64,000 nucleotides of DNA, taken from positions 1-64,000 of IMG/VR virus record IMGVR_UViG_3300015373_000001. One strand, written 5' to 3'. The notes beneath the pieces are model-generated. The model ran no database searches, had not been told where the DNA came from, and was given only the letters and a program-made list of their open reading frames with translations. The translations under genes were made by a program, and so were the position numbers. Positions 1 through 64,000 of the stretch are shown here, piece after piece; the stretch's first letter is position 1, and every line of letters starts with the position of its first letter. Source of the DNA: an uncultured virus (IMG/VR IMGVR_UViG_3300015373_000001) (lineage: Duplodnaviria; Heunggongvirae; Uroviricota; Caudoviricetes).

Positions 1-59
1 AAGATGCTTCAGCACCAGGCGCAGCGTCACCTCTGACGACTGCCGGATCAGGATCAGCT

Positions 60-2495
60 TCACCCCGCCAACACCTCCCGCTCGGCCCGGGTCGTCCGGA
101 TTCGGGCCCCGGCCGGGGTAGCCACGAACTGGCCGGTGACGGTGGAGCGGTGGTTCAGCCAGCAGCGGCAGCCGTACACCTCGTTCGGCGGCCCATCCGG
201 GTCGCCCGGGTGACGCAGCCACGCCTTGCCCACCGCGAACATCTCCCCGAGGGGACGCTGCTGCCCCTGGGCCTTGACGTGGGTGGGCCGTACGTGGGTG
301 TCGCGGCGGGTGTTCCACATCGCCTTCACCGCCCGGCCGGGCTCCAGGTCGGCCCACGCCTGCGCGGTGACGGCGCGGGCGCCGTTGATGGTGGCGGTGG
401 CCGCCTGCACGGCGATCTGGTCCGACCAGGTGGCCAGGGCGGCGCTGTAGTCGTGCACCGCCTGCCCGATCTGCTCGATGGAGTCGCCGTCGGCGTCACG
501 CTGCCGCATCAGCGCGGCCACCTTTCCCGCCTGGTCGGCCGCCGCCGCGCTGAGTTTGGCGACGATGACGGCCACGACCGGGGCGACGGTGTCGGCGACC
601 GGTGGCGCGTCCGGGGTGCCGAAGTCGGCCAGCAGGGCGGCGGCGGCGGCGATGGCGGCGGCTCCTACGATCGGGTGCGCCGTCTGGGCGGTCTCGTCCT
701 GCCAGCGCTGCGGATCGACGGCCTGTTCGGCGTTGATCTCCTTGGTGCCGACGCGTAGATCCACGTCGTAGGCGGCGGTCCAGTGCCGGGTGCCCTTGCG
801 CGTCTTGGGGGAGGACAGCCGGGCGGTGGTGCGGGCGGTCAGCCGGATCATGAGCGCGGTCAGGGCGGCCGACAGGGACGCTTCCAACTTGTCGAACATG
901 GCGGGTGTCGGTGTGGAGTCGGCGTTGCGTTCGGCCGCCTTGGTCTCTGCGGCCGGGCGGATCAGCCGGATGACGGGCCGGGCCGTCGGTTCCGGTGTGG
1001 CTGGGACGGGCGGCAGGATCATCAGGTGCTTCTTGCGCGGCCCTGACGGCTCGCCTGCGGCCGGTTTCGGCCTGGCCGCGCCGTCCCCGCCCGAGGGCGT
1101 CGTTTCGGCGCCTGCGGCCGGTTCCTGCCCCGGCGGGGGCTGCTTCTGCGCCTGGGCGATCTCGATCTGTTGTTGCGCTTCCTCCTGGGCGGCCAGGCCG
1201 AAGGTTTTGGCGTCCTCTTCGGAGGTGGGGATTTCCTGCTTGGCCTGCGGCAGCCATAGGGAGCGGGTGTGCTCGTTGTCCACCGCGTCGTATCCGGCAG
1301 CCTCCCGGTATTCGTCGATGGAGATCAGTCCGGCTTCGAACTCTGTGCGGGCCTCCTCCCGGCGTAGCCGCTTGGCCCGCTGGAGGACGTCGATCTCTTC
1401 GGTGTCGAAGAAGCCTTCCAGGTCGTCGGAGGAGTCCTCATCCAGTCCGGTGATGATCAGCGACAGGTGGGGGGGCATCGTGATCGACCAGTAGTTGTAT
1501 TCCTCCTGCTCGGCATTGTCCCAGGTTCGGCCGGAAGCATCGCCAATGACCGATTCGGGGACGCCGAACGCCGTCAAGATCTCTTTCTTGGCGATCGTCG
1601 CGGTCGTCTCGTGCGCCATGTCGCGCGGCTGGGCGGCCAGGTCCACGTAGGAAACCTCACCGGCGATGACGGTCAGCTTGCCCGCCTCGACGGCACCCTT
1701 GCCGAACCGGTCCTCAATGCGGTCCATGGACGTCTCGTCCATCTCGCCGTTGACGGCCAGAACGCCGCCAGGCCGGGCGTCGTTCTTCAAAAACGCCACG
1801 TTGTACAGGCGGGTGAAGAAGTCCAGCTCAACGCTCATTCCGGCGGCTTCGAGCGGGGACACGCCGGAGTAGGGGTCGAGCGGATGCGGGTCTCTGAACC
1901 ATTTGACGTTCTCGGTCTCGATGCGGGTACGGGAGCCGTCGGCGCGCAGCACCTCATAGTGGGAGATGAGGTCCTGGCCGGTTCCGGGCACGGGCATGGT
2001 GCGGCCGGGCGGCAGCAGGTCCAGGCGGACGATGTCGCCGTTACGGGCCCGCGTCACCTCAACGAACGCACCACGCTTGCTCAGCAGTAGTTGCGCAGAC
2101 AACCGCTTGCGGAACTGGCGGGCCGTCTCCATCGGGTTGGCCCGCCGGTTCATCACCCGATACAGCGGATGATCGTCAAGGACGTCCTCGCCCTGCTTCA
2201 GCCGGAACGGCAGCGACGATGCGTGCCCGGAGATCGACTCGACCGCCTTGAACACCCACACCACACGCTCGTACGCCTCACACACAGCCCGCTCTACCGG
2301 CCACGGCCGCGACCGATAGCCCTGGTAGAGCCCAGCCGACTGCAACGCGGCGTAGTAGTCGGCCAGCACCACTTTGGTTTCTGGTGCAGGTGAGGGCGAA
2401 CGGCCGCGCCCCATGAGCCGCCGCATCGCCTGACGTACCTCCACCGGCCCTCCCCGCTTCGCGTGCCGGTGGGGACGGTACGTCTCAGATGTCAT
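60..2495 (-). CDS. Phage portal protein fused to C-terminal MuF-like head morphogenesis domain
   Basis: Portal-type N-terminus (FRDPHPLDPYSGVSPLEAA, NDARPGGVL, ILTAFGVP); C-terminus WNTRRDTHVRPTH...HPGDPDGPPNEVYGCRC is MuF-like; downstream of terminase. Confidence 0.9.
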   Translation of the reverse strand: MTSETYRPHRHAKRGGPVEVRQAMRRLMGRGRSPSPAPETKVVLADYYAALQSAGLYQGYRSRPWPVERAVCEAYERVVWVFKAVESISGHASSLPFRLKQGEDVLDDHPLYRVMNRRANPMETARQFRKRLSAQLLLSKRGAFVEVTRARNGDIVRLDLLPPGRTMPVPGTGQDLISHYEVLRADGSRTRIETENVKWFRDPHPLDPYSGVSPLEAAGMSVELDFFTRLYNVAFLKNDARPGGVLAVNGEMDETSMDRIEDRFGKGAVEAGKLTVIAGEVSYVDLAAQPRDMAHETTATIAKKEILTAFGVPESVIGDASGRTWDNAEQEEYNYWSITMPPHLSLIITGLDEDSSDDLEGFFDTEEIDVLQRAKRLRREEARTEFEAGLISIDEYREAAGYDAVDNEHTRSLWLPQAKQEIPTSEEDAKTFGLAAQEEAQQQIEIAQAQKQPPPGQEPAAGAETTPSGGDGAARPKPAAGEPSGPRKKHLMILPPVPATPEPTARPVIRLIRPAAETKAAERNADSTPTPAMFDKLEASLSAALTALMIRLTARTTARLSSPKTRKGTRHWTAAYDVDLRVGTKEINAEQAVDPQRWQDETAQTAHPIVGAAAIAAAAALLADFGTPDAPPVADTVAPVVAVIVAKLSAAAADQAGKVAALMRQRDADGDSIEQIGQAVHDYSAALATWSDQIAVQAATATINGARAVTAQAWADLEPGRAVKAMWNTRRDTHVRPTHVKAQGQQRPLGEMFAVGKAWLRHPGDPDGPPNEVYGCRCWLNHRSTVTGQFVATPAGARIRTTRAEREVLAG

Positions 2496-2507
2496 TAACG
2501 TCGCTGG

Positions 2508-2846
2508 CTACCCAGCGGCGGCCACCGCTTCGTCGCCGTCGTCATCCTTAGGCCGTTCGCAGCCCAGGGCGGCGCAGTTGTGCTTGTGGTGGGCGCGCTT
2601 CTTGCGCTGACCGATCGGCCCGCCCCGCAGGTGCTCGTTGCCGTCGGCCGCCTCACACAGTTCATCGGCCACGTCAGTCCAGGGCCGTCTGCATTGGGAA
2701 CAGTAGACGTCGAGTATGTCGATGCGCAGGTCTCGCGGGTGACGGACGCAGTGGCGTAGGACGGCGCGGAGCGCCTGCCGGTCGTCCAGGGCGATGGTGG
2801 CCGCCCCTACCCACGTGTGCGTGCGGCTGTACTCCGGCATCGGCAT
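2508..2846 (-). CDS. Hypothetical Cys/His-rich protein
   Basis: 112-aa ORF between terminase and portal; YCSQCRRP motif. Confidence 0.6.
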   Translation of the reverse strand: MPMPEYSRTHTWVGAATIALDDRQALRAVLRHCVRHPRDLRIDILDVYCSQCRRPWTDVADELCEAADGNEHLRGGPIGQRKKRAHHKHNCAALGCERPKDDDGDEAVAAAG

Positions 2847-3179
2847 ATGGACCCTCCCCGATCTGGGTCAAAACGGGAGGCTTGTGAACAGCCCCCCGGG
2901 AATATGGCTTGGCGCCATCCGATCGCCCTCGGACGTCGATTTAGAGCCCCTCGGGGTAGGGCCGAAAAGGTCACGTCCCGGCGGCTCCTCGACCGGCCGC
3001 CTGGGGGCGGGTCAGGCCCGACGGCAAGCCTTGGAAAATGCTGAGACGCGTGATGTTCATGCGATTCGAATCTACGGTAGTCCCGCAGGAAACCCCGTGC
3101 CAAGCGGGGTTCTACCGCGACGGCAAAGGTTTAGTCACGCGGCACCGGCGCCGCGCACCGCATGCTTGACGACGACACG

Positions 3180-4937
3180 TCACACCACCAACGTCGCCTT
3201 CTTCCGGACGGCCTTCAACAGCGGTTCGTAGATCGCCATGAGGAGCGCTTCGGCCCGGTCCGGCGACGTCAACCCGCGTTCCTTCAACTTCTTCTTCTGC
3301 TCAATCACGGTGAAACCGGACGGGTCGGTGGACATCGTCGGCGCCCGCAACTGAGCCAGAGTCCGGGCGTCCACCCGCAACCTGACCCGGCCCGCCTCAT
3401 GCTCAGCGTCCGGCTGCAACAGGCTGCGCATGGCCAGCCACAGCTCATCCCGCTTACGGCGCGGCATCAGGGTGGCGCCGTCGGGCTCCCGGTTCGTCGA
3501 TTCCGCGACGTTCACCGGCACAATCACGGCGTCGTGCATCGGCGTCCCCTTCCCTTCCGGGGACCAGTCCAGCAGCGTGTTGTAGACGCCCCAGCCAACC
3601 CCGATAACGTCGATCTTGACGCGGATGCGGGCCTTGGTACCGATCGCCCGCCGTACCGCCTCCGCCCGCCGGATCTCCTGAAGAACACGCCCCGCCACGT
3701 CATTGGAGTTGCTGTTCGCCGGGCCGGAGGAGGCGTGCTGGATCGTCGCCAGGTCGCCGATCGACCGGGCGATGACGAACTCATCGCCTCCGCCCGCCGC
3801 GACGTCCACGCCGAGGCGGATCCAGTCGTTCTCCCGCACCCGCCACGCCTCAGTCTCATCCGGCAGGCCCAGCTCGTTCAGGACGAACGTGTGCTCGCCC
3901 GCCTCCGGCTCCTCCATCGCGGCGGCCTGGTCCACCCACATCGACGGCAGGACCCGGTTCGGGCCACCCTTCGGGAACCTGGCGTACACCTTGGCCTGGG
4001 CATAGTTGGAGTCTTCGCCGTGCTCGCCGATCGTTTCGGCGATCCACGACTTCTTCACCAGATGCCGGGTGACGCGATGGGTCAGCCCGCCGGTGCAGGT
4101 CCGGCAGATCGGCGCGTCCTCCCCGGACACCGACGGGGTGTCGAACGCGGAGATCGGGATCACCTTGGCCGCCGGGGAGCCGTCCGGGTTCGTCCGGGTG
4201 CACAACCCCTCGAACCAACTGGCTTCGTCGTCGGTGGGCGGGTTGCCGATGGCCAGCAGGTGGGATCCGGCCGTCGAGGTCATACCCCGGAAGTTGCGGC
4301 CGATCACCTCGGAGATACCGCCCGCCTCATCCACGATCAGCAGCAGCGAGGGGGCGTGGATACCCTGCACGGCCGCCTCATTCCAGGGGGCGGCGGACAG
4401 ACCGTAGGCGGCCACGTAGGCGTTGTCCAACGACGTCGGGATCTTGAGCTGCGCCATGTCCACACTGCCGGGCAGCCCGGCGCGGGAATGCGCCATCCGC
4501 ACCTCGGCCCACAGCAGCCGGACCACCTGCCGCCACGTCGGCGCCATCGTGATGACCTTGGCGGTGCCGGGCGCGTGCGTAAAGGCGAACCACAATGCGC
4601 AGCGGGAAGCTGACCAGGTTTTGCCCGAAGCGTAACAAGATGGTACGGCTACGGCATCATTGTCCGGAATGGCGGCGAGGATCTCACGCGGCTTAGACCA
4701 CGTGGCCTCCTGCAACACGTCGGTGACGAACCCGACCGGATCATCCACCCACAGGCAATAGGGTGTGCCACCCTCCCGGGCGGCCACGGCCAGCACCTGA
4801 ACCCAGTCGGCGGCGCTCAGCGTCTTCATGAAGCCGCGCCGGGCGGCCACCGGCGCGGCCACCAGATCGGCGAACAACCGGGCCGCCTCATTCGAACGGC
4901 CACGCACCCGCTCCCGGGCGGCGGTGACGACACTCAC
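3180..4937 (-). CDS. Terminase large subunit
   Basis: Walker A-like ASGKT, Walker B LLIVDEAGG, AIGNP, nuclease GVDVAAGGGD, C-terminal SPDRAEAL; GTG start overlaps upstream stop (GTGA). Confidence 0.92.
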   Translation of the reverse strand: MSVVTAARERVRGRSNEAARLFADLVAAPVAARRGFMKTLSAADWVQVLAVAAREGGTPYCLWVDDPVGFVTDVLQEATWSKPREILAAIPDNDAVAVPSCYASGKTWSASRCALWFAFTHAPGTAKVITMAPTWRQVVRLLWAEVRMAHSRAGLPGSVDMAQLKIPTSLDNAYVAAYGLSAAPWNEAAVQGIHAPSLLLIVDEAGGISEVIGRNFRGMTSTAGSHLLAIGNPPTDDEASWFEGLCTRTNPDGSPAAKVIPISAFDTPSVSGEDAPICRTCTGGLTHRVTRHLVKKSWIAETIGEHGEDSNYAQAKVYARFPKGGPNRVLPSMWVDQAAAMEEPEAGEHTFVLNELGLPDETEAWRVRENDWIRLGVDVAAGGGDEFVIARSIGDLATIQHASSGPANSNSNDVAGRVLQEIRRAEAVRRAIGTKARIRVKIDVIGVGWGVYNTLLDWSPEGKGTPMHDAVIVPVNVAESTNREPDGATLMPRRKRDELWLAMRSLLQPDAEHEAGRVRLRVDARTLAQLRAPTMSTDPSGFTVIEQKKKLKERGLTSPDRAEALLMAIYEPLLKAVRKKATLVV

Positions 4938-5176
4938 GACGTCGCGGCCACCGGGACCGTGTAGCAGTCCCGGCACAACCGTTCGGACGGCTCAGCCAGC
5001 ATCAGGGCCCCGGCCAGGCCGCACACGGTGTCTCCGGAGCGGGTACGCCGGTGGGCGTAGGGGGCGCCGTCGCAGGTCCACCGCAGCGCCGGATGCATCA
5101 CGGCGCCGTCAGCCAGTGCCCGGTTCAGTTCGCCACGGCGGCGGCGGGCGGCATCCAGGGAAGCGATCTCGGCCAT
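4934..5176 (-). CDS. Hypothetical Zn-finger-like protein
   Basis: 80 aa, TVCG...LCRDC, coupled to terminase. Confidence 0.6.
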   Translation of the reverse strand: MAEIASLDAARRRRGELNRALADGAVMHPALRWTCDGAPYAHRRTRSGDTVCGLAGALMLAEPSERLCRDCYTVPVAATS

Positions 5177-5215
5177 GCAGAGCAGCGTGCATGGCCGGAC
5201 TGGTTAGCGTCGCCC

Positions 5216-5254
5216 TGTGGCTATCGTACGGCTATCTGCCGTACGATAGCCACA
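5216..5254. promoter_or_regulatory. Perfect 16-bp inverted repeat (candidate operator) over the RHH gene promoter
   Basis: TGTGGCTATCGTACGG-7nt-CCGTACGATAGCCACA, contains -10-like TACGAT and ends on the A of the ATG. Confidence 0.7.
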
Positions 5255-5463
5255 TGGCTCATGTACGGCTTACCGTCAATCTGCTCATCAAGGTCGCCGA
5301 CACACTGAAGGCGCTCCACCACCGCCTGGGACTCAGCCAGACCGACATCGTCAACCGCGCCATCTCCTGCTACGACTTCATGGAGCAGGCGCGGTTGGAA
5401 GGCAGGGACATTCTGCTGCGGGACAAGGAGTCCGGCGAAATTGAACGGGTGACCTGGTTTTAA
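5254..5463 (+). CDS. Ribbon-helix-helix-like DNA-binding protein
   Basis: VRLTVNL strand then two helices (GLSQTDIVNRAI); 69 aa; no RBS, possibly leaderless. Confidence 0.65.
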   Translation: MAHVRLTVNLLIKVADTLKALHHRLGLSQTDIVNRAISCYDFMEQARLEGRDILLRDKESGEIERVTWF

Positions 5464-5927
5464 GCGGCCCGCCGACGCCGGGCGAACCCGCCGGGGCGCA
5501 CTCCGGTCGCGGCGGCCTTCTCCTTAGCCTTGGCCCGCTGGGCTACCGTCAGTTCGATGACGACGGCAGCCCGCCGCCGTGTCCCGGTGTCGGCGATGGC
5601 GGCCAGTTCGGAGGCGATCCGGCCGGAGTAGTAGTCGGTCGGCCGCCACACGTCCACGTCGGCGCCGACCGCTTCCAGATGGGCGAGGACAAGTTTCTGC
5701 GCGGGAGTGAGGCGGCCCTTCTGCGCCTTCAACTCCCGGAACATGACGTGGGATCCGATGATGGTCCAGTCGGGCCAGCCAGGGCGCATCCCGCCCACCC
5801 CGTCTGTCGGGTGGAAGGAGAACGGCGCCAGAAAAAGGTCGTTGAGAAGGGCCCGGACCTTCAGGTCCAGACTCTTCTCGTTCATCTTCGCCGCACGGGA
5901 CGTGAACGCGTCCACCAGTTTGGCCAT
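5460..5927 (-). CDS. VRR-NUC domain nuclease
   Basis: PGWPDW...FRELKAQKGRLTPAQ PD-(D/E)xK signature. Confidence 0.8.
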   Translation of the reverse strand: MAKLVDAFTSRAAKMNEKSLDLKVRALLNDLFLAPFSFHPTDGVGGMRPGWPDWTIIGSHVMFRELKAQKGRLTPAQKLVLAHLEAVGADVDVWRPTDYYSGRIASELAAIADTGTRRRAAVVIELTVAQRAKAKEKAAATGVRPGGFARRRRAA

Positions 5928-5932
5928 GACGG

Positions 5933-6721
5933 TTACGCGGCTGCGGCGCGGCGGGCGCTGGGCGTGGCGCCGGTGCGGATCAGTGCGACCATCGCGGTGG
6001 ACAGCGTGCCCAGGCGGGCCAGCTCCGCGTTGGAGTAGATACGGCCGACCGGCTTCTCCGCCTCCCGCCGACCGGTCATCTCCGCGTCGGTGAGCCGGTG
6101 CCACCGGACGCGCTTCTTCTCCCACCGGCCTTCGGCCAGTTCATGCAGCAGCGCGTCCCGCAACGGGCGGGCCACCTCGCCGTATTCGCTGCACCGCACA
6201 TACTGCTGGTGGGCGGACTCGGCGACCTCGGCGGCGCGCTTCTCCGTCCACCGGGGCAGCGTGGTCCGGTCGGCGTTCATGATGGCGAAGTCGATGATCC
6301 GGCGCTCGTCCGCCCCCATCTTCCTGATGATCGCAATCGGCTTCCAGCCGTAGTTGAACTTCAGGTTCTGGATCGCCGTGCGCCGGTCGGCGCGCAGCTT
6401 GTCCATCGTCCGGTGCTTCGTCCACGCCGCACCGGACAGCGTGCCCAGCACGATGAAGCGGTGTACCGGATGCTCGATCGCCGCCGCGATCTCCGGAGTG
6501 ATCTGCTTCGTCTCCGTCTGCGGGTCGAACGACCCGTAACGCTCCTCCAAAGCCTCGACGGCCGCGTTGCGCAGGGCCTCTATCTCCTCCTTGGAGGGAA
6601 GTTGCCGGGGCGGCAGCGTCGCTGCTGCGATGAACGCCTCGATCGGGTCTGCGGGCTCCTGCCCGGTTCCCGTGTCAGGCTCATCGCGAACATCGGTTGG
6701 CTCGATTACGTCGGTGTTCAT
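5933..6721 (-). CDS. Hypothetical protein
   Basis: 262-aa ORF with purine-rich RBS. Confidence 0.65.
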   Translation of the reverse strand: MNTDVIEPTDVRDEPDTGTGQEPADPIEAFIAAATLPPRQLPSKEEIEALRNAAVEALEERYGSFDPQTETKQITPEIAAAIEHPVHRFIVLGTLSGAAWTKHRTMDKLRADRRTAIQNLKFNYGWKPIAIIRKMGADERRIIDFAIMNADRTTLPRWTEKRAAEVAESAHQQYVRCSEYGEVARPLRDALLHELAEGRWEKKRVRWHRLTDAEMTGRREAEKPVGRIYSNAELARLGTLSTAMVALIRTGATPSARRAAAA

Positions 6722-6888
6722 TGGCCTCAGCCTCCGTTCTGGTCGTGGTCTCTCCTTCTAATTCAGTTACGAGTGTACAGGGATCTAGCGCGAGAGCAAG
6801 ATTCCCGGGTGCCCAATTTTGTCCGATGTAACGCTCCGTCGCCGACCGATGTCCGCGTACAGGGATTTAGCGTCACAGACCGTGCAGG

Positions 6889-8067
6889 TTACGCGGCCCG
6901 GTACGGCTGAATCATGTGCCGGGACGCCGGACCATCGCCGACAGGACCGATCAGCACCGGCTTGACCGCCCCGTAGATCGACACCGACGCCACCGGGCTG
7001 CGCAGCCCGATCAGCGCGTTGAGCAGATATCCGAGATTAAGGCTCACCTCGACATCCTCGCCGTCCACGTCCGCCGCCACCGTGGAGGCGGAGCGGGCCA
7101 ACGTCCCGACCGTGTTGCCGCCGGTCAGCCGGATACCCTTGCCGGACAGGGCCAGTCGCAACGTGGGCGGCGGGGCGTCCGCCCCGCCGCCGCCGAGTAC
7201 CGTTCCCGCCTTCTTCAGCGCCCGCATCAGCGCGTCGGTCTCCACCGTCATCGCGGTCGCCGTACCTTCGGCCCGCATCGCCTCGAACGACATCTCGGCG
7301 TTGGCGAAGTAGTTCCGCCAATTCGGGAACTGGCCGTCGATCACGCGGACGGTGGAGACGCGACCCTCGCCCGACAGCGACACCATCGTCACCTTGTCCT
7401 GGTAGCCGCGCACGAACGCCACCCCCACCCGGCCGGTTGCCGAACCGGTGAAGTCGGCCAGCAGGCGCGGCGGCACGATCGCGCCGCACTCCACCGCCTT
7501 GGCAACCGGCTTCCACGACAGTTCCGTGGCCGCGATCTGGTAGCGGTTGGTGGCGGCCAGGCTCATTACCTCATTGGCCACCTCGACGAACACGCCGGTG
7601 TGCTCAACTTGGGCGCCCTTGCCCTTGCCGACGGCACCACCGACCTGTTTGAACGCCTGCTGAAGCAGCTCGGCGTCCACCCAGCCGACCGGCTCGCCCG
7701 CCTCCGGCAGTGACGGGTAGTCGTAGGCGGGCATGAGCGCCAGTTCCCAGGAGTCCTCACCGCAGGTGATGACGGCGGCCGTCTCCTCGGCGACTACTTC
7801 GACTTCGTCGCCGTCGGCCGCCTCACACACTTTGTGCAGCAGCGCGGCGGGCAGGAGACCGTCGCCACCCTCCAGGATGATCGCGGGGATGGTGGCGCGG
7901 GACGCCAGTTCGTAGTCGTTGGCGGCCAGACTCAGGACGCCCGTCTCGCCGTCGGCGTCGATGAGCAGACCAGCCATGATCGGCTGTACGCCGTGGCTGG
8001 TGTCTGCCGCGCGGGCGACCCAGGCGACCGCCTCGGCGAACCGGATCCGGTCAACGGTGAACTTCAC
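6889..8067 (-). CDS. dnaN: DNA polymerase III beta sliding clamp
   Basis: MKFTVDR start, LAANDYEL, YPSLP, AATNRYQIA, RVIDGQFPNW, YLLNAL; GGAGG RBS. Confidence 0.9.
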   Translation of the reverse strand: MKFTVDRIRFAEAVAWVARAADTSHGVQPIMAGLLIDADGETGVLSLAANDYELASRATIPAIILEGGDGLLPAALLHKVCEAADGDEVEVVAEETAAVITCGEDSWELALMPAYDYPSLPEAGEPVGWVDAELLQQAFKQVGGAVGKGKGAQVEHTGVFVEVANEVMSLAATNRYQIAATELSWKPVAKAVECGAIVPPRLLADFTGSATGRVGVAFVRGYQDKVTMVSLSGEGRVSTVRVIDGQFPNWRNYFANAEMSFEAMRAEGTATAMTVETDALMRALKKAGTVLGGGGADAPPPTLRLALSGKGIRLTGGNTVGTLARSASTVAADVDGEDVEVSLNLGYLLNALIGLRSPVASVSIYGAVKPVLIGPVGDGPASRHMIQPYRAA

Positions 8068-8302
8068 GGGGATACCTCCGAACGGGGGTGTGGGGTGGTC
8101 GTGAACATCAGGCGGCCTCGTCGGCGGCGGGCTGCTCAGGGTTGGCGGCCTGCGCTGAGCGCTCCAGCGCATCAGCGATCATGGCGTCGATGCCGGGCAG
8201 TACCGGCACCGGACCCCAGCGCCTCGTCTGCTCAACCTTGTACTCGTCGGGCGCGTATTCGGTCATGGTTCCTCCCTTCTGCTGCAGTCATTGACATCGG
8301 GG

Positions 8303-8653
8303 TTATGCGGCCATCCGCAGGGTGGCGGCGGCCGGGTGGGGAGTGCAGGCGATGGACGTCAGTAGCGCCTCGATCTGCTCGGCGACCTGCTCCTTGACCA
8401 GGTCGGGGTCTTCGGGGCGGCCGTCGTCGTCGCGTCCCGCGTCGGCGCCGTCCTCCAGGGCGGTGAGCCATTCGCTCAGGTCGATCAGTTCCCGCCACAT
8501 GCTCAGCCGGGTGTCGTCGGTTGCGTGGTTGTCGAGGATTCCGGCGAGAACCACCGCGTTGTCGGCCTCTTCGACGAACGGATCTTCCAGCAGTAGCTCT
8601 ACGGCGGCACGCCGGGCCTGTGCGCGAACCTCATCGAATCCGATGGACTGCAT
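8303..8653 (-). CDS. Hypothetical acidic protein
   Basis: AGGAG RBS; GAGCGACC leader motif. Confidence 0.6.
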   Translation of the reverse strand: MQSIGFDEVRAQARRAAVELLLEDPFVEEADNAVVLAGILDNHATDDTRLSMWRELIDLSEWLTALEDGADAGRDDDGRPEDPDLVKEQVAEQIEALLTSIACTPHPAAATLRMAA

Positions 8654-8783
8654 GATTAACTCCTGTCCGCGCCGTGGTCGCTCTACCTGGCGCTTCATCA
8701 CCATCAGTGTACATCCATTTAGCACTAGGGGGAAGGGGTGGGGTGCGGTTTCCACGCACCCCACCGTGGACCCCGGCCGGGCC

Positions 8784-9092
8784 TTAGGTCGCCCGCTCCT
8801 GCCAGAGCCGATCCTGTGCCGCGCACCGCATCCGGCCCGCCTCCCGCCACGTGATCGCTTCGGCGCCCGCCGCAATGGCCTCCAGGCGCTTCGACTCCAC
8901 CACGTCGTAATGCCGCCGCAACTGAAGCGGATCGTCGGCCTTATGGAACCAGGACCGCCGCAGCCCAATCCGTTGCGCGAACTCGTGCAACTCCTCGTCG
9001 GAGGTGTCGGAGAACAGGTGCGACCAGCGGCCCCGACCCTTGCCTACGGTGGCCTGCTGCCGCCAGTCGTCTACGTAGACGGTCACGGTCAC
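8784..9092 (-). CDS. DUF4031-like protein
   Basis: TVYVDD...WSHLFSDT..EELHEFAQRIGLRRSWF...HYDV. Confidence 0.8.
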   Translation of the reverse strand: MTVTVYVDDWRQQATVGKGRGRWSHLFSDTSDEELHEFAQRIGLRRSWFHKADDPLQLRRHYDVVESKRLEAIAAGAEAITWREAGRMRCAAQDRLWQERAT

Positions 9093-9442
9093 CCCCAGGA
9101 CATGGCGCAGTCGCATTCGGCGCAGAACTGCATGCCGCGCACGAGCGCCACCAGGTTGGACCGGTCGTAGGCAGACAGGTGGTCACCCAGAAACTTCAAG
9201 ATCGCCTCGAAGCGGGGGACCATCATCCGGCACTGTGAGGCGGAGAAGAAGCCGTGCACGTCCCCAGAGTCCAGCCACGGCATCAGCGGCGTACCGCTGC
9301 CCTCATCGCCCTGATACGGAGCGCGATTCTTCCACCACGCCTCCAGGTCCATGATCCCCTCGAACTCGGCGATTTGCTTCCGCAGGGCGGCGAAGCCGTG
9401 GTAATCCCACGAGGCGCCACCGGGCCGGTAGGACAGTCCCAT
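9089..9442 (-). CDS. Hypothetical protein
   Basis: Coupled ORF with RBS. Confidence 0.6.
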   Translation of the reverse strand: MGLSYRPGGASWDYHGFAALRKQIAEFEGIMDLEAWWKNRAPYQGDEGSGTPLMPWLDSGDVHGFFSASQCRMMVPRFEAILKFLGDHLSAYDRSNLVALVRGMQFCAECDCAMSWG

Positions 9443-9464
9443 ACGATCACTTCCTTTCATGGGG

Positions 9465-12400
9465 TTAAGCGGCTGCTGCCATCTCTCTGGACGGTTCCAG
9501 GTCGGCCGCGATCAGGTCTTCCAGGCGCTTGCGCTCGGCCATCGCCTCATTCAGCTCCTCCTCGTAGTCGAACGTCTTCTTGAGTTCCGAATCGATCGCC
9601 TCAGCCCGCCGCTGCAACGTCTGGGCGTAGTCCAGCGCCGTAGCCGCCTCGCGCCCGGCCGTGTTGATGGCGTTGTCGATGTAGCGCAGCAGCGCCATCT
9701 CATAGCCCTTGCGCAGCAGTTTGATCTGGGGGTTGCCGATCGGCGTCCACTTCCAGGAGTTCTTGGAGGTCAGTGAGACGGTCAGGATCGGGGCGCCGCC
9801 GGACCAGGTGACGGAGAATTTGACCCGGACGCCGCGCCATGTGCCCGCCTCCTGCTCGCAGCGGTGGGCGCGGGCGAAGCGGCCCGCTTCTGCCAGCGCG
9901 GCGGCGGCCTCCTCCTCCACGTCGATTCTGGTGGAGTGCTTCTCGTAGACCCGGTCGTGTTCGGCGGCGGCGATGCCTTCCCAGGAGGAGGCGTAGGACT
10001 TGTGGGTGCGGGCCGCCTGTTGGTAGTGGTGCTGGTCGGCCTTCATGCGGGCCAGGTCCCGGTGGTGGGCGGCGTACAGGTTGCGCAGCCGGGCCACTTC
10101 AGCTTGGGCGCGGGCCAGATCCAGGACCAGTTCCTGTCCGGTCGCGGCGGCCTTGATCTGGGCGTAGTCGAGGGTGTCGTCGCTGATCAGGTCGTCCACC
10201 TGGCGTACGTCCAGCTCCCCGGACAGGATCTGGAAGATGAAATGGCTCTTCCGTTCCAGGTGCTGCCACATGTAGGAGTCGAAAGATCCTTCGGTCACGT
10301 ACCGGAAGACCCACATGGTGTCGCAGAGGTTGCCGGGCCGGTCGCCACGGCCGTCTCTCTGCTCCACATCGGCCGGGCGCCAGGGGGCGTCCATGTGATG
10401 GATGGCGACCAGCCGGTCCTGGGCGTTGACGCCCGTGCCGCCCTTCTCCGTGGACACGAACAGGACCGCGATGTCGCCGTCACGGCACTGCTTGAACAGG
10501 AACGCCCGCTCCAGGTCGGTTTTGGCGGCGTGGATGAACTGGATCAGGCGGCGGGGTACGCCAAAGTGAACCAGCAGGTCACGTGTTTCGCCGTACACCT
10601 GCGGGTCGCCGTCACGCGGGGTACCCAGGTCGCAGAAGATGAACTGACAGGTTCCGGGTTTGCCGTCGCCCCACAGCAGACCCTTGGAGGAGTCCGGCCA
10701 CGTCCAATCCTTCGTCTGGTGGTAGATGCGGGCGACGTTGGCCGCGACCACGTCCGGCTTGCCCGGCTCGGCGGAGTCGAGGCCGACCAGCGGCAGCCAC
10801 AGGGCGGCCTTCCTGCCGTCGTTGCAGACCGACAGCATGTTGTCGTCCACCATGCGCTGCTTGGTCTCGGAGTAGCGCGGTAGCGGCTTTCCGAGGCGAA
10901 TCTTGTCGGCCCGGCGTACCAGCTCTTCGATGAACGGCTTCAGCTCCGGCTGGCCCTGCACCTTGACGATCTCGCGGACGACCCGGCCCGGCCCGTCCAG
11001 TTTGAGCTGGTGACGGGTGCGCACATCCATCGTCTCGCCGAGCATCAGCCGCAGTTCGGGGACGTTGACGAACTTGGACGGGCGGCGGTGCATCCGGAAT
11101 CCGGCACCGTCCGGCGTAACCTCGATCTTCGATTCGAAGGTGACGAACATGCCTGCGAACGCGTCGAAGCTGCACAGGTCCCACTCCTTCAGCCGTTCCA
11201 CGGTGTTGGTGTAGCGCAGCAGCGTGTACGCCTCAGCCAACGTGTTGGAGATCGGCGTGCCGGTGAACCCGGCGAAGGCGCGGCCGTACGTGGTCAGCAG
11301 CCAGGAGATCTTCATGAAGGCGTCTTCGGCCCGCTTGGACGCGGGCATCGCGAAGCCTTCGGTACGGCAGGGAGAGAACAGGTTCTTGAAGTAGTGGAAC
11401 TCGTCGATCATCAGGAAGTCGATGCCGAGAAGATCGAAGAACAGGCCGTCGTCGCGGCCCGGCCGCTTACGCGTGTGCCGCATCGCGGCGGCTTCTTCGT
11501 CCAGAACGAAGCACTCGCCCTCGAACACCTCCGGCTGCGGCTTGCCCCAGCTGGACAGGGCGGCGTGCCGCTGCTTCAGCTTCATGACCTGCTTGGCCAG
11601 CCGCTTGACGGTGCGCGAGTTGTCCAGGCCGTCAGCGGTCATCGCCTCTTCGATGGCGGCGATCTGGTCGGCGATGAAGTCCGCTTCGAGCGCCGGACTG
11701 ACCGGGATGGAGGTGAACTGCTGAACCGTCATCACGATCATGTCCCAGTCGGCGGAGGCGACCTTGGCGGCGAAGTACTTGCGCCGCTTCGGGTTCAGGT
11801 CGGCCTTGGTGACCATGAGGATGCGGGCGCCCGGGTAGACGCGCCGGAATTCGGCCGCCGTCTGTTCCAGTAGGTGGTTGGGGACGACCGCGCACGGCTT
11901 GTTGATCAAACCGAGTCGTTTCATCGTCTGACCGATCATGATCATCATGGCGGTTTTTCCGCCACCCACCGCCGTCGCCACGATCGTCGTCGGTGACGCC
12001 GACGCCCGCGCCACCATCGCGTTCTGATGGTCATACGGCGTGAACCCGGCCGCCATGCCGGGATAGGTGAACATGGAGCCGTCGAACTTGCGCAACCGGA
12101 CCGCGTTGTAGGCCCAGTTGTACAGGTGGCACAGCCGGTCGGAACGGTCCGGGTTCGTCCACACCCACGTGCCGAACGTCTCCTGAATCGCCTTCGTGCG
12201 CTCCTCGGCGAGCTGCGTCTCCGCCTGATTGCGGACCTTCTTCGTCTTCGTCTTGCCCGGCCGGTCCGGGTCGGGCACCTCCACCTCATCCCAGGCGACC
12301 GGCGCGCTCCCGTTCAACGCCTTCTCGATCAGATCGACGGCGTTGAACCGGGCGGTTCCCCACCTGGTTGTCGCGGTCACCTTGTGCCGTGCCGGGGGCG

Positions 12401-14450
12401 CCGACACCTCCCACGACGCCGTCAGCTTCTCGTGCCGGACCGTCACCTTCTCCGACTCGTCATTGGAGAAGCTGGTGGACAGTCCGAACAGGGCGACGAT
12501 GAAGTCCTTGACCACGTCAGCGGGGACCCATGGTGCGCCGAGCCGGGCGGCGATGTCGGACGGGCCCAGATCCACCGGCTGAACCTGCGTCAGCGCGGCC
12601 ACATTCGCCCACCACCGCTCCGGCTCCTCATCGTTGGCGACCATGTCCTCGGCGACCTGCAACTTCTCGCGGACGTTGCCGGACAGGTACTCTTCCGCCG
12701 GAACCCACCGGTCGTCAGCCGGGTCGCAGAAGGCGAGGCCGGTCAGGTGATTCGGCACCTCAGCCTCGGAGACGTCGAGGAGGCGGGCCAGCGTCGGCAG
12801 ATCCAGGTAGCCGTGTTCGTCCCAGCACAACGCGACAGCCTCGGCCGGATTGTCGGCCCGCTGCTTACGCACCGGCCGCCGGTTGACGCGGCGCAGCAGA
12901 ATGTCGGCGGGCTCCTCGGTCCGGTCCTCCTCACTCCACCGGCCCAATGCCAGCACCGTCGGATAGTCCGGGTCGCCCGGCCGGTCTCCGATGCCCCGGA
13001 AGCCGCCCAGGTTCGGGGTGCGCCGGTTGAAGGTCGGAAACCCGGTCTCCTCATCGACGGGCCCGGCGGTGAGCGTGGACCGGTTCAGCGGGCCGAACCG
13101 GTCCACATAGGAGCGGTAGAGCGTCGCCGTGTGCTCCCGCAGTGGCGTGATGTCGGCGTCCGGCTTGTCAAGGTCGGCGTCGGCGGTGAACAACTCGACG
13201 GCGGCGTCTCGCAGCAGGATCAGATGCTTCAGCTCATCGGACGGCTTGGAGACCGGCTCATGGTTGCCGTTGAGGACTTGCGTGACCGCGCCGTCCTCGC
13301 CCAGGTGGAACGAGCCTTCTTTGTCGTCGGTGGTGGTCACTTGGATGGTGTCGGTAAGCCGTTCGGCCGCCTGCCACACCTTCCCGCCCGCGTGGGCGTG
13401 CGCGACCAACTTGTTCACTGCGTTGGCCAGCAGCTCTACCGGGTCGGCTCCGGCGGGCGGGATGACGTCCAGGGTGGCGCCGTGCTGCTGCCCGCCGCGC
13501 GGGTGCATGGCGCCCAGCACCATTTCCGGATGGGCGCCCCAGTAGTCGTTGACGGTGGTGAGCAGGTGGTCATGCGTGCGTGCGTGCTTCCAAGCGCCCA
13601 CCTCCACCCCGTCGTCGGCGTACGGGCGGCGCCGCAACACCACGATGTCGGCCACGCCCCGGAATCCGAGACTTGAGAACGCCCCCGACGGCAGACGGAT
13701 CGCGCCGACGAACTCACCGAGCCGGGAGTAGAACGTGCGCGCCAACGGGTTTTCGGCGTCCATCGTGTAGCGGGAGGTGATGAGGATGGCCAGCCCGCCC
13801 GGGTGCAGCCCTTTCAGAGCTCTCCACAGGAAGTAGCTGTGCAGGGTGGGCGTGAATCCGGCTTCGTCGGCGGGCCAGGCGGCGTCATAGATCGGCACCT
13901 TGGCGAACGGGACGTTGCCGATGGCGGCGTCAAAGGCGCCGATCCGGAACGCGGTCCGTTCCAGCGGCTTGTTGATGATGGTCGCGCCGTGGTGCAGGCG
14001 GGCGGCGATCCCGGCGGAGGTGGGGTCGATCTCGACGCCGGTCCAGTCCACGTCCAGGCCGGGCGGGGTGGCGGCGATGAAGTTGCCCGACCCGCAGCCC
14101 GGCTCCAGTACCCGGCCGCCGGGGAACCCGAGCCGGATCAGCAGATCCCACATGGCCGCCGAGATCGCCGGGGTGGTGTAGAAGCTGGTGGCGGTGGCTT
14201 CCTTGGCCGCCGTCTCCTCCTGCGGCGATAGAAGCTCCGACAGCTCATCCACGACGTCTTTCCAGCCGCCGGTCAGCCGATGCCGCTTGTAGGGGTCTAC
14301 GGCATCGGCCAGCGGCCCCCAGCCGGTCCAGCCGGACAGGTCGGCGCGTTCGTCAGCGGCCAGTACACGGCCGGGCGGGATGGTTTTGTGGGCGCGTAGT
14401 GCGGCCAGGCTTGCTTGGGCAAGGGCCAGCGGCCCCAGGGTGTCAGACAA
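9465..14450 (-). CDS. DNA methylase + SNF2-type helicase fusion (DarB-like)
   Basis: VLEPGCGSG, IGNVPF, EEYLSGNVREKL, GGGKT, IDEFHYFKN, TGTPISN, GTGVNAQ, QRDGRGDRPGN. Confidence 0.9.
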   Translation of the reverse strand: MSDTLGPLALAQASLAALRAHKTIPPGRVLAADERADLSGWTGWGPLADAVDPYKRHRLTGGWKDVVDELSELLSPQEETAAKEATATSFYTTPAISAAMWDLLIRLGFPGGRVLEPGCGSGNFIAATPPGLDVDWTGVEIDPTSAGIAARLHHGATIINKPLERTAFRIGAFDAAIGNVPFAKVPIYDAAWPADEAGFTPTLHSYFLWRALKGLHPGGLAILITSRYTMDAENPLARTFYSRLGEFVGAIRLPSGAFSSLGFRGVADIVVLRRRPYADDGVEVGAWKHARTHDHLLTTVNDYWGAHPEMVLGAMHPRGGQQHGATLDVIPPAGADPVELLANAVNKLVAHAHAGGKVWQAAERLTDTIQVTTTDDKEGSFHLGEDGAVTQVLNGNHEPVSKPSDELKHLILLRDAAVELFTADADLDKPDADITPLREHTATLYRSYVDRFGPLNRSTLTAGPVDEETGFPTFNRRTPNLGGFRGIGDRPGDPDYPTVLALGRWSEEDRTEEPADILLRRVNRRPVRKQRADNPAEAVALCWDEHGYLDLPTLARLLDVSEAEVPNHLTGLAFCDPADDRWVPAEEYLSGNVREKLQVAEDMVANDEEPERWWANVAALTQVQPVDLGPSDIAARLGAPWVPADVVKDFIVALFGLSTSFSNDESEKVTVRHEKLTASWEVSAPPARHKVTATTRWGTARFNAVDLIEKALNGSAPVAWDEVEVPDPDRPGKTKTKKVRNQAETQLAEERTKAIQETFGTWVWTNPDRSDRLCHLYNWAYNAVRLRKFDGSMFTYPGMAAGFTPYDHQNAMVARASASPTTIVATAVGGGKTAMMIMIGQTMKRLGLINKPCAVVPNHLLEQTAAEFRRVYPGARILMVTKADLNPKRRKYFAAKVASADWDMIVMTVQQFTSIPVSPALEADFIADQIAAIEEAMTADGLDNSRTVKRLAKQVMKLKQRHAALSSWGKPQPEVFEGECFVLDEEAAAMRHTRKRPGRDDGLFFDLLGIDFLMIDEFHYFKNLFSPCRTEGFAMPASKRAEDAFMKISWLLTTYGRAFAGFTGTPISNTLAEAYTLLRYTNTVERLKEWDLCSFDAFAGMFVTFESKIEVTPDGAGFRMHRRPSKFVNVPELRLMLGETMDVRTRHQLKLDGPGRVVREIVKVQGQPELKPFIEELVRRADKIRLGKPLPRYSETKQRMVDDNMLSVCNDGRKAALWLPLVGLDSAEPGKPDVVAANVARIYHQTKDWTWPDSSKGLLWGDGKPGTCQFIFCDLGTPRDGDPQVYGETRDLLVHFGVPRRLIQFIHAAKTDLERAFLFKQCRDGDIAVLFVSTEKGGTGVNAQDRLVAIHHMDAPWRPADVEQRDGRGDRPGNLCDTMWVFRYVTEGSFDSYMWQHLERKSHFIFQILSGELDVRQVDDLISDDTLDYAQIKAAATGQELVLDLARAQAEVARLRNLYAAHHRDLARMKADQHHYQQAARTHKSYASSWEGIAAAEHDRVYEKHSTRIDVEEEAAAALAEAGRFARAHRCEQEAGTWRGVRVKFSVTWSGGAPILTVSLTSKNSWKWTPIGNPQIKLLRKGYEMALLRYIDNAINTAGREAATALDYAQTLQRRAEAIDSELKKTFDYEEELNEAMAERKRLEDLIAADLEPSREMAAAA

Positions 14451-14516
14451 GGGGGGACTCCTGTTCTGTCCCGGGGGTCGCTCAACCCTGGGACTACCCT
14501 CCGATTATACAGTCAT

Positions 14517-15074
14517 TTAACGCTTGTCGGTAGGGGTTTGAATGGTGGGCTGAACCTCCTCCAGGCCCAGGCGGCGGGTGAAGATGCCGCGCGGCAAGAA
14601 CCGGGCCTCATGAGCCTCGTACTCGCCGATCGCGAAGACGTACTCCCACGCCTTCGGATCCTTGCGAGATACCCACAGCCGGGCGCGGTCCTGGTTGGCC
14701 TCCGCCCGCTCCGGGTCCGCGTACGGGCCCAGTAGTTGCAGCGTCTTACCCCGATAGGTGGCGGTCACGTAGAAGCCGTGGGTGAGCGGTTCAGGCTGCG
14801 GCCACGGCCGCGAACCGGCCGGAACCTCCTCCGGGTCGGCCTTATACCAGGAGCAGTCGTAGCGGCCCTCCAGGCTTCCTGGGGCCGTCTCCGTCCACTC
14901 CGCCGGGGTTCGACCCAGCAGGGCGGTCAGGATCAGCCCACATTCGCCGCCGCCGCTTCCGCGTGCGCCGCTGTCTCGGATGCAGGTTCCGCACCAAGCG
15001 TCCATCCAGGCTTCGCCCTCGGTGCTGTTGGAGAAGGGCGAACCCTCGCGGGGTTCGCCCGGGATGCACGTCAT
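14517..15074 (-). CDS. Hypothetical protein
   Basis: FSNSTEGEAWMDAWCGTC; coupled to upstream ORF. Confidence 0.6.
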   Translation of the reverse strand: MTCIPGEPREGSPFSNSTEGEAWMDAWCGTCIRDSGARGSGGGECGLILTALLGRTPAEWTETAPGSLEGRYDCSWYKADPEEVPAGSRPWPQPEPLTHGFYVTATYRGKTLQLLGPYADPERAEANQDRARLWVSRKDPKAWEYVFAIGEYEAHEARFLPRGIFTRRLGLEEVQPTIQTPTDKR

Positions 15075-15280
15075 GCCTCCTGCTTTCCGGCGATCCGGTT
15101 GAGGATGTCGGCCGACATCCAATCCGGCACGACACCGTTCGCGATGGCCGCCAGGCCAGCGAACTCGCGGGCCAGTTCCACGCGGTTCTTGTTCAGCGTG
15201 TCCCGGTATTCCACGTTGACATCTTCGTTCGTCTTGACGGCCTTGCGTAGCAACACCGCCGCTTCTTCCAGGTAGCTCAT
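15071..15280 (-). CDS. Hypothetical protein
   Basis: 69 aa, GGAG RBS. Confidence 0.6.
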   Translation of the reverse strand: MSYLEEAAVLLRKAVKTNEDVNVEYRDTLNKNRVELAREFAGLAAIANGVVPDWMSADILNRIAGKQEA

Positions 15281-15304
15281 GTTTTGCTCCCTTTTCTGTG
15301 GTGG

Positions 15305-15697
15305 TCAGGCGGCGATCGGGATGACCGCCGCCGTGGGGAAGGAGAACCAGATCGTCGTCTGCTCCCCGGCGACGTCGATGCCGTAGGCGGGGGCGAGGGC
15401 GGCCATGAGGCTGAGTCCGCGCCCGTTCTCCGACTCGACGTCGGCGAAGCCGGTGTCGATCGCCTGCGGCTGCCAGGGCAGGCCGGTGTTGGTGAACGTC
15501 ACCGTGACGTCGGCGCCGTGGTCGATGGCCACGGAGAAGCGGGCGCCAAGCCCGTGCCGTACGGCGTTCTGCGCCAGTTCGGACGCCAGGAGGCGGGCGT
15601 CTTCCATGTCGGGGTGTCCGGCAAAGTGGTCCGCGACGAATGCGCGGGCGGCGGGCACCATCGCGGCGGTGGCCGCGTACTCCTTGAACGTGTCCAT
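15305..15697 (-). CDS. HATPase_c / RsbW-like anti-sigma factor
   Basis: VPAARAFV...LLASELAQNAVRHG N-box, ENGRGLSLM G-box; AGGAGG RBS. Confidence 0.8.
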   Translation of the reverse strand: MDTFKEYAATAAMVPAARAFVADHFAGHPDMEDARLLASELAQNAVRHGLGARFSVAIDHGADVTVTFTNTGLPWQPQAIDTGFADVESENGRGLSLMAALAPAYGIDVAGEQTTIWFSFPTAAVIPIAA

Positions 15698-15793
15698 GGT
15701 CGCTCCTCCTGGATCGTTCCTTCTGTCTATACAATAGATACCATCATTTAGCGTGTTCAACCATCTAGCGCGTGTCGAAATGGCGATGTCACC

Positions 15794-15834
15794 AAAAAGG
15801 AAGCCCCCTTCCCAGATTGGGGAAAGGGGCTTCC
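15794..15834 (-). terminator. Rho-independent terminator
   Basis: GGAAGCCCC stem followed by U5 on the minus strand. Confidence 0.7.
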
Positions 15835-15852
15835 GTCGGCGGAAGGCTGTAG

Positions 15853-16572
15853 TCAGCGCGGCAATGCCCGCTGCCGGTTCTCCAGGCCGGTGCCGCCCAG
15901 GTTCGCCCGCGAACCCGCCGCCTCGCCGTCCTGCCATCCGGCGGCGCTCGACGACGGCGCCGTTTTGCGGCGCTTCAGGCCAGGATTGGCTTCCTTGAAA
16001 AATGCCTCCACCCGCTGCTCGCGACTGGCCAGGACGAGCGCTTTGCTGGTGCCAACCTCCGAATCCTCCGCTTCGTTGACTGCTTGCGCTTCTCGTGCCA
16101 TGACCATCTGAACGGCCTTCCAGATGAACCCCTTGATCCATGAGTTGCGGTATGCGCGGCTGTTCTCCCCGTAGGGCGTCTTCAGCCGGTTCAGGGCTGA
16201 GGTGACCTGTAGTAGTAGCGACGTATAGAGCAGTTCAACTCGGTCGATGTCCGACTCGAACCCGTAGATGTGCGCGATCCGGTAGTGACGGCCGCTGGTC
16301 GTGAACATCACCTTGCATCGCATGGCGTCGGCCAGCCAGGAGAACAGCTCCATTCGGCGAGCCGCGTGTTGGCCGCCGTGCATCTCAATCCGCCGCATGG
16401 TCGGCTTGTCCTGCTTTGTCTCGGCTCCAAGCATGGCCTGGTCGATGCCGTATTTGGCGATCAGGGCGGCGGCGGCGCTGGTGAACGTGTCGCGCTCGTG
16501 CTCGTTGTCGGTCCGCTCCGCCTTGGCCAGTAGGTTGCGGATGCGCTCCAGGGTCTTGGTGGGGATGGTCAT
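15853..16572 (-). CDS. DUF2786 domain protein
   Basis: LERIRNLLAKAE..EHE....A..LIAKYGID; YGFESDIDRVELLYTSLLLQ. Confidence 0.85.
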   Translation of the reverse strand: MTIPTKTLERIRNLLAKAERTDNEHERDTFTSAAAALIAKYGIDQAMLGAETKQDKPTMRRIEMHGGQHAARRMELFSWLADAMRCKVMFTTSGRHYRIAHIYGFESDIDRVELLYTSLLLQVTSALNRLKTPYGENSRAYRNSWIKGFIWKAVQMVMAREAQAVNEAEDSEVGTSKALVLASREQRVEAFFKEANPGLKRRKTAPSSSAAGWQDGEAAGSRANLGGTGLENRQRALPR

Positions 16573-16820
16573 GCGGCTTCTCCTGTCAGGACGGAAAGGG
16601 TGTGGGCACCGACGCGGACGATATAGCCCGCTTCGGTCAGGGTGTGGTGCAGGTGGGCCGCGTCGTCCAGGGGGATCGAGGCCCAGGCGCGGCGTGGACC
16701 GCCGCCGTGGTGGCCGGTCACGGCGAGCTGGAAGTTGGTGAGGCCGTGCTGGATCAGGACGGTCAGCAGGGTCTGCTTCTCGCGCCGCAGTCGTGCGGCG
16801 TCGGTTTCGTGGTTGGCCAC
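16569..16820 (-). CDS. Hypothetical protein
   Basis: AGGAG RBS and GAGCGACC leader. Confidence 0.55.
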   Translation of the reverse strand: MANHETDAARLRREKQTLLTVLIQHGLTNFQLAVTGHHGGGPRRAWASIPLDDAAHLHHTLTEAGYIVRVGAHTLSVLTGEAA

Positions 16821-16944
16821 AGTGTCTTCTCCTGGTTCGGGGTCGCTCTCCCGTGGTGCTTCCACCACCCTAACACACGCGCTAAATGGTTGTATAGAGA
16901 CAGGGGAAGATAGGACAGTCATTTAACATCATCGACGAAAACCC

Positions 16945-16973
16945 TTGCGCCCCACACTGGGGCGCGGTACCTT
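16945..16973 (+). promoter_or_regulatory. Promoter for the Y RNA/Ro60 unit
   Basis: TTGCGC-17nt-TACCTT, 10 nt upstream of the first Y RNA. Confidence 0.6.
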
Positions 16974-16983
16974 CGGATCAGCA

Positions 16984-17060
16984 CCTCACCGAGATGCAGG
17001 CACCGGATACTTCACATCATTTGGGATACAAAAGTCCCGGCGCCGTCTTGATTCGGGAGG
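16984..17060 (+). ncRNA. Y RNA-like (short)
   Basis: 5' CCGAGATGCAGGCACCGG pairs with 3' CCGGCGCCGTCTTGATTCGG; same terminal motif as the adjacent RNA; upstream of TROVE gene. Confidence 0.8.
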
Positions 17061-17079
17061 GGCCCACACAAGCGCATAG

Positions 17080-17210
17080 CGTGTCCGAGATGCAGGTATC
17101 GGTTACTTCATCCTTCGAAATGATGACACTTAGGTTCGACTCCTGACTCCGGCCCAGGCCGGAGGCCGATGGCGGCAGTCTGTTACCGGCACCGACTTGA
17201 TTCGGACACG
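17080..17210 (+). ncRNA. yrlA: YrlA-type Y RNA (permuted tRNA mimic)
   Basis: Terminal stem CGTGTCCGA...CTTGATTCGGACACG; inside, T arm TTAGG-TTCGACT-CCTGA, 7-bp CTCCGGC-CCAG-GCCGGAG, D-like GCCG-ATGG-CGGC. Confidence 0.85.
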
Positions 17211-17216
17211 ACCCTC

Positions 17217-17264
17217 ATACGCAGATGGCCCTTCACCTCCACCGGTGAAGGGCCATCTGCGTAT
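17217..17264. repeat. Perfect 21-bp inverted repeat
   Basis: ATACGCAGATGGCCCTTCACC-TCCACC-GGTGAAGGGCCATCTGCGTAT. Confidence 0.9.
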
Positions 17265-17316
17265 CCGCACGCCAAACGGGCGTATGAGCGACACGCCCCA
17301 ACGAAAGGAGTCCCCC

Positions 17317-19002
17317 ATGGCCAAGTTCAACCGCAAGCCCACCGCTACGGACGCCGCCCAGGCCGCCGGAATCCCACTACCCGACCTCTCTACCGCCGAC
17401 GTCGCCGTCCCCCAGGCGGTCGGCCACGAAGGCGCACCCGGCTTCCTGCGCACCCCCGAGGGCGAACTTTTCATGCTCGGCGTCGTCAACATGGTCGGGG
17501 AGGACACCTTCTACGAGAAGGCCGCCGCCCGCGACAACCGGTTCGCTGAGCTGGTCCGCACCGTGGCCGTCACCAACCCCGAATGGCTGATGCAGTTCAT
17601 CGGCTGGCTGCGCAACAGCGCCAACATGCGGAGCGCGTCCGGCGTCGCCGCCGTCGAAATGGTCATGGCCCGCAAGGAAGCGAAGCTGCCCGGCTACGGC
17701 CGCCAGGCGGTCGCGCACGCGTGCGCCCGCGCCGACGAGCCCGGCGAGATCCTGGCCTACTGGCTGAACCGCTACGCCCCACAGGGCGGCAAGGCGGCCA
17801 AGTCCATGCCCGCCGCACTCCGGCGCGGCCTGGCCGACGCCGTGGCGAAGCTGTACAACGAGCGCAACCTGATCAAGTACGACTCCGACAAGGCCACCGT
17901 CCGGTTCGGTGACGTCGTGGAACTGGTACGCCCGACCACGTTCCGGCCGGAGATGCGCGGCACCGCGCAGGGCGAACTGCTGGAGTTCGCGATCGACGTC
18001 CGGCACAACCGCGACAACGGCATCCCCGCGTCGCTGACCGTGCTGCGCAACCGGGCGGAGATTCTGGCCGTTCCGCAGGAGGCACGAGCCCTGTACCTGG
18101 TCTCTCCGGAGCGGTACGGCGAACTGAAGGCGGCCGGGTTCACCTGGGAGCAGTTGGCCGGATGGCTACATGGCCCGATGGACGCCCTGGCATGGCAGAC
18201 CATCCTGCCGTCGATGGGCTACATGGCCCGATTGCGGAACTTGCGCAACTTCGACAAGGCGGGCGTGCCTGACGACGTGGCCGCCGGTGTGGCCGCCTAC
18301 CTGGCAGACCCGGACAAGGTGGCCAAGAGTCGCCAGTTCCCCTACCGGTTCCTGTCCGCGTACCTGGCCACCGACACCGAGCGGTGGCGTGACGCGTTGG
18401 AGAAGGCGCTACAGGCGTCCGTGGCCAACATTCCGGCCCTGCCCGGCCGCACACTCGTCCTGGTGGACACCTCCGGCTCCATGGAGGGGATGGGCCTCTC
18501 CGCCCGGTCGAAGATCAAGCCGGTGATGGCGGGCGCTCTGTTCGGCGTCGCACTGGCCGCCAAGGGCGACGGGGTGGACCTGTACGGGTTCGCCGACGGC
18601 TACCGGCCGTTCCGGCACGACGTCCGTACCGGCGCCTCCGTGCTGCGGCACACGCAGGCGTTCTGCGACAGGATCGGCCAGGACGGGCACGGTACGGCTA
18701 TCGCTGAGTCGGTCCGCAAGACGTACCAGGGTCACGACCGGGTCGTCATCGTCACCGATATGCAGACGTTCGCCTCCGACCACTGGGGCACCGGCGACGT
18801 CTCCTCGCAGGTCCCGGCGGAGATCCCGATGTACGCCTTCAACCTGGGCGGCTACAAGGTGACCGGCATCGACACGTCGCAGCCGAACCGGTACGAACTG
18901 GGCGGCCTGACGGACGCCACGTTCAAGATCTTGGGCGCGTTGGAGAACGGGGTAGACGGTCTGATGGCGATCGACGGGACACCGGCGGCGCTGACGCCGT
19001 AA
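17317..19002 (+). CDS. Ro60/TROVE domain RNA-binding protein with vWA domain
   Basis: EDTFYE, RADEPGE, MGYMARLRNLRNF, KSRQFPYRFLSAY, VLVDTSGSM (MIDAS), VIVTDMQ; AAAGGAG RBS. Confidence 0.93.
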   Translation: MAKFNRKPTATDAAQAAGIPLPDLSTADVAVPQAVGHEGAPGFLRTPEGELFMLGVVNMVGEDTFYEKAAARDNRFAELVRTVAVTNPEWLMQFIGWLRNSANMRSASGVAAVEMVMARKEAKLPGYGRQAVAHACARADEPGEILAYWLNRYAPQGGKAAKSMPAALRRGLADAVAKLYNERNLIKYDSDKATVRFGDVVELVRPTTFRPEMRGTAQGELLEFAIDVRHNRDNGIPASLTVLRNRAEILAVPQEARALYLVSPERYGELKAAGFTWEQLAGWLHGPMDALAWQTILPSMGYMARLRNLRNFDKAGVPDDVAAGVAAYLADPDKVAKSRQFPYRFLSAYLATDTERWRDALEKALQASVANIPALPGRTLVLVDTSGSMEGMGLSARSKIKPVMAGALFGVALAAKGDGVDLYGFADGYRPFRHDVRTGASVLRHTQAFCDRIGQDGHGTAIAESVRKTYQGHDRVVIVTDMQTFASDHWGTGDVSSQVPAEIPMYAFNLGGYKVTGIDTSQPNRYELGGLTDATFKILGALENGVDGLMAIDGTPAALTP

Positions 19003-19047
19003 CCTGGAACGGTTGTGCTAGCAACCAGCTGGGGCTTGCCCCGGCAA

Positions 19048-19089
19048 GTGAAACGCCCCGGCCCTGGGGAGGGTCCGGGGCGTTTTCAC
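19048..19089 (+). terminator. Terminator after TROVE gene (possibly bidirectional)
   Basis: AAACGCCCCGG/CCGGGGCGTTTT hairpin between convergent genes. Confidence 0.7.
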
Positions 19090-19096
19090 GTCTCTG

Positions 19097-19291
19097 TCAA
19101 CTGCCGTCGAGGTCGTAGACGAACGTGTTGCAGTACTCGTCAAGGGTCGAGTTCTCCCGTACGCGGTCGAACACTGAAAAGGCACGATTGAATGCGGCCC
19201 GGTCGCCGTTCTGACGGGCCTCCGCCATGTCGCGGCGGGCATTGATCATCCGAGTGGTGTTGTTGCTTCGACTGGGCTGCGATCTGGCCAT
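19097..19291 (-). CDS. Small hypothetical protein
   Basis: AAGGAG RBS; promoter TTGCAC-17-TAGGCT at 19334-19362. Confidence 0.65.
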   Translation of the reverse strand: MARSQPSRSNNTTRMINARRDMAEARQNGDRAAFNRAFSVFDRVRENSTLDEYCNTFVYDLDGS

Positions 19292-19523
19292 GGCGATTCT
19301 CCTTTGCCTGTGTCGCTCATCAGGTACAACACCAGCCTAGGCTACGCTAAATGGGTGTGCAAGAGCATGGTGGAAGGAGGAAACGGGAAACACCGGCGGA
19401 CGACAAGACGCCCGACCGCTCGCGGGCAGCCGGGCGTCAGGGAAGGGTTACAGATCGGCATAGGTGGCTATCTGATAGGCCAGGTAGCCGACCGCAGGTC
19501 GAACTCCTGCTCGCCGATCTCGT

Positions 19524-21566
19524 TCACGGCGCCACCTCCAGCGGGCCGACGGCCGCCCATACCCGGCACAGCGGGATGTCGCATTCGCTCCAGTCCTTGC
19601 GGGACAAAATCGGCTGGGTGTCGGGGTCGGCGTGGAAGCCGCCTGCGTATTGCCACAGGTCGCCGTGGCAATCACGGAGATCGCGGCGGAGGTCCCAGAC
19701 GATGCGACCGGTGGCGTCCTTCCACGTATCCGGGTCGCTCTCGCCATAGCCCTTCTGCATGTCGCAGTCGGGGTGTGGGGCGACATGCTCGGCGGCGCCC
19801 AGGGCGATGAGCAGGGCGCCGGTCATCGACGTATTGAGGTCGCCGTCCTGGTGGAGCTGACGAACAAGCGCGGCCGTATCGCGCAGCCGCATCTCAGTCA
19901 CGACGCTCACCTGCTTCTTCTTCCTGGGCCCGCTGCGCCGTGGCGGCGGCTTCGCCGATAGACTGGACTTCGGCGAGCAGGTCGTGAGCGGCGTTTTTGA
20001 CCGCGTCTACACCGCTTTTCCAGCCGAGGTCGTACGCGGTCCTGGCGCGGCGCTCGGCCCATCCCCACAGGAGTGCGACGATGCCCGCCATGGCGAACGC
20101 GAACCCGGCCTCACGGTCGCCGGAGGTGACATGGCCGATGGTCAGGCCGACCATGACAGCGGCGACGGATGTAGCCAGACTTTCCAGGATGGCGGAGGCG
20201 AGGGGGCGATGCGCGAGGACGCGCCGCCCGGTGTGGGCGACGCGCTCCGCGATCTGGTGAAACCTGTTCACAGGTTCTCGTATCCTTCCTCTGCGGCGAT
20301 CTGCTCCTCATGTCTGGCCTGAAGTGCTTCCTGGATCTGGTCGTACAGCACGTCCTCGCTTTCGCCGGTCAGCATGCAGAACGCCTTCTCCAGCCCCCGG
20401 ACGTAGCCGCCCCGATCCTCAGACTGGCAAGAGTGGGAGGCGTCCAGGATTTCGGTGAACAGGCGCTGGCCCATCTCTGCGGAGACGCGGTGCTTCAGCG
20501 GGATGCGCACGTCGCCCTCGTAGGCGAATACCTTCGAGTGATCGACGCCCCGGGCGGGGCTGAAGACGACCTGGAGGTTGACCACATGGCCACGCTGTCC
20601 GTCGCCAGTCTTCTCGACGACCGTGTGGTCTGCACCGTGCAGGGTGACTACGTCGCCCGACTTGACGTTGCGCATGGCAACGGTGGGGTAGGCGGCGGTC
20701 AGCTCGTGCATGTGCAGGGCGAACAGGTGCCGCAGCGCGGCGTCCTTGGTCTCCTGGTCGGCCTGCGCCACGGCGTCGTCTGCGGCGGTCCAGAGGTTTT
20801 CCGGGGCACCGTGGTTCCAGGGGGGGCCGACGGGGGTGGCGTTGAGAAGGCGGCGCACGGCGGAGGCGCCGTGCATGCGGCCCTGGGGGTCGGCGCCTCC
20901 GGGTTCGTCGCGGTGCAGCGGGGAGGTCGTCGGCGGGACCTGTATGCGGTAGTAGTCGTTGCCGGGGTATGCCTGGTTGTTCTGGGCGTCGCCGGGGCCG
21001 TAGTCGGCGCACTGCCAGCGGCCGTTGTGGTCGTGCACCCAGCGGCCGTAGCTGGGGCCGGTGATGTAGTGGATCGGCAGGCCACAGGTGGGTCTGGCGC
21101 AGGTGGCGTTGCGGGGGCTCTGGATGGGGGCCGGGTCGGGCATGTTTCCTCCTGTGGTGGTGTCGTGCCGCTCTATCGACACCACCACCATACATCACGC
21201 GCTAAATGCCTGTACAGCTTTACTGGTGGACGCCTCAATCAATTCCGACCAGACACTCACAGACAGCAGCTCCCCAGCCGCCTCCACGCGCACGCGCACG
21301 ACCCGAATGGAACAGTCCTGACACAGCCCGTACTCCACCAGGTAGGCGGCCGGGCCGATCGACTCCGCCTGGCCACGCCGCACTACGACGGCGGTGGGGT
21401 GGTCGCATTCCAATGGCTCCAGCGCGGCCGTCACCTCCCGGTAGGGGGCTCCGCCGCCGATCGGCGTGGTGATACCGCTGGCCTGGGTGACGTACATGAC
21501 ACGGTCGAGGTGCGCGATGGCGGCCTGGATGTCGTCCGGCCGCCCGGTGACCCGGATGTGAACCAT
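19524..21566 (-). other. Four hypothetical genes (19524-19910, 19894-20271 membrane, 20268-21143, 21195-21566)
   Basis: Tiled ORFs with overlapping starts/stops and RBSs. Confidence 0.6.
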
Positions 21567-22069
21567 GGGGAAGTGTCCTCCGGCGGGTGTCGCAGGAGAC
21601 TCGCGGCGTCTCCTGTACACATAGTGACGCATGAGATCTCAAATGGTGATGCATGAGATCCAAAAACCTGGCCGGGAAAAGACGGCATCTTGGCCGTCTC
21701 CTCGGGCTCAAGGAAGCACTCCTCAGCGGGAATCCGCGCCCGGCTCCTAAAACACGCCAGCGGGGCCTGGTGAGGTTGCACCCTCTCCAGATCCCCGCCC
21801 GTACGTGCAACTGCCAGCGCGGCTGATGTGAAGTAGAGGCCCCGGGATCAGAAGTGCACCTGGACCGGGGTTCTACTGTCATCCACTCTAATTGATCCCC
21901 GTCGGGAGCGCTGCGCGAACAGAATGTTCCTCCAGGCACCCACCCTACCGGCCGGTAACTTGCGAGAACTTAGCATTCCCGCAAGTTCGCGACCGAGAGC
22001 ACTGCTCCAGAAAACGAGCGGCCGACACCCTGGCGCGAGCGTTGGTCGAATGGGATACTCCGGTTTCGA

Positions 22070-22741
22070 TCACCAGCCTGCGCGCCTCTGGTCTAGCCAG
22101 AGATCAACGGATCGTACGATCTTCTTCTGCTGGTCTCCCGGCCCCTCGATCAGATCAAGCAGCCACTCCTCGTCACCGTCTCGCAGTCGCCCACCCGCCT
22201 CTCCAAGACGCTTCATGGCGTAGGCCAGTCGATGCGCCGCCACCATCAGCGGATGGTCAGCCACAGCCCCCTTGCGCGAGAATGCGCCACCACCACGGCG
22301 GGCCACACGGTCCAGGTTCGCCGAAAGCGTCAGCCGCTCCCGGTGTTCCAGCACCTCTTCGACCCCGACAGAGAAGAGTCGGCCCAATGCCGTCCTTCGA
22401 GCCGCATGAGCTGGACCAACGAGGATGTCCCGTACGGTGGTGGTGTCCACGAGCACCTTCAAGGTCGCACCATCCGGGAAGTCGCGCAGACCCATCCGCA
22501 GGGCGTGCAGCTCGCAGACGTCCGTCCGCATACGACCCTCATGCGTAGCCAGCGCCGGGGGGCAGGTGAACCAACCGCCCGAGACACCGCCACTACCGTC
22601 CACCGTGCCGTAAGCGCCGATCAGCATCCGACTGGATACCGAACCGTCCACGGCCAACAGCCACTCGTCAAGATCCAGGGCGGCGGAATCAAGGTGTACC
22701 GTGCCCACGTCAGAGACATCGGGCGCTGAGGTGCCCATCAT
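22070..22741 (-). CDS. RNase H-like fold protein
   Basis: AVDGS...ELHALRMGL...VLVDT...HPLMVAAHRLA resembles RNase HI motif spacing. Confidence 0.6.
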   Translation of the reverse strand: MMGTSAPDVSDVGTVHLDSAALDLDEWLLAVDGSVSSRMLIGAYGTVDGSGGVSGGWFTCPPALATHEGRMRTDVCELHALRMGLRDFPDGATLKVLVDTTTVRDILVGPAHAARRTALGRLFSVGVEEVLEHRERLTLSANLDRVARRGGGAFSRKGAVADHPLMVAAHRLAYAMKRLGEAGGRLRDGDEEWLLDLIEGPGDQQKKIVRSVDLWLDQRRAGW

Positions 22742-22800
22742 CCTCCTTGAAAGCCTGGCCCGCGATAAGCGGTGTTATCACGGGTCAGGCGACTGATGAC

Positions 22801-23223
22801 CTAGAGATTCTTGAGCGCCACAGCCAGGGGCTCGCGAGAGTTGGGGATGAGGTCGAGGTCGAGAACCTCGTCCTTGGGGACCCACCTGTAGCCGTCGATG
22901 AAGTCGCCCGGCCCGTGGCGGCTCATGTCCACCTCGTCGCCGCCCGCCTCGCAGAGTCGGGCAACGGCCACCACCGTCGGGCTGTCGGGCTGATTTCCGA
23001 GACGCCATGACCAGACGGCCAGCGGGCGTCCAGGGGACACCTCCAGGCCCACCTCCTCGTACACCTCCCGGATAAGTGCTTCGTCTGGCGTTTCGCCGTT
23101 CTGCATGCGTCCGCCCGGCAGCTCCCATCGACCCGGTTGATGCGGGTCGTCCATGCTCTTTCTGACCAGCAGCAGCTTGCCTTGCCACTGGATTACGGCC
23201 TTCTGCGCGAATTGCACGTACAT
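22801..23223 (-). CDS. NUDIX hydrolase
   Basis: Nudix box GGRMQNGETPDEALIREVYEEVGL. Confidence 0.92.
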   Translation of the reverse strand: MYVQFAQKAVIQWQGKLLLVRKSMDDPHQPGRWELPGGRMQNGETPDEALIREVYEEVGLEVSPGRPLAVWSWRLGNQPDSPTVVAVARLCEAGGDEVDMSRHGPGDFIDGYRWVPKDEVLDLDLIPNSREPLAVALKNL

Positions 23224-23264
23224 GGATCCCCTTCTTCGGCGGGGGGTTATTGTCCGCCCTCAGG

Positions 23265-23768
23265 TCATCCTTTCCGGCTGTAGTAGCGGGCTGCGATGAT
23301 GAAGGCGATGGTGTGGGTTACCAGGGCGGCGTTGGAGATGCCGAGTCCCAGGGCCAGCCAGTCGCCGTCGTCGGTGATGGTGGCTCCCGCCAGGGACGCG
23401 AACTCCGCACCGAAGATCGCGAAAAGCACGGGGATGACCATGGCGACCACTCCGGCGAGGAATCCCGCCTTGTCCTGGAGGCGACTCTGGCGTTCGTCCT
23501 GCCACGGCCCGCCTTCGGCAATCATGGCGGCATCGCTCCTCGGCGGCTTCTTGCGGAGCAGCCGGATTATGAAGTAGGCGTTACGGGCGAGGAGGGGGAT
23601 AGCGAGCGCGCCGAGCATCGAGATGCGGACGTCCCAGGAGGCGTCACTGGCGATGCTGTAGCCGACGATGACCATCCCCGCGACCCAGAGCAGGATCAGG
23701 GCCAGGTTGCCGAGGCGGTAGGCGGCGGCACCGTCAGCTTCCGGTGCCGTTGACGCTGTGGTCTTCAT
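23265..23768 (-). CDS. Membrane protein
   Basis: About 4 hydrophobic segments, WQDER motif; follows XRE gene. Confidence 0.7.
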   Translation of the reverse strand: MKTTASTAPEADGAAAYRLGNLALILLWVAGMVIVGYSIASDASWDVRISMLGALAIPLLARNAYFIIRLLRKKPPRSDAAMIAEGGPWQDERQSRLQDKAGFLAGVVAMVIPVLFAIFGAEFASLAGATITDDGDWLALGLGISNAALVTHTIAFIIAARYYSRKG

Positions 23769-23952
23769 AGAAGATCTCCCGAAGGTCGATGACGCCGAAA
23801 AGGTCTGCGATCTTGAGCGCCAGTGGCAGGGACGGGTTATATCGGCCCTGCTCGATGGAGATGATCGTCTGACGGCTCACGCCGAGTTTCTCGGCCAGGT
23901 TCTCCTGGCTCATGTCGCTTCCTTTGCGGAGCTGTTCGAGGTTGTTCCGCAT
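23734..23952 (-). CDS. XRE-family HTH regulator
   Basis: MSQENLAEKLGVSRQTIISIEQGRYNPSLPLALKIA. Confidence 0.9.
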   Translation of the reverse strand: MRNNLEQLRKGSDMSQENLAEKLGVSRQTIISIEQGRYNPSLPLALKIADLFGVIDLREIFYEDHSVNGTGS

Positions 23953-24144
23953 GTCGAGTAGCGTATGTAAAGGTCCCTTGACTGTCAAGGTCGCTTTACA
24001 TACGCTCGCTGTGTGTCGATGATTGTTCGAAGGTGTTTCGATCCGTCCAACCCCCCGGCGCCACCCCCGGCGCGCACGGCATCATAGACACACACCCGAT
24101 TTCCGATCCCGGCAGAGCGAACCGGGAACCACCAGGAGACCCCC

Positions 24145-24738
24145 ATGACCATGGCCAGCGACAGCGGCAAGCAGCCCGGCATTCTGATGGCCATCGGCCA
24201 CTACCTGGACCCGGTATGGCCCCCCGCCATGGTGGCGTCCGGCGTAGCGTCCACCCTCATCCCCTCCGGCTCCGCACTGTCGTGGACATTCAGCGCCGCC
24301 TACTTCGCCGTCTTCTTCGGCGCCCTGGCCTGCGACCTCTTCGTCCACATGGGGAACCTATGCGAGCGGTGCATCCGAGCCATCCCCCTGGATCCACAGG
24401 CCGCCATCGAACGCGACCGCATGTGGTTGAAGCTCTTCCACCGAACCTCCAGCCAGATCTGGGTGCACATCCGGTCCGTCCGTGTTCCGGTACCGAACAA
24501 ACTCCTCGCCCTCATGCTGCTCGGAACGGCCGTCCTTACCGCGATCCGGCTCACCTTCGACCCCGGCGAGCAGGCGCTGAAGTTCGTCGCCCTGCTCACA
24601 TGGACCACCCCTCTTGCCAGCATTTTCTGGGCAACCTACCGGCACAACCGGCTTCAGCCATGGTGCCCGTTCTGCCCACGTGACGACGGCGACGACAGGG
24701 TGGAGGCTCCGGAACCTGACCCGTCGATCAGCAGTTAG
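24145..24738 (+). CDS. Membrane protein with Cys/His motifs
   Basis: TM segments, [24 protein letters not shown]. Confidence 0.7.
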
Positions 24739-25375
24739 CCCGCGACGGACCCCCGGAACCCCTTCCAGTTGCTTTACCGGGTATCCTCAGCGTCGGTCGG
24801 CTGGGCCCTCGCCAGTCGGAATCCAGGAACGAGCGTGACTCCACCGGCCCATGCTGCCCCTGATATCGCGATCCCAGACCTGGGCTTCCGTACGGCCGGG
24901 CGGCAGGCGACGACATCCGCATGAAGCAGAGCTGACCCACCTTCATCCCCGGGTGCAGCAGGATCGGCAGGGCGGCCACGTTCGACAGCTCCAGGGTGAT
25001 GCGGCCGGTGAAGCCGGGGTCGATGAATCCGGCCGTGGAATGGGTCAGCAGCCCCAACCGGCCGAGCGACGATTTCCCCTCCAGGCGGGCGGCCAGGTCG
25101 TCGGGCAGCGTCACCTCCTCCATGGTGGAGGCCAGCACGAATTCGCCCGGGTGCAGCACGAACGGCTGACCGTTGCCGACGCGCACCAGCCTGGTCAGAT
25201 CAGGTTGGTCGGTCGCCGGGTCGATGGCCGGGTGCCGGTGGGTCTCGAACACCCGGAACAACCGGCTCAGCCGAACATCCACACTCGCCGGTTGGATCAT
25301 GGCCGGGTCGTACGGGTCGATCCCGAGTGCGCCCGTATCCAGGCACATCTTGATGTCGGCATCCGACAGCAGCAC
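24728..25375 (-). CDS. dcd: dCTP deaminase
   Basis: [48 protein letters not shown]. Confidence 0.95.
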
Positions 25376-25392
25376 AGCTTCCCCTCGATCTA

Positions 25393-25869
25393 TCAGCGTG
25401 CCGGTAGCGGCGGCACGGCCTGCTGCGGCACGAACCATGACGGCCGCCGCCCGCCCGGGTTGCGCATCCACTCCGGCCGTCGCGCCGCCCGGCCCTGCAT
25501 CGCGCCGACCACCCGGAAGGTCGGAGGGTCGGCGATGACCAGCACGTACCAGCGGTCTTCCGGGTCGTTGTCTCGGACGATCAGGCAGCCGTCGGCGCGG
25601 GGGGTGGCCCGGATCTCCCAGGCGCGGCCCGCGTCCGGCTTGCCGTGGAAGGTGTTGACGGAGCCGTCCCAGTACAGCGACCGCACCTTGCAGAATGCCC
25701 GCTCCGCGCACGCCCCGTAAATCTCGTCGGCCAGACGCTCCATCCAGGAGCGCGGGCTGCCGGTGGATTGGTGCGGGTCCAGGTTCTGCAACCCGGAGGT
25801 GGCGAACCGGAGGAGGCCGACATGGGCGGCGCCCAGGAACTCGTACCAGTTCAGCCGGACCTCGCTCAC
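25393..25869 (-). CDS. Hypothetical protein
   Basis: 158-aa tiled ORF. Confidence 0.6.
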
Positions 25870-26393
25870 CCGGGGAAGGACCTGCCGGGCAGCAGGGGAG
25901 GAGGCGGCGGCATCGCGGCGACGTCGTCCTGGATCGCCAGTTTGAACTCCGCCAACGTGATGTTCAGGGGGGACGACCCGGAATGCTTGATCATCAACCC
26001 GATCGGTGTGTTCGGAAACACGAAAATCTCATGCGCATAGTGCCGGTACTGGCCGCCCGGCGTCGGGCTGTCGTCCACCGTAGCCGTGGAGTCGGCGCCG
26101 GTGGTCAGGTTGAGGGGGTCACGGACGAACTGGGCCCGGTACTCCGTGGAGCTACCGGCGGCCCAGAACACCATCGCCGTCAGGCTGCCCCACCCAGCCG
26201 TGATCGGCCAGATCAGCCCTGAGCGGGCGTCGGGATAGGTGGAGGCTCCACCCACGGGCTGGGCGGCGGGGTGCATGTTGTGCGGGTCGAACGACTCGGC
26301 CGCGCCGTACGGGAAACGCACCAGGTAGTAGTCGCCGCTGACCGGCACCACCTGCGGATCCACGACCTTCAGGGAGCAGACGTTAAGTGTCAC
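25866..26393 (-). CDS. Hypothetical protein
   Basis: 175-aa tiled ORF. Confidence 0.6.
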
Positions 26394-26700
26394 CCGCCCA
26401 GGGTGGTAGGCAGCGGCCGGTAGCGTCGCGGTCTAACCGCATCATCCTTTCGCTGACTCAACCGTGGAAGAAGACGATCACGCCGGTTGCTGCGGTGGCA
26501 CCTGCTACATTGATGCGCGGAGCGTCGTTGCCCGAAATGCCGAACCCCGGGGAACTTCCCAGGCTTTGCCGGGGCGTACTGAAACATCTGATGGCAGCCT
26601 TATCAAGGGCAAAAGTAGTAAGACCCGCGATTGACTGCTAATTGGACTAATAGGGAAAACTCGTCGTCTGGGCGGGCAACGGCGCTCCGCCTTCTTTTCG

Positions 26701-26774
26701 AAGCCTGAGGGGGGATCGAACCCCTGAACCGACGGCTTTGCAGGCCGCCTCCCGCGCCAGCGAGAACCCAGGCT
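26701..26774 (-). tRNA. tRNA-Cys(GCA)
   Basis: GCGGC-CTGCAAA-GCCGT; U73. Confidence 0.85.
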
Positions 26775-26997
26775 ATGTATTCAGACGTATGGCTGCCGCC
26801 CATACGATCAGGAGGACCAGGGCCGCCAATTTGATGAACGTCCACACGCCGCGCTTGGCGTCCTGCTCCATTTTCGGAAGTGCGGCCAGAGTACCCTGCC
26901 ATCTGCGCCACAGGTCCAACATCACCTGGAATCGTCTGCCGACGATGAATAGCATCATTCCGACGATGATGAGCAGCAGGACCCATTTGTGTGCCAA
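26773..26997 (-). CDS. Small two-TM membrane protein
   Basis: 74 aa, two hydrophobic helices. Confidence 0.55.
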   Translation of the reverse strand: MAHKWVLLLIIVGMMLFIVGRRFQVMLDLWRRWQGTLAALPKMEQDAKRGVWTFIKLAALVLLIVWAAAIRLNT

Positions 26998-27227
26998 GTC
27001 TCACTCCCGCAGGTCAGAGGACTGCAAAGCGCCTCCGCCAACGTACGCGCGGACGTCTCCGAATGTGGGGCGTTCAGTGTCATCGGGTCGCGTCGAATCG
27101 TACGGCGCCGCCCGGCTGCGACTGCTCCAGGTCCACCACGGCAGCCAGAAATCCGGCGGCGTCCAACTCTCCTCGCTGCAACCGCGCGACCAGATCGGAC
27201 GCGTCCAGAATCACCACTTCGTTCATG

Positions 27228-27311
27228 TGCGCCAGGAGAGATTCGAACTCCCAATGCCCGGAAGGGCCACAGCTTTACAGGCTGCTGAGCGACCAACTGC
27301 TCAACTGACGC
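27228..27311 (-). tRNA. tRNA-Tyr(GTA)
   Basis: CTGTAAA loop, long variable arm. Confidence 0.88.
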
Positions 27312-27312
27312 T

Positions 27313-27400
27313 TGGGGTGACCGACGGGACTCGAACCCGCATGAACCTTTCGGCTCCGGGGGTTCACAGCCCCCTTCCTCAACCAATTCGGATCGGTCAC
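27313..27400 (-). tRNA. tRNA-His(GTG), atypical (8/4 possible, long variable arm, no encoded G-1)
   Basis: GTGACCGA/TCGGTCAC, GGGGG-CTGTGAA-CCCCC, GAGCC-GAAA-GGTTC arm, C73-CCA. Confidence 0.85.
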
Positions 27401-27402
27401 AG

Positions 27403-27474
27403 TCGGCCTGGAGGGAATCGAACCCACACCTGATCTTTAGGAGAGATCTGCTCGGTCCTTCGAGCTACAGGCCG
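27403..27474 (-). tRNA. tRNA-Arg(CCT)
   Basis: GATCT-CTCCTAA-AGATC. Confidence 0.88.
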
Positions 27475-27483
27475 TGCCGCCGG

Positions 27484-27977
27484 TTACTTCGCCAGGCGGC
27501 TCGCGGTACGCCGCGCCGCTTCCGCCGAGTCGGGCGACGCCCTGAACACGTTGACCTCGTAGACGTCAACCTGCTCACCCAGCACCGGGAGCGTCTCCAA
27601 CGTCCGCACCGTGGCGACGCCCGCATCACGCGCTTCGACGACGAAGGTCGCTTGCACCGCCGTATTGGCGGGGTCTCCCACCCAGGTCAGGTGCATAACG
27701 TTCGGCACCACGTCCCTGCCGGGGGGCAGAGACGACAGCCTGGTGCGCGCCTCCTCCGCATCCGCCTTCGTCGCGAAGCCCCCCAGGATCAGTTTGACGT
27801 GCCAATTCTGCATGTCAGTCACCACCCATTCCCTCGCAAGATCTTGGCGCGTTCCTCGCTCCGCCGCAGCGCCTTGAAGCCGTACTTGTCGTCTTCCGCC
27901 ACGGCCCTCTGGCGGCGCCAGATCTTCGGAGCCTTCTTCGGCTTGTCGTCCTCGCTCGCGCTCTTGCCGAATCCCAT
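27484..27977 (-). other. Two hypothetical genes (27484-27825, 27819-27977)
   Basis: Overlapping ORFs, AGGAGG RBS. Confidence 0.55.
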
Positions 27978-28008
27978 GCGTTCCTCCTGTGGTTGTGTCG
28001 CTCTGACG

Positions 28009-28079
28009 TACCCGGTGAGGGAGTCGAACCCCCTCCTTCGCCTTGTAAGGGCGTTGCTCTCCCGTTGAGCTAACCGGGC
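28009..28079 (-). tRNA. tRNA-Val(TAC)
   Basis: CTTACAA loop; cloverleaf. Confidence 0.88.
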
Positions 28080-28122
28080 TTGACCATACACCAAACAGCG
28101 TACAGTCATTTAGCGTTCAAGT

Positions 28123-28557
28123 CTAGGTTGTTTTGTGATCGTGACCGCAACCGCTGACCAGCGGCGGCACCTGAACGCGGACGACTTGTTCTCGATCGCC
28201 ATAGCGGATCTGGATGAGTTCGTTCAGCGATGCCTTACCGGCCCGCTTCGACGCCTTGTCCTCGCCGAGCAGGACGGCGGCCAGTTCGTCAAAGGTCTGA
28301 TTGACGCGGGCGACCGCGTGACGCATCGCCGCTTCGGTCGCATCCGCCAGCTTGGCGACTTCGGCCTTCAGCCGGTCGTTGACCGCCTGGTCGGTGAGCT
28401 GGGGGATGCGGTCGATGAGCGCTTGCAGCGCCTTGCGTTCGGCGATCATATCCTTCAGGACGCCCCTGGCCTCACTAGTCGCCTCCCGCAGGCTCTCCTC
28501 TGTCGTGATTGCCGATGAGATGTCGTCTGGCCGCTGCTGACGGCGTTTGGTTCCCAT
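28123..28557 (-). CDS. Hypothetical coiled-coil protein
   Basis: 144-aa helical ORF between tRNAs. Confidence 0.55.
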   Translation of the reverse strand: MGTKRRQQRPDDISSAITTEESLREATSEARGVLKDMIAERKALQALIDRIPQLTDQAVNDRLKAEVAKLADATEAAMRHAVARVNQTFDELAAVLLGEDKASKRAGKASLNELIQIRYGDREQVVRVQVPPLVSGCGHDHKTT

Positions 28558-28558
28558 G

Positions 28559-28631
28559 TAGTCGCGGCAGGATTTGAACCTGCGACCTTCGCTGTGTCGA
28601 AGCGGTGCTCTACCAGCTGAGCTACACGACC
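28559..28631 (-). tRNA. tRNA-Val(GAC), C33
   Basis: CGCT-TCGACAC-AGCG. Confidence 0.82.
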
Positions 28632-28773
28632 TTTTGTGGTCGAACCCGGATCCCGGCATGCAGGGTAGTCCCTTGCGTTCCCTGTCTGCCGTCGGCGGGC
28701 CCGGCCGGTCGGCCCAGGCTTTCAGGGGGCGATACAGCCGTGGGTATCGCTAGGTTGGTCCGGGTTCGACCAG

Positions 28774-28846
28774 CACCGGTGGGAGGGTTCGAACCCCCGG
28801 CCTTCCGCTTTGGAGGCGGCTGCTCTACCAACTGAGCTACACCGAT
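28774..28846 (-). tRNA. tRNA-Trp(CCA)
   Basis: CTCCAAA loop, G73. Confidence 0.9.
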
Positions 28847-28952
28847 CGGGCGCGAGTGAGGTATCGCGCAGCTTTTTGCAGGACTTCCGGATCATCGCTC
28901 CTGACGATGAAGGCCGACGCCTGAGACGGGATCCAGGCGTCGGCCCGCTGAG

Positions 28953-29026
28953 TGGCGGGGGCAGGATTTGAACCTGCGACCTCTGGGTTATGAGCCCAGC
29001 AAGCTACCGAACTGCTCCACCCCGCT
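28953..29026 (-). tRNA. Initiator tRNA-fMet(CAT)
   Basis: CTGGG-CTCATAA-CCCAG (3 G-C pairs), 1:72 mismatch. Confidence 0.9.
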
Positions 29027-29036
29027 ACGTCCCATC

Positions 29037-29387
29037 CTACTTGGGACGCTCCACTACGTGGAGATCCTTTAGTGCGTCCTCGATCGCACGGTTCGTCGTC
29101 GCCGTCTCAATGACGGCGACACGCTGCTCATGCTCTACGAGGCTCAGGCGCCGATCGGCATAGGCGTCGGCCACCTGCTGCAACGCGTGGTCACGGTCGT
29201 CGCCGGTCGGCCTGGCGGCCAGCCAGCGTTCCATCTGCCGGGAGCGCCGCGCGTCCTGGATTACCTGCCTCTTCCGCTTCGCGTGGTCGATCTTCTCGGT
29301 CATCCACGGAATAGCCACAACGATCACAATTACGGCTATGGCCAGCCACAGGATGGCGAATGCCGGTAGAGCTGCCTTCATCATCAC
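29037..29387 (-). CDS. Membrane-anchored DUF1707-like protein
   Basis: N-terminal TM; DDRDHALQQVADAYADRRLSLVEHEQRV. Confidence 0.65.
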   Translation of the reverse strand: MMMKAALPAFAILWLAIAVIVIVVAIPWMTEKIDHAKRKRQVIQDARRSRQMERWLAARPTGDDRDHALQQVADAYADRRLSLVEHEQRVAVIETATTNRAIEDALKDLHVVERPK

Positions 29388-29421
29388 TCATCTCCTTCGG
29401 GTGGGTCGCTCTCCACCAACG

Positions 29422-29495
29422 TGCCGCCGACGGGATTCGAACCCGCAAAACCCCAGATTGAAAGTCTGGTGACTCTACCCTTCGTCCACGGCGAC
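29422..29495 (-). tRNA. tRNA-Glu(TTC)
   Basis: CCAGA-CTTTCAA-TCTGG. Confidence 0.88.
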
Positions 29496-29507
29496 CAGGG
29501 ACTTACG

Positions 29508-29579
29508 TACTCCGCGCGGGGATCGAACCCGCACCTCCTGATTGAGAATCAGGTATCCAGACCACCAGACCAGCGGAGC
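29508..29579 (-). tRNA. tRNA-Glu(CTC)
   Basis: CCTGA-TTCTCAA-TCAGG. Confidence 0.88.
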
Positions 29580-29645
29580 TTGTAGGGCCAGGCAGCGCAT
29601 ACCCAGATCACCCCTCCGATTCCTGGGGATGGCGCCTGACCCTTC

Positions 29646-30161
29646 TCACGCAACAGTTGCCGACTCTACTCGGAACCATTCGCGAGCCTGTGCGAAATGC
29701 TTGGCCGATACACCATGCTGCCACCCGGTGTGAATCAGCCGGAAGTCGCCGACGCCCGGATGCCCTTTCAGCCACACCTTGTCACGCCTGGTCAGCTCGT
29801 CATCGAACCAGACGAACGGCCGCCCCTGCACGAACTTCGCCACCCTCGGCGTCTTGCGGTGCACCCGGTAGTCATCCCCCGGCTCCACCGCCTCCCGCAT
29901 GTCGATGACCGGCAACTGAGGCAGCCCCAGAAGGGGAGCGATATGCGCGTTTGCGTCGTGGCTCCACATGGTCGCCCACACCAGGTCGGCGCCGACCGTC
30001 TCGGCCAGCTCCAGCAGCACCGGTCCATGTTCGGGGTTGAGCAGGACGTTGTACGTCTCGCCCTGGCAGGTCAGCCTGTGCGCCTGCCACTGCGGACCGG
30101 GACGCCCGAACGGTGCGAGCACACCATCCACGTCCAACAGGATCAACTTGTCCACGTGCAC
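29646..30161 (-). CDS. HAD phosphatase, Swiss-Army-Knife RNA-repair-like (HAD_SAK)
   Basis: LLDVDGVL motif I, LVWATMW motif II, RKT, FVWFDDE motif IV. Confidence 0.8.
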   Translation of the reverse strand: MHVDKLILLDVDGVLAPFGRPGPQWQAHRLTCQGETYNVLLNPEHGPVLLELAETVGADLVWATMWSHDANAHIAPLLGLPQLPVIDMREAVEPGDDYRVHRKTPRVAKFVQGRPFVWFDDELTRRDKVWLKGHPGVGDFRLIHTGWQHGVSAKHFAQAREWFRVESATVA

Positions 30162-30223
30162 ATCCTCTCCTTCGCGCGGGGTCGCTCTTCCCGCACCCGC
30201 GAAGACGTAGACCGTCTTCGCCG

Positions 30224-30296
30224 TACCCCCGCCGGGATTCGAACCCGGATTTCGACGCTTAAAAGGCGCCTACTCTGCCAATTGAGCTACAGGGGC
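30224..30296 (-). tRNA. tRNA-Lys(TTT)
   Basis: GGCGC-CTTTTAA-GCGTC. Confidence 0.9.
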
Positions 30297-30457
30297 ATGT
30301 CACGCAGGATTGGCGATCACCATCCCGCAGTCCTCACAGTGCGGCGGCCAGACCAGCCACCCCATCCACTCCTCCGAACGATCCAGTCCCTCCGGAACGA
30401 TCCTGCCGCCGCACTGCTGACAGTCGGGATAGAACCAGGTCATAGACCCTCCGTACG

Positions 30458-30530
30458 TGCGCCGTGAGAGATTCGAACTCCCAACCATCCGGGTAGAAAC
30501 CGGCCGCGCTATCCATTGCGCCAACGACGC
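30458..30530 (-). tRNA. tRNA-Arg(TCT)
   Basis: CCGG-TTTCTAC-CCGG. Confidence 0.88.
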
Positions 30531-30730
30531 GAACCTTTCACGATCCGAAACGATCGTTTCATTCCATCGCCACGCCCGGTCCTAGAACCGGGCAGAACGA
30601 CACTGGCACCAGCCGCCCGGTGGCCATGTCGCTGCACGCGAGGCAGATCTCCGCCGGGATCGTGTGGCGGCTTTCCCCGTCGGGCCGGTAGTCGATCGAC
30701 TCGTGCCAGCCCGACTCCGGGTCGTCCGGG

Positions 30731-31138
30731 TCATAGCCCATATTTCGCCTCATCCTTCACGTACACCATGTAGGCGATCACGCCCGCTTCGTAGGCGGCC
30801 CGCCGAGCGTCGGCGTCGGTGTCGTACTTGGTGCCGTCCAACGGGTGCCTGATGATGTCGCAGCCGCCTTCGGGCTTGTACTTGATCTGTCTGATACTCA
30901 GCTCGATCTTGCCGTCGTCGGCTGCGACCACGGACGGCGAGGACATCACCTTGCACAGTCGCGGGAACGACACTCCCCACTCGGCGTGAGTCACTATCGG
31001 CGGCCCGCCGTCGGCGTAGGTCGGGAAGCGGCCGTAGGGGGCTTCATTGAAGGTCCAGATGCGGTAGCGACCGTCGTGCCAGTCGTATTCCTGGCCCTGC
31101 ATCGGCGGGTAGTCGGTAACGTTCTGTGGCGTGTCCAT
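30731..31138 (-). CDS. Hypothetical protein
   Basis: Own promoter, GAGCGACC leader and GGAGG RBS. Confidence 0.65.
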   Translation of the reverse strand: MDTPQNVTDYPPMQGQEYDWHDGRYRIWTFNEAPYGRFPTYADGGPPIVTHAEWGVSFPRLCKVMSSPSVVAADDGKIELSIRQIKYKPEGGCDIIRHPLDGTKYDTDADARRAAYEAGVIAYMVYVKDEAKYGL

Positions 31139-31177
31139 GGGGTCCTCCGTGGGGGTTGGTCGCTCTCCAACACCCCA

Positions 31178-31207
31178 AAGATACATCCATTTAGCGTCTT
31201 AGGTCAA
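31178..31207 (-). promoter_or_regulatory. Promoter with CGCTAAATG spacer motif
   Basis: TTGACC-18nt-TATCTT. Confidence 0.7.
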
Positions 31208-31210
31208 GGG

Positions 31211-31301
31211 CGGAAAATGGAGGACTCGAACCCCAGGGCCGTTCACACCAGCCCTCATCCGGTTTAAATCGGCGGCCACCTCCTTGGTGGCGTCATTTTC
31301 C
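31211..31301 (-). tRNA. Sec-like 8/4 tRNA, ambiguous anticodon (TTA ochre or TAA Leu)
   Basis: GGAAAATG/CATTTTCC 8 bp, T stem 4 bp, D stem GCCACC/GGTGGC, long variable arm, G73, loop ATTTAAAC. Confidence 0.75.
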
Positions 31302-31327
31302 CCCACCGTGTTGAGGGGTGGGTCCAG

Positions 31328-31411
31328 CGGAAGGCGGAAGACTCGAACTTCGGCCGCCGCCGACGGCCACGCGGATTCCAGCCGCGTCCCGGCACCTGCC
31401 GGTCACCTTCC
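31328..31411 (-). tRNA. tRNA-Ser(GGA), 8/4 structure
   Basis: GGAAGGTG/CGCCTTCC, GAAG/CTTC T stem, ACGCGG-CTGGAAT-CCGCGT, long arm, G73. Confidence 0.85.
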
Positions 31412-31412
31412 A

Positions 31413-31488
31413 TGGTCCTCGGAGCAGGAGTCGAACCTGCCGTCGCCCGGTTATCAGCCGGGTGCCTTCACCGCTTGGCCACCCGAGG
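31413..31488 (-). tRNA. tRNA-Ile(GAT)
   Basis: CCCGG-CTGATAA-CCGGG; CCA encoded. Confidence 0.88.
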
Positions 31489-31492
31489 AAAG

Positions 31493-31577
31493 CGGAGAGG
31501 GAGGGTATCGAACCCCCGCCGGTGTGACCCGGGCAGCGGCGTAGCAAGCCGTCCCATTACCTCTCTGGCACCTCTCC
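31493..31577 (-). tRNA. tRNA-Ser(GCT)
   Basis: GGAGAGG/CCTCTCC, TTGCTAC loop, long arm. Confidence 0.87.
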
Positions 31578-31678
31578 ACGATACTTCCATCTAGCGCCTG
31601 CCGGTGCTACCTTGGAGTGGTACGCCCCTGGTCCGGCTCTGCACCGCATCCCGCCAGGGGCACGGCCATTTCTGGGAC

Positions 31679-31753
31679 TGGTGCCGACCCCGGGATTCGA
31701 ACCCGCCCTACCGCCTTGGCAAGGCGATGTGCGACCGCTGACACTTCACCCAC
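31679..31753 (-). tRNA. tRNA-Gly(GCC) with poorly paired acceptor stem (possible pseudo/chimera)
   Basis: TCGCC-TTGCCAA-GGCGG; GTGGGTG vs GGTCGGC pair poorly; A73-CCA. Confidence 0.65.
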
Positions 31754-31826
31754 AAGTTCCGTGACCGGTGGACCGACGACTCGGGTGTGGACGGGGCCGG
31801 GGCGACCATCCTCCGGTCACGGAAAG

Positions 31827-31896
31827 AGCCCAACCCCGGAGTCGAACCGGGCAGGCCGTTCGTACCAAGAACGGGTGCACACCAGGTGCGAAGGGC
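31827..31896 (-). tRNA. tRNA-Thr(GGT), atypical
   Basis: CGTTC-TTGGTAC-GAACG; compact D arm; tandem U.U in acceptor. Confidence 0.75.
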
Positions 31897-31945
31897 AAAC
31901 GGGTAGGGGTGTCCGGGCCGTGAACGCCCGGCCCGGACACCACCG

Positions 31946-32018
31946 CTCTGGGATCAGGAATCGAACCTGAGCAAACCGGAACCAAAATCCGGCCGCCGAG
32001 CCAGCACGGCATCCCAGA
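31946..32018 (-). tRNA. tRNA-Gln(TTG)
   Basis: U1-A72, G73, TTTTGGT loop. Confidence 0.85.
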
Positions 32019-32023
32019 ATGCG

Positions 32024-32094
32024 AGCCCAAGGGCGGAATCGAACCGCCTCGAACGCCTTACGGGGGCGCTGCTCTGCCAGTGAGCTACAAGGGC
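32024..32094 (-). tRNA. tRNA-Thr(CGT), C33
   Basis: GCGCC-CCCGTAA-GGCGT; tandem U.U in acceptor. Confidence 0.8.
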
Positions 32095-32109
32095 GTGACC
32101 CCGAAGGGC

Positions 32110-32787
32110 CTACATGTCCGGCCGGGGCTGAAACTCCGGCCTGGAGCTGATCTCCTCAACCCAGTCCGACAGGGAGATCTCTTCGCCGGAGCCACTATAG
32201 AAGGCGAGATCGTCCACCTTCGCATGCAGTTCCACGTCATGCGGCATTGGCAGGATGCCTTCTGCTTCGGCGGTGTCGCGGTGCTTAACGACCGCGAAGG
32301 CGAGGCGGAACAGGGTGTCCTGGTTCCGTTTGCGCTTGTCCGGATTAGGTTCTGCCGGATGCCTGCCGTTCAGCTTGTTCGGCCCGGAGGCTGCGCGGAT
32401 CCGTTTGATGTCGGAATGCCGCAAGCTGATGATCTGCTTGTCTTTGAGGATTTTCGTACGCCACAGGTCATATTCGCCCTTGGCGGCGAAATACTTGCGT
32501 TTCCCCTCTTCGCCCAGATTCCAGCACTGCTGATGGTAGGAGTCCATCTCTGCTCTCCGCGTCGCGATCTGGTCGTCCAGGGCACGCAGCAGACGAACCA
32601 GAGCCTGCTCGGTCCGTTCGATCAGCGACGGCCCGGAGAGCATCCCCCAAAGCTGTTGACGCTTTTCGGTCACCGAGACGTCGTCGTGGCGACGAGGGTC
32701 GGGATAGCCGATGTTTTGACGGATCAGCAGGTCGAAGCCTTCAGGCTCCAGCTCTTGAATGGCGGCAAGGCTCACGGGGATGGCCAT
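32110..32787 (-). CDS. Hypothetical protein
   Basis: 225 aa, lower GC, GAAGGAA RBS. Confidence 0.6.
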   Translation of the reverse strand: MAIPVSLAAIQELEPEGFDLLIRQNIGYPDPRRHDDVSVTEKRQQLWGMLSGPSLIERTEQALVRLLRALDDQIATRRAEMDSYHQQCWNLGEEGKRKYFAAKGEYDLWRTKILKDKQIISLRHSDIKRIRAASGPNKLNGRHPAEPNPDKRKRNQDTLFRLAFAVVKHRDTAEAEGILPMPHDVELHAKVDDLAFYSGSGEEISLSDWVEEISSRPEFQPRPDM

Positions 32788-32862
32788 GGGTGGCGTGTTC
32801 CTTCTTCCGGGGGTTGCCGTCCCGGCGCCGGACAAGACACCGGGACGATCCTGTGTGGTGCG

Positions 32863-32935
32863 TGCGCCCGCCGGGACTCGAACCCGGATCATCCGCATCC
32901 TTAGTGCGACGCCTCTGCCATTGGGCCACAAGCGC
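32863..32935 (-). tRNA. tRNA-Leu(AAG), short variable loop
   Basis: TCGCA-CTAAGGA-TGCGG, 5-nt variable ATGAT, A73. Confidence 0.82.
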
Positions 32936-32971
32936 TTCAGGACGGTTCTACAGGCCGCCACCGACAAAACG

Positions 32972-33040
32972 AGCCGCCCCCCGGAATCGAACCGGGCCTA
33001 CCCCCTTACAAGGGGGGCGTCGCATCCATGGCGCGGCGGC
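32972..33040 (-). tRNA. tRNA-Thr(TGT), atypical D arm
   Basis: CCCCC-CTTGTAA-GGGGG. Confidence 0.75.
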
Positions 33041-33050
33041 AGACGGAAGA

Positions 33051-33139
33051 GGGTGGCGACGGAAAGGATTCTGCAGCCAAACCGCCCAACCAGCCCGGCG
33101 GTCTCCTTCCCGTTCTTCTGTGGCTGTCCACGCCACCCC
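33051..33139 (-). ncRNA. Unidentified ~88-nt structured RNA, copy 1
   Basis: Nested stems; paralog at 33272-33357. Confidence 0.7.
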
Positions 33140-33143
33140 CGTG

Positions 33144-33263
33144 TGGACCCGGCGGGATTCGAACCCGCATCTCCGGCTCTCCCTATGACGCACACCGCCC
33201 CCGGACGGAGGTGGCCACCTCGTATCCGGATCGCGCGGTCACGCCCGATTGAGTTACGGGCCC
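33144..33263 (-). ncRNA. Ala-acceptor tRNA-like RNA with extended internal hairpin
   Basis: GGGCCCG/CGGGTCC (G3.U70), A73, perfect T arm, ~70-nt central region. Confidence 0.7.
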
Positions 33264-33271
33264 TGGCAGAT

Positions 33272-33357
33272 GATGGCGACGAGGGGGACAAAGCCTCCAA
33301 AGCGCCCAACCAGCCCGGCGCGCTCCCTCTCGTCCTTCTGCGGCTGTCCACGCCACC
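33272..33357 (-). ncRNA. Unidentified ~88-nt structured RNA, copy 2
   Basis: Shares GGTGGCGTGGACAGCC-CAGAAG...CGCCGGGCTGGTTGGGCG with copy 1. Confidence 0.7.
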
Positions 33358-33364
33358 ACCTGAG

Positions 33365-33447
33365 CTGTCGGGCGGAGAATCGAACTCCGGCCGCCCCTCG
33401 CGCGAGGAGAACGACCCTGCCACACGTCTCAACGACGCGACCCGACA
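33365..33447 (-). ncRNA. tRNA-like RNA without recognisable anticodon loop
   Basis: TGTCGGG/CCCGACA, T arm CGGAG-TTCGATT-CTCCG, D-like GCGTC/GACGT. Confidence 0.6.
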
Positions 33448-33631
33448 CCGTGACGGTTCCTCCGGATCACCTCGGGAGCAGCCGACAAGCCCGAGAGGGC
33501 GGGAGCGACCCTATTCGGTACCCTTCCGTCGCGAGCCGGTGCGGACTCGAACCGCCGTTGACCGTCACCGGCCGTCCCCACTCGCGACGCGGGGACGGTC
33601 GGCCGCCGGAGTCGAACCGGCATACCCAATG

Positions 33632-33701
33632 CTCCCGGACCAGGAATCGAACCTAGAGACACAGGGGCCAGAACCCTGCTGACGGCCACCGCCATCCGGG
33701 A
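33632..33701 (-). tRNA. tRNA-Gln(CTG)
   Basis: CAGGG-TTCTGGC-CCCTG; U1-A72, G73. Confidence 0.8.
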
Positions 33702-33763
33702 AGGAGCAGACCCGGTTGCAGCCGGGCCCGCCAATTATCCGCCTGCTCTACGGACGGGCAAAT

Positions 33764-34192
33764 CTACCAGGAGTCCCACACGCCGAAGTGGCGGTGGCGC
33801 GGGTCCGGGTATTCGACGTCCCAGGCGGCCTGTACGGCATCCTGGGCGCCTCGCAGCATCTTGCCGACCTCCCGGCCAACGGCCCGATCGGCAGCGCGCA
33901 GGGCGCGTTCCTGACGGTTGGAGATGCCGCCGATCACGTGCCCCAGGTTGAAGGTACGCGGGTAGGTGCCCGCCTCCAGGCGGCGGGTCACCCGGTCCGG
34001 GCGCGGACGGTGCCCGGCGCGCTCAGCCTGGGCCAGCGCGGCGGCGCTGTAGCGCAGCGCGGACCGGATCTCGTTGGCGGTGCTCGGGTAGGTGGCACGC
34101 CACCAGGCGAAGATGTAGAGGCGACCGTCGGCGTCGTAACGCCGGGTGCCAGTGCGGTGGTTGTAGGGGACGTGGTGAACAGTACGGGACAT
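33764..34192 (-). CDS. Hypothetical basic protein
   Basis: 142 aa, MSRT...RHRHFGVWDSW. Confidence 0.6.
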   Translation of the reverse strand: MSRTVHHVPYNHRTGTRRYDADGRLYIFAWWRATYPSTANEIRSALRYSAAALAQAERAGHRPRPDRVTRRLEAGTYPRTFNLGHVIGGISNRQERALRAADRAVGREVGKMLRGAQDAVQAAWDVEYPDPRHRHFGVWDSW

Positions 34193-34277
34193 TCGGACTC
34201 CGACGTGCGGGCCCGCCCCGGATGGGCAAGCCGTCTACGTCTCACCCGCCGTGAACATCACATTCGCCTCCTTCGCG

Positions 34278-34350
34278 TAGGGGTGGCCGGATTTGAACCG
34301 GCATCATCCGCATTTTGAATGCGGCGCCTCTGCCGTTGGACTACACCCCC
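34278..34350 (-). tRNA. tRNA-Leu(CAA), short variable loop
   Basis: CCGCA-TTCAAAA-TGCGG, variable ATGAT, A73. Confidence 0.82.
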
Positions 34351-34351
34351 G

Positions 34352-34423
34352 TGCGCCGTCAGGGACTCGAACCCTGCTCTCTCGATTAAGAGTCGAGTGC
34401 ATAACCATCCATGCTCACGGCGC
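34352..34423 (-). tRNA. tRNA-Lys(CTT)
   Basis: CTCGA-CTCTTAA-TCGAG. Confidence 0.87.
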
Positions 34424-34531
34424 TTTCCGTCCGGCCGGTTAGCGTCGGCCTGCCGGACGATCCCTGACCCGCCCGGGGGACGCCAATCCCGCCGGTGCAG
34501 TATCAGGGCACCCCACCCAAGTGGGGTGTAG

Positions 34532-34602
34532 AGCCGTACCGGAGAGTCGAACTCCGCTCCCCGCGTTGGAAGCGCGGGACATCGCCACAATGCTTGTACG
34601 GC
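34532..34602 (-). tRNA. tRNA-Gly(TCC)
   Basis: CCGCG-CTTCCAA-CGCGG; U73. Confidence 0.87.
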
Positions 34603-34603
34603 A

Positions 34604-34671
34604 TGGGGACCAGGCGGGGAATCGAACCCCGCTTTCCTAGGATTTCCGTGCCCTTTCCGGGGGCCTGGTCC
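34604..34671 (-). ncRNA. tRNA-like RNA with His-type G-1:C73-CCA end and no anticodon arm
   Basis: GGACCAGG/CCTGGTCC-CCA, T arm CGGGG-TTCGATT-CCCCG. Confidence 0.6.
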
Positions 34672-34837
34672 ACGGCGGGAAACGGCCCGGGTGCCCACGA
34701 GTGATCAGCTCGCAAACACTGACGGTATCCGTAGGGGTTTCCCCCTTTCCGATCCGGTTCATCCCGCGTGCTCGACGACGCTCCGGATCCCCCTTCGCTG
34801 GCAACCCAGCTACTAAGTTCACCTGCACCGTCGTGCG

Positions 34838-34909
34838 TGGCTCCCCAGAGAGTCGAACTCTGTCCTCTGGATCTTCAGTCCGGCGCTCATCCCCATGAGC
34901 TTGAGAGCC
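34838..34909 (-). tRNA. tRNA-Phe(GAA)
   Basis: CTGAAGA loop; cloverleaf. Confidence 0.85.
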
Positions 34910-35123
34910 TTTCGATCTCACCCGGCCGCAGAAGCTAGTGGTCGGGTGTCTTGTTCTCGTCGTCTATGACGCGTGTGGCCGCTGCCGCTGTGGCATCCTT
35001 CTTGGCCGCTATCCGCTTATTGATCTCTCTTATGTCTGCCTCGATCTCACGCAGTTCGCGTGCCTTTCGTCCGAACATGTCGCCTCCTGGCTAGGGGGGT
35101 GTCAACCTGGCGGGGAATTTTCG

Positions 35124-35342
35124 TTACGGTGCCTGGTCGAAGTATCGGCGGCCACGTTCGAACGCCGTCGTCCGATGTACGCCGTGCACGCCCTCCGTTG
35201 CCGCCAGGACGCGTCCCAGCGCCGTCTTGTAGGCGCTACGGGCGGTCGCCGCTCCAGGGAGTGGCCCGTCCGCGTTGTTGACTCTGGCGTCTTCACGGGC
35301 GATGTCAGCCAGCAGGTCTTCAACAAGCTTCTGTATGTCCAT
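35124..35342 (-). CDS. Small hypothetical protein
   Basis: AGGAG RBS and GAGCGACC leader. Confidence 0.6.
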   Translation of the reverse strand: MDIQKLVEDLLADIAREDARVNNADGPLPGAATARSAYKTALGRVLAATEGVHGVHRTTAFERGRRYFDQAP

Positions 35343-35472
35343 GGTTCTCCTGTCGGGTCGCTCTCCCGTTGGGTGGTGGGCTGCTGTACAGCGCCGCCCA
35401 CCAGGCGCTCCCCCGCACGGCCGTGCGGGGGCCGGTCACCCATACTCGATGACTTTCAGGTGATTCCGGACG

Positions 35473-35544
35473 TACCCGCGACAGGATTCGAACCTGCATC
35501 CTCGACGTTCGTAGCGTCGCGCTCATCCATTGAGCTACACGGGC
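35473..35544 (-). tRNA. tRNA-Arg(ACG)
   Basis: CGACG-CTACGAA-CGTCG. Confidence 0.9.
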
Positions 35545-35918
35545 ATGATGCACGACAGGGCCAGGGACTTCCGTCGCAATGCGTGTTACCGCTCTTCCAG
35601 CCCTGCCGTGCACGATCTCCTGGCCGACCACGCGGGCGTCTCACCCCGCGACCGGACCCCCACCTAACCGGCCAGGTCGTTCTCACCGCCCAGTGCGGCG
35701 CATTCCGTGCACGGGCGCGTCCTCAGCGGACCAGGCCGCCAGAACAGGATCAGCGCCCCGAACGGCGGAATGATCGCCGCTATGGACGGGTTGCAGAACT
35801 CGTCCTCACCCTTGAAAATCGTTGGCTTCCACCAGCAGGTGAGCGTGGTGGGCGACCACCACATCAGGCGGCCGATGTTGAACTGCTTCACACTCGCCTT
35901 TCGGATCAGCCGGGAAGG

Positions 35919-36092
35919 TCACTTCTTGTTGTTGATCTTTGCGCTACGGGCGACCGTCCTGGCCCGCTCGTAATGCGCATCCGACTCCGCCTTGTCGCCG
36001 TCCAGCTCCGCGATGAAACCCTTCGCGGCATGCTTGGCGACCTGGTCAAGCTGCTTGTCGGTCAACTTCCCATACTCCGCATTGCCCGCCAT
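35919..36092 (-). CDS. Small helical hypothetical protein
   Basis: AGGAGG RBS. Confidence 0.6.
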   Translation of the reverse strand: MAGNAEYGKLTDKQLDQVAKHAAKGFIAELDGDKAESDAHYERARTVARSAKINNKK

Positions 36093-36260
36093 GGGCGCCT
36101 CCTGTGAGACTCCCGAGTCGCTCAACCGGGAGAAGGTGCGGGTGCCGCTTCACTACGGCCTAGGCCACGACCGACCGGCTTTCTCCGCAACGCGTACGCT
36201 TCGCCGACCAGCCTCCCAAGGGCCAGAGCCCGGGGTAAGGGTTCCCGGGCGCTCCCGCCG

Positions 36261-36415
36261 TCCCTGGTGCTGGATTCGAACCAGCAACTTCCGCCCCCGT
36301 ATTCGGGATTACCCGGCCAGGTCCCCGCCCTGCCCGACTAGTACGGGCTGAACGGTTTACCCCTGACAAACGGGCCCCGGCGGGACGATGCCTCTACCAA
36401 TTGGGCTACCCAGGG
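36261..36415 (-). ncRNA. tRNA body with ~80-nt structured insert at the anticodon loop
   Basis: CCCTGG/CCAGGG acceptor, D arm GCCC-AATTGGTA-GAGGC, T arm GCTGG-TTCGAAT-CCAGC. Confidence 0.75.
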
Positions 36416-36448
36416 CTGGAGTGAGGCGTGATGTGCCTCACTCTCGCG

Positions 36449-36524
36449 TACCCGCAGCAGGATTCGAACCTGCACCATGCCCCACTCCGGAGGTGGGTGC
36501 CCTGTCCAGTTGGGCGATACGGGC
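36449..36524 (-). tRNA. tRNA-Arg(CCG)
   Basis: CCCAC-CTCCGGA-GTGGG. Confidence 0.87.
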
Positions 36525-36585
36525 GTGCGTCAGATCGTGGACGCCTGTCGAGGGTCGAACCGGCTCACGATCTGACTTGCGACGT
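36525..36585 (-). ncRNA. Short copy of T-loop-containing stem RNA
   Basis: GTCAGATCGTG/CACGATCTGAC 11-bp stem. Confidence 0.6.
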
Positions 36586-36785
36586 CACGTGTCGTCGCCG
36601 TCCGAAGCGTACGGGTTCACCTGGTAGAGCTGCTCCCGAAGCTTGTCGTAGTCGAGAACGAGGGCCTCAGTTCGACCGTCACTGGGGATTCGCATGAGGA
36701 CGGCATGCCCGTCCTCATCCCACCCCAACTCGTAGGGGTTGCCGACTTTGTCATGACACGTTTTCCACGATCCACTGAACTTCAT
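36585..36785 (-). CDS. Small hypothetical protein
   Basis: AAGGAGG RBS. Confidence 0.6.
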   Translation of the reverse strand: MKFSGSWKTCHDKVGNPYELGWDEDGHAVLMRIPSDGRTEALVLDYDKLREQLYQVNPYASDGDDT

Positions 36786-36809
36786 GCTGTCCCTCCTTTC
36801 TCTGTGACG

Positions 36810-36885
36810 TACCGCTGGCCGGAATTGAACCGGCGACCTTCAGATTGAGAATCTGACGACCCGAACCAGCAGAGTCTTCAGCGGC
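36810..36885 (-). tRNA. tRNA-Glu(CTC)
   Basis: TCAGA-TTCTCAA-TCTGA. Confidence 0.85.
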
Positions 36886-36995
36886 CTTGTGACATCCGGA
36901 CTCGAACGAGCCGGTACGTATGCCCACCGTACGAATTACCGCGCGGACCTTCGTACAGTGCGGTACCGCTGGGGAGTGCCACGCCCCCCGGGCCG

Positions 36996-37068
36996 TGCTC
37001 GCAGCAGGATTCGAACCTGCGGTCTCCTCCTCCGGAGGGAGGCGCCTTGTCCTCTGGGCCATACGAGC
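36996..37068 (-). tRNA. tRNA-Arg(CCG)
   Basis: CCTCC-CTCCGGA-GGAGG. Confidence 0.87.
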
Positions 37069-37185
37069 GTGCGTTAGATCATGGGCGCCTGCCGGGGAGT
37101 CGAACCCCTCTACGACTTGGATGCGCATCCGCTGCCGCTTCGCCGGACCTGGAGTCGAACCGGATCATGATCTAACTTGCGACGT
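37069..37185 (-). ncRNA. Double T-loop structured RNA
   Basis: GTTAGATCATG/CATGATCTAAC stem enclosing two GG-TTCGACT-CC hairpins. Confidence 0.65.
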
Positions 37186-37200
37186 TGTACACCGTCGCCG

Positions 37201-37275
37201 TGCCGCTGACCGGAATCGAACCGGCGACCTCCAGGGTGAAAGCCTGGCAACCCAACCAGCAGGGTCTTCAGCGGC
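37201..37275 (-). tRNA. tRNA-Glu(TTC)
   Basis: CCAGG-CTTTCAC-CCTGG. Confidence 0.85.
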
Positions 37276-37700
37276 ATTGCCCGATTGCGGCTCGGGGCGG
37301 CCGTCGGACAACGTCAACTCTTCCCCTTGGAAGCACGGGCCGCGAGGCGCCTTTCGTAGTTCTGTTTGGCCCTAGCGTTCGACTCCCTAAGGTCCTTCCT
37401 CATCTGAGCTACGCCCTCGATCAGCACGACGACGGCGTCACCAACTGTCAACTTTCTGCGCAATATGATCACCTCCTCCTGGTCATATTCACGATCGGCC
37501 CTCGGTCCCACCCCTGCGCGGCGCGTGTACACCACGCCGCACAGGCTCCCGAGGTCTCTCCGCCCCGTCCGCCGATCGCTAAGCCGCCTTCTGTCCGAGG
37601 GTGACGGCCCCCATACCCATGGGTGGACACTGTGCTGAGAGGGCCGCAGGTCCCCGCGTACGGCGTACCTGCGCTGCCAGGCCAAAGGACCCTCTCACCG

Positions 37701-37771
37701 CGCCTGCGACGGGATTTGAACCCGCGCCCCCCACGCTGACAACGTGGTGCTCTGCCTTGAGCTACACAGGC
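37701..37771 (-). tRNA. tRNA-Asp(GTC)
   Basis: CCACG-TTGTCAG-CGTGG; G73. Confidence 0.9.
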
Positions 37772-37989
37772 TTGCCGTGCAGGCGGTCACCCGCACGGGG
37801 ATGGTTACTCGTCGTGCCAGGAACCTGGCCCGCACGGGTTCTTCTTGCAGTCAGCGCACACGCCCGGATTGGCGATGTCGTTGACCATCATGTGAACGCC
37901 GCAACAGGTGCAGTCCGCAACGCCGGATTCAGCCATATCGTCCTCCTGGTAAAGGGGTCGCTCTCCCTTTGCGATCACAGGCATTTTGC

Positions 37990-38180
37990 GGGGGAGTGGC
38001 CCTCCTGGCTGACGTCCGGACGTCTCCAGGTCAGTTCCCCCTCCGTGATGGGATTGCCTCGATTGAGGACGACCGGCCACCTCACCGGATCCCCGGCGGT
38101 TCCCGGCAGGCGACCGAAGCCGCCTACCGGACTGGAGACTCATCACGGGTGATCGGCGCGTTTTCCCGGGAACCACCCCG
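37990..38180 (-). ncRNA. Candidate double-pseudoknot structured RNA
   Basis: Two 8-bp crossing complementarities, two closed domains, C(UUCG)G tetraloop. Confidence 0.6.
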
Positions 38181-38203
38181 AAGATTGGCGCCGAACCACT
38201 GCG

Positions 38204-38275
38204 TAGCGACAGCAGGGTTCGAACCTGCGACCTTCTCGTTATGAGCGAGGCGCTCTACCACTGAGCTATGCCGCC
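38204..38275 (-). tRNA. tRNA-Met(CAT) elongator (or Ile2)
   Basis: CTCG-CTCATAA-CGAG. Confidence 0.85.
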
Positions 38276-38294
38276 AGAAATCATCGACAGACGT

Positions 38295-38519
38295 CTACGC
38301 CAGGTCATAGCCGCCACGCGGGTCGATATCGTCAATAGCGATTCCTTCGGCAAGACACAGGGCTCCGCGAGCATCTGCCATCGACGTTCGCAGATCAGCC
38401 AACGCCACCGAGTCACCGCGCTCCTTCGCCAAGCGCATGTCACCTGCCAGACTGAGCATCAGGTACTTGGGGTGAAGTTCCAACCCAAGGGGGATCTTGG
38501 TCACATGAACCTCCAGCAT
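38295..38519 (-). CDS. Small hypothetical protein
   Basis: 74-aa ORF between tRNAs. Confidence 0.45.
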   Translation of the reverse strand: MLEVHVTKIPLGLELHPKYLMLSLAGDMRLAKERGDSVALADLRTSMADARGALCLAEGIAIDDIDPRGGYDLA

Positions 38520-38650
38520 TGGGGGTGGTAAAAACGGACCCCCCGGCGAACGGGTTACCCCCGCCCTACGCGGCCCTCAGGGGCTCTCAGGTCCGCGATT
38601 TCGCATGGATCGGGGGATCCGGTCGGGACGTCCGCGAGAACGTCCCTGCG

Positions 38651-38722
38651 TGCGGATGACAGGATTCGAACCTGCGCACTCCTCGCCCCAAACGAGGTGG
38701 GCTACCACTGCCCTACATCCAC
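38651..38722 (-). tRNA. tRNA-Pro(TGG)
   Basis: CCTCG-TTTGGGG-CGAGG. Confidence 0.85.
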
Positions 38723-38799
38723 AGTGACGGGTACTTCGGGGGCTGTTTCCTCTTGCGTCGGAGCGACCAACCACGGAGCGCTCCCCGAAGTACCCGAAG

Positions 38800-38869
38800 T
38801 GGACCGGCGGGATCCGAGCCCCCGCATCCGCCCCCCGTCGGAGGCGAGTCTTCCTTAGACTGACGGCCC
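38800..38869 (-). pseudogene. Degenerate Ala-acceptor tRNA-like element
   Basis: GGGCCG/CGGTCC-A, D arm GTCT/AGAC, aberrant 9-nt T loop. Confidence 0.45.
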
Positions 38870-38909
38870 TGATGATGTTCCGATCATCTGCGGTGTGTGC
38901 GCAACACAG

Positions 38910-38982
38910 TGGACCTGAGAGGACTCGAACCTCCCGCCTACGCCCTGCCGAGGCGTCGCTCTACCTGATGAGCTACAGGCCC
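38910..38982 (-). tRNA. tRNA-Ala(GGC), C33
   Basis: G3.U70; ACGCC-TCGGCAG-GGCGT. Confidence 0.85.
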
Positions 38983-39168
38983 ATATGGGACGGGCGCCGG
39001 GTACAGCCGGTTCTCCCGGTGTGGCGATCGGCTTCTGCTTCTCGCCCGTCCAGAGGGGACTTACCCGACCCCTCGGCGGTGGGACATATCCGGTCCCTGC
39101 GGAGGCAGCCTTTCCAGTGTTTTTGAAAGGAGATTCCGGTCGGCTGCCACCCACCTGTCTTCTCCTTG

Positions 39169-39234
39169 TGGACCGGCCAGATTCGAACTGGCGACTATCC
39201 CCGCTAAGGGTTGCCACGCCAACGGCTGCGGTCC
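39169..39234 (-). pseudogene. Degenerate tRNA-like element (loop TTAGCG, possibly Ala-AGC)
   Basis: 6-bp GGACCG/CGGTCC, perfect T arm GCCAG-TTCGAAT-CTGGC. Confidence 0.5.
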
Positions 39235-39312
39235 TGGGGATCATCCACGAGGTGCTAGACCGAACGTCGGTGACTAGTACGACGCTCACGCTTGCCTCCC
39301 GGCTTCACCCTT

Positions 39313-39385
39313 GCGCACCGACGGGATTCGAACCCGCACCCTTCCCCTGGCCTTACGGGGTGCTCTCGCCATGAGCTGCGGCGCG
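39313..39385 (-). tRNA. tRNA-like, 9-nt anticodon loop centred on AGG (Pro?)
   Basis: CGCGCCG/CGGTGCG, canonical D and T arms, CCCC-GTAAGGCCA-GGGG, C73. Confidence 0.6.
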
Positions 39386-39524
39386 TCCGACGGTCAGGTG
39401 TGCAGGTGGCCTGCCTGCGTCTGCCGCCGGAAGTTGGTGGGGCCCGCAGGTGAGCGCCGTGGCGCAGGAACCCCTTCGCGTCTGACTGTGCGCCAGCGCG
39501 TCGGGCACCGTATTGGACCCCGCG

Positions 39525-39594
39525 TGGACCTGGAGAGATTCGAACTCGTCTTCCCGCACCTTGCAAGGGTGGGGCGTCCCCTGGACTCAAGCCC
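39525..39594 (-). tRNA. tRNA-Ala(TGC), weak T stem
   Basis: G3.U70; CACC-CTTGCAA-GGTG. Confidence 0.7.
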
Positions 39595-40076
39595 GTGGGG
39601 GTGGATGCCGGTCGCCGGGTGCACGAATCGTGCGCCGACCGGTAGCGGGAATCACTGACCATCTGGGGTTAGCTACCCGCCGGGCCATGGCGCCGCGTCA
39701 TCGCGGAACCTGTTGGCTTCCGGCATCCACCCGATCCCCTTGCCTCATTCGCGGCGCATGACAGTTACCGGCGGACCGGGTTGTGGGCTGTGAATGAGGT
39801 TCGGGAATTCTTTCATATGCCCCGGGATGGCGCCCGGGGCGAAGTCGGCGTGTACGGGACCGTGGGTCGCCGGAAGCGAGTCGGCGCGGTGTTGCCGCGT
39901 TCGCTTGGCCCGTGAGGCGTTTGCTTGGCGACAGGTCCGGGCTAGGGTCGCATATCCGGCGGCCCACGGAGCCCGTGCACACCTTTCTTAGGTGTCTTCT
40001 TCCACTGTTGAGTTTTCAACGCGCCCCGGCTGGGGCTCCTACCCGTACACACCCCGTGGTGGCGGTGTGGGGTGCG

Positions 40077-40148
40077 CACCGATGGCTGGATTCGAACCAG
40101 CAGTCCTCGCCTTAACAGGGCGGCGCTCTGCCATTGAGCTACATCGGT
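40077..40148 (-). tRNA. tRNA-Asn(GTT)
   Basis: CGCC-CTGTTAA-GGCG; G73. Confidence 0.9.
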
Positions 40149-40386
40149 ATGGAGTTTGGGGCCGGGGCGGTGGTGAAGCCGCCCCGGGATTCAGGTTCCC
40201 GGTCGGGCGGCTTCGGTGTCATCCGGTTTTCCGGATTTACACGTCTGCCACCCGTTCGGAGGCGAAGCCCGTGTCGGGGTGCACCAGGCGCGTGTGGCTC
40301 TGGGTCCCGGTGTTCGGGTCTGTGGCCTGTCGGTTGGTCACCTGCTGTGCACCTCCTGCCGTGTTCTTCGTTCTTTCGATAACCCA

Positions 40387-40416
40387 AAGGTACAGTCATC
40401 TAGCACGAGACGTCAA
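40387..40416 (-). promoter_or_regulatory. Promoter at head of tRNA array
   Basis: TTGACG-18nt (contains GCTAGATG)-TACCTT. Confidence 0.75.
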
Positions 40417-40457
40417 GAGGTATTTCTGGTTTCTTTTGTATAGACAAGAACCGCAGG

Positions 40458-41930
40458 TCAGGCCGCTGCCAGGCCCTCCTCCGGCTCGCCCTCGGCCAGG
40501 ACGGATCCGGCGGGCAGCGTCTCCTGCTCCGGCGGAGACGGCGGGGAGACCATGTCGGCGAGGCGGCCGACCGTGGCGGCGGCGGCCACCGGGTCGGCAC
40601 GCAGCAGCAGCCCGGCCAGTTCGCCGACCACCTGCGCAACCATGGCGGGGGGTAGGAGGTAGAGGGCGCGGACCCGGTCGGTGGTGTCGTCCACCACGCC
40701 GCCGACGGCGTAGGCGATAGTGATCTCTCCGGCGACGGGGTGTTCGATGAGGCATCCGTCGGTGCCAGTGACGACGATGCCGTAGCGGGTGTCCACCTTG
40801 CGGCCGTTGTCGTCGTGGGTCATGGCCTGTCCGGAGATACTGCCGGGCAGGAACCGGGGGTTGGTGGTTTCCATCATGTGGTGCTCCCAGGGGTCGCTCT
40901 TACCCGTTGAAGATTGGCCGCATCATGACACAGGGGTGCGGCGGGCGGTAGCGAGGCGGTAACGGGGCGTTTACGGGACATTGCCGGGCAGAACATCAGA
41001 ATCGATGATCAGGGTGACGCCGAACAGCTTCGCCCACGCCATCCCCGGTCGGGGAGAAACGGCCAGGTTGAACCGGGTCGTACGGGGCTGCGCCCCGGCC
41101 GGGGTCTCCATGAACATCTCCCATGCTTCACCCTGGGCACAATCCAGCAACAAAAAAGCTTCACCCGACGTGATCAGCATGGCGGCGCGCACCGTTGCGG
41201 TATCCAGCCCACCCGACTGCAACGCCATGGCGAAGGCGTAGACCCGCTGGATCAGCTCACGGGCACCCGGCGGCAGCGACGCGGTCATGACGGCCAGCAT
41301 GGGAGGAGCGAGGCGCTTACGTCTCGCCCTGACCGGCGGCCGATACGCTAAATAACGGCTACCATGGGCCCGTCACTTGCCGCCCTTTGCATGGGGTGGC
41401 TGGTGGTCGGAGATATCCCTCTTGGGAGTCGGCGGACCCACCTTGCCCCGCAGGCGCCCGCGATGAGGGAGGCGGCACATCGAGGGCCTGACGGCGGCCA
41501 AAGAGTCGCGCACCCCTTCGGCGTAAGACCTACCCGTTGAGCCCAGCTCCGGGGGGCGGTCGAGGATCGCGCGGACCGCGCTGTCAGATCACCCTCGATG
41601 TTGTCGTTTTCAGGCGGCCACACGTACCCGGCGGCTGGTGTTCAGTCGTCCGGCGGCGTGCAGTCTCTCCACGACCACCCGCGCCCGGTCCCGGTCGGTG
41701 ACGCGGTCGGTCCACATGTCGGCGAGTGCCTGAGTTCCCATCTCGACGCAGGCGTCAATACCGGCGCGGTCGGCGGGGTCGATGGCGGCCGGACGCACCG
41801 CCTCGTTAATGTGCCGCAGAGTGGGCCCGATGCCGGTAATCGGGGTCGGGCACTTCAGGCACTCACGGTAGCCGTCTTCGTTCCGCCATTCGACGGCCTG
41901 GTGGTCGTAGGGCTTCACCACGGTCATCAC
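40458..41930 (-). other. Hypothetical genes 40458-40877, 40971-41300, 41610-41930
   Basis: ORFs with plausible composition. Confidence 0.55.
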
Positions 41931-42026
41931 CCCTCTGACCTGATCATACCCAGATGTCGTTGCACACGCACTTAGTTTCCAAGTGGGGTAATCTTCGCTC
42001 CCCTGCGGCGGAACCAGGCGGCGGCC

Positions 42027-42326
42027 TCACCCCTTGCCGGACCGGTTCTTCGCCGCCAGGACGCGAGACAGACCCTGCACGGTGAGCCGGTACCGGCGGC
42101 GGGGGAGTATCTCCTCCCCATACTGGTCGATCTCTGTCATCTCCCAGTGGGAGTTGATCCAGTCGGAGCGTTCCAGCCTGGCCAGATCGGGATACAGGTT
42201 GCCCGACCACGACAGGTTCAGCGCGTGGTAGAGGTCGATCCCCGTCATCCCCCCATCGGGCCCGTTGAACAGGGCGACCAGGATCGCCACCTGTCGCTTG
42301 ACCCGCCGCTTCCTCCCGAACATCAC
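42027..42326 (-). CDS. PadR-like winged-helix regulator
   Basis: SGNLYPDLARLERSDWINSHWE...PRRRYRLTVQG. Confidence 0.75.
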   Translation of the reverse strand: MMFGRKRRVKRQVAILVALFNGPDGGMTGIDLYHALNLSWSGNLYPDLARLERSDWINSHWEMTEIDQYGEEILPRRRYRLTVQGLSRVLAAKNRSGKG

Positions 42327-43448
42327 GCGGACTCCTTCAGGGCCTTGTCGTACTCGATCAGGGCGGCGGCCAGGGCCGACTGGTGGATGTCGGTGTAGAA
42401 CGCCTGCCAGGATTCGCCGAACTCGTGTTGGGCCCATGAGCGGACGATATGGAAGGCGGCCCAGGCGCGCGCCTCCGGGCCGTCCTGGTCGGTGTGGACC
42501 TGGCCGCGCCGTTCCTGCATGGCGGCCAGCGCCGGTCCGCCGAGGAGGCGGGCGCATTCGGTGCAGTTGAGTCCGGCGGGGTGGTTGACGCTGCGGCAGG
42601 GCCGCAGCCCCTTCTCATCTTCGGGGTGCGCCGGTGTGGGGTGGCCGCACATGGTGCAGTGGGTGAACTCCGTGTCCGTGTCGCTCATACGGACCTCCTC
42701 ATGTGTTGGTGTTACGGCGTTTGGGTGATCTTCTTCTCTGCTTGCCGCAGGCACGTCTTACAGGTGCGTGAATCCCGGGGCCAGTCAATCTTGCGGTAGT
42801 CGCGGTCGGTGGGCAGCCAAACCTGGCGCCCACACAACGCCCTGTAGGGAACCTTGTAACCTTCGAACCGGGCAGGCCGGGGGCTGCCTGCGGTGGTGGA
42901 GCCCTGCGGCACGGCATGGTCTGTGAATCCGACGCCGAAGTCCCGCCCCACCCAGAAGGTGGCCGGGGCGGCTGGGCGGCCGTTGCCGGTCATGGCGTTT
43001 CCGGGGTTTGCCGGTCGATGGCATGCCGTGCTGCGTCGGCGGCCATGGCGAGCATGGCCAGGAACAGTTTGGCCAGCCTGTCAGACTCCTCCTGCCAGTA
43101 GGGCTTCAGGATGGCGGCCATCATCTGGTGGTCGTCGTTCTTGTAGCAAGTGACCAACCTGATGACGTCGCGCCCTTCCGGTGACATGGTGGTCTGGTCA
43201 AGGGTGACGGGCTGCCCGGTGGTGACGTCGATGATTTCGACGTACCAGAAGTCTCCGCCAGATGGGCCGTCGCTCATCTGGTCGGCTATGAGGTGGGCCC
43301 AGGCGCACATGGCGCCGTGGACGGCCCTAATGCCATGTTCGACGATCAGTGAGGTTGCGGTGGCGGCCATTTCGCGGTCGCCTGCGAGGGCGGCGATGAG
43401 GGCCGTCTTGACGGCTTCGCCCACCTCGGGTGGCATGGTCTTGGACAT
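42323..43448 (-). other. Three hypothetical genes (42323-42688, 42712-42993, 42990-43448)
   Basis: Tiled ORFs downstream of dnaB. Confidence 0.55.
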
Positions 43449-43457
43449 TGGTGGTCC

Positions 43458-44813
43458 CTAGGAGTTGTGGGGCTGGGCCATATCGACGAATCTGCTGTAG
43501 TGGCCCTGGAAGGCGACGGTGATCGTCGTTGTGGGGCCATTGCGGTGTTTCGCGACAATAAAGTCCGCTTCGCCTGCGCGGGGGCTTTCCTTTGTGTAGG
43601 CGTCTTCGCGGTGCAGCAGGAGAACCATGTCCGCATCCTGCTCTATCGATCCGCTTTCACGTAGATGGACCAATTCAGGGCGTTTGTCGGCTTTCTGCTC
43701 CGGGCCCCGGTTCAGCTGCGACATCGCCACCACGGGAATCTCCAGCTCCTTGGCCAGCAGCTTGATCGACCGGGAGATCTCCGACACCTCATTCTGCCGA
43801 TTCTCCGACCGGCTGCTGCCCGACGACATCAACTGCATGTAGTCGATGACGACGAACCGCAGGTCGTGCCGCTCCTTCAACCGGCGGGCCTTGGCCCGGA
43901 TCTGCATCATGTTCTGATTGGCGGTGTCGTCGATGAACAGCGGCGCCTCGGTGATGGCGGCCATCCGCTTGGCCATGCGGGTCCAGTCGTCTTCGCCGAG
44001 TGTGCCGCTTCGGATGCCGTGCAGGACGACGCGCGCCTCGGCGGCCAGCAGGCGTTGCACGATCTCCAGCCGGGACATTTCCAGGCTGAAGATGGCGGTG
44101 GTCAAACCATGCTTGATGGCGGCATTTCGGGCGAAGTCGAGTCCGAGGGTCGATTTGCCGATGGCGGGCCTGGCCGCCACGACGATCATCTGCTGTGGGT
44201 GGAGTCCCCCGGTGAGCCGGTCCAGATCCTCGAAACCGGTCGGGATGCCGACCAGCTCGCCGCCCCGGCCGCCCGCCGCCTCGATCTCGTCCAGGGCGCC
44301 CGGCATGATGTCGGACAGCGGGGCGTAGTCGTCGCTGGGCCGCAGCCCTGGCACCTTGCCCAGCTCCGCCTGGGCCCGCTCCAGAACCGCGTCAGCGCTT
44401 TCCCCAGCCGGGTTCCGCGCCCAGCTCTGCACCCGGATCGTTGCTTCCAGCAGGCGGCGCAGCACCGCCTGCTCACGCACGATCTTGGCGTAGTGGGAGG
44501 CGTTGACAGCCGTCGGCGTCACCGCCGTCAGCTCATGCAGATACAGCGGCCCGCCGACGCGACCCCCTTCCCCGTTGTTCTGCAGCACGCTGTAGACGGT
44601 GACGGTGTCGGCCGGTTTGCCCTTGCCGAACAAGTCCACGACCACGTCGTAGATCATCTGGTGGGCTGGGCGGTAGAAGTCGTCCGCCTTCACCACCTCC
44701 ACCACGTCGGAGATGGCGTCGCGGGACATCAGCATGGCGCCCAGCACCGACTGCTCCGCTTCGATGTTGTGCGGCGGAGGCGTCTCGAAATCCGCCTCCA
44801 GCATGTCGGTCAC
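43458..44813 (-). CDS. dnaB: Replicative DNA helicase DnaB
   Basis: PPHNIEAEQSVLG, AARPAIGKST, FSLEMS, IDYMQLM, SQLNR, LRESGSIEQDAD, KHRNGPT. Confidence 0.97.
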   Translation of the reverse strand: MTDMLEADFETPPPHNIEAEQSVLGAMLMSRDAISDVVEVVKADDFYRPAHQMIYDVVVDLFGKGKPADTVTVYSVLQNNGEGGRVGGPLYLHELTAVTPTAVNASHYAKIVREQAVLRRLLEATIRVQSWARNPAGESADAVLERAQAELGKVPGLRPSDDYAPLSDIMPGALDEIEAAGGRGGELVGIPTGFEDLDRLTGGLHPQQMIVVAARPAIGKSTLGLDFARNAAIKHGLTTAIFSLEMSRLEIVQRLLAAEARVVLHGIRSGTLGEDDWTRMAKRMAAITEAPLFIDDTANQNMMQIRAKARRLKERHDLRFVVIDYMQLMSSGSSRSENRQNEVSEISRSIKLLAKELEIPVVAMSQLNRGPEQKADKRPELVHLRESGSIEQDADMVLLLHREDAYTKESPRAGEADFIVAKHRNGPTTTITVAFQGHYSRFVDMAQPHNS

Positions 44814-45868
44814 GCAGCCTCCAGTTTCGGCTTGCCGTCCAGGGACGTCCACAGGCGGGCGTCCATCATGCCCAGCTCTACGCAGAAGGGGTGCGGGTCA
44901 GCCAGTTCACCGGCTTGCCGCCACCGCTCCACCACGTCCAGGATCTGGGCGATGCGCTCCTCCTGGCCGGGCTTCGGGCCGTGGGCTTTGCCGCCGTCCC
45001 AGGCCAGGCCGAGCGCCTTGCGGGCCCGCCTGATCGTATGGTCCTCGACGGCGGGCGTCGTCAGGCGCAACTGCTTGGCTATCTCGCCCAGGCTCATGTT
45101 GTACTGGACCGCCATCCGGGCCACCTGCATGTGCAGCAGCGCTTCCCGGTCGCGGCGGGCCCAACGCTCCTCGATCTTCTCGTTGCGGATGTCGCCCTCC
45201 CACAGCAGCCCGTCTGGGGCGTAGTCGTCGGGAGTGCGGAACCCGTACCGGCGGGCCAGGTCCTTGGCGCGGATGTGGTGGATGCCGGTGTAGGGGATCG
45301 CGCACATCTGGTCAAAGAAGGCGTTGACGTCGTCAAGCATGTCGCGGGCGACGCGACGACGATGTCCCGTAACGATCTGGAGGATGGTGGTGTAGCCGTA
45401 TCCGAGGCGGGAGCCCTGCACGGCGGCGGGCCAGCCATTGGCGCACAGCGAACCCAGCTTCCACCTGATGAGACGGGCGGGGACGCTCGTCGTAGATGCC
45501 GCGATCAGGTCGTCTTCGGTGATGGCCGCGATGCGGCGTCCGGTACTGACGAGGACAGAGTCCACCTGCCCGTTGAGGATCTTTTCGAGGCCATGGCGGG
45601 ACAGTCCAGCTGCGCGAGCCACAGGCTGGTGCACCCACTCTTTGTCGTCGATCCAGGTCCGCAGGATGGTGCGAAGTTCGGATACGCGGTAGCGGCGCGG
45701 AACTCCTTGACGGACCTTCTGCCGACGTTCGGCGTCGGCAAGGCGGATGATCTCCGAACACGTGGAGGCTCCGGGGCAAGGGTAGGTGGCCCGGCATCCG
45801 GCCCGGTAGCCGAGTGCGGTGCCGTGCGGGAAGTCGGGGTCGTTGGGGTCACGCGGACGTGCGGGCAT
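44810..45868 (-). CDS. Hypothetical multi-HTH DNA-binding protein
   Basis: HGT..GY..GCR start; VARAAGLSRHGLEKILNG and SLGEIAKQL HTH-like segments. Confidence 0.65.
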   Translation of the reverse strand: MPARPRDPNDPDFPHGTALGYRAGCRATYPCPGASTCSEIIRLADAERRQKVRQGVPRRYRVSELRTILRTWIDDKEWVHQPVARAAGLSRHGLEKILNGQVDSVLVSTGRRIAAITEDDLIAASTTSVPARLIRWKLGSLCANGWPAAVQGSRLGYGYTTILQIVTGHRRRVARDMLDDVNAFFDQMCAIPYTGIHHIRAKDLARRYGFRTPDDYAPDGLLWEGDIRNEKIEERWARRDREALLHMQVARMAVQYNMSLGEIAKQLRLTTPAVEDHTIRRARKALGLAWDGGKAHGPKPGQEERIAQILDVVERWRQAGELADPHPFCVELGMMDARLWTSLDGKPKLEAA

Positions 45869-46568
45869 GCAGCATCACTCCTTGAGGGTGGACCCGGTCG
45901 CTCACGGGTACACTCATTTAGTATGACCGCTCGTTGCGGAATCTGGCAAGGACGTCAGCCTCCATCGCTGCCGCGTTCGCTCTCATGACCTGCACCAACG
46001 CTTCACAGATCTCGCGTGCCTGACGCCGGGTGAAGGCGTGGCCTTCCTCGTCTGAACGGGCGGCGTCCCACCTCTGCACCACCCCCGTAGCGTCCCTGAT
46101 TTCGACGCTGGGGCGGGTCAGGCGGATGGCGTGCCGGTGGATACGGAAGGGCCGGGATGGGCGCCACCGGGTGCGTTCCAGGGCCGCAGACAGGGCGTCG
46201 TGGAGGTCGTACGGGTTCAGGATCGCTCCTCCTCTTCTGCGGTCAGTGGGCCGGTCGGGTGCGCCTCCGCCGTAGTGGCTTCATCGGAGCAGGCCCAGAC
46301 GGCGAGCATCGCCGGGAGGGTGGAGTCGTAGGAGTTGACGCCCACCACGTCGCCGGTGGGACGCAGGCGGCACACGACGGCCAGGGCTGGGGCGTAGAGC
46401 AGGTCGGCGAACGCCGCCACCACGATGTCGATGGCGGCGTTCGACGGCATTTCGGGCATGGGTATAGCAGGGCTCACAGGGGGTCTCCAAAGGTATGCCC
46501 GGGTCGCTCTACCGGGCCGGTCGGACCCCTCAATTCTACAATCATTTAGCGGATCGGGTGTGGCTTTG

Positions 46569-47285
46569 TCATATCGGCACACCCCAGCCCTGAAACAGCG
46601 TCGCCGTGTAGGTGAGCCGGACCTGCCCCGCCCGTCCGGCAGCGCCCGCCAAGGTGCCCGAGTTGGTGCCGCCCGCCCCGCCACCACCACCGCCAGGGCC
46701 GGATGCTGGAGTTGTCGCGTTGTTGGACCCCTGAGTGCCGCCGGTACCACCAGGCCCACCGCCGGTGACTGCCGTCGCACCCGCGCCTCCGGCGCCGCTG
46801 CTCGTTGACGCGTTACTCCCCGCGTTGCCAACGGCGGCGGTACCAGCGGAACCTCCTCCACCTCCACCGCCGCCCCAGGAGGAGTTGCCCGCACCGCCCG
46901 CACCGCCGTTGAAATGCGTGCCTGTCGCCGTGCCGGTGCCGCCTGCACCGCCCGCACCCGCCGCAGCGGAAGCGCCTCCGCTGCCGCCGTGTCCCGTCAC
47001 CGTGACGGACGTGCCCGTGAAAGTCGAGCTCCCTCCGGAGCCGCCGGTCGCCTGGGCTACGCCGGTGCCGCCCGCACCGACCGTGTAGGAGTAGCCGGTG
47101 CCGGGCGAGACCGCCACGCCGGTCACCTTGGCGTACTCGCCGCCGCCGCCTCCTCCGCCGTTCTTGGACGTGGACGCGCCACCGCCCGCGCCGCCGCCGC
47201 CCCAGCATTCGACGTCAACGCTGGTGACCCCGGATGGGCAGGTCCACGTAGATGTGCCCGCCGTGGTGAACGTGTCGGTCGCCAT
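46569..47285 (-). CDS. Glycine-rich virion/tail protein
   Basis: WTCPSGVTSVDVECWGGGGAGG. Confidence 0.8.
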   Translation of the reverse strand: MATDTFTTAGTSTWTCPSGVTSVDVECWGGGGAGGGASTSKNGGGGGGGEYAKVTGVAVSPGTGYSYTVGAGGTGVAQATGGSGGSSTFTGTSVTVTGHGGSGGASAAAGAGGAGGTGTATGTHFNGGAGGAGNSSWGGGGGGGGSAGTAAVGNAGSNASTSSGAGGAGATAVTGGGPGGTGGTQGSNNATTPASGPGGGGGGAGGTNSGTLAGAAGRAGQVRLTYTATLFQGWGVPI

Positions 47286-47773
47286 CAGCAGAGAATCTGC
47301 ACTACTAGGTCCGCCCCGGCCACGGTGCTCCCAATTTGATCTATGTCCACGGTGAAGTAGGCCCCATCGGCGATCGTCGTCGTGTTCATGTTCGTGACCT
47401 TGCCGGAGGTGTTTCCGCTGATCGCGATCGTCGGCCGGTTGCCCTGCGTAGAGAAGATCGTGGTGCCGTTGACGTTGATGTCCACGATGATCGCGGCGCC
47501 CGTGGGGGCCGTGCCGACACTCGCGCGTACGCCCTTGATGTCGAGGGTGGCGGTGGTGTCGTTGTAGATCCGGAACGTCCCGGCGCCCGTGGTCAGAGTG
47601 CCAGCGCGGGAGAACGGGAACAGAATCCCCGCCTCGACAAGGTGTTCCGCACCTGCACTGTTACGCGTCCACAGCACCGCATTGGGCCTGGCGAATACGG
47701 CGCACCATCCGGACGGCGGATTGCCCGGACTGGCTTGCTCCGGCAGCGCCACCGCGCTCGCGAACTTCGGCAT
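47285..47773 (-). CDS. Putative minor tail/structural protein
   Basis: RASVGTAPTGAAIIVDIN...VDIDQIGSTVAGADL. Confidence 0.7.
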   Translation of the reverse strand: MPKFASAVALPEQASPGNPPSGWCAVFARPNAVLWTRNSAGAEHLVEAGILFPFSRAGTLTTGAGTFRIYNDTTATLDIKGVRASVGTAPTGAAIIVDINVNGTTIFSTQGNRPTIAISGNTSGKVTNMNTTTIADGAYFTVDIDQIGSTVAGADLVVQILC

Positions 47774-47967
47774 CAGACGTCCTTGGTTTCGAGCCCCTCC
47801 GGGCGCCAGCCGACTCCGTGACAGTGATCACACTGCACGAGGCGTTGTGCGACGGCCAGGGCGCGCAGCCGGTGCGGGAACGGACGTGGCTCGTCGGTGG
47901 AGGTGGAGTAGCACGGCTCCCCTGGCTCGGCCAGGCAGCAGGAGCAGGTCGCCTCCAGCGGATCCAT
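47773..47967 (-). CDS. Small Zn-finger protein
   Basis: CSCCLAEPGEPC...HRLR...CDHCHG. Confidence 0.55.
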   Translation of the reverse strand: MDPLEATCSCCLAEPGEPCYSTSTDEPRPFPHRLRALAVAQRLVQCDHCHGVGWRPEGLETKDV

Positions 47968-47969
47968 GT

Positions 47970-49172
47970 TCACGCCCTGGCCTGCACGACGACGCGGTAG
48001 ACGGCGGAGGAGGCGGAGTTGGCTGAGGTCAGGGAGATGTTGTTGGTGTCCACCACGATCTCGTCCATGTAGACGCGGGCGCCGCCGGTGTTCTCGTACA
48101 CGAACACCTGGACGTCCTTGGTCCCCAGGTTGTGGGTGATATTGAGGGCGCTGCCGCCGGTCAGCGCGCCGACGTCGGCGGCGTAGGCGGTGACGGCGAC
48201 CAGGTTGGTACGGGCGGCCGACGCGCTGGTGGCGTTGGTGCCGCCCTTGCTGAGGGGTACCAGGCCCACGGTGATGTCGTTCGAGTTCACCGTCAGGCTG
48301 CCGTCGGCGGCCACGACGTCGAACGTCGAACCGGTCAGGGTCAGACCGGCCCCGGCGACGTAGGTGGTGCCGGAGGTCGTGTAGACGGTCCACGTCTGCG
48401 TCCACGAGCCTGGCGAGCCTGACGGGGTGGCCGTCTGGATGTACTGGCCGCCCGCGTAGGTGCCCTCGGCTACGGCGACGAGGGTGCCGTCCAGGATCTC
48501 CCCGGTGGCGTCGGCGTCGGGAGCGCGGGTGGCGGCGGAGCCGGACCCGTTGAAGACGTAGATGCCGTTCTGGGTGCCGGTCGTCTGCCCGGCGGCCAGG
48601 AATCGGTCGCCGCTGGTCAGGGTGACGCCGTCCACGGTCGTGCCGGGGCCGGACAGGGTGACGTTGGATTGGGTGGCCACCCTGACGGGGTCCTTGACGC
48701 CCACGATCCCGGCCCGCGCATCGTCAACGTACTGTTTGTTGGCGGCGTCGGTGCCGGTGCTGGGCGCCAACAGGTTGGTGATCTTCTGGGAGTTGAGGGA
48801 TACCGACGCCGTCGGCGCCGCCATCTGGTCCAGGCGGGACGTACGAACCTGCGTGTCGAAGTCGCTGATCGTGGACGCGGTCTGAGTGCCGGTGTGGTTG
48901 GCGCGGGCCAGCGGGTCGGTGGCCAGTTTGGACAAGGCGATGGCGGCGCCGGAGGCGACCTTGGCGTTGGTGATCGTGTCGTCGGGGATGTCCCCGCCAT
49001 CCATGCGGACCCAGGATGTGCCGTTGTAGTACTTGTCCACCGGCGGCGTCAGAGACGTGTCGGTCCACATCTGGCCGGTGACCGGGCTGCTCGGCGCAGT
49101 GCCGGACGCTTCCGGCGTCAGCCCCTTGACCGGAATCTTGGACGTGTCGATCGGCGCCAAAAACTTCGGCAT
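47970..49172 (-). CDS. Tail fibre / decoration-like protein
   Basis: RANHTGTQ, DAANKQYVD, VRVAT, QNGIYV, ITHNLGT. Confidence 0.75.
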   Translation of the reverse strand: MPKFLAPIDTSKIPVKGLTPEASGTAPSSPVTGQMWTDTSLTPPVDKYYNGTSWVRMDGGDIPDDTITNAKVASGAAIALSKLATDPLARANHTGTQTASTISDFDTQVRTSRLDQMAAPTASVSLNSQKITNLLAPSTGTDAANKQYVDDARAGIVGVKDPVRVATQSNVTLSGPGTTVDGVTLTSGDRFLAAGQTTGTQNGIYVFNGSGSAATRAPDADATGEILDGTLVAVAEGTYAGGQYIQTATPSGSPGSWTQTWTVYTTSGTTYVAGAGLTLTGSTFDVVAADGSLTVNSNDITVGLVPLSKGGTNATSASAARTNLVAVTAYAADVGALTGGSALNITHNLGTKDVQVFVYENTGGARVYMDEIVVDTNNISLTSANSASSAVYRVVVQARA

Positions 49173-49180
49173 CCTGCCCC

Positions 49181-49573
49181 CTACGAGGTGAGGTCGAGTT
49201 GGCCAGCCATGGGGAAGGCCCACTCGACGCGGACTTGTGTGGGGGTGGGATAGGAGACGTCGCCCTCAATGAGGACTCCGCCGGTATCGGTAGCGATCAC
49301 GTTGGGGGTGATGGGGATCGTGTGGGTGACCTGCCACACCGCCAGCGGGGAGGCGAAGACGTAGGTCTGCTGTATCGCTCCGCCGGGAGGTCCTGCCGGA
49401 CCGGTAGGCCCGGCAGGACCCTGCGGCCCGGTCGTGCCGGGCGGCCCCTGCACGCCCGGCATGGTGAGTTCCAGGGCGACGTCAGGGCCGCCGTCAACGG
49501 TGACGGTCGTCTGAGAGTCGATCTCGACCAGAATGGCGCCCGGCGCCTCGACGACCTCCAGCAGGATCGTCAC
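49181..49573 (-). CDS. Collagen-repeat structural protein
   Basis: GVQGPPGTTGPQGPAGPTGPAGPPG. Confidence 0.75.
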   Translation of the reverse strand: MTILLEVVEAPGAILVEIDSQTTVTVDGGPDVALELTMPGVQGPPGTTGPQGPAGPTGPAGPPGGAIQQTYVFASPLAVWQVTHTIPITPNVIATDTGGVLIEGDVSYPTPTQVRVEWAFPMAGQLDLTS

Positions 49574-49935
49574 CGGGTCACCTCGGCGGACACCTCAACC
49601 TCGCCCCGCAGCAGCCGCGTGGTATCGCCACCCGGCGACTCAATCTCCAGGTCATAGACGCCGTAACGCCACGTCCAGGCGGCGGTGACGTCGTCGGCGA
49701 CGGCCAGCCGGATCTCCCCTTCGGCGGCGTCCACCGTGATGCCGGATCCGACGGTCAACGACAGCAGCGGAGTCGGCGACGTGATCGACTCACGGACCTG
49801 CATGCGTACGGCGTAGCCGGTCAGGTCGATCGGCGTGGGCGGGTCGTCGGCCGGGTTTTTGAGGCGCAGCAGCATGGACCAGGACTCACCCTGGCCAATT
49901 TCGATCTTCCAATACGCGGCTGGCACGCGGCCCAC
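49570..49935 (-). CDS. Putative baseplate/tail adaptor protein
   Basis: PIDLTGYAVRMQVR...YDLEIE...RLLRG. Confidence 0.65.
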   Translation of the reverse strand: MGRVPAAYWKIEIGQGESWSMLLRLKNPADDPPTPIDLTGYAVRMQVRESITSPTPLLSLTVGSGITVDAAEGEIRLAVADDVTAAWTWRYGVYDLEIESPGGDTTRLLRGEVEVSAEVTR

Positions 49936-49977
49936 CGTGACGGACCGGGACAGTTAAGGTCGCGCCCTACAGGCACG

Positions 49978-50013
49978 AAAAAGCGGGCCCCGACGCCGTG
50001 TCGGTGGCCCGCT
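49978..50013 (-). terminator. Terminator after ssb
   Basis: AGCGGGCC stem plus U tract. Confidence 0.65.
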
Positions 50014-50024
50014 CCTGTTGGGGT

Positions 50025-50486
50025 TTAGAACGGCGGCTCCTCCGGAGCGTTAGCTGGGGTCGCCCACGGGTCGTTCGCCGGTGCGCCACCCTGCCCGTGC
50101 TGTCCGTTGCCGCCCTGCCGGGCCGTCTTGTTGACCTTGGCGGTGGCGTTGCGCAACGACGGGCCGACCTCGTCCACCTCAACCTCATAGGTGGTGATCT
50201 TATGGTTCTCCTTGTTGGTGTACTGCCGCTGCTTCAACCGGCCCTGCACGATGACGCGGGAGCCCCGGATCAGACTCTCGGCGACGTTCTCCGCCATCTG
50301 CCGCCACACGTTGCAGCGCAGGAACAGCGTGTCGCCGTCCTTCCACGTGTTCGTGGCCTTGTCCATGAAGCGGGGGGTGGAGGCGATAGTGAACCCGGCG
50401 ACCGCCTCCCCCTTGCCGGTGAAGCGGAGGGTGGGGTCGTCGGTCAGGTTCCCGACGAGCGTGACGACGGTGTCTCCTGCTGCCAT
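50025..50486 (-). CDS. ssb: Single-stranded DNA-binding protein
   Basis: [26 protein letters not shown]-terminal EEPPF. Confidence 0.96.
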
Positions 50487-50525
50487 GGTGATCTCTTCTC
50501 TACTCGTTGTGGATTTGCTGGGGCG

Positions 50526-51466
50526 TCAGGCGACGCACTTCTCCCAGTCGGACCAGGTGTTGGGGCGGCGGAACCGGCCGGTGCCGAACTCGCCGAACTG
50601 CAGAATGATCTGCAACGCGACGCCCGCCTCGACATGCAGCCTGGTCAGCCCGTCATGTTCGTTGTCGAGGTAGGCGTCCTGGAGGCTCTCGTCCCACTCG
50701 TCCTTGAACCCAGGCTCGACGATCCCGGCGACGCTGTGCAGCACGGAGGAGGTGCCGTAGGGCCGCTTCGGGTCGATGGCGGGGGCGCCGAACTCCGGCC
50801 CCCGCCAGGTGATGCAGGCCCGCCGCAGCAGCGCCAGATGACTGTCGGTGATCTCGAACTCGGTCAGCCGGTCGGCTTCGCGGATCTGCTTGCTGTAGAC
50901 GTCGTCCATGTGGGGTGTCTCCGTTCAGTTGGTGGGCCACAGGAACACGGCCAGGAGGGCGCCCGGCGGCGCCGGATCGTATGCGTCGGCGTCGTCGCGG
51001 CTGAGCCGGTCCGGCTCCGTCATGTAGTGGTCGCCGCACCAGGGCTGATTCGGCATGTACATGCCGACGTCCACCCCGTCCTTGAGCGGAAGGGGGGAAC
51101 AGCCGTTGTCCTGGGCAGACGCGTCGCTGGACAGCACCACGAGGGTGTTCCCGGGGGTGCCCTTCGCCTTCAGTTCGGTCAGGGCGGCCAGCAGCGAGTC
51201 GAGGGTATGGGAGTCGGCTATGGCGTCCGTGATGCTCATCGTGGGGCCTTTCGTGCGAGTGGAATGTGCAGGGTTCCGGAGGTGTGATCGCAGGTGACTG
51301 GGAATCCGGCTCCGGCGAGAGCACGCGAGGCGGTGATGCGGTTGGTGCGGCCGGTGACCCGGACGGCGAGGCCGCCGTTGATGTGGCGGACAGCCGCCAC
51401 GGTGCCCCAGACGGGCAGGGAGCCAACGACCAGATCAACAACACGGTCGAGATCGGTGGCGTGCAT
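50526..51466 (-). other. Three hypothetical genes (50526-50909, 50925-51239, 51236-51466)
   Basis: Operon behind the motif-containing promoter near 51530. Confidence 0.6.
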
Positions 51467-51546
51467 GGATACACCTCCTGGTCGAGCCAGCCGGGTCGCT
51501 CAACCGGCCAGCACGTTACAACACCCGATTGTACAGTCATTTGGCG

Positions 51547-52338
51547 TCAAGTGATAGGGGAAGTCCAAGCCGCCTCCCAGGTGATCGGCCCAACCACGCC
51601 GTCGGCCACCAGCCCCTTCTCCGCCTGGAAGGCGCGGGCAACGTCGGCGTCGGCGCGGGCCCACGCCGAGTCCACGACGATGGACCAGCCGCGCTGCCGC
51701 ATCTGCCGCTGCCACGTAGCGACGTCGCTGCCGCGCATAGGCGGGTTCTTCACCGTGAAGTAGCGGCCCGGCCACACCGGCACCTGGACGGCGGTCACCG
51801 GCGGCTCCGTCGTGATGGCATTAAGCGCCTCATGGACCATGGCCAGGAACCAATCCCACGGGAAGCCCGGCCCCGGGTCGGTGTGGTCGGAGCGTTTGTA
51901 GACGGCCGACACGTCGGCGTGGCAGGTGATGCCGCGATTGCCTGCCGCCAGCTCCGCCCGGGTCAGCCGCCGGACGGGCAGGCCGTACTTTGCGCACCAG
52001 GCGGCGGTCACCTTGGCCGCCTGACCCAAGGCCGCCTTGGAGTAGTCATCCAGCCATTCGTCGCGGGACTGCCGCATGTATCCGGCGATCTCCAGTTGGA
52101 GGCCGTCAGTGTTGGCGCCGGGCGCGGCGTACGCGGTGTCCTCGTCGGGGACGCAGCGCACCGCAGAATCGTTGTCTACGCAGATGTGGGCGGAGGCGAC
52201 GACGCCGGAGTCCCGGAAGTAGCGGGCCACGTTCTCGGCCGTCAGCGGCCCCTCAGGGGCTTCCGCATCGTGGATGACGACGAGCCGGACGGTGGCGAGG
52301 CGGCCCTTTCTGTACTGGCTGGACAGGATGGTCTGCAT
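51547..52338 (-). CDS. Endolysin: amidase_2 + peptidoglycan-binding domain
   Basis: VVIHDAE, SAHICVD, SDHTDPGPGFPW; AFQAEKGLVADGVVGPITW. Confidence 0.9.
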   Translation of the reverse strand: MQTILSSQYRKGRLATVRLVVIHDAEAPEGPLTAENVARYFRDSGVVASAHICVDNDSAVRCVPDEDTAYAAPGANTDGLQLEIAGYMRQSRDEWLDDYSKAALGQAAKVTAAWCAKYGLPVRRLTRAELAAGNRGITCHADVSAVYKRSDHTDPGPGFPWDWFLAMVHEALNAITTEPPVTAVQVPVWPGRYFTVKNPPMRGSDVATWQRQMRQRGWSIVVDSAWARADADVARAFQAEKGLVADGVVGPITWEAAWTSPIT

Positions 52339-52442
52339 ATCGGCACGGTCGCGCCCGACAGGCATTAACGTCGCGGGCTGCGACACGCAGACGCCCCGCC
52401 GAAGCCTTGCGGCAAAGACTCCGGCGGGGCGGGAACGGGGGA

Positions 52443-55400
52443 TCAGGGGGTGTGCTTCCAGGCGGTCCGCTGCGCCGGGTCGGCGTAGACGAGGCCGAAT
52501 AGGAGGGTGGCCGGGCTGCACCGGTCAGGGTCGGGCACGAGGCGTACGGAGGAGCCGCAGATCTGCGGCTTGTGCTTCAGCACCATGACGCCGTCCCAGA
52601 TGTCGGCCGGATGTTCGGAGCGGAAGCCGAGCAGGCCGTCTCCCGCCTCCAGCCTGGCGACGGGGACGGGGGTGACCGGGTATACGCCGGTGGCACAGAA
52701 CAGCATCCAGTCGCCGGGGCGGAACGTGACGACTCCGCTGTTGCGGGTGGCGACGCGGTAGCCGCGCTGTTGGGTGACGGAGAAGTCGGCGCCGAGGGCG
52801 GAAAGTGTTCCCGCGATGGCGCCGTGTGTTTCGAATGCGGATTCGTCGGCTTGCTGTTCCAGGGCGGGGATGTGGAACACGGTTCTGATCGGTGGCAAGG
52901 TGGTCTCCTTTTGGCGGCGTCGCTCTAGCCGCTTTCGTCGATTCTGGTGGGCAGTTCGGATTGTATGGAGCGGTAGTGCGGGCTCGGTTGCTCGCGTGGT
53001 GGCGGCGGTTTGGTCACTTCTTCCAGGTAGGCGTTGACTCGGGCGTAGATGTAGTCGAGCAGGGCTTTGGCTTCGACTGTGTTGACGCCTTCTCCTAGGT
53101 GGAGCCTGACCTGGTTCGTCCAGTCGAAGCTGATCACTAGGCGGAAGCGGTCGAGTTGAAGAGTCGGAGGTCGCCTACCTTGGGGTTGTTGTGGAGCCAT
53201 CGTCTGGTTTGTCCTGTCCTGTCAGGCAGGCGATTAGCGTCTGCGGCTCCACCATGTCACGGTTAAGTTTCGCCAGGTAGGCGATCGACAGGGCCCGCTG
53301 ATTGGCATCGGCGATCATGACCAGTCGGCGCATGACCTCTCTGCTGTCAGCTTCCGCCTTGGACTTAGCGGCTATAGCCCTCCGAAGCATGGTCAGGAGG
53401 GCCAAGTCGTCTACGTCGCCACCCATGATTCCTCCCGCTTCTCCCGCGCACGCTTTCGGTACGGATGTGGGGTCGCCCGTCCCACTTCTACTCATCCCCA
53501 CCATGGCACGCATTTAGCGGCAGGTCTCGGACTGTTCGCATTTAGTTATCAGACGGTGCGAGGTCGTCAAGGATTCTGCGCGCCACCTGGTAGGCGAAGT
53601 AGCCGGGGCACTCCTCCGGCGTGACGTACAGGTCGCCGCAGGCGGTGCACTCCCACACTCCGGAGTTGTCGGGTCGGTAGGGCGCCTCGTGCACGTCGTG
53701 GCCCTGCTTGGCCAGCCTGCCGAGCAGGCAGCCCAGCGACCACGACTTGTCGGCCAGGTCGGGGATGCGCACCTTGCCGCTTGACAGGAGCGAGCCCGCC
53801 CGGCCGAGAGCTTCATGAGTCTCGGCCGCCTCCGCTTCTGCCACGTCCAGCCGGTTGCGCAGCATCTCCCGCAGCGGGGCGATTACAGCGCACAGTTCGT
53901 CGGCGGCGGCCCGCCAATCGTCGCGGGCGTCCAGCGGCACCGCGTTGATGGTCCAGTGGTTGACCAGGTAGCGGCGCTGCTCCGCCGTCTTGCACATCGC
54001 CATCTCCTCCCACGGGTTGGTGCGGAGCGGCCCCGCCGTGGTGGACAGTTCCACCGCCCGGTCCCGGATGTCGGTCAACCGGGCCTTCTCGGCGTCGTAG
54101 GCGGCCTGCGCCTCCGCCCGCTCCTCCTCGTCCATCCAGTCGGCGGGCGGCAGCATCCCGATCGGCTTGATCGCCTTCTCCGGGTCTTCGCGCCGCCGGT
54201 GGTAGATCTCCTTGCCCCAGAGGGCGTCCACCAGGGCTCCGTCGATCCATTCGTAGTCACTGCCGGTTACCAGCAAATGCTCCAGGGCGGCCGTCCGGTT
54301 GGAGTATCCGGCGGGCCAGAAGCGGATCAGCCGTTCCACGGTGCAGTCCACCGAGTCGCACGGGTAGTCCGGCAGCCGGGTTTCCCGGCCACACCGTTCA
54401 CACGTCGTCATCGTCGTACTCCTGCCAGGACTTCTTGGGGGTGCCCGTCAGACGGCGCACGATGGCGGCGCCGGGGCCGGATGCGGTGGCCAGGTTGTCC
54501 TGGTGGCGGTGCCGCCACCACCAGCGGGCCGTGTGGATGACGTACGCGGGCCACAAGATCCACCACAGCCACAGGGTGGCCAGATGCTCGAACGCCTCGT
54601 CAGTGCCGTCCAGCCGCAGAATGACGGCGCCGAGGCCGGTCAGGGCGATGCCCGCGCCGACGCCGCACAGGAAGCCGGTCATCGTCCGTCCTCCTTGGTC
54701 ATGCCGAGTGCGATGAACATGAAGGCGGTGACGAATCGGTCCTTTGCTCTCAACCTGGGCGACCTGGGCGAGCTGGGCACCTGACCCTTCTGGACCATTG
54801 CATGCGCGTCCAGCGCCCACTGCGGGAAGACGACGGGGCCCAGGCCGTGTTCGGCCCGAATCTCGTTGATCAGGTAGGTCGCCTGGACGTCCGTCCAGTC
54901 TCCTTCGAGTGCGAGCAGGAGACGCTTGCGGACAGCCATGCGGGCCTTCATGTCGGGCCGGGCCGCAGCCACCTGCGGATCGGGGATCGCATCGGCGTCG
55001 GGCATGGGCACGTCGTAGCGGAAGATGAGCCCGTTCATGAGGACGGCCAGGTGGTGCCCGAACGGGCCCGGTTCGAACGCGAACATCTTGGCGTAGTGCC
55101 ATTCGTCGATAACGTCCTCGACGGCATGGCGCCCGGTCGCGATCTCGCCTCTGGCCGTGAAGCACATGCCATGGATGGTGCTGTCTCCGGCGACGGTGGC
55201 GGCGTTGCGCAGCGCGTCGGCGGCCTGCTCCCGTGTGATGCGGATGCTGATCATTTCACTCCTCAATGGGACTGGCGGTTCGGTCACGGCCCCTCCAGTT
55301 CTTCGCGCTGGTTGACGTAGTGCACGAGGGCCTGGTAGGCGTCCTCGGCACGGGAGGAGACGCCGCCGTTTTCGTTCTCCAGCAGTTCGAAGATGAGGTC

Positions 55401-58400
55401 GGCGTACTCGGCCAGGAACGCCTCAGCGGGCGTCTGGTCGGGCATGGGCACGTCGAAGTGGAAGACGGTGAGTCCGAGCAGCATGGACAGGTCGTAGCCG
55501 AACGGTCCCGGCTGGTAAGCGAGGAGGGTGGCGTGTTCGAGCTGGACCATCAGCACGTGGATGGCCGTCTCCTCCGAGACGAGCGCGCCGCTGGAACTGT
55601 GCCACAACACTTTGACCGTGCCGTCCTTGGCGGCGGCGCGCAGTGCGGCGGCGGCCTGCTCGCGGGTGATGCGGATGCTGGTCATGTATTTCTCCATTCC
55701 GGCATTCCCAGGGCCAGGAAGGCGCTGCGCAGGGCGTATTTGGCGGCGTAGTCGGAGTGGCCGCTTGCCGACGCTTCGATTTCGCGGATGAGGTCGATGC
55801 CGACCGGTTCCAGGCCGTGTCCGGCACGGATCTCGTTGACCAAGGCGTGCATCTGTTCCGCTTCCCAGGCGACCCAGGCGAGTTCCTGTCCGCCGTCGGG
55901 GGCGGCCACCAGGTCTTCCCGCTCGTGCCGCTGTTGGGTGATGCGGAGGAGTAGCTGCCAGAAGCGGTCGCGTGTCTGCATGCGTTCACGGATGGGGACG
56001 GTAGGCCCCGGGTTCGTCATGCTGGACCTCCTGTAAGTCGGGCGGCCACCCTCGGGGGATCCGGGGTGGCCGCTGAATTCGACGGGTCGATCTACTTGTA
56101 GAAGCTGTCCGGGTCGTTGTAGATCTTCTTGAAGTCGGCGCTCGCCTTGTCGTGCTCCGGGCTGCCGAGCGGGGTTGATGTCAGCCGGTCCACGACCTTC
56201 TTGGTCTTGGATACGAGCGACTTCTTCAGTTCGCCGGGCTTCGGCTGGTCGGACTTCGCCATGTTGATCTCCTTGTGCTGATGATGTTGCACGTGATGTT
56301 GCACGCCCCGGAGGGGCCAACAACATCGCTTCCTCCTGGTTGGGTCGCTCCCCAACACCACTCAATGTACAGGCGTTTAGCGTCTGCGGCTAGTGGTTGC
56401 CCTCAGTCTTTGCGGACACCCGCGCGTAGGTCTCCCCGCCAAACTCCTCCCGCAGTGCGGTAAGCGTCCGGTCGGCGTCTTTTACCCAGCGGTCGGCGTT
56501 GCGGGCGGCGTCCCGGCGTTCACGGCGAACCGCGTCGCCGTCCCATTGCGCGTTGATGAGGGCGTTCAGGGTTACGCACAGGGCGTCCGCGACCGCCTTG
56601 CCGTGCCTGAGGTCGGACAGGGGGTCTGAGATGTCGTTCTCCAGGATGCTGCTCAGCCACGGGGCCAGGTCGTGCAGCTCTTCGCCGGTCAGGCGGAAGG
56701 TCACGCCGGACAGTTTGTAGTCGGGAATGACGTCCATGATCAGATGAACTCCTTTCGGGGATCGTTTTCCACCCAGTCCTCCAGATCCAGTAGCACCTGG
56801 TTGGCCAGCTCGCGGCGGTCGTATGTGCTGCCGTCGAACTCGACGGTGGCGGCGGTGTCGCGCCACCGCTCCATCTCGTCGGCCAGCATTTCCAGGAGGT
56901 ACAAGCCGTACTCGCCGAGCAGGATGTCAGCGTTGATCGCACGCTGTAGGCCCGCTTCGAAGTACTTCTGCTGCCGCTCCTGCTTGCTCAGCTCCGGGCT
57001 ACTCATCCTCGGCTACCCCCCAGGAACGCTCGGACATTCCGTCACTGAAGATCCAGGCGGCCATCAGCCGGTCGGCGATCTCGTTCTGCTCAGCGAGGGA
57101 CAACGCGCCCCATGCCTGCGGGGTTAGGCAGGTGTCCGCCTCGTGGTCGAAGTTGAAGGGCATGCCGCTCAGCGTGAACGACATGGACAGCCGGACGGTT
57201 GGGGTGTTCATGTCGATCTCCTTAGGACTTGCCCAGCTTCTTGTCGGCCCTGGCCTTGACATTCCGGGCCGTCCTGGTCGCCGACTGAAGGTCGGCGTTG
57301 TCGCTCTTGCCGTGCTTGGTGATGAGGTCGTCGCAGGCGGCGGACAGCTTCTCCAGGTCCACACGCTGCTGGTCTGTGATCTTCTTCATGGTGGATGCTC
57401 GCTTTCTCGGGTTCTCCTGGCGTCGGGTCGCTCAACCGACGCGTTCCTACGGGTTTATGCCGCCCTGGCTTCGCCCTGGGCGACCGTCGTGCCCTCCACG
57501 GGCTGTGAGTGGTCGCTGACGGCCCAGTTGTGCCAGCGGTGCGGAAGAGTCTCAACGACGCTCCAGGCGGCACCCTGGAGCCGGGCAGCTTCGCTGCGGG
57601 CGTGCTGTTCGGCGTCGGCCTTCGTGGTGAAGCCGCCGCGCGTTTTGGCCAGGGTGCCGTCGGCGTAGAAGGCGTGCGCGATGAACATCACCGCTCCGCC
57701 CGGTAGTAGCCGTCGGCAGTGGGCCGCATCCGTGACAGCTTGACCCGGATGGACCGACCGATGTGACTGACCGCCCACGGGTAGGGCTGCTCGCAGCGGT
57801 GACGCAGCGCGTCGGTGTTGCAGTCGAGCATTCGGCGCGTCTCGTCCGTGTCAGTCAGCACCACGCCGTAGGCGTAGCCGTCGGTGATGGCGGTGATGCG
57901 GAAGGTCCGGCCGCGCGTCAGAACGCCGTAGTTGGCCCACACATCGCCCACAACCACCGGGGCGCCCACGATTCGGCCGCGCGGGTCACGCTTCGGCGTC
58001 GGCGGCAGCGACCGCTGCCATTGCTCGACCGCCGCAGCCAGATCGGCGGCCTCGTCGCCGGTCGGCATGGACAGGTGACGCAGCAGTTCATACAGGTCGT
58101 CGTAGGTCTCGTTGACGCCGGGGCCAGCCACGATGGCGCGGCTGAACCCGGCGCTGGTGTAGAACACCTCGATGGTGAGGCCGTCGATGGTGGCGGCCAG
58201 GTAGTCGTCGCCGTCCGGGCTGGGCAGCAGCACCGTGGCGGCGCCGTGCGCCTCCAGGTGCGCGCCCAGCTCGGCGGAGGTCATCGTCGTCATGGCCGGG
58301 CTCAGTTCCGGTGTCCGCCGCGCCGGTGACCGGTCCGCAGGGCGTTGGCCAGCTCCTTCAGCGTGGTCGCGCTGCCCAGTTCGCATTCGGTGGCCACGCA

Positions 58401-58622
58401 GCCGTCGCGCATGAACCGGCCGTCGATCTCGTCGAATGCGGCGGTGACCATGCGGTCGCAGCGCTCTCCGAGGTAGGCGTGGACGTACTTGACGCCGTCC
58501 TCGTATTCGATCTCCGTTCGGGCGCCCTGCTTGGCGCACCAGTCGGCGAACATGCGCGGGATGGCGGAGTAGTCGTCGGGCAACGTCCGATCGATGATCG
58601 GGTGGGGCGGGTTGGTCAGCAT
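52443..58622 (-). other. Block of ~17 small hypothetical (probably early) genes
   Basis: Tiled ORFs, e.g. 53542-54411, 54679-55287, 55284-55697, 56092-56262, 57222-57389, 58302-58622; motif-containing promoters. Confidence 0.6.
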
Positions 58623-58719
58623 GGGTTCCTCCTGTGGGTGTCGGGTCGCTCTCCAACACCCTTCCAACGTACACCCATTTAGCATCTACGTCCAGCGTGG
58701 GCGGACAGCCATTTAGCCC

Positions 58720-59307
58720 CTACTCGTCGCCGTCAAACCCCTGCTCCACCACATCACCCTCCACGACACCGGAGGCGCCCCCGTCGATCGCTGCCAGCTC
58801 AGCGTGCAACCGCTGCGCCAACTCCCCGATAGACGCTGAATGCTCCACCTGGATCGCGCCACCGCCCGGCCCGGACACCTCCGTAGGCTGCCGCCCCCAG
58901 CCGCGATCCCAGAACCGGCGAGCCAGGATCTCCAGACCGACCCGGCCATCCGCCGGGGCCGTCTGCTCCTCCTCCTCCACCGTCCCGTCAGGCTTCCGCC
59001 GTGTGACGCGCTTAACGACGTAACCGCCCATTGCTGCTTTCATCACCGATCCGGCGACAACCCGCACTTCAAGCTCATCACGCGCCCGATAAAGATCCTG
59101 AAGGAACTGAACCTTCCAACTTGGGGCGTTGGGTTCTTCGGCTTCGTTGATCCAGTTGTAGAGGGTGCGTTCGCTGATGCCTGCGGCTCCGGCGGCGGCG
59201 TTGAAGGTGGCGCCTGCTCGGACGGCGTTGACGATGCGGTCGTGGATTTCGGGGGTGAGTTTGGAGCGTCGGCCGCCTGTGCGGCGTCGTGTGGGTGCGG
59301 TGTCCAT
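58720..59307 (-). CDS. HTH protein, candidate terminase small subunit
   Basis: GRRSKLTPE...AAGAAGISERTLYNW; EVSGPGGGAIQVE. Confidence 0.6.
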   Translation of the reverse strand: MDTAPTRRRTGGRRSKLTPEIHDRIVNAVRAGATFNAAAGAAGISERTLYNWINEAEEPNAPSWKVQFLQDLYRARDELEVRVVAGSVMKAAMGGYVVKRVTRRKPDGTVEEEEQTAPADGRVGLEILARRFWDRGWGRQPTEVSGPGGGAIQVEHSASIGELAQRLHAELAAIDGGASGVVEGDVVEQGFDGDE

Positions 59308-59415
59308 AGTGGGGTCTACGGTGACCGGGGGCTGGTGTTTGTGTCGCGTGGTGGCGTACAGGAACGCCCCCGGGTCCTGTGTGGGGCGCCGGGGGCGTTG
59401 CTGGTGTGGGGGGGG

Positions 59416-59844
59416 TCAGGCGTCGTCGTCCTCGTTGTGCTGTTCGAGGAAGGTGGTGTAGGCGCACGCCTCCTTCCAGCGTTCGGCGGCTTCGATGTCG
59501 CCGACCATGCATTTCAGCAGTAGGTAGAGGTCGGGGAAGGCGTCTTCACCGGATGCGTCGTCGCTGGGGTCCAGGAGGGCGAAGGTGATCTCCCCGATGG
59601 AGGTGGGGATGGTGTCGGGGTTGATGTGCTCCTGGCTTGGGTCGTGCGGGCTCATCTCCCATGTGGTGCCGGTCGGCATGGCGGTGCTCTGGCGTGACCA
59701 GTTCAAGTAGGTGATCCACCGTTCGGCTTGGTGGCGGAACGGAATGGGGCCGTAGCGCAGGGTGTCACGGCCGGGCCTGGTGATGACGACATCCGTCATA
59801 GGGTCGCCGGTGTGTGGGTTGATAGCGCGCGGGTCGTGGCTCAT
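59416..59844 (-). CDS. Hypothetical protein
   Basis: AAGGAG RBS. Confidence 0.6.
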   Translation of the reverse strand: MSHDPRAINPHTGDPMTDVVITRPGRDTLRYGPIPFRHQAERWITYLNWSRQSTAMPTGTTWEMSPHDPSQEHINPDTIPTSIGEITFALLDPSDDASGEDAFPDLYLLLKCMVGDIEAAERWKEACAYTTFLEQHNEDDDA

Positions 59845-60042
59845 GACTGCTCCTTGATGGCGGCGCGGCGGCGGTCGCTGCGGGTGCGCAGGCGTTTGGT
59901 TCCGCGTGCGTGGCGTCCTGCTGCGTTGCTGGTGCGGAGTCCGGCCAGGCGGGCGCCGGTTGCGGTGGGGGCGGTGCGCTTCATGGCCGGTCTTCCTTTC
60001 GTGGGGCCGCCCATCCGGAGCGGATGGGCGGCGGTGGTGCGG

Positions 60043-60657
60043 TCAGGCGAGAGAGAGTCCGTCTTCGGTGGACACTCCGCCGTAGAAGCGTCTGTCGAAG
60101 TAGTCGATCTGCGGCTCGCTGCCGTCGTGGTTGTAGGCGTTGGAGACGGCCTTCAGTTCTTTGGCCAGGGCGCGGAGGGCGTCAGTGGGCATGGCGCGCT
60201 CGTGGCCCCAGTCGTCGGTGACGGTGGTGAATCCCCACAGGTCGGGGATGTTCTTGACCGTGATTTCGATGCTTCCGCCGCCGCTGTAGTAGGAGGTGCG
60301 GACACTGAAGGTGATCTGGTCGGGGGCGTCGCCGATGGGGTCGATGACGGCGATGTCGCCGGGGACGGCCGGGGTTGTCTTGGCCAGTTTGCGGGCCAGG
60401 GCGAGGTCGGCGCGGATCATTTTGGCGATCTCGGTGAGGGTCTTGCCGGTGGTGAGGTGGTACTTGTCGCCGTACCAGCGGTTGTAGAGGTTCCAGCCGC
60501 TTTCGCCGCCGTCGGTCTTGGCCTGGCCGTTGAGGAGGCGGGCGAGGGCGCGGGCGGCGTTGCTGCGTTCGCCGTCGCCGGTGGTCTTGCGCTCGATGAT
60601 GGCGCGCAGGGTGGCGATGCGGCGTTCGCGGCGGTCGGCCTTGGTGGTGGTGCTCAT
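60043..60657 (-). CDS. LPD29-like domain protein
   Basis: EIAKMIRADL...FSVRTSYYSGGGSI...YNHDGSEPQIDYFD. Confidence 0.6.
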   Translation of the reverse strand: MSTTTKADRRERRIATLRAIIERKTTGDGERSNAARALARLLNGQAKTDGGESGWNLYNRWYGDKYHLTTGKTLTEIAKMIRADLALARKLAKTTPAVPGDIAVIDPIGDAPDQITFSVRTSYYSGGGSIEITVKNIPDLWGFTTVTDDWGHERAMPTDALRALAKELKAVSNAYNHDGSEPQIDYFDRRFYGGVSTEDGLSLA

Positions 60658-60695
60658 GTTCTGCTCCTGTACGTTGGTCGCTCTCCAACACCACC

Positions 60696-60725
60696 AACGT
60701 ACAGTCATTTAGCGTCTCAGGTCAA
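60696..60725 (-). promoter_or_regulatory. Promoter with CGCTAAATG spacer motif
   Basis: TTGACC-TGAGACGCTAAATGACTG-TACGTT, then GAGCGACC and AGGAG RBS. Confidence 0.75.
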
Positions 60726-61438
60726 GGGGTTGGGGGGCGCAGCATCTTCGCGAACTCTGTCACCTGCTCATCCATCAGCGTGATCGTCAACAGCCGCCGA
60801 TCGTTGATGTGCCGCATGCGCACGGACACGACGAAGTCCAACGGTGCGTTCATCGCGGTGAAGAAGTCGGTGATGGTGTCGTAGTCGGCGCCGAACTTCT
60901 CCCGCACCTCCGCCTCTTCTGCCTCCCGGGCCTTCCTCGCTTCCGCGATCTCCGCCTTCGTCTTCGCGTCCTGCTCTGCCACGAGCGCCTGGTAGGCATC
61001 CGGCAGGATGACCCACAGTGCGCGGGCGTTCGGCTGGTGATACACAGCGCCGTACTTGCTCACCAGGAAGCCGAAGGTGTCCACAGTGAACCGCAGCGTC
61101 TGGTCGGACTCCCACTGGAAGTCGTAGCGGTCGGCGTCCGGTGCGTCCGGCGGCAGCGGCACCATCTGGTCCGTCAGGCTGCCGTCGATCTCGCTGCGCC
61201 AGATCATCACCTGCCCCGCTTTGCAGGCCGCCCTCAGCCACTCCAACGCCTTGTCCTGGTGGGTGTGCAGCGCGGACGCCAGGTAGCGGACGACATACTC
61301 CTGCCGGACGAACTCCGCTTCGCTGCCGTCGTCTGCTCTGATGCGGTGCGCGGGCCAGCCGTGCATGCCGTTCTTCGACGGCATCTCCCGCAGTGCGGCG
61401 GCCACCTCTTCGGGGGTCGCAGGGACACGCTTAGCCAT
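60722..61438 (-). CDS. Hypothetical protein
   Basis: 238-aa tiled ORF. Confidence 0.6.
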   Translation of the reverse strand: MAKRVPATPEEVAAALREMPSKNGMHGWPAHRIRADDGSEAEFVRQEYVVRYLASALHTHQDKALEWLRAACKAGQVMIWRSEIDGSLTDQMVPLPPDAPDADRYDFQWESDQTLRFTVDTFGFLVSKYGAVYHQPNARALWVILPDAYQALVAEQDAKTKAEIAEARKAREAEEAEVREKFGADYDTITDFFTAMNAPLDFVVSVRMRHINDRRLLTITLMDEQVTEFAKMLRPPTP

Positions 61439-61720
61439 GGTCTTCTCCTGTCGCGCATTCGGGTGCGGTGGTGTGGAGTTCGCCGCAGGGGCACATGTGC
61501 AGGCCAGCCGCAGCCGCTTCTGTCGCCATCCGGTCCATCACGGCGGGATAGTGGCCCATGCGGTTTTGCGTCTTCAGTTCGAGCTTCAGCAGTCTGCACG
61601 TGTTGTCGTGGTTGAATCCGAACTCCTCGCGGATCACCTGCCATTTGCCGAGCATTGGCCGGTCCGCGTCGTAGGCGGCCACCAGTTCCTCCAGAACCCT
61701 GGCGAGGTCTTCTCCGGCGC

Positions 61721-62191
61721 TCATCCCAGAACCTCCTTCAGGGCTTCGACTGCGGGAACCAAGGTGATGGTCCCATCGGGGTTGTGCGCGGCCACCATCC
61801 GGTCGGGCCGGTCCGGGAACGTGTGGATGTCGCCCCACCGGGAGGCGGGGATGCGACCGGGCAGGACATACCAGTGGACGGCCGCCTCCATGCCGCCGCC
61901 GTGGTGGATCAGGCTGTCACGGACATCGCGGCGCATCTTCGACAGGGCGGGCGGCCAGTCGAGCCAGCGGATCGCGGGCACGTTCACGGTGATCCGTACT
62001 TGCTTCTTGTCGTACAGCGACCCTTCCATGCCGTGGGAGACGTCGCCCAGGTCGGGCAGGTCTGTCAGCCACACCACCTGCGGTCCGGCGTTCGGGACGG
62101 TGCGGGAGAAGTTCGACTCGGTCGGCCGGATCACCCCGTCTGCCTGGATCTTCGGCAGGTGGTACAGGCTGGTGAAGTGGTAGAGGGTCAC
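61721..62191 (-). CDS. Putative ADP-ribosyltransferase-like protein
   Basis: LYHFT..HLPKIQADGVIRP...VVWLT N-terminus. Confidence 0.45.
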   Translation of the reverse strand: MTLYHFTSLYHLPKIQADGVIRPTESNFSRTVPNAGPQVVWLTDLPDLGDVSHGMEGSLYDKKQVRITVNVPAIRWLDWPPALSKMRRDVRDSLIHHGGGMEAAVHWYVLPGRIPASRWGDIHTFPDRPDRMVAAHNPDGTITLVPAVEALKEVLG

Positions 62192-62576
62192 GACGCACCA
62201 TCCTTCCCGCCCGAACCGGGCAGCAGGACGCCCAGGGGGGCCCTACGGCGCTCCGCACGGGTGCGGGCGGCCCCGACAGCACGGGCGGCGTCAGCGCGGC
62301 GCAGCGACTCGTACCGGTCCGGGCGAGCCACCCCGGCGTTGTCCACCCTGCGAGACAGGATGTGCAGGTAGGCGACCTCCGATTCGATCGTGACGGCTAC
62401 CCGCCACGACAATTCGGCCCGGCCCGCCGGATCCGGCGCCGTCGCAGGGTCGGGGCGGGGGGAGGCGAACTCCCACGCGATGCACTCCTCCAGCCACGCG
62501 GCGTGCGCGGGCCGGTCGGCGGTCGCTTCGCGAAGCGCGGCAAGCCGCTCCTGGACGATCTCTTGATTTCTGTCGT

Positions 62577-63425
62577 TCAACGGATCTTCCCTGTCTCGGG
62601 GCAGATGGAGTCGAGGCGGTGCTGCTGACCGGTGAAGCGGGTGATGGTGGCGCGGCGGCCGAAGTTGTTGACGTGGACCACGTCGTAGGTCTCCAACGTC
62701 CCGGACACGGCGCCCTGCTGCCGCCATGTGGTCACGAGGTCGCGGGCTGACGCTTCGGTCAGGCCGAACTGTGCTGCGGTGCTGCCCCGGTCGGATTCCC
62801 AGCGCAGTTCGTAGGCAAGGTGATGCTCATGCCCCTCAGGAACGTAGGCGACCGGCTTCCGGTAAGGATACGGAGCGCCGACGGCCGGGACCGGCTTACC
62901 GTCCACCTCGTACGGCATGACGCCGAACGAGCGGACCCAGCCGACCACCGGGTGATCAGGCAGGTACAGGAAGGTTCCGGTGACGACGCGCCTGGCGTGG
63001 TCGATCTTCACGTCCTTCGCGCGCAGCGCTTCCGCCGACATCGCAATGTCGCGCAGGCGCCGGTCGATCTCTTCCTGCGGCATGTCCCGGGACGGGGTGA
63101 CGGTGTCGCGGGTGCCCATCATGAACGAGCCTGCGATCTTGTATTCGGCGTGCCGGAAGTTGGCGGTCGCCTCGAATGCGAAACGGTTCTCCGCCCCGTA
63201 CGGCATCCACGGGTAGACGCTGACGTCAGGGTCGGTCCAGTAGGCGACGCCGCCACCCGTGCACGGCACGTACCTGTGCGGCAGCATCTCTGTCAGCTTC
63301 ACCGACGGGGAACACGTGCGGGTCATCTCCCGCAGGTGGTGACCGAGGACGAAGGTGCAGGTGTCGTGGGCGTCGGCGATCTCCTGCATCGACACCGGCC
63401 TCTTGTCCAAGCTGTAGTGGCTCAT
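62577..63425 (-). CDS. Hypothetical protein
   Basis: 282-aa tiled ORF. Confidence 0.6.
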   Translation of the reverse strand: MSHYSLDKRPVSMQEIADAHDTCTFVLGHHLREMTRTCSPSVKLTEMLPHRYVPCTGGGVAYWTDPDVSVYPWMPYGAENRFAFEATANFRHAEYKIAGSFMMGTRDTVTPSRDMPQEEIDRRLRDIAMSAEALRAKDVKIDHARRVVTGTFLYLPDHPVVGWVRSFGVMPYEVDGKPVPAVGAPYPYRKPVAYVPEGHEHHLAYELRWESDRGSTAAQFGLTEASARDLVTTWRQQGAVSGTLETYDVVHVNNFGRRATITRFTGQQHRLDSICPETGKIR

Positions 63426-64000
63426 GACGCCGCCTGTCGCAGGGCTGCCGCACGCTGGTCGATCAAGTACAGCAGGGTCTCGAACATGTCGAGGGTCATG
63501 GTCACGGCCGTCACCTCAAGTTTCGGGAGGCCGTCCGGGCGCGGACCGTACAGGTAGTCGATCAGGGAGGCGAACATGGCGCCGGTCAGGGTCAGCCCGG
63601 TCACGGTGCCGTCGATGCCGCGCTTCAGCTCGATCGGCTCGAACATGATGCGGGACGCGATTCTGCCGTTTACCGCGTACTGGCCGAACTCGTCGATCAG
63701 CTTGGCGGCACGTTCCTCGGTGGTGGTGTTCATGGTCAGCTCCTCGTGAAGTAGTCGGCGACGGCGGTACGAACGGAGCGCATCGCCTGGTGCTTGTAGC
63801 GTCACCGTCAAGGCGCAGGAAACGCCCCCGGACCACGAGATCCGAGGGCGCAGGCCGGTCAGCCGCACTGCATGAAGTGGACCTGCTCCAGGCCCTCCTC
63901 CAGCGGCCACAGGAAGCGGGCGCTGGCCGGGTCGTCCAGGGTGGCCGTCGGCTCGTCCCAGTCCTGGGACGGGTTGACGTACAGCCAGCCGTTCCGGGGG

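What the first reader, a model, noticed from the sequence alone, without database searches (positions are those of the whole stretch)
33051..33357. Duplicated ~88-nt ncRNA flanking a tRNA-like element
Copies at 33051-33139 and 33272-33357 share a terminal stem (GGTGGCG/CGCCAYC), GGACAGCC pairing to the 3' side, a purine-rich bulge (CAGAAGRACGRGARGGAG) and an apical hairpin with invariant CGCC-GGGCTGGTTG-GGCG. The base of that hairpin changes in a compensatory way (C-G vs G-C). Each copy lies just 3' of a tRNA-like RNA. The exposed GGA/GGAG bulge suggests a protein sponge, or these could be further Ro60 ligands.
Basis: partly seen in the sequence, partly recalled or inferred. Interest (0 to 1): 0.75.

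Follow-up and report, generated by a model that had tools for sequence, protein, structure and literature searches.

The report
New pseudoknotted phage RNA family
The two repeats are real copies of a small, tightly folded RNA gene that many unrelated soil phages carry, often among their tRNA genes; it matches no described RNA family and its job is still unknown.

Summary
Copies at 33139-33051 and 33357-33272 are 87% identical. They belong to a conserved structured RNA family of about 87 nt, with 55 aligned members from phage contigs, metagenomes, three cultured actinophages and a few bacterial genomes. It is not in Rfam 15.

A terminal stem P1 stacks on a long arm (P2, hinge, P3). A mini-hairpin loop, GGACAGCC, forms a 5-bp pseudoknot with the invariant P3 loop, GGGCUGGUUG. 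All helices covary: 94.4% of cells are paired and covariation is 0.643 against 0.178 in shuffles. All five pseudoknot pairs show compensatory changes.

The "purine-rich bulge" is really the paired 5' strand of P2, so the GGA-sponge idea fails. The proposed pairing of GGACAGCC to the 3' side is not conserved.

The RNA behaves as a free-standing gene. Its neighbours are diverse, it is sometimes antisense to both of them, and it sometimes abuts tRNAs with 0-1 nt between. The Ro60 link is circumstantial: TROVE occurs in 6 of 43 other element-bearing records, and the element occurs in 6 of 59 TROVE loci.

My best reading is a trans-acting stable RNA, excised with the tRNAs, that binds a conserved host factor. 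Function is unproven.

The parts
33051..33139 (-). Copy A of the RNA, whole element (P1 to P1')
   Evidence: CM R1 hit 33051-33137, 88.2 bits; fold; family alignment
33272..33357 (-). Copy B of the RNA, whole element
   Evidence: CM R1 hit 33271-33357, 80.1 bits; 87% identical to copy A
33132..33138 (-). Copy A, P1 5' strand (GGGUGGC); it pairs with 33051-33057
   Evidence: P1 covaries in the family: 5 of 6 pairs change on both sides
33051..33057 (-). Copy A, P1 3' strand (GCCACCC)
   Evidence: sequence read
33122..33129 (-). Copy A, mini-hairpin loop GGACAGCC. Its last five bases, CAGCC (33126-33122), form the pseudoknot
   Evidence: Pseudoknot pairs are 99% paired and all five show compensatory changes. 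The flanking pair N10-N21 is GC 31 / CG 19
33104..33119 (-). Copy A, junction AGAA, then the P2 5' strand (G, bulged A, ACGGGAAGGA).
   Evidence: P2 has 11 of 12 pairs with double changes. The junction G pairs with the C of GUC (GC 48 / CG 7, none unpaired)
33081..33102 (-). Copy A, P3 hairpin. The loop GGGCUGGUUG is at 33096-33087, and its GGCUG (33095-33091) is the pseudoknot partner
33069..33080 (-). Copy A, variable 3' internal loop (hinge)
   Evidence: 10-19 nt in the family, with no sequence conservation
33058..33068 (-). Copy A, P2 3' strand, ending in GUC
33342..33349 (-). Copy B, GGACAGCC loop
33307..33316 (-). Copy B, P3 loop GGGCUGGUUG
33144..33263 (-). tRNA-like element X2, directly 5' of copy A. 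It is 120 nt, has G3:U70 and a canonical T arm, and carries a 69-nt insertion
   Evidence: Rfam tRNA 31.5 bits; not called by ARAGORN; fold
33364..33446 (-). tRNA-like element X1, directly 5' of copy B. It has an acceptor stem and a T arm; no tool called it
   Evidence: Read; fold z = -2.28; absent
32973..33042 (-). tRNA-Thr(tgt), 8 nt 3' of copy A (context)
   Evidence: ARAGORN
17197..19002 (+). TROVE-domain (Ro60-like) ORF, 601 aa. It is context only: 14 kb away and on the opposite strand
   Evidence: Pfam PF05731, E = 4.4e-15

Best explanation
Both repeats are genes for one member class of a previously unclassified phage RNA of about 87 nt.

Shown (the fold). The 5' and 3' ends pair as P1. 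On the 3' strand P1 runs without a break into a long arm: P2 with one bulged purine, an asymmetric hinge loop of 10-19 nt, then P3. On the 5' strand, between P1 and P2, sit a 2-bp mini-hairpin with the 8-nt loop GGACAGCC and a junction NNAA. The arm folds back so that GGCUG in the invariant 10-nt P3 loop pairs with CAGCC of the mini-hairpin loop. This clusters the invariant unpaired bases (GGA, AA, bulged A/G, G...GUUG) around the junction.

Inferred (the mechanism). The RNA is made as part of polycistronic or tRNA-array transcripts, or from its own promoter. It is cut out as a discrete stable species. Where it abuts tRNAs with 0-1 nt between, this would be done by the enzymes that trim those tRNAs (RNase P and RNase Z-type activities). 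It then acts in trans, presenting its invariant pseudoknotted core to a partner that is conserved across many hosts. A host RNA-metabolism or tRNA-handling factor is more likely than a phage protein. It would work as a decoy, inhibitor or adaptor.

The confidence given (0.45) is for the inferred mechanism. The family and the fold themselves I hold at about 0.95.
For: Family and fold. Pattern scans plus the covariance filter give 55 distinct aligned members. 94.4% of cells are paired. Covariation is 0.643 against 0.178 in shuffles (0 of 500 reach it) and at most 0.115 in slid controls. 27 of 31 pairs change on both sides.

The pseudoknot and three further pairs were not in the model, and they still hold. 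All five pseudoknot pairs have double changes: UAG/CUA, UGG/CUA, ACGGC/GCCGU, CCAGC/GCUGG and CACCU/AGGUG.

G-U pairs are common (for example UG 17 and UG 27 at two pairs), so the structure belongs to this strand only.

Free-standing gene:
- Neighbouring genes are diverse: portal, terminase, holin, DUF669, primase, RLIG1-like and endolysin.
- The element is antisense to both neighbours in L084 and L095, and to a tRNA array in L145.
- A strong terminator lies 14 nt after it in L090.
- Several phages carry two or three diverged copies: the window, L057, L084 and Cece.

Excision with tRNAs. There are 0-1 nt to the flanking tRNAs in L099, L101 and L102, and 5 nt in L170. 10 of 18 tRNA-bearing records have a tRNA within 600 nt.

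Host rather than phage partner. 13 element-bearing phage genomes (932 ORFs) share no blastp family in more than 6 genomes, while the RNA's loops are invariant.
Against: - There is no expression or end-mapping data, so the stable-RNA and processing steps are inference.
- No partner is identified.
- 16 of 34 records have no tRNA at all, and in 7-8 tRNA-bearing records the element is kilobases from any tRNA. tRNA-linked processing therefore cannot be the general route.
- In about 7 contexts the element starts 4-11 nt after a co-oriented stop codon, which also fits a cis-acting 3'-UTR or processing element.
- A compact pseudoknotted core with invariant junction bases is equally what a ribozyme or aptamer would look like.
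- The blastp comparison cannot exclude a remote-homolog phage partner.
Confidence: 0.45

Rival explanations
1. It is a non-canonical Y RNA: a ligand or adaptor of Ro60 (Rsr, TROVE), phage-encoded where present and otherwise the host's. The bulged P1/P2 stem would be the binding site.
For: - The window encodes a TROVE protein.
- In the G008/G013/G022 lineage the RNA lies about 0.25 kb downstream of TROVE on the same strand, among tRNAs and weak YrlA-like hits.
- In G011 it lies 1.3 kb upstream, and in L414 1.2 kb downstream.
- In cultured phage Cece a third copy sits in a cluster of RtcB, tRNAs, the element and a Ro-like protein, 5.5 kb from the Ro gene.
- The element is in 6 of 59 TROVE loci, although pattern scans found it in only tens of 2.9 million viral contigs.
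- The overall shape matches the Y RNA description: 80-130 nt, a stem formed by the 5' and 3' ends, a large internal loop and several paralogs (passage of PMC4201824).
Against: - No GNCGAAN0-1G or CGAA motif: the junction reads AAGAA or AACGA (motif from passages).
- No T arm or D arm.
- No YrlA match over the element.
- 37 of the 43 other element-bearing records have no TROVE, including 0 of 14 near-complete virus records.
- 53 of 59 TROVE loci lack it, including 7 that carry 14-30 tRNAs.
- In this window it is 14 kb from the TROVE gene on the other strand.
Confidence: 0.17
2. It is a cis-acting transcript element: a processing or 'punctuation' site, a 3'-end stabiliser, or an antitermination or riboswitch-like element acting on the flanking genes.
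For: In L086, L088, L092, L094, L097, L098 and L138 it begins 4-11 nt after a co-oriented stop codon. In L094 and L098 the next ORF starts 8-28 nt after it. P1 closes the fold, as in aptamers.
Against: - Flanking genes share no family.
- No expression platform is present: it abuts tRNAs with 0-1 nt between, and the L090 terminator shows no alternative pairing with P1 (read by eye).
- It is antisense to both neighbours in L084 and L095.
- Invariant loop sequences across very different phages argue for a common trans partner.
Confidence: 0.13
3. It is a new small ribozyme (self-cleaving or other) or a ligand-binding RNA whose invariant junction and pseudoknot core is an active site or pocket.
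For: - It has a compact three-way junction locked by a 5-bp loop-loop pseudoknot.
- The invariant bases are concentrated in unpaired positions near the junction: junction A in 55 of 55, loop G10 in 55 of 55, and the A-U pair at the top of P2 in 55 of 55.
- It occurs in phage contexts, where several small ribozyme classes were first found (recalled, not checked here).
Against: It resembles no Rfam ribozyme or riboswitch. No conserved candidate cleavage dinucleotide can be named. Nothing in sequence data can test catalysis.
Confidence: 0.1
4. It is a degenerate tRNA or pseudogene, or a neutral local duplication without function.
For: It lies in a tRNA array, has a 7-bp terminal stem and is about tRNA-sized.
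Against: - ARAGORN and Rfam tRNA do not detect it.
- It has no T arm or anticodon arm.
- 55 members keep a different fold through compensatory changes.
- Most members are far from any tRNA.
Confidence: 0.01
5. It is a CsrA/RsmA-type protein sponge that works through exposed GGA motifs.
For: Copy A and copy B contain GGA and GGAG strings.
Against: These strings lie in the paired P2 5' strand, which covaries freely. They are absent from most members.
Confidence: 0.01

Closest known systems
Bacterial and phage Y RNAs (YrlA RF02553, YrlB, Yrn1/2; Thermus phage Yrl1/2)
   Same: Size of 80-130 nt. A stem formed by the 5' and 3' ends, with a bulge on the 5' strand. A large internal loop. Several paralogs per genome. 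In some phages it is encoded beside TROVE/Ro60 genes among tRNAs, on the same strand.
   Different: It has no GNCGAA/CGAA motif and no tRNA-like T/D domain, and it gives no YrlA model match. It has a loop-loop pseudoknot that Y RNAs are not described to have. Most carriers have no TROVE gene.
tRNA (RF00005) and tRNA-like RNAs
   Same: A terminal 6-9 bp stem stacked on the arm that follows it on the 3' strand. A short 5' arm whose 8-nt loop kisses the loop of the 3' arm, which is the same strand topology as the D-loop/T-loop contact. It is often embedded in tRNA arrays with 0-1 nt spacing.
   Different: It has no anticodon arm, no GTTCRANYC T loop and no encoded CCA. The 3' arm has about 17 bp with a hinge, not 5 bp. 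tRNA finders do not detect it.
Stable RNAs of unknown function encoded in the phage T4 tRNA gene cluster
   Same: They are phage-encoded, non-tRNA stable RNAs that sit inside a tRNA cluster and are presumably released by the tRNA-processing machinery.
   Different: No sequence or structural relation is known. The present family is widespread in phages of high-GC hosts and mostly occurs outside tRNA clusters.
Three-way-junction RNAs locked by loop-loop kissing, such as the purine riboswitch aptamer (recalled; architecture only)
   Same: P1 is closed by the two ends, and two arms have terminal loops that pair with each other, giving a compact core at the junction.
   Different: It has no expression platform, no conserved gene downstream, different conserved bases and no Rfam match.
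Unnamed candidate structured RNAs from IMG/VR (Fremin, Bhatt and Kyrpides 2023, PMC10690425)
   Same: It comes from the same data source and the same kind of object: covarying phage RNA motifs, some of them tRNA-like.
   Different: I could not establish whether this family is among the 10,006 candidates. The searchable supplements gave no match for five sample numbers taken from the contig ids or for the motif, and three supplement files could not be searched.

Membership tests
tRNA (RF00005) | Detected by tRNA models (cloverleaf with D, anticodon and T arms) | tested here: not met
   ARAGORN tRNAs in the window but not these. Rfam tRNA gives no hit over 33051-33139 or 33272-33357 at gathering score or at E up to 10.
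tRNA (RF00005) | T-loop GTTCRANYC closed by a 5-bp stem | tested here: not met
   No such motif lies inside any member; it is found only in neighbouring tRNAs.
Y RNA / YrlA (RF02553) | Match to the Rfam YrlA covariance model | tested here: not met
   No YrlA hit over the element at E up to 10 in the window or at E up to 1 in 20 homolog loci. Weak YrlA hits (29-32 bits, cut-off 69) lie elsewhere in TROVE-bearing loci.
Y RNA / YrlA (RF02553) | GNCGAAN0-1G (CGAA) motif near the 5' end, in the stem or bulge | tested here: not met
   The motif is taken from passages of PMC4201824 and PMC12135203. The corresponding conserved stretch here is NNAA-G(A)AC, read as AAGAAC or AACGAC, and no CGAA is conserved.
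Y RNA / YrlA (RF02553) | Encoded within about 4 kb of the Ro60 gene on the same strand | tested here: not met
   In the window the TROVE ORF is at 17197-19002 (+) and the element at about 33.1-33.4 kb (-). The feature is met in other lineages: G008/G013/G022, G011 and L414.
Y RNA / YrlA (RF02553) | Binds Ro60/Rsr | not testable with these tools
   This needs RNA immunoprecipitation or a gel-shift assay.
CsrA/RsmA-sponge sRNAs | Several conserved GGA motifs in loops or single-stranded stretches | tested here: not met
   The GGA/GGAG strings of the window's copies lie in the paired P2 strand and are not conserved. The only conserved unpaired GGA is the one at the start of the GGACAGCC loop.
Riboswitches (any Rfam class) | Aptamer in a 5' UTR upstream of a recurrent gene family, with an expression platform | tested here: not met
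   No Rfam match. Neighbours are unrelated. The element abuts tRNAs with 0-1 nt between.
Known self-cleaving ribozyme classes in Rfam | Match to a ribozyme covariance model | tested here: not met
   No such hit at E up to 10 in the window region or at E up to 1 in homolog loci.
The new family itself (model R1) | P1, the GGACAGCC-type loop, NNAA, P2 with a bulged purine, an A-U pair at the top of P2, P3 with a 10-nt loop, and a 5-bp pseudoknot | tested here: met
   Copy A scores 88.2 bits and copy B 80.1 bits. Both have the canonical CAGCC/GGCUG pair.

The most novel reading that the evidence does not exclude
The invariant, pseudoknot-locked junction is an active site or a high-affinity pocket. 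On this reading the family is a new class of free-standing phage RNA: either a small ribozyme, or a trans-acting RNA that captures a conserved host RNA-handling factor to protect the phage's translation or RNA pool. The factor could be Ro60, or a tRNA-end or tRNA-elbow-binding defence enzyme. Phages would pass it around as they pass tRNA genes.
Probability: 0.2. Interest if true: 0.9.

Novelty: categorically new. Interest (0 to 1): 0.72.

Why it matters
Phage genomes are full of unannotated gaps. This gap holds an RNA whose sequence and fold are better conserved than any protein shared by its carriers. That implies a strong, general selective role, probably at the interface with host RNA metabolism.

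The family gives a defined, testable object: a covariance model, a pseudoknotted structure, and three cultured carrier phages. One of these, Microbacterium phage Cece, also encodes Ro60 and RtcB.

It bears directly on two open questions: what non-tRNA stable RNAs in phage tRNA clusters do, and whether phage Ro60 proteins use ligands other than canonical Y RNAs. If it proves to be a decoy, an adaptor or a ribozyme, it would add a new RNA class to phage-host conflict biology.

Tried and rejected
- **Rfam 15.** Gathering and E-value scans of the window, the 1-kb region, 20 homolog loci, 4 TROVE loci and the TROVE neighbourhood gave no family over the element. A mir-4654 hit (27 bits against a cut-off of 87) is spurious.
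Rejected.
- **GGA sponge.** Rejected.
- **Local GG/CC hairpin inside GGACAGCC.** RNAalifold proposed it. I replaced it with the pseudoknot because variants break the local pairs but keep the long-range ones. Cece's U...A change is the one case that fits the local pair better.
- **Recurrent neighbour gene.** None found.
- **Shared phage protein.** None occurs in more than 6 of 13 genomes.
- **RtcB co-occurrence.** 2 of 42 records.
- **Bacterial genomes.** 46 pattern matches in genome contigs, of which only 2 are real. In a sample of 151 genomes of one class there was 1 extra divergent member and 2 weak hits lacking the mini-hairpin; that scan used limited candidate scoring.
- **Expression.** No RNA holder is listed for the region.
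- **Promoter and terminator scans.** No promoter-like sites. One convincing terminator after the element in L090, and one upstream of it in L095.
- **Literature.** A search for the sequence motifs found only unrelated primers. Word searches found the Y RNA papers and the IMG/VR csRNA catalogue. In that catalogue, five sample numbers taken from the contig ids and the motif gave no match in the six searchable supplement files. Three files could not be searched, so prior listing there remains open.
- **Earlier notes of this scan.** None.

Full report
**What is there**

The window is the first 64 kb of a 77.8-kb IMG/VR phage record that is about 66% complete. It has 66% G+C. ARAGORN finds 37 tRNA genes, all on the minus strand between 26.7 and 40.1 kb.

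The two repeats lie inside this array and read sensibly only on the minus strand: copy A at 33139-33051 and copy B at 33357-33272. They are 87% identical. They share an exact 18-mer, where 0.41 matches are expected by chance even with up to three mismatches.

Each copy follows, after 4-6 nt, a tRNA-like element that ARAGORN did not call:
- X2 (33263-33144) has G3:U70, a canonical T arm and a 69-nt insertion. It scores 31.5 bits against Rfam tRNA.
- X1 (about 33446-33364) has an acceptor stem and a T arm.

Copy A is followed 8 nt later by tRNA-Thr.

**It is a family, not a local duplication**

Exact-pattern scans of IMG/VR with the conserved core, and then with combinations of motifs, found homologs in many unrelated phage contigs.

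I aligned 25 of them. RNAalifold gave a consensus fold in which 19 of 26 pairs showed compensatory changes. I built a covariance model, R1, from this alignment.

R1 separated true members (50-94 bits) from chance pattern matches:
- Of 46 pattern matches in 596 Gb of bacterial genomes, only 2 were real: a Micromonospora lupini contig and a Gemmatimonadales MAG.
- Of 23 new viral loci, 12 passed.
- A sample of 151 genomes from the class of the Micromonospora genome gave one further divergent member (41.5 bits) and two weak hits.

BLAST against cultured phages followed by R1 found the RNA in three named phages, always in gaps without annotation:
- Curtobacterium phage Nonagon (PQ868950, 7644-7730)
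- Microbacterium phage Cece (OP068343, three copies)
- Micrococcus phage Kurnik (OR756649, 3047-3132)

The final alignment has 55 distinct sequences.

**The fold**

On this alignment 94.4% of 1686 cells form standard pairs. The covariation score is 0.643, against 0.178 in column shuffles (0 of 500 reach it) and at most 0.115 when partners are slid by 1-3 columns. 27 of 31 pairs change on both sides.

The elements, from 5' to 3':
- **P1:** 6-9 bp formed by the two ends.
- **Mini-hairpin:** its closing pair covaries (GC 31, CG 19) and its 8-nt loop is GGACAGCC.
- **Junction:** NNAA, with the last A invariant in 55 of 55.
- **P2:** it begins with a G-C pair to the C of the conserved 3' GUC. This pair is C-G in the seven members that read AAC.AC...GUG, and it is never unpaired. 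A bulged A or G follows, then about 9 covarying pairs, ending in an invariant A-U pair.
- **P3:** 6-7 covarying pairs closing the 10-nt loop GGGCUGGUUG.
- **3' hinge:** an internal loop of 10-19 nt, with no sequence conservation.

On the 3' strand P2 runs directly into P1, so the two can stack.

The alignment was fitted to the model, which favours the model's pairs. However, the closing pair of the mini-hairpin, the G-C pair at the junction and the pseudoknot were added by me afterwards and were not in the model.

Frequent G-U pairs show that the structure belongs to this strand.

**The pseudoknot**

CAGCC in the mini-hairpin loop is complementary to GGCUG in the P3 loop. Both were fixed by my first patterns, so I scanned with a pattern that left three bases free on each side and filtered the matches with R1. 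The variants found were:

| Member | Loop bases / partner |
|---|---|
| L222, L326, L289/L394, L393 (four distinct sequences) | UAG / CUA |
| L226/L239/L308 (one sequence) | UGG / CUA |
| L204/L233 (one sequence) | single A·C mismatch |
| L210, divergent bacterial member | ACGGC / GCCGU |
| Phage Nonagon | CCAGC / GCUGG |
| Phage Kurnik | CACCU / AGGUG |
| Phage Cece | 9-nt loop with one A·G mismatch |

In the count all five pseudoknot pairs have double changes and 99% of cells are paired.

The local GG/CC pairing that RNAalifold proposed is broken in Nonagon, Kurnik and L210, while the long-range pairs are kept. Cece's U...A is the one change that fits the local pair better.

For the P3 loop to reach the mini-hairpin, the arm must fold back at the hinge. 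That would bring the invariant unpaired bases together near the junction (inference).

The proposed pairing of GGACAGCC with the 3' side is not a family feature. The mean best run is 3.3 nt, against 3.2 in shuffled loops.

The "purine-rich bulge" is the junction plus the paired 5' strand of P2. Its GGA/GGAG strings are neither exposed nor conserved. The sponge idea therefore falls.

**Genomic behaviour**

Neighbouring genes are diverse. They include portal, terminase, holin, DUF669, primase/DUF3987, RLIG1-like, metallophosphatase and endolysin.
- In about seven contexts the RNA starts 4-11 nt after a co-oriented stop codon.
- In L084 and L095 it is antisense to both neighbours, and in the Micromonospora locus it is antisense to a 12-tRNA array.
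- In L090 a strong intrinsic terminator follows 14 nt after it.
- Two or three diverged copies per genome occur in the window, L057, L084 and Cece.

Of 34 carrier records searched, 18 have tRNAs. In 10 of those 18 a tRNA lies within 600 nt of the RNA. In the rest it lies 3-50 kb away. 16 records have no tRNA. T-arm motifs within 400 nt are seen only where tRNAs are called.

Where the RNA sits in an array, the spacing can be 0-1 nt on either side (L099, L101, L102). The cuts that mature the flanking tRNAs would then release it exactly at P1 (inference).

Thirteen carrier genomes, with 932 ORFs, share no blastp family in more than six of them. The top families are DNA polymerase/primase, portal, an HTH protein and an SNF2 helicase. 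The RNA's loops, by contrast, are nearly invariant.

**Ro60**

The window encodes a 601-aa TROVE protein at 17197-19002 (+). It also encodes a HAD "Swiss-army-knife RNA repair" domain protein and a NUDIX protein.

TROVE was found in 5 of 28, 0 of 12 and 1 of 3 other carrier records. It was found in 0 of 14 near-complete virus records.

Where TROVE is present, the RNA is often close and on the same strand:
- about 0.25 kb downstream in G008/G013/G022;
- 1.3 kb upstream in G011;
- 5.5 kb upstream in Cece, within a cluster of RtcB, tRNAs, the element and Ro.

In the converse test, 59 TROVE-encoding viral loci with 10 kb on each side held the RNA in 6. Of 20 TROVE loci checked for tRNAs, 7 carry 14-30 tRNAs, and none of those 7 has the RNA. 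RtcB is present in only 2 of 42 carrier records.

[quoted passage not shown] It gives no YrlA match.

The association is more than random but far from obligate. I give the Ro60-ligand reading about 0.17.

**Mechanism and standing**

The fold and the family are shown. The rest is inferred. My preferred reading (about 0.45) is a trans-acting stable RNA that is released from polycistronic or tRNA-array transcripts and presents an invariant pseudoknotted core to a conserved host factor.

The rivals are a non-canonical Y RNA, a cis-acting processing or stability element, and a ribozyme or aptamer.

No expression data were available: no RNA holder is listed for the region.

**Novelty**
- No Rfam 15 family matches.
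- GenBank annotations of three cultured carriers leave the site blank.
- Literature searches by motif and by topic found no description.
- The IMG/VR catalogue of 10,006 unnamed candidate RNAs could be searched only in part, so an anonymous prior listing cannot be excluded.

Noticed in passing
window 17197-19002 (+): A 601-aa TROVE-domain (Ro60-like) ORF. An Rfam E-value scan of 14.5-26.8 kb found no YrlA-like RNA near it, so this phage's canonical Y RNA, if it has one, is unidentified.
   Followed up: partly
window 33144-33263 (-): A 120-nt tRNA-like element (X2). It has G3:U70 (the alanine identity pair), a perfect T arm and D-arm 5' half, and a 69-nt hairpin insertion where the anticodon arm should be. 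It scores 31.5 bits against Rfam tRNA and ARAGORN does not call it.
   Followed up: partly
window ~33364-33446 (-): A second uncalled tRNA-like element (X1). It has a 7-bp acceptor stem, a small D hairpin without GG, and the T arm GGAGUUCGAUUCUCC.
   Followed up: partly
window 33531-33618 (-): ARAGORN calls an 88-nt 'tRNA-Ala(cgc)' here, but Rfam tRNA does not reach its gathering score for it. It may be another aberrant tRNA-like RNA.
   Followed up: no
window 26700-26774 (-): ARAGORN's tRNA-Cys(gca) is scored by Rfam as tRNA-Sec at 47.8 bits, just over the 47-bit cut-off. It has a long D stem.
   Followed up: no
window 29646-30161 (-) and 22801-23223 (-): A HAD_SAK_2 ('Swiss-army-knife RNA repair') domain protein sits inside the tRNA array, and a NUDIX protein lies nearby. 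Together with TROVE they suggest an RNA-repair or RNA-quality-control gene set.
   Followed up: no
OP068343.1 (Microbacterium phage Cece) 99668-109647; locus L462: An annotated cluster in this order: RtcB-like ligase, tRNA-Met x2, tRNA-Cys, the unannotated third copy of the RNA (102443-102528), endolysin, three tRNAs, and a Ro-like RNA-binding protein. It resembles a bacterial rsr-rtcB locus.
   Followed up: partly
L414 12882-12968 (+): This member changes A3 of GGACAGCC to G and G7 of the P3 loop to A, and also U9 to C. It is possibly a tertiary contact that covaries, but this is a single case.
   Followed up: no
L211 1501-1580 (-), L212 552-631 (-): Two bacterial-genome hits (about 29 bits) keep P1, the AACAAC junction, P2 and a GGGCUGG-type loop, but lack the mini-hairpin. 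They are similar to each other and may be a related or degenerate form.
   Followed up: no
L156 565-665 (-): This member has a 14-nt internal duplication that repeats part of P1 and the GGACA motif.
   Followed up: no
L099 1386-1447 (+), L100 6438-6499 (-), L101 6455-6516 (-), L102 5592-5725 (-) and 4486-4541 (-): Weak YrlA-like hits (29-32 bits, cut-off 69) lie among the tRNAs next to TROVE genes. They are probably divergent phage Y RNAs.
   Followed up: no

Follow-up and report, generated by a model that had tools for sequence, protein, structure and literature searches.

A tRNA-shaped gene with an 81-nt insert in its anticodon loop, from the tRNA array of a Streptomyces-type soil phage: a possible non-decoding RNA

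What does a phage gain from a tRNA gene whose anticodon loop has been opened by a long insert: a spliced tRNA, a partner for Ro60, an RNA that keeps the shape of a tRNA outside decoding, or nothing at all? The question is raised by a 155-nt gene in an uncultured virus. The window analysed here comprises the first 64 kb of a 77.8-kb virus record, which is estimated to be 66% complete and has a G+C content of about 65%. It encodes a portal protein, DnaB, the DNA polymerase III beta clamp, SSB, a dCTP deaminase and a Ro60 protein. The Ro60 is 40–44% identical over 97–98% of its length to its best matches among phage Ro-like proteins, which come from the Streptomyces phages GiJojo, LuckySocke, Alone3, BRock and Kradal and from Arthrobacter phage Atuin, and 37–38% identical to the Ro-like proteins of Gordonia phages. 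This similarity identifies the source as an actinophage of that general kind, a Streptomyces-type soil phage. A relative is provirus G001, whose DnaB is 65% identical to that of the window and whose tRNA array is syntenic.

The tRNA array of the window extends from 26.7 to 40.1 kb and holds 37 tRNA genes, all on the minus strand (ARAGORN). Near the element under study it contains duplicates of Arg(ccg), Glu(ctc) and Glu(ttc), each present twice. As the original prediction had stated, no Leu tRNA with a CAG, TAG or GAG anticodon occurs among these 37 genes: Leu(aag) and Leu(caa) are the only Leu tRNAs that ARAGORN finds. A protein with a HAD_SAK_2 RNA-repair domain is encoded within the array; this protein and Ro60 mark an investment of the phage in RNA quality control and repair. 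The element sits between tRNA-Arg(ccg) and tRNA-Arg(acg), and its RNA is read from 36415 to 36261. Its parts and its notable neighbours in the array are as follows.

36261–36415, minus strand: whole tRNA-shaped gene, 155 nt (sequence, ARAGORN with introns allowed, custom acceptor/T-arm scan)
36409–36415, minus strand: acceptor 5′ strand CCCUGGG, RNA positions 1–7, pairing with 36262–36268
36390–36406, minus strand: D arm GCC-CAAUUGGUAGA-GGC with a 3-bp stem, positions 10–26, inside the 19-nt motif TAGCCCAAYTGGYAGAGGC
36382–36388, minus strand: anticodon-stem 5′ strand UCGUCCC, positions 28–34, partner 36291–36297
36302–36382, minus strand: insert of 81 nt, positions 34–114, called as an intron by ARAGORN, folding as a long interrupted GC-rich rod
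36325–36355, minus strand: central hairpin, positions 61–91 (predicted fold)
36291–36297, minus strand: anticodon-stem 3′ strand GGGGCGG, positions 119–125, next to the 5-nt variable loop AAGUU
36269–36285, minus strand: perfect T arm GCUGG-UUCGAAU-CCAGC, positions 131–147 (sequence, ARAGORN)
36261–36268, minus strand: acceptor 3′ strand ACCAGGG and discriminator A, CCA not encoded (sequence)
36416–36447, minus strand: spacer between tRNA-Arg(ccg) and the element, a perfect 9-bp hairpin with a 7-nt loop (fold)
35472–35544: ordinary working tRNA-Arg(acg), directly downstream of the element (ARAGORN)
33144–33263: second degenerate tRNA-like gene, in the same array

The element had been described as a tRNA body with a domain of about 80 nt in place of the anticodon loop, and this description is accurate: the 155-nt minus-strand gene has 81 extra bases at that place. 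The arms had been called intact, which holds for the D arm, the T arm and U8-A9 (A14 and G18G19 are kept as well) and, save for one position, for the acceptor, where CCCUGGG and ACCAGGG form six pairs and a G7·A66 mismatch. The stem drawn as TCGTCCC/GGGGCGG is found again, with seven pairs including two G·U, in the second-best predicted structure (−74.4 kcal/mol); the minimum free energy (MFE) structure (−74.6 kcal/mol) omits U28·G125 and leaves a stem of 6 bp. Measured against a decoding tRNA (RF00005), the acceptor, D and T arms and the elbow nucleotides agree, but a 5-bp anticodon stem with a 7-nt anticodon loop is lacking, the stem opening instead into 88 nt. Both standard ARAGORN and the Rfam tRNA model miss the gene. 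When introns are allowed, ARAGORN reports tRNA-Arg(acg), with position 33 followed by an intron of 81 nt. A tmRNA was considered and rejected: the relevant position pair is C3-G70, without the G3·U70 recognised by AlaRS, and ARAGORN finds no tmRNA in the window. The spacer hairpin that precedes the element folds with −16.5 kcal/mol (z −4.58, none of 200 shuffles as good); it may be a processing signal, and might conceivably be part of the element. No promoter-like site was found in 35400–37400, and an internal promoter or terminator was discarded as an explanation of the insert, the sole terminator-like site there lying on the opposite strand and outside the gene.

As judged from predicted folds, the insert most likely prolongs the anticodon stem as a long interrupted rod tipped by the hairpin GCCCG-UACUAGU-CGGGC. 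The whole element has an MFE of −74.6 kcal/mol (z −2.54, 1 of 200 shuffles as good) and the insert arm alone one of −51 kcal/mol (z −2.38, 3 of 200 as good). For a stretch with 72% GC, a z of about −2.4 is a weak folding signal, and the predicted fold is modestly better than that of shuffled sequences. In the central hairpin, CCGUUC pairs with GGGCGG, an A·A mismatch follows, and then comes the tip, whose 7-nt loop UACUAGU contains the palindrome ACUAGU and lies about 35 pairs away from the tRNA body. The original prediction had drawn the insert as a junction of three hairpins, and this drawing does not survive folding: as drawn, the junction reaches −48.1 kcal/mol against −74.6 kcal/mol for the rod, and when extra pairs are allowed it reaches −71.5 kcal/mol, still 3.1 kcal/mol above the MFE. 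Its components fare unequally in the eight lowest-energy structures printed (180 lie within 3 kcal/mol). The central hairpin, the second of the three, is present in all eight; the third, CGGG-UAAU-CCCG, appears in three; the first appears in none.

Several identities for the insert were tried and set aside. It is single-copy in the 77.8-kb record, which speaks against a mobile element as its source. An amber suppressor acting through the CUA of the tip loop was rejected in view of an A in place of U33 and an arm about 35 bp long. The string GGGGUAAACCG in the element resembles the end of an E. coli-type CRISPR repeat, but a CRISPR-repeat mimic has no match to the Rfam CRISPR-DR families at E values up to 10 and a poor stem geometry.

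The origin of the body can be stated more firmly. By its sequence, it belongs to the type I (short-variable-arm) tRNA-Leu family. The D arm matches those of the two short-arm Leu tRNAs of the window, Leu(aag) and Leu(caa), as had been noticed before, and it is identical at 18 of 19 bases to that of an ordinary 77-nt tRNA-Leu(cag) of provirus G001. A scan for the 19-nt motif TAGCCCAAYTGGYAGAGGC covered 10 of the 64 parts of IMG/VR and gave 126 motif matches; four shared the name of another match and were not counted separately, so that 122 named viral stretches carry it (about 800 are estimated collection-wide). Among these 122, 112 are ordinary tRNA-Leu genes that span all six Leu anticodons and measure 74–78 nt, with one of 84 nt. 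The D-arm match is far beyond chance, and the 19-nt motif is the hallmark of a phage tRNA-Leu family. The other carriers of the 25-nt 5′ end of the element, two viral and three in GTDB genomes, are likewise ordinary tRNA-Leu genes in all five cases. The element agrees with type I tRNA-Leu in the sequence family of its acceptor and D arm, in its T arm and discriminator A, and in having a D stem of 3 bp and a variable loop of 5 nt; it differs in lacking the 7-nt anticodon loop, within which 81 extra nucleotides extend the stem, and in the remaining letters of that loop, which read ACG and are no Leu anticodon.

Leucyl-tRNA synthetases are not known to read the anticodon. Short-variable-loop tRNA-Leu, for example tRNA-Leu(CAA), occurs in Streptomyces coelicolor, and the LeuRS of that species charges type I tRNA-Leu (Fan et al. 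2019, PMC6614811). Taken together, these two properties of LeuRS make leucylation of the element RNA conceivable.

A tRNA gene interrupted at the anticodon loop suggests an intron. Group I introns measure about 200 nt or more, and 81 nt is too small for their core. In agreement with the earlier view that this is not a group I intron, no match to Rfam Intron_gpI was found in 36100–36600 at E values up to 10, and the bases at the insert boundaries are C33 and A114 in place of the U and G expected. Group I introns are reported from bacterial tRNA anticodon loops, for instance in tRNA-Leu(UAA) (10.1101/2020.01.27.920355). With these the element has in common an intervening sequence inside the anticodon loop of a bacterial-type tRNA; its insert differs from them in length, in the missing Rfam match, and in having neither a U at −1 nor a terminal G. 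The bulge-helix-bulge is absent as well from the MFE fold, which places the 5′ junction within a helix and the 3′ junction in an internal loop of 6 nt. The tRNA splicing endonuclease domain tRNA_int_endo (PF01974), for which the search gave matches in four archaeal genomes as a control, was not found in the 77.8-kb record (estimated 66% complete), nor were RNA_ligase and RtcB domains.

Removal of the insert would give the loop CUACGGG with the Arg-type anticodon ACG, and no Leu anticodon; this loop is one base off the Arg(ACG) loop CUACGGA of a related phage. Two of eight ways of splitting the flanks give a loop with U33 and R37, which makes the restored loop weak as evidence. Small non-group-I introns in phage tRNAs are undescribed in the open-access papers and bioRxiv preprints searched. 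Since the known splicing routes all fail to fit, an unspliced product is favoured, and the suggestion of an unusual intron gained little from this analysis.

The presence of Ro60 raises the alternative that the element is a Y RNA. The region around the Ro60 gene contains the following features.

17317–19002, plus strand: Ro60 gene (TROVE domain)
17080–17212, plus strand: YrlA-like RNA directly upstream of Ro60 (fold z −4.08, 0 of 200 shuffles as good)
16978–17056: shorter hairpin with the same end motifs as 17080–17212

The RNA at 17080–17212 folds exactly like YrlA, with a closing stem, a closed acceptor-like stem, a D-like arm and the T arm UUAGG-UUCGACU-CCUGA; Rfam reports no match for it at E values up to 1. 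Its place directly upstream of Ro60 on the same strand implies that Ro60 already has its partner RNA. The element itself differs from YrlA on four counts: score, distance and strand, sequence motif, and topology. Its best overlaps with the YrlA model RF02553 score 15.8 and 15.4 bits against a threshold of 69, and such low scores carry no meaning, given that a pair of neighbouring ordinary tRNAs in provirus G001 reaches up to 28 bits with this model. YrlA genes lie within 4 kb of Ro60 on the same strand; the element is 17 kb away on the minus strand. Chen et al. 2014 (PMC4201824) place a GNCGAAN0-1G motif close to the 5′ end of YrlA RNAs; the exact motif is missing in the element, the nearest string being CCCGAAUACG at positions 109–118. 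YrlA RNAs end in a long helix and have a closed acceptor stem, whereas the element has tRNA topology, with the complementary acceptor strands at its two ends; inspection of the sequence downstream of it revealed no complementary acceptor partner and no D arm.

Common to YrlA Y RNAs and the element are a tRNA-like module joined to a long helix at the place of the anticodon stem, a non-decoding character, and residence in Ro60-encoding actinophages with tRNA arrays. The 19-nt D-arm motif also occurs within YrlA-type modules, such as those of L310 (36 bits) and L105 (33 bits); these two loci, and probably L269, had been candidates for a tRNA with an insert and were rejected as being YrlA-type or tandem modules. 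The arm of the element contains UUUGUCAG, which is the 3′-strand motif of the phage YrlA at locus L310, but UUUGUCAG and CCCGAAUACG do not lie opposite one another when the element adopts its MFE fold.

The distribution of the element is narrow. Four identical copies of the 155 nt were found, in the window, in two IMG/VR contigs and in one metagenome contig. Searches of 50,697 phage records with blastn and megablast returned no homologs, and blastn of the element and of its insert against 84 loci returned only the copies themselves. Exact-pattern probes for the 5′ part, the central hairpin, the 3′ flank and the 25-nt 5′ end detected nothing in IMG/VR beyond the same phage or ordinary tRNA-Leu genes. 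In GTDB genomes the 3′ 22-mer has no match, and the 5′ 25-mer has the three ordinary tRNA-Leu matches counted above. The syntenic array of provirus G001 lacks the element, and the two small proteins that flank it have no match in that provirus.

Contigs from four DNA runs were compared across 35800–37000, and one of them, contig X6 from a different study, is informative. Its flanks are about 95% alike. It differs from the window at 22 positions over 35800–36282, none of them in 36083–36282; from there, 138 other letters replace 36283–36553, and the alignment resumes at 36554. The replaced segment comprises the whole element minus its last 22 nt, with the breakpoint in the T loop at 36282. A strain without this form of the gene indicates that the element is either dispensable or very young. 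Neither conservation nor covariation was found for the element or its insert, of which only identical copies are available. The original prediction had named an insert both unique and non-covarying as the sign of a pseudogene made by random insertion, and that is so far what the comparisons show, down to a near relative without this form.

Is the architecture itself peculiar to this phage? A complete scan of IMG/VR for the Leu D-arm motif followed by a T loop 50–80 nt later gave 24 stretches. Eleven of these contigs, representing six distinct sequences, are a single tRNA body with an insert in the anticodon region, and one has a long variable arm. Extending the spacing to 81–111 nt in 37 of the 64 parts added a few more, among many long candidates that were rejected as two adjacent tRNAs. 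In five of the tRNA-Leu genes with inserts, excision restores a perfect Leu loop: CUUAAAA in L232 and L294, CUCAAAA in L243, UUAAGGU in L229 and AUUAGGA in L227. No Rfam family matches the inserts of these five genes. L232 and L294 represent a single tRNA-Leu(UAA) gene in two diverged copies, with inserts of 50 nt and 54 nt at the place of the classical group I intron. Between them, 9 of 34 predicted pairs have changed on both sides and are still paired, in the helices of both the tRNA and the insert; these compensatory changes, in a comparison of two sequences, are suggestive of helices that have been kept.

A second architecture came from a custom scan. In the genome of Streptomyces phage GiJojo (PP725410.1), an unannotated 154-nt tRNA-shaped gene at 7205–7358 is flanked by tRNA-Asp and tRNA-Glu, with Ro60 following 2.7 kb downstream. 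By blastn, RNAs of this type are found in 21 Streptomyces phage records, including those of Alone3, LuckySocke, Francob, Comrade, Kela, JustBecause and Gilson; 20 of the records leave them without annotation, and in one a ‘hypothetical protein’ overlaps the RNA. They measure 154–190 nt, match no Rfam family, and show compensatory changes in 18 of 35 predicted pairs across eight aligned sequences. Covariation is seen in the acceptor, in a closed ‘anticodon’ hairpin whose loop AAAACGGA is conserved, in the T arm, and in a long-range stem around a variable-arm domain of about 75 nt. With the element these RNAs share a full tRNA body with a large extra domain that tRNA finders miss, and a place in the tRNA arrays of Ro60-encoding actinophages beside Asp, Glu or Arg(acg) tRNAs. 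In contrast with the element, whose extra domain is enclosed by the anticodon stem, they carry theirs in the variable-arm position, and they are conserved and covarying, which the element is not. Their motifs GCACCGAAUGGC and CUGUAGGGAAGCGCG have chance-level matches with two mismatches in the window and matches with two to three mismatches in G000 and G001, none of them within the element. The GiJojo-type RNA is not homologous to the element. It nevertheless shows that conserved RNAs in the shape of a tRNA, with a large domain added, occur in the tRNA arrays of this group of phages. A search of 45 kb of phage Kela for a second family of this kind in Streptomyces phages found the GiJojo-type member alone.

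Our leading reading, held tentatively, is that the element yields an unspliced, non-decoding tRNA-shaped RNA; its transcription, processing, stability and any function are inferred as follows. An insertion of 81 nt would have opened the anticodon loop of a type I tRNA-Leu gene, and would now form a long GC-rich arm, with about 35 pairs, in continuation of the anticodon stem. The element would be transcribed together with the tRNA array. Host tRNA-processing enzymes would be expected to excise the RNA (RNase P at the 5′ end, 3′ trimming, CCA addition), since it has kept an intact acceptor stem, D arm, T arm and elbow nucleotides. The RNA would then persist unspliced and tRNA-shaped at about 158 nt. 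Without a 7-nt anticodon loop on a 5-bp stem it cannot decode, and its sole plausible activity would be that of a tRNA mimic or carrier, in which the body may engage tRNA-binding proteins (processing or modification enzymes, possibly LeuRS, or host tRNA-targeting nucleases) and the long arm may act as cargo or as the blocking part.

The case for this tRNA mimic is that, apart from the anticodon loop, no tRNA element is damaged and all match those of working relatives, that the insert extends the arm coaxially, as a 7-bp stem followed by a rod, without scrambling it, and that no known splicing route fits. There is precedent in the covarying GiJojo-type RNA of the 21 Streptomyces phage records and, in published work, in the tRNA-like domains of YrlA RNAs, which carry tRNA-type modifications. 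The coding of Ro60 and of the HAD_SAK_2 protein by the phage, and the charging of type I tRNA-Leu by the S. coelicolor LeuRS (PMC6614811), point the same way. Ranges of evidence that weaken it are the restriction to four identical copies, the replaced segment in X6, the folding z of only about −2.4, the acceptor mismatch, the second degenerate gene in the array and the lack of a promoter-like site in 35400–37400. Most of these observations also support a reading that is nearly as likely, though itself more doubtful than probable: a dead tRNA gene, in which a recent 81-nt insertion struck a duplicated tRNA of the array and the neutral, as yet undecayed locus gives an RNA with no role. The insert is confined to one phage lineage and the close relative has the segment replaced. 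With Arg(ccg), Glu(ctc) and Glu(ttc) genes duplicated, a spare copy could be lost at no cost, a working Arg(acg) tRNA stands directly downstream, and the degenerate gene at 33144–33263 implies that the array tolerates imperfect genes; the G7·A66 mismatch and the modest fold in GC-rich DNA also speak for such a relic. It accounts less readily for arms and elbow nucleotides that are all intact around an insert that lengthens the stem, for a single-copy insert with no sign of a mobile element, and for the comparable tRNA-Leu inserts of L232 and L294, which have been kept with compensatory changes.

That the insert is an intron after all, removed by a route new to bacteria and phages to leave a 74-nt tRNA with the loop CUACGGG on a Leu-type body, seems improbable. 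Excision between 33 and 34 does restore a canonical Y32-U33-NNN-R37 loop, one base from that of a related phage, just as it restores perfect Leu loops in L232, L294, L243, L229 and L227, and the first two of these keep their tRNA and insert helices. Against this, random flanks often give a U33/R37 loop, C33 and G120 could pair in the spliced loop, and a Leu-type body with an Arg anticodon risks mistranslation; to these are added the size, the absence of a group I match and of a bulge-helix-bulge, the C and A at the boundaries, and the lack of tRNA_int_endo, RNA_ligase and RtcB in the 77.8-kb record (estimated 66% complete). Least probable by far is a Ro60-binding partner in the form of a circularly permuted YrlA with the Ro-binding helix inside the long arm. 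The phage does encode Ro60, the D arm resembles the YrlA tRNA-like domain in sharing the 19-nt motif with L310 and L105, the arm carries the L310-identical UUUGUCAG, and CCCGAAUACG loosely resembles GNCGAAN0-1G. This similarity is inexact, however, and the two motifs are not face to face in the MFE fold; the element scores 15.8 bits where 69 are required and ordinary adjacent tRNAs reach 28, and it lies 17 kb from Ro60 on the opposite strand, while a YrlA-like RNA already adjoins that gene.

The original prediction had also offered a tRNA-scaffolded functional RNA, and this part of it comes out first among the readings, with the GiJojo-type RNAs as precedent; what tells against it is that the insert of the element is unique and without covariation. 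Ponchon and Dardel reportedly engineered a tRNA scaffold for the expression of recombinant RNA. In this design, tRNA processing and folding protect the grafted RNA. The scaffold and the element have in common a foreign structured RNA on the anticodon stem, the one being a laboratory design and the other natural. A natural scaffold with tRNA topology is undescribed in the open-access papers and bioRxiv preprints searched. A broader and rather speculative view, which we consider unlikely at present, is that actinophage arrays contain a hidden class of natural tRNA-scaffolded RNAs of which the element is a young decoy or adaptor member. Such RNAs may be full tRNA bodies excised by the host, with functional domains of 50–110 nt that replace the anticodon arm or stand beside it. 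The element could then be leucylated yet barred from the ribosome, and could play a role against tRNA-cleaving defences or together with the Ro60 and RNA-repair genes of the phage.

If the RNA is made and stable, the element would give the laboratory tRNA scaffold a counterpart in nature, and would represent a second phage tRNA-mimic architecture beside YrlA, one with tRNA topology that may be aminoacylated. If the gene is dead, it shows that tRNA arrays turn over through insertion into the anticodon loop and through segment replacement with a breakpoint in the T loop. In either case, tRNA-shaped genes with large inserts systematically escape tRNA finders and phage annotations, and one family overlooked in this way shows conservation and covariation in 21 cultured Streptomyces phage records.

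Comparison of the window with a contig from a close relative strain (DNA sequencing run X6, from a different study) reveals a stretch of 200 nt, 36083-36282, with zero differences. This identical stretch covers the non-coding sequence 3' of the element and the last 22 nt of the element itself. The adjoining small ORF has ∼16 differences, and upstream of 36282 the window sequence is substituted by other sequence in the contig. The pattern is mosaic, and its breakpoint falls within the T loop. On a larger scale, the tRNA arrays of the window (26700-40148) and of the related provirus G001 (932-6667) have a common gene order, with the array orientation inverted with respect to Ro60 and DnaB, the genes that flank it.

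The window also carries the following tRNA-like genes:
33144-33263, minus strand: second oversized tRNA-like gene, 120 nt, 31.5 bits with the Rfam tRNA model
27313-27400, minus strand: tRNA-His(gtg), 88 nt, called by ARAGORN
33531-33618, minus strand: tRNA-Ala(cgc), 88 nt, called by ARAGORN

In the oversized gene the T arm is good, the D stem is poor and ∼50 additional nt lie mid-gene; the acceptor, GGGCCCG/CGGGUCC, includes a G3·U70 pair, an alanine identity mark. The tRNA-His(gtg) has a long variable arm and a D stem of 3 bp, a type II shape that is unusual for His, and both this gene and the tRNA-Ala(cgc) look atypical given their anticodons.

Small structured inserts are present in two diverged phage tRNA-Leu(UAA) genes from viral (IMG/VR) loci:
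L232, 194-317, plus strand: tRNA-Leu(UAA) gene with a 50-nt insert
L294, 189-316, minus strand: tRNA-Leu(UAA) gene with a 54-nt insert

The two inserts are homologous to each other and lie within the anticodon, between U34 and A35; their removal gives back the loop CUUAAAA. Nine pairs, spread over tRNA and insert, are altered on both sides between the two genes. The inserts match no Rfam family and, at 50 and 54 nt, are too small for a group I intron.

A further tRNA-shaped RNA family of 154-190 nt, devoid of annotation, is present in 21 Streptomyces phage records:
L374 (Streptomyces phage GiJojo, PP725410.1), 7205-7358: family member
L375-L381 (other phage loci): further members

The RNA has a complete tRNA body; its closed hairpin carries a conserved loop, AAAACGGA, and the motifs GCACCGAAUGGC and CUGUAGGGAAGCGCG are invariant in its variable-arm domain of ∼75 nt. 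In an alignment of eight sequences, compensatory changes occur in 18 of the 35 predicted pairs. No Rfam family matches this RNA.

The Ro60 region of the window comprises:
16978-17056, plus strand: shorter hairpin, end motifs CCGAGAUGCAGG ... CUUGAUUCGG
17080-17212, plus strand: YrlA-like RNA, fold z -4.08
17317-19002, plus strand: Ro60/TROVE gene

The YrlA-like RNA lies immediately 5' of the Ro60/TROVE gene on the same strand. Its T arm is tRNA-like, its acceptor-like stem is closed, and it also has a D-like arm. The hairpin closely precedes it and has the same end motifs. Neither RNA is matched by the Rfam YrlA and YrlB models at E up to 1. The tRNA array itself contains an ORF:
29646-30161, minus strand: 171-aa ORF, HAD_SAK_2 match (E 2.7e-10)

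HAD_SAK_2 denotes the HAD domain found in RNA repair proteins termed ‘Swiss Army Knife’, and together this ORF and Ro60 fit an RNA-repair theme.
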